41,293 bases of DNA. Source: Macrostomum lignano (Eukaryota). Both the position numbers and the translations under genes were made by a program. Within the stretch, counting starts at the first letter, position 1. Each line of letters begins with the position of its first letter. Of this stretch, positions 1-41,293 are shown piece by piece. The stretch spans positions 1 to 41,293 of the forward strand of contig NIVC01003451.1 in NCBI GenBank assembly GCA_002269645.1, in the 5' to 3' direction. The notes beneath the pieces were generated by a model that saw nothing but the letters and a program-made list of their open reading frames with translations, was not told where the DNA came from and made no database searches.

Positions 1-3
1 ATT

Positions 4-385
4 TAGTGGCAGTCTAGGGAGGCTCCAGGGGGTTGTAGCCTAGTGTTTTAGAGCGTCGTACTCACGACTTAAAGGTGGGGGGTTCGATTTCAGATCCCAC
101 TGGAACAATTTGTGTCCTTGAGCAAGACACTTAACTCTGCATTGTTTCAGTTCAACCAGCTGTAAAATGGGTGCCAGCATTAGCTGGGGTAATTGAGGGT
201 GTGCGTGGCGACCCCCAGTTCTTGGATTGAACAGCCGTAAGCAGCCTTCAGATGCGACGCGCAATAGCTGCGGCTGAGCTGTGTTGCACATCTGCCCATT
301 GGACAGGTGTAATCAATTATTATTATTATTATAGGAGGCTCCAAAAACTCCAGGGGGTTAGGGCCACAGACACTAGCTGCCGCTG
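4..385. mobile_element. Small hairpin/MITE-like element interrupted by a SINE
   Basis: TAGTGGCAGTCTAG (4-17) is an imperfect inverted repeat of CTAGCTGCCGCTG (373-385). The SINE at 28-333 sits between them. The left end may be cut by the window edge. Confidence 0.35.
28..333 (+). mobile_element. tRNA-derived SINE with CORE-like central domain, copy 1
   Basis: It has an A-box-like TAGCCTAGTG and a B-box GGTTCGATT. The central GTGTCCTTGAGCAAGACACTTAAC...CTGTAAAATGGG resembles the MIR/CORE consensus. It ends in an (ATT)n tail and is flanked by a 10-bp TSD GGAGGCTCCA (18-27, 334-343). A second copy lies at 9264. Confidence 0.82.
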
Positions 386-663
386 CTAATGCTACAGTCT
401 ATGGTCTAATGCGGCTGGAGTGGCCCATCTAGGGGGCATATAGAATCTGTGATATTAGCTAAAGATAGGCCATGAAAACTTTAAGCTGCTGGCCATAGAC
501 CCACAGCCTTAACAGTCTATGGTAAAATAGCACAGTGGCGCATTAAAATTCTAGCTATAGTTTATGGTCAGCCCAGCAGGAGCGGAGTTTTTTTATTTCT
601 AGCTCCGGCGTAGAGAGTAAACCTATCGAAGTCTAGTACATTAAGTAGTACATGCAGTTTTCT

Positions 664-747
664 TTAATTCAAAGCGAACAAACCTTGGTATCGGGAGTTA
701 GGTCTCCTGTTGAGCTCTTCGCCTTCCTCTGCGCGGCCCCGGCCGGG
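664..747 (-). CDS. Shal: Putative Shal exon 5 (PGRGRAEEGEELNRRPNSRYQGLFALN*)
   Basis: Isolated GC-rich patch behind a strong acceptor (CTTTCCATTGCAG). It is open in phase 0, matching the exon 4 donor. There is no recognisable conserved motif. An internal donor CAAG|GTTTGT at 683 means it may not be the last exon. Confidence 0.35.
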   Translation of the reverse strand, partial: PGRGRAEEGEELNRRPNSRYQGLFALN

Positions 748-1134
748 CTGCAATGGAAAGAGATTGACAGCAACAATTGGCAACTTTGAACACAATAATA
801 AATATAAGTTAGTTACGCACGTTATTTAATAGTTACTTAAGGCCTAATGCTACACATGGTTAGTAGAACCTTATCAGTATATTAGTACTTAGTTAATTAA
901 AGAAACGAGTTCGGAAAAAAATGAAGTGCTCACTTATGCATAGAAATAGCGTAGAATAAAGAATAAAGAGAATGACTCGAACAGTTAAGAAGACAACAGA
1001 TTACAGAACTTGGGGTTTGAATACGAAAATTTGCAGAAAAATGAGAATATCGCATCACTTCTCACCCGGAACCGGCGAAGCTGCGTAAGAGTTATAATGC
1101 AATAATAATTATGCATAATAATAGTTCGAATATA

Positions 1135-4100
1135 ACTGGCATGAGGCTGAGCACAATAACAGCTCCATCATATTCCATAGCGAGCACTCTGACTGGCATG
1201 GGGCTGAGCACAATAACAGCTCCATCATATTCCATAGCGAGCACTCTGACTGGCATGAGGCTGAGCACAATAACAGCTCCATCATATTCCATAGCGAGCA
1301 CTCTGACTGGCATGGGGCTGAGCACAATAACAGCTCCATCATATTCCATAGCGAGCACTCTGACTGGCATGAGGCTGAGCACAATAACAGCTCCATCATA
1401 TTCCATAGCGAGCACTCTGACTGGCATGGGGCTGAGCACAATAACAGCTCCATCATATTCCATAGCGAGCACTCTGACTGGCATGAGGCTGAGCACAATA
1501 ACAGCTCCATCATATTCCATAGCGAGCACTCTGACTGGCATGGGGCTGAGCACAATAACAGCTCCATCATATTCAATAGCGAGCACTCTGACTGGCATGG
1601 GGCTGAGCACAATAACAGCTCCATCATATTCCATAGCGAGCACTCTGACTGGCATGAGGCTGAGCACAATAACAGCTCCATCATATTCCATAGCGAGCAC
1701 TCTGACTGGCATGAGGCTGAGCGCAATAACAGCTCCATCATATTCCATAGCGAGCACTCTGACTGGCATGAGGCTGAGCGCAATAACAGCTCCATCATAT
1801 TCCATAGCGAGCACTCTGACTGGCATGAGGCTGAGCACAATAACAGCTCCATCATATTCCATAGCGAGCACTCTGACTGGCATGGGGCTGAGCGCAATAA
1901 CAGCTCCATCATATTCCATAGCGAGCACTCTGACTGGCATGAGGCTGAGCACAATAACAGCTCCATCATATTCCATAGCGAGCACTCTGACTGGCATGAG
2001 GCTGAGCACAATAACAGCTCCATCATATTCCATAGCGAGCACTCTGACTGGCATGAGGCTGAGCACAATAACAGCTCCATCATATTCCATAGCGAGCACT
2101 CTGACTGGCATGGGGCTGAGCACAATAACAGCTCCATCATATTCCATAGCGAGCACTCTGACTGGCATGAGGCTGAGCACAATAACAGCTCCATCATATT
2201 CCATAGCGAGCACTCTGACTGGCATGAGGCTGAGCACAATAACAGCTCCATCATATTCCATAGCGAGCACTCTGACTGGCATGGGCTGAGCACAATAACA
2301 GCTCCATCATATTCCATAGCGAGCACTCTGACTGGCATGAGGCTGAGCACAATAACAGCTCCATCATATTCCATAGCGAGCACTCTGACTGGCATGAGGC
2401 TGAGCACAATAACAGCTCCATCATATTCCATAGCGAGCACTCTGACTGGCATGGGCTGAGCACAATAACAGCTCCATCATATTCCATAGCGAGCACTCTG
2501 ACTGGCATGGGCTGAGCACAATAACAGCTCCATCATATTCCATAGCGAGCACTCTGACTGGCATGAGGCTGAGCACAATAACAGCTCCATCATATTCCAT
2601 AGCGAGCACTCTGACTGGCATGGGCTGAGCACAATAACAGCTCCATCATATTCCATAGCGAGCACTCTGACTGGCATGAGGCTGAGCACAATAACAGCTC
2701 CATCATATTCCATAGCGAGCACTCTGACTGGCATGAGGCTGAGCACAATAACAGCTCCATCATATTCCATAGCGAGCACTCTGACTGGCATGGGCTGAGC
2801 ACAATAACAGCTCCATCATATTCCATAGCGAGCACTCTGACTGGCATGAGGCTGAGCACAATAACAGCTCCATCATATTCCATAGCGAGCACTCTGACTG
2901 GCATGAGGCTGAGCACAATAACAGCTCCATCATATTCCATAGCGAGCACTCTGACTGGCATGGGGCTGAGCACAATAACAGCTCCATCATATTCCATAGC
3001 GAGCACTCTGACTGGCATGAGGCTGAGCACAATAACAGCTCCATCATATTCCATAGCGAGCACTCTGACTGGCATGGGGCTGAGCACAATAACAGCTCCA
3101 TCATATTCCATAGCGAGCACTCTGACTGGCATGAGGCTGAGCACAATAACAGCTCCATCATATTCCATAGCGAGCACTCTGACTGGCATGAGGCTGAGCA
3201 CAATAACAGCTCCATCATATTCCATAGCGAGCACTCTGACTGGCATGGGCTGAGCACAATAACAGCTCCATCATATTCCATAGCGAGCACTCTGACTGGC
3301 ATGAGGCTGAGCACAATAACAGCTCCATCATATTCCATAGCGAGCACTCTGACTGGCATGAGGCTGAGCACAATAACAGCTCCATCATATTCCATAGCGA
3401 GCACTCTGACTGGCATGGGCTGAGCACAATAACAGCTCCATCATATTCCATAGCGAGCACTCTGACTGGCATGGGCTGAGCACAATAACAGCTCCATCAT
3501 ATTCCATAGCGAGCACTCTGACTGGCATGAGGCTGAGCACAATAACAGCTCCATCATATTCCATAGCGAGCACTCTGACTGGCATGAGGCTGAGCACAAT
3601 AACAGCTCCATCATATTCCATAGCGAGCACTCTGACTGGCATGGGCTGAGCACAATAACAGCTCCATCATATTCCATAGCGAGCACTCTGACTGGCATGA
3701 GGCTGAGCACAATAACAGCTCCATCATATTCCATAGCGAGCACTCTGACTGGCATGAGGCTGAGCACAATAACAGCTCCATCATATTCCATAGCGAGCAC
3801 TCTGACTGGCATGAGGCTGAGCACAATAACAGCTCCATCATATTCCATAGCGAGCACTCTGACTGGCATGAGGCTGAGCACAATAACAGCTCCATCATAT
3901 TCCATAGCGAGCACTCTGACTGGCATGAGGCTGAGCACAATAACAGCTCCATCATATTCCATAGCGAGCACTCTGACTGGCATGGGCTGAGCACAATAAC
4001 AGCTCCATCATATTCCATAGCGAGCACTCTGACTGGCATGGGGCTGAGCACAATAACAGCTCCATCATATTCCATAGCGAGCACTCTGACTGGCATGGGC

Positions 4101-4163
4101 TGAGCACAATAACAGCTCCATCATATTCCATAGCGAGCACTCTGACTGGCATGGGGCTGAGCA
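1135..4163. repeat. Tandem array of a 57-bp unit (56-bp variants), ~53 copies
   Basis: Unit is ACTGGCATGAGGCTGAGCACAATAACAGCTCCATCATATTCCATAGCGAGCACTCTG. Variants are ATGAGGCT / ATGGGGCT / ATGGGCT and a rare AGCGCAAT. The array ends in a 19-bp partial unit. Confidence 0.98.
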
Positions 4164-4433
4164 TATTGCTACTCATTTTAAACGTCACTCAGGTAAATGC
4201 AATTGCAAACAACAAGAAAAGGTTTTAACGTTCGAATGCTAAATAGTTAAATTATTTTATCTCGAAATTACTTGACAAAAACTTGTTGCGCCAGTCAACT
4301 AAAAAGTCTACGAAAATTAATAATCTATCAAAAATAGTTAAATAATATACTAATAATAGTAGTGGAAGTGTATATCTAAACTAAGAATTACAGCAAATGT
4401 AGCTATCATTATAATCAATGGAAAAATTCTCAC

Positions 4434-4631
4434 CAAATATGTCCGCGCCTCCCGGGAGCCCCGGCGCCAGCGGCCCTTGAAGCAGCTGGCCGGACCGCCC
4501 GGGCTCAGCTCGGTGTCGGCGCCCGCGATCGACGCGTCGCTGCCGGTCGCGGGAGACGCCGGCTGCGGCTGCTGCTGACTGCTGCACACGGGCAGCTGTG
4601 TCAGCTGATCTAACTCGACGAATTCTCGCTC
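4434..4631 (-). CDS. Shal: Shal/Kv4 exon 4 (EREFVELDQL...REARTYL)
   Basis: Acceptor TACGCAG|GAG in phase 0. The REFVEL motif follows ...LERTT as in invertebrate Shal. Candidate donor TTG|GTGAGA gives 198 nt. The frame also reads through to a stop at 4350. Confidence 0.7.
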
Positions 4632-4665
4632 CTGCGTATAGGCGAGTAGGATTACATAGGCGAGT

Positions 4666-4805
4666 AGACAGACAGAGACAGACTGCCAGACAGACACTAA
4701 GACAGACAGACAGACACTAAGACAGACAGACAGACACTAACACAGACAGACAACAAGACAGTAAAACAGGCAGACAGACACACTAAGACAGACAGACAGA
4801 CAAAC

Positions 4806-4838
<33 letters not shown>

Positions 4839-4847
4839 GACAGACAG
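4666..4847. repeat. (GACA)n-type microsatellite filling most of Shal intron 3
   Basis: Degenerate AGAC/GACA runs with ACTAA interruptions. Confidence 0.95.
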
Positions 4848-4875
4848 TGCTTCTAGCCTTCTAATCTACACTCAC

Positions 4876-5112
4876 GGTAGTCCGCTCAAGGCAGGTGAGC
4901 AGGTGATGATGCTGCAATTCGAACACGTCCTCCCTTCTGTCTGCCGACGATCCCGAATCGTCGCCGGCGCCGCTGCCCCTGATGCTGCCGCATTCAGCGC
5001 CTCCAATCTCCGTCTCCTGGAGTCGCTGACGCTCCTCGGCCCGTTTTTTGCTGCTAATAAAAGCGGCACCCGAGGCGTTCTTAGCCATGCGAATCCGGGC
5101 CAGCCGGGCCTT
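4876..5112 (-). CDS. Shal: Shal/Kv4 exon 3 (KARLARIRMAK...FELQHHHLLTCLERTT)
   Basis: Boundaries TTGTAG|AAG and ACC|GTGAGT give 237 nt. It contains the Kv4-specific ARLARIR stretch and the QHHHLLxCLExTT dileucine motif. Confidence 0.95.
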
Positions 5113-5275
5113 CTACAATCGGATTGGAGTTGACATGACAGGCCTCGCAGACCGTAAGATCAAATGCCGACAGAACAGGAGACGAATAGTTCTCACAGTC
5201 GGTCTATTTAAGCATTTATAAGATTCTGGGGCTCTCAACTCAAGGTCAAGTAACCATTCGCAGAACTGCGGGCAC

Positions 5276-5446
5276 CCTGGCGCAACGCCTTCGGTGACAT
5301 CGTCTCGCAATCAGCGGTGAGGCGATTCTGCCCATTCCGCTGACTCCAATGCTGTACGCAGGCACGCACTTATACACACTCTCACACAGAATGTACAGCG
5401 GCCCTGACTTGCTAACCGTCAGGCATCGTGATGCCTTGGGGGTTGG
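5276..5446 (+). repeat. Unclassified dispersed repeat, copy 1
   Basis: Shares ordered blocks CCTGGCGCA, CCCATTCC..GACTC, GTACGCAG, TGTACAGCGGC and CCTTGGGGGTTGG with 8677-8881. Confidence 0.6.
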
Positions 5447-6213
5447 CCCTCATGGCTGTGAATGGCACGCCAACCTCTTGGCCAATTAATTCGTTTACAA
5501 GCCCCAAATCAATGTGTTTAGCGCAGGGGTGGTGGCGCGAGACTCAAGACGCGCTTACCACCGAGCTGCTCTGCCACAAAGCACACTGATGGGTAAAATT
5601 TTATAATTATGATTTGATACGAGTATGTACTCAATTTTGAGAATTTAAAGCGCCGCAAAAACAAAGTAAATACTAGAAAGCTGCTTCCAGTTCGCAAAAT
5701 TTGCATTTGTTGAGAGATGTCAAATAATTAAGTCTAGCTAAAAAATAGAAATCTTTGAGGAATAAAATCACCTGAATATAATAATCGATTTTGAGATTAG
5801 AAATGCATTCGTATTTTTCTCTCTAACTTCTCTGCAGGAAAAGTTAAATGCAAAAGGAAATGAGAGCAGCAGCATGTCCTTATGCCTTCGAAATCAGCTC
5901 TGGGAGAGTGACATGAAAGTGAAAATCAATCAGGCTCGGTGCAGACTAAATTTACTGCCATTTTGGTACTTTGGACAGAGGTTAAACAATACTGATGATG
6001 AAATGACTATTATTTGCAAACATTGATTACCTTTGAGCACAATCGCATAATTTGGGAGGCCCTTATGCACCAACTGGCATTTCTTAGCATTTACCATTCA
6101 ACTATGGTGCAACTTGGCATAGATGGATCAATGAAGAGACCGTGAACACTGAGAAGGTGATGTGCAGCTGCTGGACTTGCATATAGTTTAAGTAATAATA
6201 ATAAATGACGTAC

Positions 6214-6376
6214 CTTTTGCGCCTTACGCTTGTCTGCCCGCTGATTCTGATGGTAGATGCGGGAAAAATTCGACACAATGACTGGCACGGGCAGGGCGAT
6301 AACAAGGACGCCGGATAAAGAGCAGACACCGCCAACTATTTTGCCGATAATGGTGGACGGCACAATGTCGCCATAG
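6214..6376 (-). CDS. Shal: Shal/Kv4 exon 2 (pore YGD, S6 with [11 protein letters not shown])
   Basis: Acceptor TTGCAG|C TAT GGC GAC completes TTLG-YGD. It encodes [44 protein letters not shown]. Donor AAG|GTACGT; 163 nt, phase 2 to phase 0. Confidence 0.97.
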
Positions 6377-8676
6377 CTGCAAGTTTGTAGTGAAAAACGG
6401 GGGGCAAAGTCAGATTATTATCGGAGATAGGGAACATAGATCAGATCGCATGGCCCGTAGCATTCAGTCCTGACATTATTAGCATAAAATCACGGCAGCC
6501 GCCACTGGGGATTGCGGACGGGAAAAGGGAATAAAATGAAATACAAAAATAAAAAAGACAAGAGCACCGAGTCAAAAGGAAATATTGAAATAAGACTAGA
6601 GACGGCGGCAATCCCAAAGGAACGCGAGATACATACATGGTTCGTGTATAATGCAGCGAGGGCAGAAGAAAATTCATTTTTCAAGCGGCAAACAAGAGGC
6701 CAGCCGGTAGCTAGAAGGGAGGCAAACGGGACGAAAAGTAGAAAGCGAGACGAATGGCGGCACACCGCAATGTCCCACGAGGAGATGCTCGCGAAATATA
6801 ATCTGAATGGAGCGCCCAGGGGCCGCATACCGTAAGAAAAGAGTAAGCATAAATACTACTTATTTAGTATTATTATATAGAGACTGCACGAGTCCATTAT
6901 CAGCCTTATCTGTTTCAAGAGCAAACTTTAGCAGGAACTTGGGAATGATAAGCTTAACACTTAGTACATTTGGCATTGCACTTACAATAATGTCAGTATG
7001 TCTAGTGCCTATGCGCTAAGCAGATCTTCAGCAAAACGAATTCTGATGGCTTCAGATCATATCTATAGTCAGTTATACTGAGTCGCACTGTGTTGTCTAG
7101 CAAATGTCTACAAAGCTTTAAAGCCTTACGAAGCTACGAAGTGATCACTACCCCTTTTACTATGTTGGCTGTCACAGACATGCGTTAGGTTTCATCACTA
7201 GCAACCTAGCATATGCGCCAGCAGATCTATGCATCTGCAGCAGAGCAGCTGAGAGAGGAAACCAAAGAAATGGTTGATAGGGGAAGAGAGTGAAAGAAAG
7301 CAGACTATAGAGGCTTGCAGTAGCCAGGGCCAAGATTGGGGACGGGGTGTGCTGTTGTGGGATATCGGATGGCTAGGAGAGGGGGGTGGAACGGCTATCT
7401 GAGCTGGGGAGCCATAGAGACAAACAGCTCGCAGGCAGGGATAGATGGGAACGGGAATAGAGAGGGATAGAGACCCCGCATCCAACTGATTTATCATTTC
7501 AAACGCGAGGCCCTCCAGGCGTTGGAAAGCGCCGAGTGGTAGCAGGCGAGAATAGAAAAAGATAGAGAAGCCTATAGAACTGAGAGAGGGTTGGCAGGGA
7601 TGAGAAAAACAGAGAAAGCAGGGTAGAGTCAGCTAAGTGTGGCCGGCAGCAACGGGAGGGAGAAATAAATAAGAGAGATTAGGGAAGCGTTTGATTCCCG
7701 ATAAATCGATGCGGCGCAAGGCCAGACCCATGCCAGTGTTGGCAGGGTCAATCTAAAAGCAGATTTTCAGCTGCTGAAACACTGTCATGCAATATTCATT
7801 TTCGGATGGACAGGCGCATTAAAACCCGCCAGACACCGCTGTCTACCAACAGGCACCGGACTCGGTCCATTGTTTTATAAAGACGGCAACATTTGATTCC
7901 GTCAGGCTAACAATAGAAGCTTGCAGAAGCGCTCGTCTGCTTTGGAATGACCGAAGACCAAAAAAACCGACGAGCGTCGAGATGGCAAGACCACAGCTGA
8001 GCAAAAAATGGGCGAGAAGAGGACAGCTACAAAATTGGCGACAGCACTAAATCGAATTTGCCGACCGTGCTGAGCCGCCAGTTCGCATCAGCATAGGCAC
8101 TAAGGCAAACGCGCCACAAGCACCGTAGTGTCGCATAGAAGCTGTGTCGAATTATTCCTAACCGACAAATTCTCTCACCCCAATCCAGCATCCAAATGTG
8201 CGATTCTACATTTTTTCTCCATCATCGCACGGGCTGAACATATTAAATTTTCTATCATATGTCAAAAGCCTAATGGCGAATGCAATGCCCTAGACGCAGT
8301 GACGAAAGACCGCGAGAGGAGAGATCGAACTAAATATTGCTGCAGTGTCGGCGATGCGGCGCTTCCGTGGAAGTGCAGACATGCAAATTACGGCCTTGTA
8401 GACGGCACCCAGAGCCAGTCTTACCCGGACTATTAGATTTCGTAGAAAGTGGAGAGCCTGTTCAACAAGATGCCAGCAGGAGACACTTCCTGCAATTCAC
8501 AGTCCCATCTTTGTAGTTGTGAGTCATTTTCGTTAGCGAAATTTTGTGCTGTAAAAGTAGTGTACGGGCTATAACCTATACTTGAAGAGCAAAAACTAAA
8601 CACTATTGAATTATCCGAAGACTCGGATTGTTCGCCAGACCTATGCAACCCTATGCAAGCAGGGGACTGTGTACGA

Positions 8677-8881
8677 CCTGGCGCACTTTAAGCGACATGG
8701 TCACACAATCGGCAAGAGGCATTGCTACCCATTCCACAGACTCGTCTGAGCAGGCACACAAGCGCGCGGATACGTACGCAGTCATACGCACAGGTAAGGC
8801 ACACACTCACACAGGAGTGTACAGCGGCTCTAACTTTAATTATCGTTAGCCATGTACACTTCCCTGTACCTTGGGGGTTGG
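8677..8881 (+). repeat. Unclassified dispersed repeat, copy 2
   Basis: Diverged homologue of 5276-5446 in the same orientation. Confidence 0.6.
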
Positions 8882-9263
8882 GACTCAAGGGCGTTAATTG
8901 CAGGAGCAGAGGTAAGCCGAGATTCCAGTCTAGTCCCAAATTAATGTGACTGCACTTGAAATCCAGCCTGGGTCGCTGCCCTCCTGTCTGCTGCCTAACA
9001 AAAGCACTAGACTGTTCTAGTACCAGCCCATCAGGGGATCCTTATTTGTTATGAACTGTCTTAATTAACTGAAAAGTGATACACTAGCAGTGCAGCTGTT
9101 TGTAGAGTAATTACGAGTAATTTAGCAAAGCTGACGGCTAATCACTGTTGAAGAGCATAATACATTAAAAATTAAATCGAAACTGATTTTAAAAGGTATT
9201 TCAATAAAGTAGCAAAACTAATCATAGCCATGGTTGTGTCAAAGCCTGTTCCTTGTGCCAAGA

Positions 9264-9543
9264 GGGGGTTGTAGCCTAGAGGTTAGAGGCTTAGAGCGTC
9301 GGACTCACGACTTGAAGGTCGGGGGTTCCATTCTCGACCCACTTAGAACAATCTGTGTCCTTGAGCAAGACACTTAACTCTGCATTGCTTCAGTTCAACC
9401 AGCTGTAAAATGGGTGCCAGCATTAACTGGGGTAATTGAGGGTGTGTGTGGCGACCCCAGTCCTTGGACTGAACAGCCGTACGCAGCCTTCAGATGCGCC
9501 GCGCAATAGCTGCGGCTGAGCTGTCGGTTGCACATCTGGTCTA
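9264..9543 (+). mobile_element. tRNA-derived CORE-like SINE, copy 2 (lacks 3' tail)
   Basis: Closely similar to 28-333 over its length. It is flanked by a 10-bp TSD TGTGCCAAGA (9254-9263, 9544-9553) and stops after GCACATCTG without the (ATT)n tail. Confidence 0.82.
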
Positions 9544-9618
9544 TGTGCCAAGAAGAACACGGAAATAGGCCGAAGAAACATAAATATTGTTTTCGATTAT
9601 TTTAAAACCTTAGAATGA

Positions 9619-12600
9619 GCGGCTGAAGCCATTGAAGGCCGGTCAAACAACTCTGATTCTACGCAGAAACTGGAGAGATGAATTCAATTGAAGCTGGGCT
9701 AGCGGCTGAAGCCATTGAAGGCCGGTCAAACAACTCTGATTCTACGCAGAAACTGGAGAGATGAATTCAATTGAAGCTGGGCTAGCGGCTGAAGCCATTG
9801 AAGGCCGGTCAAACAACTCTGATTCGACGCAGAAACTGGAGAGATGAATTCAATTGAAGCTGGGCTAGCGGCTGAAGCCATTGAAGGCCGGTCAAACAAC
9901 TCTGATTCTACGCAGAAACTGGAGAGATGAATTCAATTGAAGCTGGGCTAGCGGCTGAAGCCATTGAAGGCCGGTCAAACAACTCTGATTCTACGCAGAA
10001 ACTGGAGAGATGAATTCAATTGAAGCTGGGCTAGCGGCTGAAGCCATTGAAGGCCGGTCAAACAACTCTGATTCGACGCAGAAACTGGAGAGATGAATTC
10101 AATTGAAGCTGGGCTAGCGGCTGAAGCCATTGAAGGCCGGTCAAACAACTCTGATTCTACGCAGAAACTGGAGAGATGAATTCAATTGAAGCTGGGCTAG
10201 CGGCTGAAGCCATTGAAGGCCGGTCAAACAACTCTGATTCTACGCAGAAACTGGAGAGATGAATTCAATTGAAGCTGGGCTAGCGGCTGAAGCCATTGAA
10301 GGCCGGTCAAACAACTCTGATTCTACGCAGAAACTGGAGAGATGAATTCAATTGAAGCTGGGCTAGCGGCTGAAGCCATTGAAGGCCGGTCAAACAACTC
10401 TGATTCTACGCAGAAACTGGAGAGATGAATTCAATTGAAGCTGGGCTAGCGGCTGAAGCCATTGAAGGCCGGTCAAACAACTCTGATTCTACGCAGAAAC
10501 TGGAGAGATGAATTCAATTGAAGCTGGGCTAGCGGCTGAAGCCATTGAAGGCCGGTCAAACAACTCTGATTCTACGCAGAAACTGGAGAGATGAATTCAA
10601 TTGAAGCTGGGCTAGCGGCTGAAGCCATTGAAGGCCGGTCAAACAACTCTGATTCTACGCAGAAACTGGAGAGATGAATTCAATTGAAGCTGGGCTAGCG
10701 GCTGAAGCCATTGAAGGCCGGTCAAACAACTCTGATTCTACGCAGAAACTGGAGAGATGAATTCAATTGAAGCTGGGCTAGCGGCTGAAGCCATTGAAGG
10801 CCGGTCAAACAACTCTGATTCGACGCAGAAACTGGAGAGATGAATTCAATTGAAGCTGGGCTAGCGGCTGAAGCCATTGAAGGCCGGTCAAACAACTCTG
10901 ATTCTACGCAGAAACTGGAGAGATGAATTCAATTGAAGCTGGGCTAGCGGCTGAAGCCATTGAAGGCCGGTCAAACAACTCTGATTCTACGCAGAAACTG
11001 GAGAGATGAATTCAATTGAAGCTGGGCTAGCGGCTGAAGCCATTGAAGGCCGGTCAAACAACTCTGATTCTACGCAGAAACTGGAGAGATGAATTCAATT
11101 GAAGCTGGGCTAGCGGCTGAAGCCATTGAAGGCCGGTCAAACAACTCTGATTCGACGCAGAAACTGGAGAGATGAATTCAATTGAAGCTGGGCTAGCGGC
11201 TGAAGCCATTGAAGGCCGGTCAAACAACTCTGATTCTACGCAGAAACTGGAGAGATGAATTCAATTGAAGCTGGGCTAGCGGCTGAAGCCATTGAAGGCC
11301 GGTCAAACAACTCTGATTCTACGCAGAAACTGGAGAGATGAATTCAATTGAAGCTGGGCTAGCGGCTGAAGCCATTGAAGGCCGGTCAAACAACTCTGAT
11401 TCTACGCAGAAACTGGAGAGATGAATTCAATTGAAGCTGGGCTAGCGGCTGAAGCCATTGAAGGCCGGTCAAACAACTCTGATTCTACGCAGAAACTGGA
11501 GAGATGAATTCAATTGAAGCTGGGCTAGCGGCTGAAGCCATTGAAGGCCGGTCAAACAACTCTGATTCTACGCAGAAACTGGAGAGATGAATTCAATTGA
11601 AGCTGGGCTAGCGGCTGAAGCCATTGAAGGCCGGTCAAACAACTCTGATTCTACGCAGAAACTGGAGAGATGAATTCAATTGAAGCTGGGCTAGCGGCTG
11701 AAGCCATTGAAGGCCGGTCAAACAACTCTGATTCTACGCAGAAACTGGAGAGATGAATTCAATTGAAGCTGGGCTAGCGGCTGAAGCCATTGAAGGCCGG
11801 TCAAACAACTCTGATTCTACGCAGAAACTGGAGAGATGAATTCAATTGAAGCTGGGCTAGCGGCTGAAGCCATTGAAGGCCGGTCAAACAACTCTGATTC
11901 TACGCAGAAACTGGAGAGATGAATTCAATTGAAGCTGGGCTAGCGGCTGAAGCCATTGAAGGCCGGTCAAACAACTCTGATTCTACGCAGAAACTGGAGA
12001 GATGAATTCAATTGAAGCTGGGCTAGCGGCTGAAGCCATTGAAGGCCGGTCAAACAACTCTGATTCTACGCAGAAACTGGAGAGATGAATTCAATTGAAG
12101 CTGGGCTAGCGGCTGAAGCCATTGAAGGCCGGTCAAACAACTCTGATTCTACGCAGAAACTGGAGAGATGAATTCAATTGAAGCTGGGCTAGCGGCTGAA
12201 GCCATTGAAGGCCGGTCAAACAACTCTGATTCTACGCAGAAACTGGAGAGATGAATTCAATTGAAGCTGGGCTAGCGGCTCAAGCCATTGAAGGCCGGTC
12301 AAACAACTCTGATTCTACGCAGAAACTGGAGAGATGAATTCAATTGAAGCTGGGCTAGCGGCTGAAGCCATTGAAGGCCGGTCAAACAACTCTGATTCGA
12401 CGCAGAAACTGGAGAGATGAATTCAATTGAAGCTGGGCTAGCGGCTGAAGCCATTGAAGGCCGGTCAAACAACTCTGATTCTACGCAGAAACTGGAGAGA
12501 TGAATTCAATTGAAGCTGGGCTAGCGGCTGAAGCCATTGAAGGCCGGTCAAACAACTCTGATTCGACGCAGAAACTGGAGAGATGAATTCAATTGAAGCT

Positions 12601-15600
12601 GGGCTAGCGGCTGAAGCCATTGAAGGCCGGTCAAACAACTCTGATTCTACGCAGAAACTGGAGAGATGAATTCAATTGAAGCTGGGCTAGCGGCTGAAGC
12701 CATTGAAGGCCGGTCAAACAACTCTGATTCGACGCAGAAACTGGAGAGATGAATTCAATTGAAGCTGGGCTAGCGGCTGAAGCCATTGAAGGCCGGTCAA
12801 ACAACTCTGATTCTACGCAGAAACTGGAGAGATGAATTCAATTGAAGCTGGGCTAGCGGCTGAAGCCATTGAAGGCCGGTCAAACAACTCTGATTCTACG
12901 CAGAAACTGGAGAGATGAATTCAATTGAAGCTGGGCTAGCGGCTGAAGCCATTGAAGGCCGGTCAAACAACTCTGATTCTACGCAGAAACTGGAGAGATG
13001 AATTCAATTGAAGCTGGGCTAGCGGCTGAAGCCATTGAAGGCCGGTCAAACAACTCTGATTCTACGCAGAAACTGGAGAGATGAATTCAATTGAAGCTGG
13101 GCTAGCGGCTGAAGCCATTGAAGGCCGGTCAAACAACTCTGATTCTACGCAGAAACTGGAGAGATGAATTCAATTGAAGCTGGGCTAGCGGCTGAAGCCA
13201 TTGAAGGCCGGTCAAACAACTCTGATTCTACGCAGAAACTGGAGAGATGAATTCAATTGAAGCTGGGCTAGCGGCTGAAGCCATTGAAGGCCGGTCAAAC
13301 AACTCTGATTCTACGCAGAAACTGGAGAGATGAATTCAATTGAAGCTGGGCTAGCGGCTGAAGCCATTGAAGGCCGGTCAAACAACTCTGATTCGACGCA
13401 GAAACTGGAGAGATGAATTCAATTGAAGCTGGGCTAGCGGCTGAAGCCATTGAAGGCCGGTCAAACAACTCTGATTCTACGCAGAAACTGGAGAGATGAA
13501 TTCAATTGAAGCTGGGCTAGCGGCTGAAGCCATTGAAGGCCGGTCAAACAACTCTGATTCTACGCAGAAACTGGAGAGATGAATTCAATTGAAGCTGGGC
13601 TAGCGGCTGAAGCCATTGAAGGCCGGTCAAACAACTCTGATTCTACGCAGAAACTGGAGAGATGAATTCAATTGAAGCTGGGCTAGCGGCTGAAGCCATT
13701 GAAGGCCGGTCAAACAACTCTGATTCTACGCAGAAACTGGAGAGATGAATTCAATTGAAGCTGGGCTAGCGGCTGAAGCCATTGAAGGCCGGTCAAACAA
13801 CTCTGATTCTACGCAGAAACTGGAGAGATGAATTCAATTGAAGCTGGGCTAGCGGCTCAAGCCATTGAAGGCCGGTCAAACAACTCTGATTCTACGCAGA
13901 AACTGGAGAGATGAATTCAATTGAAGCTGGGCTAGCGGCTGAAGCCATTGAAGGCCGGTCAAACAACTCTGATTCGACGCAGAAACTGGAGAGATGAATT
14001 CAATTGAAGCTGGGCTAGCGGCTGAAGCCATTGAAGGCCGGTCAAACAACTCTGATTCTACGCAGAAACTGGAGAGATGAATTCAATTGAAGCTGGGCTA
14101 GCGGCTGAAGCCATTGAAGGCCGGTCAAACAACTCTGATTCGACGCAGAAACTGGAGAGATGAATTCAATTGAAGCTGGGCTAGCGGCTGAAGCCATTGA
14201 AGGCCGGTCAAACAACTCTGATTCTACGCAGAAACTGGAGAGATGAATTCAATTGAAGCTGGGCTAGCGGCTGAAGCCATTGAAGGCCGGTCAAACAACT
14301 CTGATTCGACGCAGAAACTGGAGAGATGAATTCAATTGAAGCTGGGCTAGCGGCTGAAGCCATTGAAGGCCGGTCAAACAACTCTGATTCTACGCAGAAA
14401 CTGGAGAGATGAATTCAATTGAAGCTGGGCTAGCGGCTGAAGCCATTGAAGGCCGGTCAAACAACTCTGATTCTACGCAGAAACTGGAGAGATGAATTCA
14501 ATTGAAGCTGGGCTAGCGGCTGAAGCCATTGAAGGCCGGTCAAACAACTCTGATTCTACGCAGAAACTGGAGAGATGAATTCAATTGAAGCTGGGCTAGC
14601 GGCTGAAGCCATTGAAGGCCGGTCAAACAACTCTGATTCTACGCAGAAACTGGAGAGATGAATTCAATTGAAGCTGGGCTAGCGGCTGAAGCCATTGAAG
14701 GCCGGTCAAACAACTCTGATTCTACGCAGAAACTGGAGAGATGAATTCAATTGAAGCTGGGCTAGCGGCTGAAGCCATTGAAGGCCGGTCAAACAACTCT
14801 GATTCTACGCAGAAACTGGAGAGATGAATTCAATTGAAGCTGGGCTAGCGGCTGAAGCCATTGAAGGCCGGTCAAACAACTCTGATTCTACGCAGAAACT
14901 GGAGAGATGAATTCAATTGAAGCTGGGCTAGCGGCTGAAGCCATTGAAGGCCGGTCAAACAACTCTGATTCTACGCAGAAACTGGAGAGATGAATTCAAT
15001 TGAAGCTGGGCTAGCGGCTGAAGCCATTGAAGGCCGGTCAAACAACTCTGATTCTACGCAGAAACTGGAGAGATGAATTCAATTGAAGCTGGGCTAGCGG
15101 CTGAAGCCATTGAAGGCCGGTCAAACAACTCTGATTCGACGCAGAAACTGGAGAGATGAATTCAATTGAAGCTGGGCTAGCGGCTGAAGCCATTGAAGGC
15201 CGGTCAAACAACTCTGATTCTACGCAGAAACTGGAGAGATGAATTCAATTGAAGCTGGGCTAGCGGCTGAAGCCATTGAAGGCCGGTCAAACAACTCTGA
15301 TTCTACGCAGAAACTGGAGAGATGAATTCAATTGAAGCTGGGCTAGCGGCTGAAGCCATTGAAGGCCGGTCAAACAACTCTGATTCTACGCAGAAACTGG
15401 AGAGATGAATTCAATTGAAGCTGGGCTAGCGGCTGAAGCCATTGAAGGCCGGTCAAACAACTCTGATTCTACGCAGAAACTGGAGAGATGAATTCAATTG
15501 AAGCTGGGCTAGCGGCTCAAGCCATTGAAGGCCGGTCAAACAACTCTGATTCTACGCAGAAACTGGAGAGATGAATTCAATTGAAGCTGGGCTAGCGGCT

Positions 15601-16175
15601 GAAGCCATTGAAGGCCGGTCAAACAACTCTGATTCTACGCAGAAACTGGAGAGATGAATTCAATTGAAGCTGGGCTAGCGGCTGAAGCCATTGAAGGCCG
15701 GTCAAACAACTCTGATTCTACGCAGAAACTGGAGAGATGAATTCAATTGAAGCTGGGCTAGCGGCTGAAGCCATTGAAGGCCGGTCAAACAACTCTGATT
15801 CTACGCAGAAACTGGAGAGATGAATTCAATTGAAGCTGGGCTAGCGGCTGAAGCCATTGAAGGCCGGTCAAACAACTCTGATTCTACGCAGAAACTGGAG
15901 AGATGAATTCAATTGAAGCTGGGCTAGCGGCTGAAGCCATTGAAGGCCGGTCAAACAACTCTGATTCTACGCAGAAACTGGAGAGATGAATTCAATTGAA
16001 GCTGGGCTAGCGGCTGAAGCCATTGAAGGCCGGTCAAACAACTCTGATTCTACGCAGAAACTGGAGAGATGAATTCAATTGAAGCTGGGCTAGCGGCTGA
16101 AGCCATTGAAGGCCGGTCAAACAACTCTGATTCTACGCAGAAACTGGAGAGATGAATTCAATTGAAGCTGGGCTA
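9619..16175. repeat. Tandem array of an 83-bp unit, 79 copies
   Basis: Unit is GCGGCTGAAGCCATTGAAGGCCGGTCAAACAACTCTGATTCTACGCAGAAACTGGAGAGATGAATTCAATTGAAGCTGGGCTA, and 6557 bp = 79 x 83. I saw only two SNP types (T42G, G7C). It lies in Shal intron 1. Confidence 0.99.
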
Positions 16176-17346
16176 ACTGCACCATACTTGACAAGTGCAT
16201 CATAAAATTCTTCACCACACCTATACTAGACAAGAGCAGTATTCCATCATGCATGCGTGTCGGTCAGGGCAGCTGGAAAAATCCTGGACAGACAGGAGGC
16301 GTCTTGTAAATAATTCGCACTGACCAAATCAGACGGTGTGGAGAGGCCAGGCTTAGCCTATTTTACTAGAAGCTCACCTCGCGCCCGCATGTAATGGAAA
16401 AATCTAGACCTGGATTTCTAGCGGCTGTCAGGCGCCTAAGGTTTGTTTGTTTGTTTGATCAGTAACTATTTCACACCAGTAGAGCAGTGACAAGTGCACA
16501 AGCTTTACTATTTAATATACATAGTAATATTGAACCTGATTTATCATACTCTTGTGTATGATTTCAAAACTGCACTCGCCGTAAGTTCTGCGCCTGCTCA
16601 ACCTATCGATTAAATTGATGACCAACAAGGTTAATTAATCTGTTTGACACGATAAATAAGTGACCAGGATAAGCAGGGTCGATTAACAAAAGACTCATTG
16701 CTTTTACAATGAATAATGCAGCTTCAGCTCTAGTCTGCAAGTACACTGAACCAAATTTGTACAAATATAGGGCGGACCAAGCGCTCACTCAGCACCAGGG
16801 GAGAGGTCGAGAAAAGACTGTTTGAACGAGGGCTGGCCTAGAAAAAAAGCACACGAACTCATTAAACTATCCGGCCTTCACTGGCCGCTTGCATCAATTC
16901 ATTAATCGACTGCGAGCCAAGATGAATTTGCACGGCACAAACAGCAAATCTATGCAGGCTTTAGTCAAGCTCAGTCAGCAGCAGGCTTCTACTAAGCATT
17001 CTTCAGACCCCAAAAAACTGCACCCTATCCCAAAAAGAGGAGCGGAGACCTAGTAAATTATGCATCTATCCACACTGTGTACGAAGTGGTTCCACTTCAA
17101 TAGGTGCTGATAAATTTATTGAGCGCAAAAATTGCAGTAGCAAAGCCAATGCATTAGCAAAATAATGGCTGAAAATTTAGAATAACATTTACGATGGTAG
17201 ACGAAGCTGAAGCTAATAGATTAGAAATGAAAGACAGAAAATAATCCCGTTTGGTACTTCACAAATTGGATATTTAGAACAAGAATAGAACAAGAATTTT
17301 GCGATTTTATCTATTCATATTAAAAACAATTTTAGCACATACTCAC

Positions 17347-18451
17347 CCCAGCGTCGTCATGGTGACTATAGTGTACCAGAAGGCCGCTGGTATTGATACA
17401 AAGCCTGTTTTAGGTTGATTCTTCTCTGCATAATACATCACGGTAGCGAAGATGATGACTGCCATTGTCATGGAGAACAATAGGAAACCAAGTTCAGAAG
17501 CGCACGACTTCAAAGTGTAGCCCAGAATTCGAAGTCCCATGGAGTGCCTGGAAAACTTGAAGATGCGAAACACTCGAAAAACCCTTAGCGTGACGAAAGC
17601 TCCGCTCAGGTCCTTATTATCCGGCATGAACAGTCCGATATAATAAGGCAGGATAGCCACGATATCGATGACGCTCATCACTGCGCGCAGATGCTTCAGC
17701 CGCTGGGGGCCGCGTACAGCCTGGCCAGGTATTCCACAGTGAAGATGAGCACGCAGGCCGTGTCCAAGCAGAAGAATGCCACTGAGAAGCGGTCTCCGCA
17801 TGCCGGACTCAAATTAGTGCCGGGCTCAACTCCGCACGGGATGGTCTCAAACACGTTAGCGAGAACGGATACGGCAATGAAGAAGCCCGTCACGTAGTAA
17901 ACAACCAATGCTACCGTCGAAGACTGGGGATTCTCGAACGCGCGCCAGAGCTTCTCCCTAGGCGTGCTGTGCGGCATGGCGTTCTCGGCATCGGAGTCCT
18001 TGTCGTCAAACAGGCGCTCGTTATTCTCCCGCTTGCGATCCCTGTAGTCCTCGTAGCAACAGTCGCCCATGATGTCCGGCATGATGCCGAAGAAGGCCAG
18101 CTCCTCATCGTAGGCCATGATGCACTCATTCTTGGGATAGTGCAGCCTGCCGGTGCGGTAGTAGGCCAGGATGTGGCGGAACAGGTCCGGGTCTCGGTCG
18201 AAGAAGTACTGCTTGCTGTCCTCATCGTAGAAGTACTCCTTCTCATCGCTGCCGAGCAGAGTGTCCGGGAACTTCTCCAGCGTGTTGCGCCAAGTGACAA
18301 ACTTGCGCCCGGAGACGCTGATGACCAGCTTCTCGTCCGATTTGTGATCCTCATCTCGCAGCGGGGGCGGCGGCATCGGGCCCTGGGCCACCGGCACCCA
18401 GCCTATGGCCGCCGCCCTGGCAAAGGGAAGCCACGCAGCCACGGCGGCCAT
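17347..18451 (-). CDS. Shal: Shal/Kv4 voltage-gated K+ channel exon 1 (N-terminus, T1, S1-S5, pore), with a 1-bp deletion near 17705
   Basis: Contains the [18 protein letters not shown] KChIP-binding N-terminus and a T1 domain with the HX5CX20CC Zn motif. S4 reads [15 protein letters not shown], followed by [13 protein letters not shown] and TMTTLG|GTGAGT. Adding one C to the C5 run joins ORFs 17696-18451 and 17343-17801 as [14 protein letters not shown]. Confidence 0.97.
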
Positions 18452-18614
18452 ATTTCATTTAACACGCTGCTTTGAAGATTATCAAACTGTTAACTATCAA
18501 AAGGTAACCTTGACGCAATGTGTGTATCTGGGCGGCGGCAGCGCTGAGGACTACGGGTGACGAGGCCCAGCAGGACAACAGAAGGTCCGCAGTCCGACCG
18601 TGCCAGTCGGCGTT

Positions 18615-18655
18615 TACCAATGACCGTTGCCGCCCGCTGAAATGATTGGTTAAAA
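18615..18655 (-). promoter_or_regulatory. Candidate Shal proximal promoter: CCAAT boxes and a GC box
   Basis: AACCAATCA and GGGCGG on the minus strand, plus an opposite-strand CCAAT at ~18617, about 170-200 bp upstream of the ATG. These are motif matches only. Confidence 0.3.
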
Positions 18656-18955
18656 TCATTCCTAATATAGTATATACTTCAATATTCGCGCCATACTACC
18701 AATAGAAACTATATAATATAATTACCGTCAGAAAACAAATCCAAGAAAAGAATGCCAATTTTACACCGAGCGAGTTCAATTTAATGCTTGAACCAGACTG
18801 CCAAAGCGCGGAATACACGCACCGTTTTTATCCCCATTCTTTATACTTTCTTCCCAACCCCCCTCAGCTAACCAACAACTCATCTCCCTTCTCTGGCACT
18901 TCTCTTGCTATGCGGGCGTCACAGACTAAGAAAGGCAAGGACAGAGAGGAATAAG

Positions 18956-19196
18956 GAAAGCAGGCAGAGGTTGGTGAGGGGATAGAAATGCAACGAGCGA
19001 GAGCGACGAGGATGGAGCTGCAGAAGGCCACGCAGAAGGGATGGGACTGGGAGGGGGAAGAGGGTGGATAGAAGTGGAAAATGGGTAGAGTTGGGACAAC
19101 ACTGGCAATGCTACTGTCGTCGAATAAGAAATTTTCCTATTGCTGTCCATCTTGCGCTTTTATATGAAATCTTTATTGACACTACAGTTTTTGCAT
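18956..19196. repeat. ~241-bp repeat, copy 1 (inverted partner of 26602-26843)
   Basis: Its reverse complement is nearly identical to 26602-26843. It contains the G4-type motif GGGATGGGACTGGGAGGGGGAAGAGGG (19038-19064). Confidence 0.9.
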
Positions 19197-19356
19197 ATGC
19201 GCATTACATTACTGTAAAAGTGAGTAATATAAGAAAAAGTATTAACGCATTTCTTGTTTTTTTCAGCGAAAAACCTGAAATAAACATTATTAAACGAAAC
19301 CACCATTTGGACCTCGGATATTTACTTTCCTATGGGCCGTTAAGTAACCGAAAACA

Positions 19357-20751
19357 CCGGGTGGCGCATAAGTAACCGAAAAAGTTTAAACTTAATAACT
19401 ATCGCATACATAGAGGCACGTTAATGAAACTAACAGCCTTGAAAGTTCTCAAGTTGGCAATAATCATACTGGCTAAATCGAGTTCTAAATTTGAGCGCTA
19501 ATTTTTTGAGTTCTAAATCTGACATTTCGCTCATGTCAGAACAGGTGCTTGACGAAATGGCTTGTAAAAGCAGCCTGAAGTGTAAAGTATCTTCGATTTT
19601 TTATCGCGTCTTCGTACGAAAGTACCCACAGCCTCGTTGTTGTGCAACGAAAATTCTGAGCCCAGTTTGTACTGAATGCCAAACTACCTACAAGATCCAC
19701 TATTCTGGCTATTCACAGCAAAGTTGTGGAAACAGGGAACCTTCATGACAAACAGTGAAGCGGATGGTCTGTGTCTACGAGAACAACGGATGCGGTCGCT
19801 GCAGTGCTGACTGCCTACGATGATAACCAAACAATGTCAACACGCCATGCGTCTGTGGAACTCGGAATGTCACGGAGATCTGTCTAAAGAATCCTTCATG
19901 GAGAGGGCCTTAACCCCTAAAAACTACAAATGCTGCAGGAAATCAGCAAGATTGCATTGATCGCCTATCGTTTTGCGAAAAGATGCTGCAGGCCATTCGT
20001 GAGGATGAAATTCTTCTGTCACACGTCATCTGGACTGATGAGGCGCATTTTCATCTCAGCGGAAAAGTTAACAGGCACAACTGCAGATACTGGTCGTAGG
20101 ATAATCCCTATCATACAATGAGTAGCCCCATGCATTTCGCGAAGACCACAGCGGCGGCATCATCGGCCCATTCTTTGACAAGACTGTCACTGGCCAGTCT
20201 TACCTAGCAATGCTCAAGGAACAACTGCTTCCGATGCTACAGAGAATGCCCCAGTTCAGAGCTAGTCGACTTTGGTTCATGCAAGATGGTGCCCCGCCAC
20301 ACTGGGCTTCTGGTATGCGCGACTGGCTGAAAAACATCTTTGGCAAGCAGTGTATTGACCGAGGAGGACCCATGCGCTGGCCTTCTCGAAGCACTGACCT
20401 CACACCATGCGACTTCTACTGGTGGGGTGATCTGAAACGACGAGTATAAGTTCGCCAGATGGTCTCCATTCAGGAGCCGAAGCAGCAGGTTGTCTCTGCT
20501 ATCGGTACTGCACCACACCTTCAGACTGCTGTTACAACTTACAAGCCATTTCGTCAAGTGCCTAGAGTTCTGCTGTGAGAAAATGGTGCTCATATTGAGA
20601 AATCGATTTAGTCTGGTTATTGACAACTTAGAAACTTTTATACTGCAAAAAAGTTCTTATCATGTGTTCTTTAAGACTGTTGAGTTTCGTTAACATGGCT
20701 CTATATATGTGATAGTTTTTTTAATTTTTTAATTACTTATGTGCTATCTGG
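19357..20751 (+). mobile_element. Tc1/mariner DD41D (rosa/visitor-type) transposon, transposase decayed
   Basis: WTDEAHFHLSGKVNRHNCRYWS* at ~20031 and WFMQDGAPPH...WPSRSTDLTPCDF, with 41 residues between the second and third Asp. About 90-bp imperfect TIRs (19357-19445 and 20665-20751), with TA at 20752. Confidence 0.88.
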
Positions 20752-23329
20752 TAAGATTTACTGTGCAATATTGTATCATAGGTGCCTGGGTTTTTTGCTT
20801 TGGCCCAGTTGACAGACTACCATAGTTTGACTGAATTTTCAGCTCCCCCTCCAGCTAGGTGCCCTAGAAAGGTACCAGCTGGCGTTGAGACTTGCATAAG
20901 CACATAGTATTTGTGGATTGGTAACAATGAATAGCTCATCTTAAGCTTGAAAATATTCTTTTAACAATAAAAATAATTATAAATATTTAATAATTGTTTC
21001 ACATTGGTACAAAACCAAGTTCCAACCACAGATGCTAGAATAACTAGATAGGCCACTTAGCACATTGCATTTAAACCACTCTTAGTTCAGTAGTAAGTTA
21101 AGCAAAAGCATTATAATGTATTTTTAGGCCAATGCTCATTTATTGGCTCTTAATCCCCCTAGCTTAAACACTCCAAATGTGCCTTTCCACAATACCTCCA
21201 CATCCCAATTTTTATTGCCTTCTTGGAATTCTAGTCTAAAGCAATTATGCACATTTTAATGGACTGGCTAATGTACATTATTGCTGAATCAATTAGCTAG
21301 TTCTTTAAATGCCTACAAGCTTAGGCTTCTAAACTTATCAAAGTAATTTCAGCTGCCTTTTTTCTTATAAAATAGCTTATGCATTCTTTTTTGCTACTAA
21401 ACTAAAAGTATAAAGCTGTTTTACTAAGTATACTATATATGCCTGACTGGCTAATCTATTTGTAGTCCAAACTAACTACTAAATATTAAATATTGGATAT
21501 AAATGCTTAGAAAGAGCTGAAATATAGCAACAACTGAAAGCTACAATATGCAATATAGTGTCAGAGCATATTGTATATGTGCATCATTATGTGTATCATT
21601 ACTTAGAATATGAAATATATCATTTATTATATTGTAAAATTAATCTTAAACAATGCCTAGCATTATAAATGCAATGCAAATACAAATGAGTACAATACAA
21701 AAAGTAGGCATTTTAGAATATTCTAAACATATAAAGAACTTATATATGCTTCATGCTGAACATTAAAAACATTAATAATTAAGAAAAATTCTTCTAATAA
21801 GATTACCTGAATTGCTATTTTTAAGAAAAATATACAGATTTCATAATTGAATAGTCTAAAATTTTATTTGCCAAAATTCATTTAACCATTGGCATTTTTG
21901 CAAACAAAAAATTAAAACAAAATTAGGTAGCATATTAAATAATTTTCACCTATCTAGACAAGTCTCAAAACTAAATTGCATTTTCAGTCAAAACTAAAAT
22001 AGTAATTTCTACATTTCAAAGGTTAAATATATAGTATAGTCAAATAAATACTCAATTTGAGCCCAAATGAGTCAATCAAATAACTGAAGTTTTTTATTTG
22101 ACTTGACCAAACATTTGGACTAAAAATTCTTGTCAATTAGTTTTTTGAATACTTATATAATATGCATATAAAACTGAAAAAGTCTCAAGTTTAAAGAGAG
22201 AAACAATCTATGTACTTAGAAGCTTAGAACTTTAAAAATTTTTTAATAGTTTGTATCTATTAACTTATATTATTTGTTAAGCATTTTAAAAACAATGACA
22301 GAGACAAAACTATGAAAACATGCATGCAGTATAAAGTATGAGCTATGAAATTAATTATTTAAAAATAATCACAATTCTTATATATTGATTAAAAAACTTG
22401 ATATTGAACTTTACTTAAACTACTCAACTTATCAAAAACTCAACCAAGTAGTCAACTTATCCAACATCTAAGCTTGGTTAGACTCTAATATATAGTATAG
22501 ACTATTTGAATGAATAGGCTACTTTTATTTGAATAAAAATAACTAAATATCTAAAGTTTAAAATGCTATTTAAAAGACTAATAGCCAAAATCCCTATTAG
22601 AATAAATGTTGAAAACCTGTGGATGCACACTATAAAACAGTCATTATTTTACTGTGCTTTAGCATTATTAGAGATATTCCAAAATAGCACTTTCTGTTGA
22701 AATTGAAATTTCTTCCAAAATCAAGTCTATTAACTTGGACATTAACTTCCAAAATCAAAATTTAGAAAAACAAAGTTAAATATGACCAACACTCACTTTT
22801 TACTTTTGATTTACTGCTTATGCAAAACAAAATACATGTATATGTAGCAGAAATTGGTTTTTTAGCCACTTTTGGAAAATTGAAATTGAATTCTGTAATA
22901 TCTCTAAAGCATTATAAATTACGAGTGTATAGGCCCTTTCCACAGAGGTATTAGGCCCCCTTCAATGTATATTTATTTGCTAGAGTAGCAGCCAACAGAA
23001 AATAGCAGCACACACATAAGCACCTGGGCATGCACTATGCTTTAGAAAAATTTCAAAAGTGTGCCAGCTGCCATCTACAATTTTACAACTTTTTCCTATA
23101 GGGACCAAAATGACTTTATAAAAATAAGGGGTCAACTAGTTTGCTAGAGAAAAAAAGAGATAGAACTCTTATTGTTAGAATTCTATTCAATCAAATCTAT
23201 CAGCTAAATCTCATGACCTAAATCCTATCTTTTAAATCATCTCCAAATCTTCTATAAAACTTCCCAAATAGCAAATACAATATCTTATTTGCCCTATTTG
23301 CAATTTTTTTTGCCATGCTCCATAACAAA

Positions 23330-24070
23330 CTAAGACTCTCCTGTCTCCTCTTTGCTTTTCTATCTTTGCTTTTTTCCTTTGTTATCTCTTTTCTCCTTTT
23401 TTTCTTTCCTCTACTTTTTATCTTTTCTTATCTCACTCCTCTCTGCTTTCTCATAACTGCTCTTTACTCTTTACTTAACTGATCTTTTTACTCTCCTCTG
23501 TCCTCTTTTCTCTTTTACCACACTACTCTTTCATCTCTTTCTTTTCCCCTTTTCCTCTTTTTTCCTTTCTCTTGTCTCTTTCTACACTCTTATCTTTTAT
23601 CTTTACTCTCTTATCTATCATCTGCTATTCTTTTCTCCATCCTCTTTTATCTCCATTTTCTTCTTTTCTCACTTTTCTCTTTCCTTTTAACTTCTCATTT
23701 CTTCTCTTGTCTCTATCTCTTTAATACAAATTAGAATAAATTTATGTTAAATGTTAAGATTTGAGACAAGCATTGATCTGATTAGTTTAGCATGTAGAAT
23801 ATTAGGAAATGTTTGTATAAAGCATAAGATTGGCAAACTTTGGCTTCTGGCTCTGCCTTTCTCTATGTCCCTTAGGTCTTTCAAGACTAATTTGCTCTCT
23901 CCTTATTCTTCCTATTCCTATTCTCTTTTTTCTCTCACCCTCTCTTTTCTCTAATCTCTAATCTCTTATCTTTCCTTTTTTCTCTATTGTCTCTGGTCTT
24001 TTATCTTTTTGTCTACTTTTTTCTCTCCAATTTTTTTCTTTTTTTCTTCTTTGAAATCTACTTTCTTCTA
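23330..24070. repeat. Long polypyrimidine (C/T) low-complexity tract
   Basis: About 700 bp dominated by CT/TTC/CTT motifs on the + strand, with a short AT-rich interruption at ~23720-23850. Confidence 0.8.
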
Positions 24071-25580
24071 TCATCCTATATACTAAAAATTTTTCTTCTA
24101 GATTTAAGTTTGGCTAGATTCCTTTGAATGTTCCAATTTTTTGGTATATGGGCATACCCTGGGTATATACCATAGTCTTGAATATGCATAGTACATACAA
24201 GATTTTTTGCCTTGCATAGTATATGAGGTTTGGATTGAATCTACTAAGACCAAGGAATATTACAACAATTGCTCTAGCAGTAGTGTATTATGGGATTTCT
24301 TGAGTTTTTTCTATTCTAAAGTAGGCATGTGCACTTTAAAATTTTTAATTAAACCTTGAAATTGAAGAAGTGGATTAGTGATAGATCCAAATATTTAGAT
24401 TTGAATCCAAATCCAAAAAGTCTCACTTTTTTTAGAAGTCTAAATGTTTCAGATTTCTTAAATTATATTTTCCAAATTTCCAATTGTGCTTCCGAATATG
24501 AAAAAATCAAAAAACCAAAACAACATTATGCTAATGTAAAAGAAATATAACTTTAAAAAAGAAAGTCAATTAAAAAACAAGAATGCAAAATTTTATGTAA
24601 TATTGTTTGTTTTGACAATTGTCTATTTTTTCAGTAACATATTATTAAAAAGTGTTAATAAGTAAAATTACTTAACTTTGGGACCTTTGAAGCATTTTCA
24701 ACTTAAAGTTGCAGAAACTTACTCTAGATCATGTAATACATGCCTAAAAATTTAAGCATGCATTGGACTTGGATGTCAAAAATAGGCATGCACAATTGGT
24801 ATATATCACTCTTAAAAATGTCTGTGCACACCTAGTATATACTTTATAAAATCATGCAAGAGAGTTATTGTAAAGTACAAAAAATATTCAAAAGTTCATT
24901 TTAAATATAAATTTCAAGCTTTCTAGGTTTTTTAAAGCTTGTAATAAAGCATTTAAAGTAATAAAGCATATAAAAAGGTCATTTATTGACATTGTCACAA
25001 TATCAGTGTAGCTTTAAGAATAGGTATGCACTTAATTTTTTGGCATGCATTTGAAGTTATTCAACTTCTGTTTAGGCATACATATGCACCTAGCATAATC
25101 CAGACTATGGCCTAAGCCTTAAAATTACACTTTTAAATTAGGTATACGTAAGGTAAAATTTGGCAAATTGTCTCTGGCATAAAGATGAAACCTAGATAAG
25201 CATATTAAACATTAGGCCCCTATTTTTAGGCTTTTGTAGTAATACCAATAGGCCTATGCCTTAATTGCCATTTTTGACTTAAAAATTGGCTTAAACCAAA
25301 GTGGACAAGGGCCTATATGGTCTATCTTTAGGCCTACTTTGATAATACCCTAGGCCTAGGACAGGAGGCATCGGCTTAGTCAAACTTTTTTTAATTAGTA
25401 GTTAGGGGGCCTGCCTAGCCTTAGATTTCAGATCATTTTAGATCTTAGTTCATTCTAGCCTCAAATTTGCCAAATGGCAAAATGATTCAAGAATTTGATA
25501 AAGTTTATCAACTATATAGACATAGGCCAAGTCCTAGTGAGTAGTGATTAATTAGGGAGTCTAATCATAGGGCCTAAGTT

Positions 25581-25650
25581 CAGGGGCATAGGCATAGGAA
25601 GGGGGATAGGGGGGTGTATCCCCCATAGGAAATTCCTGGCTATGCCCTGT
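25581..25650. repeat. Mini inverted-repeat element
   Basis: CAGGGGCATAG...CTATGCCCTG around G-run/C-run tracts. It looks like a GGCGTAG...CTACGCC hairpin with both CpGs deaminated. Confidence 0.4.
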
Positions 25651-26601
25651 CTAGGTTCTATAGGCTACTTTCACATTCCTAATTCCAGAACCAGAATCAG
25701 TTTGGATCTTACAAGAAAAAAGCAGTATAACTAGGGCCTATTCAACTTTGTTGAACGTTTGACTGCTTTAAGAGCCTCACAATTTGCACAATTTTCGACT
25801 TTCTTCTTGGCTATTGCCATTCTGGCATTCAATAATTACAACTTTATAGCACGTAGGCCCTATATCCCTCTAGTTTAGGAGACAAAAGTTACTTTACAAA
25901 TTGGATCTGGTTCTAGAACCAGAACAAGCAATAAGAAAATGTGGTGTACGAATAATGTAGTAATAGTAGAAAGTTTGGCTCAAGCAAGAAGCCTGTTTGG
26001 CCAATATATTTCAGTGCATTTAAAAATAATTCAAGAGTAGAAGGCAATATTTATAACGCAGCAAGTACGACAGGCACCCAGCAGCAGCAGGTTAAAATAC
26101 TTTTAAACTATAAACGTTTTAAACAAAAATTCGACTACTTATAAAGGAAAAGTTATAAAATTCTAACTTGCATTCCTAAAATCGTCTTTCTGCTTAAATT
26201 ATACATTCTGGCAGTTATGCATGCGTGTAGGCTTATGCGTCCTCATATCTGATCGTCCCAGACAAGACCGAAAATTCGAAACCGATTTTTGAGCTTCCAA
26301 TTTTAACAGGGTCCCTCCGGCCAAAATTCCTGTCCAGAGGAAATTTTTATATGCCAAACAATTCCAGCAGGTAACTTAAGGGCCTGTCAACTTAAGATCA
26401 TAAAGCTGACCCCGAAAAAGTTAAAACCTATCTATCTACATAAATCATTATTACGTGTCATTCTGCTCACGTGACACCAGAAAGCTGGATTTGGCAAAAA
26501 ATACAAAAATTGGACCTGGGATAGGAGAGAACAAGCAAAGGGGACAATTTGGTACGTCACCTTATGAGCTTAAGTTTACATAAGATCGAGTAAGGTTGGC
26601 G

Positions 26602-26843
26602 ATGCAAAAACTGTAGTGTCAATAAAGACTTCATTAAAAGCGCAAGATGGACAGCAATAGGAAAATTTCTTATTCGACGACAGTAGCATTGCCAGTGTTG
26701 TCCCAACTCTACCCATTTTCCACTTCTATCCATCCTCTTCCCCCTCCCAGTCCCATCCCTTCTGCGTGGCCTTCTGCAGCTCCATCCTCGTCGCTCTCGC
26801 TCGTTGCATTTCTATCCCCTCACCAACCTCTCTCCCTGCTTTC
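26602..26843. repeat. ~241-bp repeat, copy 2 (inverted relative to 18956-19196)
   Basis: ATGCAAAAACTGTAGTGTCAATAAAG...CCCTGCTTTC matches the reverse complement of copy 1 with only a few differences. Confidence 0.9.
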
Positions 26844-26859
26844 TTTTTTCAATGGCTGT

Positions 26860-28013
26860 TGAAACTTTCCATGTCAATTTTCAGCCTCTTGACAAGAATG
26901 TGCGACGCAGTGGCCGAACGAGTGATACAACCCCAGACCTTGTACCGTGTAATTGACTGAGTGTGACAGACGAGTCGCAATTCTTTTCCAGTTTCGACTT
27001 TGCTAATCTGCCTCCGCGAGTGCTTGCAGACGCTTCAAAAAGCCTTGAGTGATGAAGCCCTCATCCCAGACGATGGTGTACAAGTAATTTGGAAGGTTTC
27101 TTTCTGGCTGCCTGGAGCTGGACGATGTGAACGGGAAGATCGTCCGAATTCAGCCATTACAAATGCGATTTCTGTTCATCGATCTGGGCATGGAGCTGGA
27201 TCGAAGGTGTCTGTGCGCTGGGTACCCCATCATTTGAACACGACCCAGATGCAAGCTCGTGTTGAGTTCGCGAACTTTATACTAAACAAATTCGACGCAG
27301 GGACTTTGAAATTTGGTGGACAACATCCTAATAGGGGATGAAACTTGGGTGTACTTATGACCCAGAGACAAGATCCCACAGCAGGCAGTGAATTGCCTTC
27401 GAAGAGGATGCCCCTTATTATATTTCTACTCAAGAGGAGTATCCGCAAGGTCATGACTGCAGTCTTCTTTTGGCAGTGTGGCATCCTGCCGCCCATTCTA
27501 CTCGAGGAAGGTACTGTGCTAAAAAGTGACTGGCTGCTGGTAGTCAGGTGTCTGCTTGCCGCAGGTGATGGAGTTCCTCCGTAAGGAGCGACCAAAGACC
27601 AGAGACCGTACCATTTTCCTGCACCATTACAATTCGCACCAGCTCACCGAGCCAGGGTGACGCAGGAGTTTCTGACATCGACTCAGCTGACTCTGCTGTC
27701 ACATCCAACCTACTCGACCGACCTCGCTCCTGTTGACTTCTTCCACCTTACAAAAATCAAGAAGAATCTCAAAGGAAGGCGCTTTGACTCAGAGGCGCTG
27801 AGAGTAGAGCTGGAAGTTTCATAGCTGGAAGCCGTCACTCTACTGTACTGTTTTAATTATAGCATCGTTTCATCGGATGAAGAAATGTGTCAAATCTGTC
27901 TGGAAACAATACGTATGTTGGGAAGTCTCATTAGGTGGGGGTAGATGCAGATAAAATTTTGAAGTGACAGCACTTTAAAATGTCTTTTTCCGCGAATTTA
28001 TTAGCAGCCCTCG
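26860..28013 (+). mobile_element. mariner-family transposon relic
   Basis: WVPHHL (WVPHEL motif), GDETWV and HPTYSTDLAPVDFFHL (YSPDLAPxD motif), with stops and frameshifts. The right end reads TA-CGAGGGCTGC in reverse complement (TA at 28014). The left end is not resolved. Confidence 0.82.
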
Positions 28014-28295
28014 TACTCCGTGAAAAGAATTGGAAATCTGAACACGGCTTTTCTTAATTCTAACCCAAAAACTATATTATATATTCCTCACTTGCCCACA
28101 GTCCACAGTCTATGGTTAAAAGTGGACCCGTTTATACGCCCCAGACAAGGAGTTCATATAAGTAGCTCATGGATGAATGGACAAACATTTTTCTCCAGAC
28201 TCATACTCGCTGTTATCTCAAAGGTCTTTCGCAATGGAAAAAAAAACTTAAACCTGGCGCAATACCAATGCAATACCCAGCTACGCTGCAGCTTC

Positions 28296-28730
28296 CAGCT
28301 TCAATCCCACCCCAAGTGTCACCGCAACCATCACCAGCTTCAATCCCACCCTAAGTGTCACCGCAACCATCACCAGCTTCAATCCCGCCCCAAGTGTCAC
28401 CGCAACCATCGCCATGCAGCTTCAGTCCCACCCCAAGTGTCACCGCAACCATCACCAGCTTCAATCCCACCCCAAGTGTCACCGCAACCATCACCAGCTT
28501 CAATCCCACCCCAAGTGTCACCGCAACCATCACCAGCTTCAATCCCACCCCAAGTGTCACCGCAACCATCACCAGCTTCAATCCCACCCCAAGTGTCACC
28601 GCAACCATCACCAGCTTCAATCCCACCCCAAGTGTCACCGCAACCATGGCCAGCTTCAATCCCGCCTCAAGTTGCACCGCAACCTTCGCCAGCTTCAATC
28701 CCATCTCAAGTTGCACCGCACTCACCAGCT
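28296..28730 (+). repeat. 39-bp minisatellite (~11 copies), ASIPPQVSPQPSP in the transposase frame
   Basis: Unit is CAGCTTCAATCCCACCCCAAGTGTCACCGCAACCATCAC. One unit has a 4-bp insertion. Confidence 0.95.
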
Positions 28731-29256
28731 TTCATGCAAAATCCAAATTCAACAAAGAAGAATTTGCGGCCTAAAATAAAGAAAATGGAGACAAAGTAAG
28801 AAAAGAAGGATACCTGACGCATTTAGAAGGAATTTGCAGCACTATAAGATGCGCTCAAAGCGGCTAACCAAAATTTTAAATGCAACCGTGAAAAGAGTTA
28901 AGCGGCTGGAAAATGAATCAGCAAATATGAGCAAAAATCTGAAGATGTTTTTTAACGAAAGAAGGACGAAGAATGATGCTAAACTCGAGCAGAGGGAAGA
29001 GTGGCAGATTTTTGGCGGACATTGGCATCTTTGCCGCACAGGTGCACTTCTGTTCTCCAAAGGCGTATTCTGTAATCAGACGAGTTGTAAAGTTACCGGC
29101 TGTGTCTACCATCAGAAGATGGAAGCTCGCTGTTGACGGGGATCCTGGTGTGTCCTCTACGGTAGTTTCAAAGATAAAGGAGCTATGTAATCAATCGATA
29201 TGGAACAAAAATTGGGTAATCGTGATTGATGCGATGAAGCTGCGAAAGGAGTTATG

Positions 29257-29908
29257 AAGTGATACATTTTGGCTCTAGAAAGCTCCCATCCAGATTGAAT
29301 GTATTTTAACCAATGAATGCGCTCCAAATAGCAAAAGCTGAGGACACGACCCCAACCTCAACCAATGAAAAACAGTTATGTACCATCCAATGCGATTAAG
29401 ACTGAAAAGTACTATAAAAGCTCATGTTAACCAAGAAAGAAGCTCCGCCCTTCTCTCGCTCCGCCTCTCCTCGCCCTTGCCTCTCCTTCGCCATTCTCCT
29501 AGCTTACCTCGCCTGACTATTTTGATTGACATAGTTAGGGTCTCAACCCAAACACCAAAACTGATAGATTGACTTACCATAGCTAAACCAACACCCAATC
29601 CACGTTTTACAATAGACTGAACCTTTGGTTCACCCGAACAACTAGAAACACCTTGTGACTTAAATCGAACGAGCTTCTTATTTGGAATTCACCCCTTAGA
29701 CATTAAATTTTGTGAGACAACATCTCGAGATTGTGACCATCAAATACAACGGTCTGTAAGTTACCATCAAGTGTTTGCATCATCAGAAAAAGTCAGTTGA
29801 ATCCGCCGCCTCAGTTATTTGGCTCTCACATTGATATTTGAAGTAGAACAAGAGCCATAGAAGTGAGAGACCAGAAGAAGAACAATAACGTATATTTTAA
29901 AATATTTC
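29257..29908. mobile_element. Unclassified 652-bp insertion with a 7-bp target-site duplication
   Basis: AGTTATG at 29250-29256 and 29909-29915. Removing the insert restores RKELC*SRAKGEFVGYEDLG. I saw no TIR or tail. Confidence 0.6.
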
Positions 29909-30335
29909 AGTTATGTTGAAGTAGAGCAAAGGGTGAATTCGTTGGCTACGAAGACTTGGGGAAGGCTGTTGAGCATACCAGAAGCTTTTTCGACATAAAA
30001 GCATGGGCGTCAAAAATACAAACTAACTGCTGGTCTATCAAGGGGCAAAATTCGTTTACCACGCAAAAGAGCGCAAATGTAATGTCTGGCCATGTAACTT
30101 GTATGTCTTTAAAATAGTGCATTCTTTTCCTATGCGCGTTAATCCGTGACTTTGGAATTAAGAACTTAGGGGGGGACTATTATTAAATTCCAGCAGCCAA
30201 TAAAATTCATGGGGGGAATATCCCAATTTTTTTAGGAGTCTTGGCTTAAGGACTCGCTTTTAGATGAGCGATCCTTTCTATTCCTTCATCCATGAAGTAG
30301 CTCGTAGCAACCTGGAGTGGAAACGAATTTTTCTG

Positions 30336-30680
30336 TTTTACCTCATGAGGCCAAACTAGCATAGACAGAGTCAGACAGAGCCATCTAGAAATTCAGTGCT
30401 GGCTCCTTATTCTTTAAAATTGGCACGGCCTCATGAGGTAAAATCGCTTCTGCTTCAGATTGCTAATTGTAGAGCTCCTTGCCCCAGGCGAGCGGGAAAT
30501 AAATCAATTATTGCCCGGGGCAAATAAATGAAGTACTTTAAGACATAGACTGCGTTGGCGGGCGAACGGAGAATACATACATAATTCCCCACTTGTTTGA
30601 CTTATCTTTGGCCGTAATCGTCTTCACACGCGTCTATTTGGCCTCGGCTACGACCAAAATAAATAAAACAAGTGGGGAAT
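30336..30680. repeat. Cluster of three short inverted-repeat (hairpin/MITE-like) units
   Basis: A 17-bp perfect IR TTTTACCTCATGAGGCC (30336-30352 / 30427-30443), then TTGCCCCAGGC/GCCCGGGGCAA (~30479-30523), then a 15-bp perfect IR ATTCCCCACTTGTTT/AAACAAGTGGGGAAT (~30585-30680). Confidence 0.65.
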
Positions 30681-32042
30681 AACATATACTTAATCCAAAC
30701 TGTTTCCTGGTAACCTGCTGCAGTGCGTTACAGTACACGTCCCGTCGCTACGAGCGTATTGTTAATTTTTCGAGCCTCTGATGAGATGTCGTAAAATCGA
30801 TTGATTTCTTCAGTATCGCAGATTTGAAATTGAGGAAATATACCGCCCGGTATTTTACGCTCGTAATTTTATTAGAAATCGATACAACAGTTGTAAGCCG
30901 AGCTACTTTGCTAACACGTCCGCAAGGTTGCATAGCAAGTCTCCGTACGGGACAAGTTGGTTTACTAAGAAACCGGCAATTTACAAACAAAATAGTAGAA
31001 TTCTATAATGAAAACTGAACTTTTCACTATAACAATCTCTCATCTTTGACGCTTGGACAAACAAAGCCAAAAGAGGTCTCACAATACGAGCCTATCACAG
31101 AAACACCTCTTCCTAATATTACCATTTGCACAGCGTAGTATACATACGATACAGTGAAACCCCTGGTCTTCTACGGACAGGGGGGATGCCCCCCAGTAAA
31201 CGCTGTGGGGAAGGAACATGCCAATCCTTGACCCGCCAAATTTTGATCGAGCGGTCTTGGAGTTTCAAGCTTTAATTACTACAAAAAAATTTATGCGTAC
31301 ATGCTGCAAAGCTGAATATAAATAAAAAAATTGTTTAGGCTTACTCTGCGTGTTGCCATTTGGCGTAAAGCAGTGAGCTGCGTTTTTCACCAAAGCCACA
31401 ACTAGCTGAGCGCTCGTTGTCAATGGACGGCAAAGATACGCTAACTCGTTTTTTAGATATCATGACAAACTAGCATTCTTAGATTGCTTAGCTGCATTTG
31501 CGAAATTGATTCAAGTCTAACAAAAAACTTCATTGAATATTAACTACGAGTATTTACAAAAAATTCTCACCTGCAGGGTTTAAAATAGATTATGGATAGC
31601 TATAGCTCTCTTCAAACTTAATCTACAAAAAACTAAAAAACACGGAACGCAAAACTAATCTACAATAGAAGCAACAATTAGAAACAACATTTAATATTGA
31701 AAATTTCATTCCTTGTCAAGTTTATTTTCGAAAACTATTCTCATCAACTTAAAAGTAAAAATATTAGTTTGTCATCACGATCATAAATCAACACTGTTTA
31801 AAAAATCAAAGCTCATTGAATCGGCTGTCAAATACTCATAAAAATATTGAGTTTACAGCATTCATGTAGAAGCTATATCATGGGTTGCAATATTAAAATC
31901 GTGAAGTCCTACATGGTTTGTTATCAAAGTCTATTGAAAAAGTACTAAGATATTCTGCACACAGATAGACTACCGGATGTTGAGGCGGGCTTAATAATTA
32001 TTAATTAACTTGTACTAAAACATTGAAAAGAATTAATTCCTG

Positions 32043-32607
32043 CTACATAAGGTAGATTACCAGCCGATCAGCGTAGCCGCTGCCCACTCTGCTAGGAGCA
32101 TCCTGGATGTAGTTGTAAACCAGAACTGGCAGAGATCCCTTGAAGCCCTCGCTAATCCAGGGACAGGAGTCTTCCTTGTCCGAAACGACAAAGAAGCTGC
32201 GCTCGGTGTCACAGCCCCCGCCCGTACTGCTGATTGAGAAATGCCGCTTTCTGGATGAGTCGCATTCAGCGAAAACTGGCTGAATTCAGTCCGGCCGATC
32301 CAAAATGGGTACGACGACTCGATCCGCTCCTTCGAGAACCAGTTTTCGCGAGTCAACTTGTCCGTATCCTTGGCAACGTTGAAAATCACCTGCGACACGA
32401 CGCTCTTGCCTTCGCGCATCTCAACAACCATCCTTGACTTGCCCGACTGCTTTACAGTCAAGGCCAGCTGGTCCAAGAGATCGGAGCGGTACACTGGTGG
32501 CAGCGAACCGTCTGCCAGCATTTTGAAGTCCTGCCTATGCGAAAACACGTTAAGCGCCTCTCGGTCGACATTTGCCTTGATTGTGAACAGAAGCTGCTTG
32601 TATTCTT
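32043..32607 (-). CDS. Tandem-domain protein, terminal exon (domain 4), 1-bp deletion near 32258
   Basis: Acceptor TTTGCAG|AA in phase 1, reading KQLLFTI...DGSLPPVYRSDL...NWFSKERIESSYP. Adding one G gives NGDSSRKRHF...GGGC..ERSFFVVSD...CPW...GYADRLVIYLM* (TAG at 32045-32043). Confidence 0.8.
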
Positions 32608-32736
32608 CTGCAAATAGAGAGAAATTAAAGAGTGAAACATGAAATAAAATTTTCATTAGCTTTATTAATCAACTACGTCAGTAGTAGCTTTAAAGGGTCC
32701 GGCAAACCCGTTTAATATAAAGCAAATACGACTCAC

Positions 32737-33341
32737 CGAAAATAATAATTTTTTTGTATTCGGCACGTGGGTCAAGGAACTCGTTTGACAGATAAATGAT
32801 CAATCTGTCCGCGTACCCAACGCTTTCGTGGAACGATCGACCCTGCTCTCGGTTGTAGGCCAGACTCGGAGGAGAGCCTCGCCAGCCTCGAGTTACCCAG
32901 TCGCAGCTGCCGCGTGAGTCAGACACCATGATGAAGCCTGAATCTCTGGTGCAACCTCCATAGTGGTTGCTGATGTAGAATTTTCGGCTAGCATCCCCTT
33001 CAAAGAAAAGTAGTTGAACTCTTTCCGACTAATTGGATAAGGGTAAGATGAGTACAGTCTTAACAGCGAAAACCAGTTCTCTTTGTCGAGCTTGTCAGTG
33101 TCGGTGGAAACATCGAATGCCACTTGAGAGACGACTTTATTGTCTTTGCGCATCTCGACGACCATCTTGGTCATTCCCGACTGCCTCACAGCTCGAGGAA
33201 GCTCGTCGATGAGATCGGATCTGTAGACCGGAGGCAGAGATCCATCGGCAGGCATTTTGTAGTTTTGTTGATGTTTGAATGTCTCCAGAGCCTTCAACTG
33301 CACGTTCGGAACAATAGTGAACAACAGCTGTTTGTCGTTTT
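32737..33341 (-). CDS. Tandem-domain protein exon (domain 3), 1-bp deletion near 33000
   Basis: Boundaries TTTAG|AA and TTC G|GTGAGT (phase 1-1). 605 nt plus 1 missing base = 606. It joins ORFs 32893-33324 and 32690-32929. Confidence 0.82.
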
Positions 33342-33579
33342 CTAAATTGGAAAGTGATGCAGGTTTGAATATTTTTTACAGTACTTATTTCTGGTGAATA
33401 AGTTTTGTTCACCTTAGTAAGTAATATTCGAGAATTTAATGGCTTTACATGCACCGATTCAATTTATTCGTAACCTCACACACAAATCTTTCCATTCGAG
33501 TAGAAATCAAGTTAAATACAGTAAAATCCGATACAATTCATACATAGTATTTGCAGACAGTTAGCTTTGGAAGGTCAAA

Positions 33580-34356
33580 CAACATGGATCGGCACGACCG
33601 GCTGGTTACCAATGCTCTCGCTCCAAGCCGAGCTCAGAGCAATTGAAAGAGCTCCGAACCTCCTAGAGCACCACAGGGAGGAGCGGTGGAGAGTCTGGGT
33701 AATCACTGACAGCAAAAGCGGCCTGCAGTCACTGCGCGGGCTCTCAAGGAACCCGATCGCCGTGGAAACCCAAGTCCAGGTTGCCATGAAGTAAGAGTCA
33801 CCATCGAGTGGAGATGGATACCCGCACATTGTGGCCTCTGGAACGAGAAGGCAGACCGTCTGGCTGGAGCAGCCGTCCATACTCAGCAGGAGGACACCCC
33901 GGTCCTCGCCAGTGTTGTAGTGAAGCAACTTGCCCGGCTGAGACGCGCACGCACCAGCGGTCCCGAAAAAAATACGGAACCTGAGGACCGGCCAAGGACC
34001 CCTGTTACGGCAGCAGAGATAAGGCGAACAGCTTCATGAGAATGAAAACGGGCTACTCACTTGAACTCGGAGTCTACTGCAAAAGAATAAGGAGGGTGCA
34101 GAACGGCCACTGCAAGATGTGCAGCGGTGAGGAGGAAACCGTGACTCACATAGTCCAATGCCCAGCAACTTTCTGTCAGAGAAGTGAGTGAGACGTGATG
34201 GCGCTGAAAGACCCAAACCACTTCAGAAAAGGCGTCCCCAAATTCTGGAAGTGGTAGAGAAGCAAACCACTAGAACAGCAAACACCAGGCAATACGGTAG
34301 CGTGAGTAGCAAAAAAAAACACAACAACAAAAACAACAACACCAACAACAACAACA
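33580..34356 (+). mobile_element. Non-LTR retrotransposon 3' fragment (RNase H, CCHC, (CAA)n tail), Ingi/I-like
   Basis: QAELRAI...VITDSKS...WIPAHCGLWNEKADRLA (RNase H), then CKMCSGEEETVTHIVQCP, then an AAC/CAA-repeat tail at ~34311-34356. Confidence 0.8.
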
Positions 34357-34376
34357 GCGGCAGCAGCAGCAGCCCG

Positions 34377-34842
34377 CCGGCCCCAACAGGGACCGCGTGC
34401 CCCAGTCCATCGGGGGCACGGTCATGGACGCTGCCTTGTCGTGGCGACCCGGCTTAATCCTGTCGTCGGCTCCTGCCGGTTGCCGGCGGCAGGAGAACCA
34501 AAGTGTCTACCCTTCGGCTATCGACAGGGACACAGCGGCTGCCTGCGTCCCTGCCGCCCTGCTATCAGGCAGGCGCTCCGACTCGGCCGGGAGTGCGACA
34601 GACCAGGCGCCGAAGCCAGGGTCGGCCGGTCCACCACTCGCCCCAGGCGAGGCTGCGTCTGGTCCCCTGGCTGACTCGTCTGGGATGACGTTGGCGCTGA
34701 CTGGCTCCGGTGGGAGGATAACATGCCATGCTCCCACGCTGGCAGCAACCACCCTTCCGGAGTCCAGGATGATGCGTGGCTTGTCCCCTCCCTGCCCGGA
34801 GTTCGGAGGCGCTTCCTGGAAGGCTAGCCCTTTACAACAACA
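34377..34842 (+). mobile_element. Probable second 5'-truncated LINE 3' end with ACAACAAC tail
   Basis: Flanked by imperfect direct repeats CAGC(G/A)G..AGCAG.AGCCCG (34355-34376, 34841-34859). It ends ...CCCTTTACAACAAC and contains HSPQARLRLVPWLTRLG, which resembles LINE C-termini. Confidence 0.45.
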
Positions 34843-34859
34843 GCAGTAGCAGAAGCCCG

Positions 34860-35880
34860 TCGTATCAACAGGTACGGAAAGCCGTGTTATTAAAAATGAA
34901 GTGGCTATGGTCATAGGCATCGCCTCTCCGAGATGACTCGGATGGCCTAGGGCTTGCCATACCACGATACCTGCTACCAGGCAACCACCTAACCCGGTGG
35001 GCACACACTACTTGGCCGCGGATTACGGAGGTGATTATTTCTCTGAGCTCCAGCTCGTCCGATGCCCCAAGTTCTGGCACTTCTTTTTTGCCACTGCTGC
35101 AACCCAAGCCCCAACGACTGCAAACGCTCCGGCCAGACTCTCAGAAAAGGTCTCCCATTCCTACACTGCCAAAGCACACCATGAAGAAAACTTGCCAAAA
35201 AATTTATTACAGCTGGGTCTAACGCTATCTACGGAACCAGGTATGGACGTATAGCGCCCATCACACTCTTGGTCCTGATGAGCGACACTCTGAGACTCGG
35301 CAGCCACGCCACCGCTCCGCAGTCACTCCAGACCCTGTGCCTTTCCTACGACGCCAGTATTCACACCGGGACCATCCCGCTCAAATGCGCCGGCCAAGAC
35401 TGCACCTCGTTTTGCCATCGCACGACAGCATGCAGAGAAATCCCCAGGTACAAGGGGTGCACTCTCGGAATTTGTCCGAGCCACTCGGCGATACCGGACC
35501 CCGTCAAGTCGATTGCCGGCCGTCGCGCTGGCGCCCTTTGTGAAAACTGCTGCGACCCGGGATCCGAACATGGCCTGTTGCGGCGGCTGAAGCCACAAAG
35601 TCCGCGCCGTCATCCGCTGATCCCTTGCAACCGCTGGGTCGACTATTGCCACAAAGTGTACACCGGCCTCAAAAGAACCGTTGCAACACAGAATGCCTTT
35701 AGCAGCATGCATTGCATCACCCCCGTGCCACCCGGAGGTGACCCCGGTGCACGCCAACCGCTCCGCCTGCTTCCGCACCATCGAGCGCCAGGAGTCAATT
35801 CGGTTTCTCCAATGGAACGCCGGTGAGGTCTCCCTCAAGATTGCCGAACTTCAAGACCACACCAAACAACAGGAACAACC
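34860..35880 (+). mobile_element. Non-LTR retrotransposon 5' fragment: three degenerate PHD-like fingers and the start of an APE endonuclease
   Basis: Cys/His clusters at ~35113-35250, ~35330-35490 and ~35540-35720, then IRFLQWNAGEVSLKIAELQ (APE N-terminal QWN motif). It is truncated immediately after. Confidence 0.65.
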
Positions 35881-35929
35881 AATCAGCATAAAGGCAACAA
35901 ATACTAACTGCTTTAAATAACACACTTAC

Positions 35930-36543
35930 CAAACATGACTGTCCGATTGAACTCCTCTCGCAGTTCCGCACCGAGTCCGTCAGGTAGATTGTGAACCGAT
36001 CAGCATAGTCCACTCCGCTCCTTAAGGTGGCAGTTCGGTATCTGTTGTACGCCAGCACTGGAGCCGAGCCCTTCCAGCCTTCGTTGGCCCAGGTGCACCC
36101 ATCGCGTTTGTCGGACACCATCCAGAAACCTCGATCATTGACACAACTACCGTAAGAAAATGAGGCCAAAAAGCGACGTTTCAAAGGGGCGTCCCCGTTA
36201 ATACTAAAGTAGTTCATGCTTTGTTTCGGATCGATATTGAATGGATACGACGAGACGAGTCGAGAGCGCGAGAACCAGTTCATCAGTGTGATCTCGTCGG
36301 TCTTCTCTGACAAGTCAAACACCATCCGAGCGCCCACGCGATCGTCCTTCTCCATCTCAGCGACAATATTTGTCTTTCCTGATTGCTTCACAGTGAGGGC
36401 GAGTTGATCGAGCAGGTCAGATCTGTAGACAGGAGGCAGAGACCCGTCAGTCGGAACCTTGTAGTTCTGCTGGACAGAGTACGCAGACAAGGCCTCGGTG
36501 TTGATATTGGATTTGATCGTGAACAGCACTTGCTTGTTGCCAT
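35930..36543 (-). CDS. Tandem-domain protein exon (domain 2), 1-bp deletion near 35965
   Basis: Acceptor TTGCAG|AT and donor TTTG|GTAAGT. It encodes NWFSRSRLVSSYP...FSINGD..KRRF...YGSCVNDRGFWMVSD...CTW...YADRFTIYL. 614 nt plus 1 = 615 restores a linker ending EEFNRTVMFG, colinear with AEFKKPLIVG. Confidence 0.85.
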
Positions 36544-36817
36544 CTGCAATTATTAGATATTTAAAAATTCGCCATCAACGTTGGTTACATTGATGTTTGT
36601 TTTTTCTGAAGCTCCAAAGTTGAGACGTTTACAGGTAGAATCCTAAAATTAGTGATCTGTTTTTTACCAGTACTCTCCTATGCGTCATAAAGAAGTAACT
36701 CAACTTAACTTAACTCAGCGGGTGAATTCAATTACGACTAACCATACACTGCTTTTGATCACATGCACTGGATTTACGAGCATTTAGAGCAAAATATTGG
36801 CATAAAGTATATCGTAC

Positions 36818-37421
36818 CAACAATGAGCGGCTTCTTAAACTCGGCCCGTGGATCCAGTACCTCTTTCGCAAGATAAATTATTAGCCTGTCCGCGTAGCCC
36901 ACGCTTTCGTGGAACGATCGACCCTGCTCTCGGTTGTAGGCCAGACTCGGAGGAGAGCCTCGCCAGCCTCGAGTTACCCAGTCGCAGCTGCCGCGCGAGT
37001 CAGACACCATGATGAAGCCTGAATCTCTGGTGCAACCTCCATAGTGGTTGCTGATGTAGAATTTTCGGCTAGCATCCCTTGCAAAGAAAAGTAGTTGAAC
37101 TCTTTCCGACTAATTGGATAAGGGTAAGATGAGTACAGTCTTAACAGCGAAACCAGTTCTCTTTGTCGAGCTTGTCAGTGTCGGTGGAAACATCGAATGC
37201 CACTTGAGAGACGACTTTATTGTCTTTGCGCATCTCGACGACCATCTTGGTCATTCCCGACTGCCTCACAGCTCGAGGAAGCTCGTCGATGAGATCGGAT
37301 CTGTAGACCGGAGGCAGAGATCCATCGGCAGGCATTTTGTAGTTTTGTTGATGTTTGAATGTCTCCAGAGCCTTCAACTGCACGTTCGGAACAATAGTGA
37401 ACAACAGCTGTTTGTCGTTTT
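36818..37421 (-). CDS. Tandem-domain protein exon (domain 1 in window), two 1-bp deletions
   Basis: Boundaries TTTAG|AA and GTT G|GTACG. 604 nt plus 2 = 606. The deletions are in an A4 run (~37150) and a G4 run (~37078) relative to the intact reading. No start codon is seen, so upstream exons probably lie outside the window. Confidence 0.8.
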
Positions 37422-37659
37422 CTAAATTGGAAAGTGATGCAGGTTTGAATATTTTTTACAGTGCTTATTTCTGGTGAATAAGTTTTGTTCACCTTAGTAA
37501 GTAATATTCGAGAATTTAATGGTTTTACATGCACCGATTCAATTTATTCGTAACCTCACACACAAATCTTTCCATTCGAGTAGAAATCAAGTTAAATACA
37601 GTAAAATCCGATACAATTCATACATAGAATTTGCAGCCAGTTAGCTTTGGAAGGTCAAA

Positions 37660-38832
37660 TTGCGCGCGGTGTACCAAGAGAGTGCATTGGTACCACCGTC
37701 ATCAAAGTTTGTTTTACGGGAAAAGTGAGTAGGAAGCGGGTGCAAGAATGGAAGAAGGGAGGTGGGTGGAAGTGCAAAGAATACGGCTCGTAGGCTGCGG
37801 ACGAAGCAAAGTGCGCCAGGAGCAGATGGATGGTGAACAGAGAGACGGATGTTGGTAACGCCGAGAAGGAGAGGGAAGAGGTCGGAAAGCAGCCCGGTTG
37901 GAACGTGTTACAGTGGAACTGCGGTCATCTACACGCTAAAAAACGGAGCTGGCCGGGCTGCTGGAGAAAAAAGAAATCGACATAGCGCTGCTTCAGGAAG
38001 CGAAAATAAGGATGGAAGATCCGCACCCGTACGTATCAGGGTTCAAGCTGCTGAAGCAAGACAGGCACAGAGAAGCAGGATGCTGGAGAGCGAGAGAAGT
38101 AGGACTGGCTGTCTACATTAGAGGTCTATGCTACAAGAAGCGGCAGGCCCCGGGGCGGGCTTGATGGAGGGCGGCTTGAAGCGATGGCGATGGAGGTCCA
38201 GAAGCTTGTGGAGAGATGCTGTGCGTGCTTAACTGCTACATGCCCCAAATGCGGATGGTAATTGGAAGGTAAGCGCTGAATAGAATGCTAGGGAGCGAGA
38301 GATGGCTAGTCGGTGGCGACACCAATGCCCACGACGAGGTGTGGGACGGTACAGAGGCTTGACAGTATGCTCAGGTGTAAGAAGGGCTCTACCAGGTGGA
38401 GGCTGGCGGAAGACAGAGGGAGCAGGCGTTTGAATAGGCCGAACTAGAACCGACTGGTTTTGGAGCTGATGAAGAAATGGGAGCAGAAGGTACCAAGATT
38501 CGCGGATGTGAAGAGGGTGATGTCCAGCAAGAAGTGGAGAGGAATTATGAGTAACATCCAGGCGGAAGGGGTTCGACCGGTCGAGACTGAGGAGTGCAAG
38601 TGTCTGATTTATGTCCCATTAGCAATTGGACATAAGCAAATGGGCATCGCTTGTATCAAGGAGGCCGGAGTTAAAGCGGATGTGATTAACTTTACGGATG
38701 GATCGGTTGACAGCGATGCCGCTGGTGTAGGTGGCATTGTCGTCAAGGGCAGAAGCATGGAGCTGACGTTAGAAAGGAGGAAAGTGCCCGGAGGCAAGCT
38801 CGCGTCTTCCACCAGAGCTGAAATGTACGCTT
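37660..38832 (+). mobile_element. Internally deleted non-LTR retrotransposon (PHD remnant, APE, RNase H N-half; no RT)
   Basis: VLQWNC...DIALLQEAK and GGDTNAHDEVW (APE), then within ~350 bp FTDGSVD...SSTRAEMYAL (RNase H). It is cut by the LTR at 38833. Confidence 0.75.
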
Positions 38833-39050
38833 TGTGGGCGTTAGGGTTAGTTGTGCGCCTGCCTAGCAGTCTATGGTTTGTGTGTACGCTTGGTGTCCCC
38901 CCTCCTATGTACGTATGGTGGGGTGGTTGTTGCGAGAGACTGAGCTAAATATAATATAAGGTATTGCACGCCTCTTAGTGAGCGATTAATTGTTGATTTT
39001 TTCTTGTTAGCTAAATTGACGGCCCTCAGACTTGTTCAATTTCTACAACA
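38833..39050 (+). mobile_element. 5' LTR of a BEL/Pao element
   Basis: Begins TGT exactly where the RNase H homology stops, ends ACA, and is directly followed by a PBS. Confidence 0.65.
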
Positions 39051-39062
39051 TGGCGCCCGAAC
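39051..39062 (+). promoter_or_regulatory. Primer-binding site TGGCGCCCGAAC
   Basis: 12-nt match to the complement of the tRNA-Lys(UUU) 3' end (TGGCGCCCGAACAGGGAC). Confidence 0.7.
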
Positions 39063-39134
39063 TGAAATCACAGTAAAGTGAAAGTATTGGCTCTATAGTG
39101 CTCCAGTGACTCAGCGATTTCTTATCAGTTCAGC

Positions 39135-41293
39135 ATGGATTCCAAAAAGCGTGGAGTTTTGAGAGCGAAGGTCACCAGATTGGCTCAGAAAGCCCTAAGA
39201 CCTGCTCAACTCAGAGGCTGCTGAGGATGACATCGACAGCGTACTGGAAGCCCTGCACCTCAAAAAGCAACAGCTGCTGGCAGCGGATGAAGAGCTGTCC
39301 GTTGAGATCGACGAGAAAATACTCCAATGGGAAGTGGAGAAGACGATGGAGTACGAGCTGTTGGCTGGGAAGATGATTTCGAGTCTCGCCAAGCGACTGC
39401 AGAGTCTTCAGGCCGAGCGAGAAAGCCGCATGCAGGCTAAAGAGCAACAGCAAACGAAAGAGTCAACTCCATCCACGTCACCGCGAGAGAATGCTGCTTT
39501 GACGACTACGCCAGCCATTAGGCTGCCCAAGCTGCCGCCAATAGCATTCAATGGAGATCGTACGCAATGGACTGCATTCTGGGACAGCTTCAGCTCCAGC
39601 ATCCACGACAACCCGAGCCTCAGCGTCGTCGACAAGTTTAGCTACCTGCAATCGTGCCTTTCAGAAGCCTAGAATTCGATCGCCGGCCTTAACATCACAG
39701 CCGAGAACTACAAGATCGCGATCGATAACCTGCAACGACGGTTCGGATCCTGGAGTGGAGCCGTGCGCGAGCATCTGGCGTAGTTCTCGGCGCTGACTTG
39801 TTCAGGTGCTTCAGTCCACCACCTCAGAAACTTCTACTATCAAGTCAACGGCAATGTCCGCAGCCTGGAGAATCTCGGGTGAGTGTTACTTCATACGAGA
39901 CTATGTTGCTGCCCAAGTTGCTAGCGAAGTTACCGGAAGTGGTCCGCCGCGGGATGCTTAGAACTGCCAGGATGGTTGCCGTACGGCCTTTCTATGGTGA
40001 CAGTCAGCTACAGGTGACGGATGAGAACAGCTTAGATTTGATTAAGGAATTCCTCAGTGTCTTGGACTTAGAAATCCTGGTTAGAGAAGAAGCTGTTCTC
40101 GGAGCAGGAGTTCAAGCAGCCAGTTCATCGAAGGCTTCCACGGTCGACAAGCAAACCAAGGAAGGCACGGTATCCGCTTTACAGACGAAGGCTACGAAGG
40201 CTACGAAGGTCGCCAGAGCCAGCAACGTGTGTCCTTTTGTGACGCTGAACATGCTCCGGAGAGTTGCAATCGACTGGTGGATGTGCCTTCTAGGCTTAAG
40301 TTCTTGAAAGAACAAAGACGCTGCTTCAATTGCCTCTCTAAAGGTCATGCCACAAAGACTTGTTATCAAAAGAAGCGGCGTGACGTCTGCAAGTTACAGC
40401 ATCATCCCAGTCTCTGCGCTGCGCGAGTAGAACGGCCACCGAGACCGACAGACAAGACGCCTAGTTGCACCTTCGATACGGCGGGTTCAGGGAAGAAGAA
40501 AGTCGAACAGTCGGCCGCTCAGAGTGTCAGAGCCACGAAGTAAAGACTATGGCGATGGTCACCAAGGCCCAGACAGTAGTTCTTCCTACTGCGGGAGCTG
40601 TACTAATTTCACAAGATGGCTGCAGTGAAACACGGGTTCGAATTCTCTTTGACTCTGGAGCAACCGTTTCTTCATCCCGTCGGGCGTAGCTGAGCGTATG
40701 GGACTCTGTGTGATCGGCAAAGAGACAATACAATGGAAGTGAGGACATTTGGAGGCACCGAGCCCAAGGTCTTACAAACGGAAAAGGTCGAGTTCCAACT
40801 TCGCAAGCTTGACAGCGTCACTCCCTTTACATTGCGCACCAGTACCCTACATCTGCTCTCATCAGCTAGTTGTCAACAGCTTGCGCAGCGATCACTTCCC
40901 ACATCTGGATCTGCAGACTGGGACATCGGCAGCGAGCAGCATCCAGAGATCAACATCCTCATAGGAGCTTACCAGTTCTATGACCTTGTCACAGGACAAG
41001 TGGATCGTTCTGAGAGCAGCACCGGGCTGGTTGCGGTAGCAGGTCAGCTTGGGTGGCTCCTGTGTGGCTCCTTGTCCGACGCCATTTCGGCAGGAGGACT
41101 GGAAGACAAAAAGAGCAAGTGCTTCTCTGCTGCACACACGGAGCCAACAAAGGCCTTGACAACTGTTCCATGGAGACGTTTTGGACGCTTGAAGCATTGC
41201 ATTACCAGCGCATCCGAACCCGAGCATCGGCCTTTCGAATTGGCACTCAATTCCAGGATGGGCGCTACTCAGTCAAGCTGCCGTGGAGGCTTA
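39135..41293 (+). mobile_element. BEL/Pao retrotransposon gag-protease relic, continues beyond the window
   Basis: LPKLPPIAFNGDRTQWTAFWDSF...DKFSYL (BEL/Pao gag), zinc knuckle RCFNCLSKGHATKTC, protease RILFDSGA, and GRYSVKLPW at the window end. It has multiple stops and frameshifts. Confidence 0.9.

Follow-up and report, generated by a model that had tools for sequence, protein, structure and literature searches.

One end of a Tc1/mariner-type transposon copy in Macrostomum lignano has decayed by one-way C:G>T:A change at the edge of a CpG-exhausted domain

The right end of a 1395-bp Tc1/mariner-type element, located at 19357-20751 of the window (the whole 41,293-nucleotide stretch analyzed), has decayed by one-way C:G>T:A change. 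This decay is the regional effect of a 5.15-kb domain in which CpG is nearly absent, and not a property of the end-repeat as a repeat. It is seen in the polarity of the changes, in the depletion of all NCG trinucleotides, in the two boundaries of the domain, in a gradient within the element and in the lack of any dependence on repeats or motifs. Judged from these traits, the agent was most likely cytosine methylation. The decay pattern would best be classed with a known kind of feature, the border of a methylation-decay domain, with two unusual traits: CpG loss is almost total, and change at non-CpG sites is modestly in excess. The features on which the analysis bears are collected in Table 1.

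Table 1. Coordinates of the features discussed (TIR, terminal inverted repeat; o/e, observed/expected ratio)
Feature	Position	Strand	Remarks
Tandem array	1135-4163		57 bp x 53 copies, 98% identical, 3 kb
Tandem array	9618-16175		83 bp x 79 copies, 99% identical, 6.5 kb
First coding exon, Shal/Kv4 potassium-channel gene	17696-18451	-	
Left counterpart of the TA target-site duplicate	19355-19356		reads CA
Left outer TIR	19357-19443	+	GC 0.39, 5 CpG, little altered
Left subterminal inverted-repeat blocks	19473-19504 and 19543-19567		within 19473-19567
Transposase pseudogene, Tc1/mariner (DUF4817/HTH + DDE_3)	19558-20611	+	
Shore zone within the element	20527-20751		CpG sites of L001 lost by transition 9/12
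Right subterminal inverted-repeat blocks	20580-20611 and 20539-20563		overlap 3' end of transposase reading frame
CpG-exhausted domain	20605-25755		5151 bp, GC 0.30, GpC o/e 1.58
Right outer TIR	20668-20751	-	GC 0.27, 1 CpG
TA target-site duplicate, right end	20752-20753		
Polypyrimidine (CT-rich) low-complexity tract	23330-24060	+	~700 bp; sole strand-skewed part of the domain
Three paralogous ORFs	32057-32656, 32893-33324, 35795-36529	- (all)	

The element has TIRs flanked by TA, with the qualification that its left flank is CA; its arms align over at least 87 bp and are followed by subterminal blocks, 19473-19504 pairing with 20580-20611 (81% complementary) and 19543-19567 with 20539-20563 (92%). 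The indels at the right end are a 7-bp deletion, which lies in the outer TIR, and a 7-bp duplication near 20540. The conceptual product of the transposase pseudogene matches hundreds of DUF4817/HTH plus DDE_3 transposases; the Pfam DDE_3 match of the pseudogene itself is weak, and this domain is annotated on many intact homologues. The reading frame is interrupted by seven in-frame stops; compared with its relative L001 (see below), it is also shifted by several indels, among them deletions of 4 bp near 19947 and of 19 bp near 20150. Alignment with intact homologues pointed to four invariant aspartates, D27, D110, D147 and D152. From D110 to D152 (in PCDF) there are 41 residues, and from D110 to D147 (in SPDL) there are 36, so that the DD41D label given by the first-pass annotation holds if the third D is the PCDF Asp and fails, with a spacing of 36, if it is the SPDL Asp. 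Taken on these features, the copy is an old, dead and degenerate member of a known transposon kind with a putative DD41D-type spacing. With the Visitor/DD41D elements of the Tc1/mariner group it shares, by features alone, the TIRs, the flanking TA and the HTH/DUF4817 plus DDE_3 transposase, and it would also share the spacing of 41 residues if the PCDF D is the third of the triad (36 with the other invariant D); it differs in being a pseudogene copy, with relatives at 84% and 71% nucleotide identity. Just left of the element, at 19340-19354, TTAAGTAACCGAAAA agrees with ATAAGTAACCGAAAA of the left arm (19369-19383) at 14 of 15 positions, and this short repeat may have been left behind by an earlier end-repeat or by aberrant repair.

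A protein search returned two close relatives, P0001 and P0002, with 75% and 58% amino-acid identity, respectively. At the DNA level, the contigs of these relatives are 84% (L001, over 19834-20744 of the window) and 71% (L002) identical to the element, and among the two only L001 reaches the outer end. L001 is an environmental contig of 1086 bp (Ga0254891_1135838 of JGI metagenome 3300022725). Its right tip, ...GTTACTTATGCGCCACCCTG followed by TA, is GC-rich and resembles the left arm of the window; like the window's right end, it abuts TA (...CCCTG, then TA). The transposase of L001 is encoded by a frame that stays open as far as its stop codon, a hint that this copy was active until recently in a host not yet sampled. 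When metagenomes were scanned with P0001, no relative exceeded 42% identity, and scans with the TIR pattern of bacterial and archaeal genome contigs and of viral contigs gave chance matches, none of which extended past the pattern. Close relatives of the element are very rare in public data.

When the two outer arms, whose letters are as quoted in the first-pass annotation, were aligned, 61 identities and 9 gap columns were obtained in 87 columns. In thirteen transitions the G/C base lies in the left arm and the A/T base in the right one, against a single reverse transition (a left-arm CpG>TpG) and three transversions; for 13 versus 1, a two-sided binomial test against symmetry gives p ~0.002. 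The one-way C:G>T:A bias noticed earlier in the right TIR is real, and the by-eye count of 12 forward changes, one reverse transition and one transversion was correct in direction, its numbers becoming 13, 1 and 3. In a purine/pyrimidine-collapsed alphabet the identity of the arms rises to 90%, versus 71% in four letters.

In order to assign a polarity to these changes, the right end of L001 was used as third sequence, which makes the polarity dependent on a single relative of 84% identity; the interior baseline was polarized with both L001 and L002. Since the right end of L001 is GC-rich, the right arm of the window is the derived one, and by this comparison the right end of the family is not inherently AT-rich. 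The one-way claim thus survives the check that had been set for it, namely that the right TIR of the family might already be AT-rich. Nine of the 13 transitions are derived in the right arm, four at CpG and five at non-CpG G:C pairs, with no derived A:T>G:C (0/44) and three derived transversions. Five G>A are interspersed with four C>T; at the tip, the first four changes are all G>A inside 8 bp. The earlier statement that non-CpG sites are affected was borne out by 5 of the 9 derived changes, on only five sites, one of which adjoins an alignment gap. In the left arm, parsimony gives four derived A:T>G:C, one pair of which makes a CpG (CTA>CCG). These four changes, together with the flanking CA in place of TA, are a single-outgroup result; the two arms may have drifted in opposite compositional directions.

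In the element interior, 12/226 non-CpG G/C, 4/48 CpG bases and 10/243 A/T were changed. G:C>A:T changes are far more frequent in the right arm (9/27 vs 16/274, p=8e-5), and so are those outside CpG (5/20 vs 12/226, p=0.007; small numbers and one outgroup). Derived transversions amount to 3/71 in the right arm and 13/517 in the interior.

The right arm lies on the border of the domain. Within the latter, 6 CpGs are present where about 100 are expected (P ~3e-35), the last ones standing at 20688, 20883, 22922, 24493, 25147 and 25372. The rest of the window has a GC of 0.48 and a CpG o/e of 0.77 (0.79-0.92 in the non-repeat flanks). CpG density is about 8 per 200 bp up to ~20604, ~0 by 20700 and near 0 until 25755. 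Inside the element the loss is graded: relative to L001, CpG sites lost by transition number 6/37 in 19834-20526 and 9/12 from 20527 on (Fisher p=3e-4), the loss climbing to the tip at 20751 with no step. The edge gradient is ~200 bp wide and overlaps the right arm; 100-225 bp at the right-hand end of the element fall within the domain. The one-sided boundary proposed near 20650 was therefore well placed, as CpG falls to ~0 between 20527 and 20700.

At the right edge of the domain, the segment 25200-25755 has a GC of 0.39 and a CpG o/e of 0.05, and the adjoining 25756-26300 has a GC of 0.36 and a CpG o/e of 0.85. On the other side, 19150-19356, which flanks the element on the left and is AT-rich (GC 0.32), has a CpG o/e of 1.53. 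As CpG o/e shifts at near-equal GC, it is CpG loss, not AT-richness, that defines the domain.

No gene was detected and no Rfam family was found inside the domain, and there are no tRNAs anywhere in the window. A Pfam search of the six frames of 20751-23340 (the first half of the domain) gave no matches. Sensitive blastn and a purine/pyrimidine-collapsed search of the window returned only polypyrimidine low-complexity matches and the TIR itself; in the repeat searches of the window, the domain shared no repeat with other DNA, and no second element was found across its right edge. Outside the CT-rich tract, the domain has no GC or AT skew. The hexamer GGCCTA/TAGGCC is strongly enriched at 25100-25750 (16 occurrences in the 5-kb domain vs 12 in the other 36 kb), which partly accounts for the high GpC o/e. 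A 22-nt inverted repeat, 82% complementary, spans the right edge (25683-25704 and 25897-25918); it is too short to serve as a second dated comparator and may be due to chance.

The sequence context of the loss was examined in the trinucleotides of the domain. ACG, CCG, GCG and TCG all stand at 0.01-0.05 of their flank frequency (a 20-100-fold depletion), compared with 0.49-1.26 for the twelve NCH contexts and 0.70-0.98 for the trinucleotides containing CpA. No preference for TC, CC, WRC or CA motifs was observed in this depletion. The CpA/TpG o/e is 1.05 in the domain versus 1.08-1.12 in the flanks, the surplus predicted by CpG decay being missing. TpA o/e is raised (0.89 vs 0.65-0.84), as is TpA/ApT (1.04 vs 0.72 elsewhere), and several former CpGs now read TpA (CCG>TTA; ACGC>ATAC at 20641-20642). 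The absence of a TpG/CpA surplus and the rise of TpA imply further C>T at CpA/TpG.

The RIP-like character attributed to this decay by the first-pass annotation did not hold. RIP requires a TpA/ApT of at least 0.89, a (CpA+TpG)/(ApC+GpT) of at most 1.03 and a composite index above 0; with 1.04, 1.37 and -0.33, the domain does not have this dinucleotide signature, and its CpA contexts are kept. The change in the right arm is almost only C:G>T:A, as in RIP (9 vs 0 A:T>G:C, with 3 transversions). RIP targets duplicated sequence in fungal hosts with RID/Dim-2-type machinery at work in the sexual cycle; the domain is single-copy in the window, nearby repeats are intact and the host is an animal. 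In the variant spectra of the 57-bp and 83-bp tandem arrays, C>T and G>A are absent (register slips led to 33 of 53 units being skipped for the 57-bp array), and the three paralogous ORFs, in GC-rich and CpG-normal DNA, show no C>T decay. Among the 15 papers listed by a literature search, no invertebrate RIP-like case was found, all RIP-like reports being fungal. Neurospora-type RIP was rejected, given the failed indices. APOBEC-like editing was also set aside as unlikely, since neither the strand-coordinated clusters nor the TC/CC/WRC motif of AID/APOBEC action is seen. What stands of the local deamination proposed on one side of the boundary is a one-sided, local C>T process, which is neither RIP-like nor specific for repeats. 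As for 5-methylcytosine decay, two of its traits are found, CpG being depleted whatever the flanking base and the edges being set by CpG instead of base composition; the matching TpG/CpA surplus is absent, and non-CpG cytosines exceed the background rate (5/20 vs 12/226).

On this sequence evidence, we consider it somewhat probable that the element straddles the edge of a germ-line-methylated domain, the CpGs of which were removed by 5-methylcytosine deamination. Dense germ-line cytosine methylation would cover 20605-25755, beside an unmethylated CpG-rich region upstream of Shal, and deamination of 5-methylcytosine would convert CpG into TpG/CpA within the domain. A fuzzy domain edge, about one nucleosome wide (20527-20751), would cover the right end of the element; because of this overlap, CpGs would have disappeared from the right arm and survived in the left arm and the interior. 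In the interior, the rate of change is no higher at CpG bases than at the remaining G/C (4/48 vs 12/226), which is what unmethylated DNA should show. Mosaic methylation is established in such invertebrate lineages.

Several observations run against the methylation reading in its simplest form. The CpG o/e of 0.05 is unusually low, below that of typical methylated invertebrate gene bodies or of vertebrate bulk DNA. The non-CpG excess of the right arm, ~5x the interior on 5 sites, is not predicted by CpG-only methylation; it is real but small. Furthermore, the domain has no recognizable gene body or transposon to account for targeting, and the nearest long Shal-flanking contigs, from a distant species (L013 and L014), have no such block, with a uniform GC of 0.40 and a CpG o/e of 0.89. 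The low o/e, the missing TpG/CpA, the TpA products and the non-CpG excess suggest an added, weaker C>T pressure in the domain. The extra G:C>A:T at non-CpG sites might come from a secondary AT-biased regime, for which faster deamination in easily melted AT-rich DNA, a lack of GC-biased gene conversion and some non-CpG methylation are candidates.

A rival reading is an enzymatic deamination of cytosine confined to the domain, as a burst or sustained (RIP-like or AID/APOBEC-like), acting in any context with a CpG preference and independently of duplication. Such a process, which we regard as unlikely, would account for right-arm rates of ~8x (CpG) and ~5x (non-CpG) those of the interior with 0/44 A:T>G:C, for CpGs turned into TpA at CCG>TTA and at 20641-20642, for a CpG o/e beyond ordinary methylation decay, for the TpA/ApT of 1.04 against 0.72, and for the run of four G>A within 8 bp at the tip. 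It is difficult to reconcile with the lack of selective TC, CC, WRC or CA depletion, with the values of 1.37 and -0.33 for (CpA+TpG)/(ApC+GpT) and the composite RIP index, with the mixing of C>T and G>A in a domain devoid of strand skew, and with a right edge where CpG alone changes and GC is equal on both sides; the domain is also single-copy in the window, where genuine repeats are untouched, and the RIP-like reports retrieved were fungal, with no invertebrate case among the papers listed. In its strong form, a homology-independent cytosine hypermutation restricted to domains of an animal germ line, which erases all CpGs and hits non-CpG sites at ~5x background, the proposal is slightly less probable again. 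If true, it would mean that AT-rich, CpG-free islands with ~200-bp edges are carved from otherwise unmethylated DNA by a process functionally analogous to RIP but with no need for repeats.

A shift in fixation bias instead of mutation is as doubtful as the enzymatic process. The CpG-rich region upstream of Shal would here be a hotspot of recombination and GC-biased gene conversion, where G:C>A:T is held back and A:T>G:C promoted, and the domain would be cold and drift to an AT-rich mutational equilibrium. It fits with the four A:T>G:C gained by the left arm and its flanking CA in place of TA, set against 0/44 in the right arm, and with an interior where A:T>G:C (10/243) roughly balances non-CpG G:C>A:T (12/226), for an equilibrium GC of ~0.43-0.45, like the flanks. 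It leaves unaccounted for the 20-100-fold loss specific to CpG, the edges at equal GC and the AT-rich left flank that retains a CpG o/e of 1.53; moreover, the left-arm A:T>G:C were called with a single outgroup, and the same pattern could have arisen through G:C>A:T occurring in parallel in L001 and in the right arm. The boundary lies inside a repeated element, prone to recombination and assembly errors, and the right end carries extra indels (the 7-bp deletion and the 7-bp duplication near 20540), so the right 100-225 bp could derive from an older domain-resident copy, joined to a younger one through ectopic recombination, gene conversion or an assembly mis-join. This chimera is improbable, more so than the preceding explanations: an older segment would carry every type of change, yet A:T>G:C is 0/44 and transversions are 3/71 versus 13/517, CpG loss is gradual from 20527 to 20751, the terminal TA is preserved and the end-repeats remain in register. 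A chimeric origin would, in any case, leave the biased decay of the domain to be accounted for. That the ends were never alike, the right end of the family being naturally AT-rich with no change in situ, is very improbable; some Tc1/mariner families do have imperfect TIRs, but the right end of L001 is GC-rich and, at 9 of the 13 transitions with G/C on the left and A/T on the right, agrees with the left arm of the window.

Compared with known systems, the domain shares with germ-line-methylated domains (those of mosaic invertebrate methylomes and vertebrate CpG-island shores) the CpG-specific loss in all contexts, sharp edges independent of GC with a graded zone of ~200 bp, and a neighbouring CpG-rich, apparently unmethylated region upstream of a gene. 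It differs from them in being more extreme (o/e 0.05) without a TpG/CpA surplus, in its raised non-CpG C>T in the sole datable segment, and in having no recognizable gene body or transposon. Fungal RIP is similar in its one-way C:G>T:A change and in the AT-rich block sharply edged against normal DNA, and it can leak a few hundred bp into adjoining sequence; here, the host is an animal, CpA is not preferred, the composite index lies below zero, the window has no second copy of the mutated block and genuine nearby repeats are unmutated. The clustered C>T/G>A in a mobile element recalls the AID/APOBEC editing of vertebrate retroelements, from which the present case is distinguished by the absence of strand coordination and of a TC/CC/WRC motif, and by an affected region that runs 5 kb past the element into unique DNA.

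The gene beside the domain was identified by its first coding exon, the product of which is 70-76% identical to annelid, mollusc and chelicerate proteins and marks the host as an animal; no exact copy of this protein is in the records, where its best homologues stand at 72-76% identity. The element lies ~0.9 kb and the CpG-free domain ~2.2 kb upstream of the Shal start codon, and between the exon and the domain the CpG o/e is 0.95-1.5. At 6268-6382 (- strand), a match to the Rfam family K_chan_RES, a potassium-channel RNA-editing signal, scored 68 bits against a gathering score of 51; it overlaps a 90-aa ORF (6091-6363) on the strand of the Shal exon, and may lie in a downstream exon of this gene. 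The 83-bp array, located between the first exon and this putative downstream exon, is probably intronic. Elsewhere in the window, the three paralogous ORFs have in common the motif ADGSLPPVYRSDL...VKQSGK...ENWFS...SSYP; none of the three matches Pfam, and one of them, searched against a collection of 5.8 billion proteins, had no homologue. A 39-bp tandem repeat (11 copies, 92% identical) at 28295-28731 (+ strand) lies within a 259-aa ORF and encodes a 13-residue proline-rich unit (PQVSPQPSPASIP).

Both ends of one transposon copy are equal in age, and the copy thus provides an internal clock for mutation regimes 1 kb apart. A boundary of ~200 bp splits two kinds of DNA: on one side, CpGs change no faster than other G/C, and on the other, virtually every CpG has disappeared, along with a quarter of the remaining G/C. 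Were the domain methylated, it would be a clean natural example of germ-line methylation sharply shaping invertebrate sequence, located just upstream of a gene for a neuronal channel; were it unmethylated, an unknown localized deamination process would be implied.
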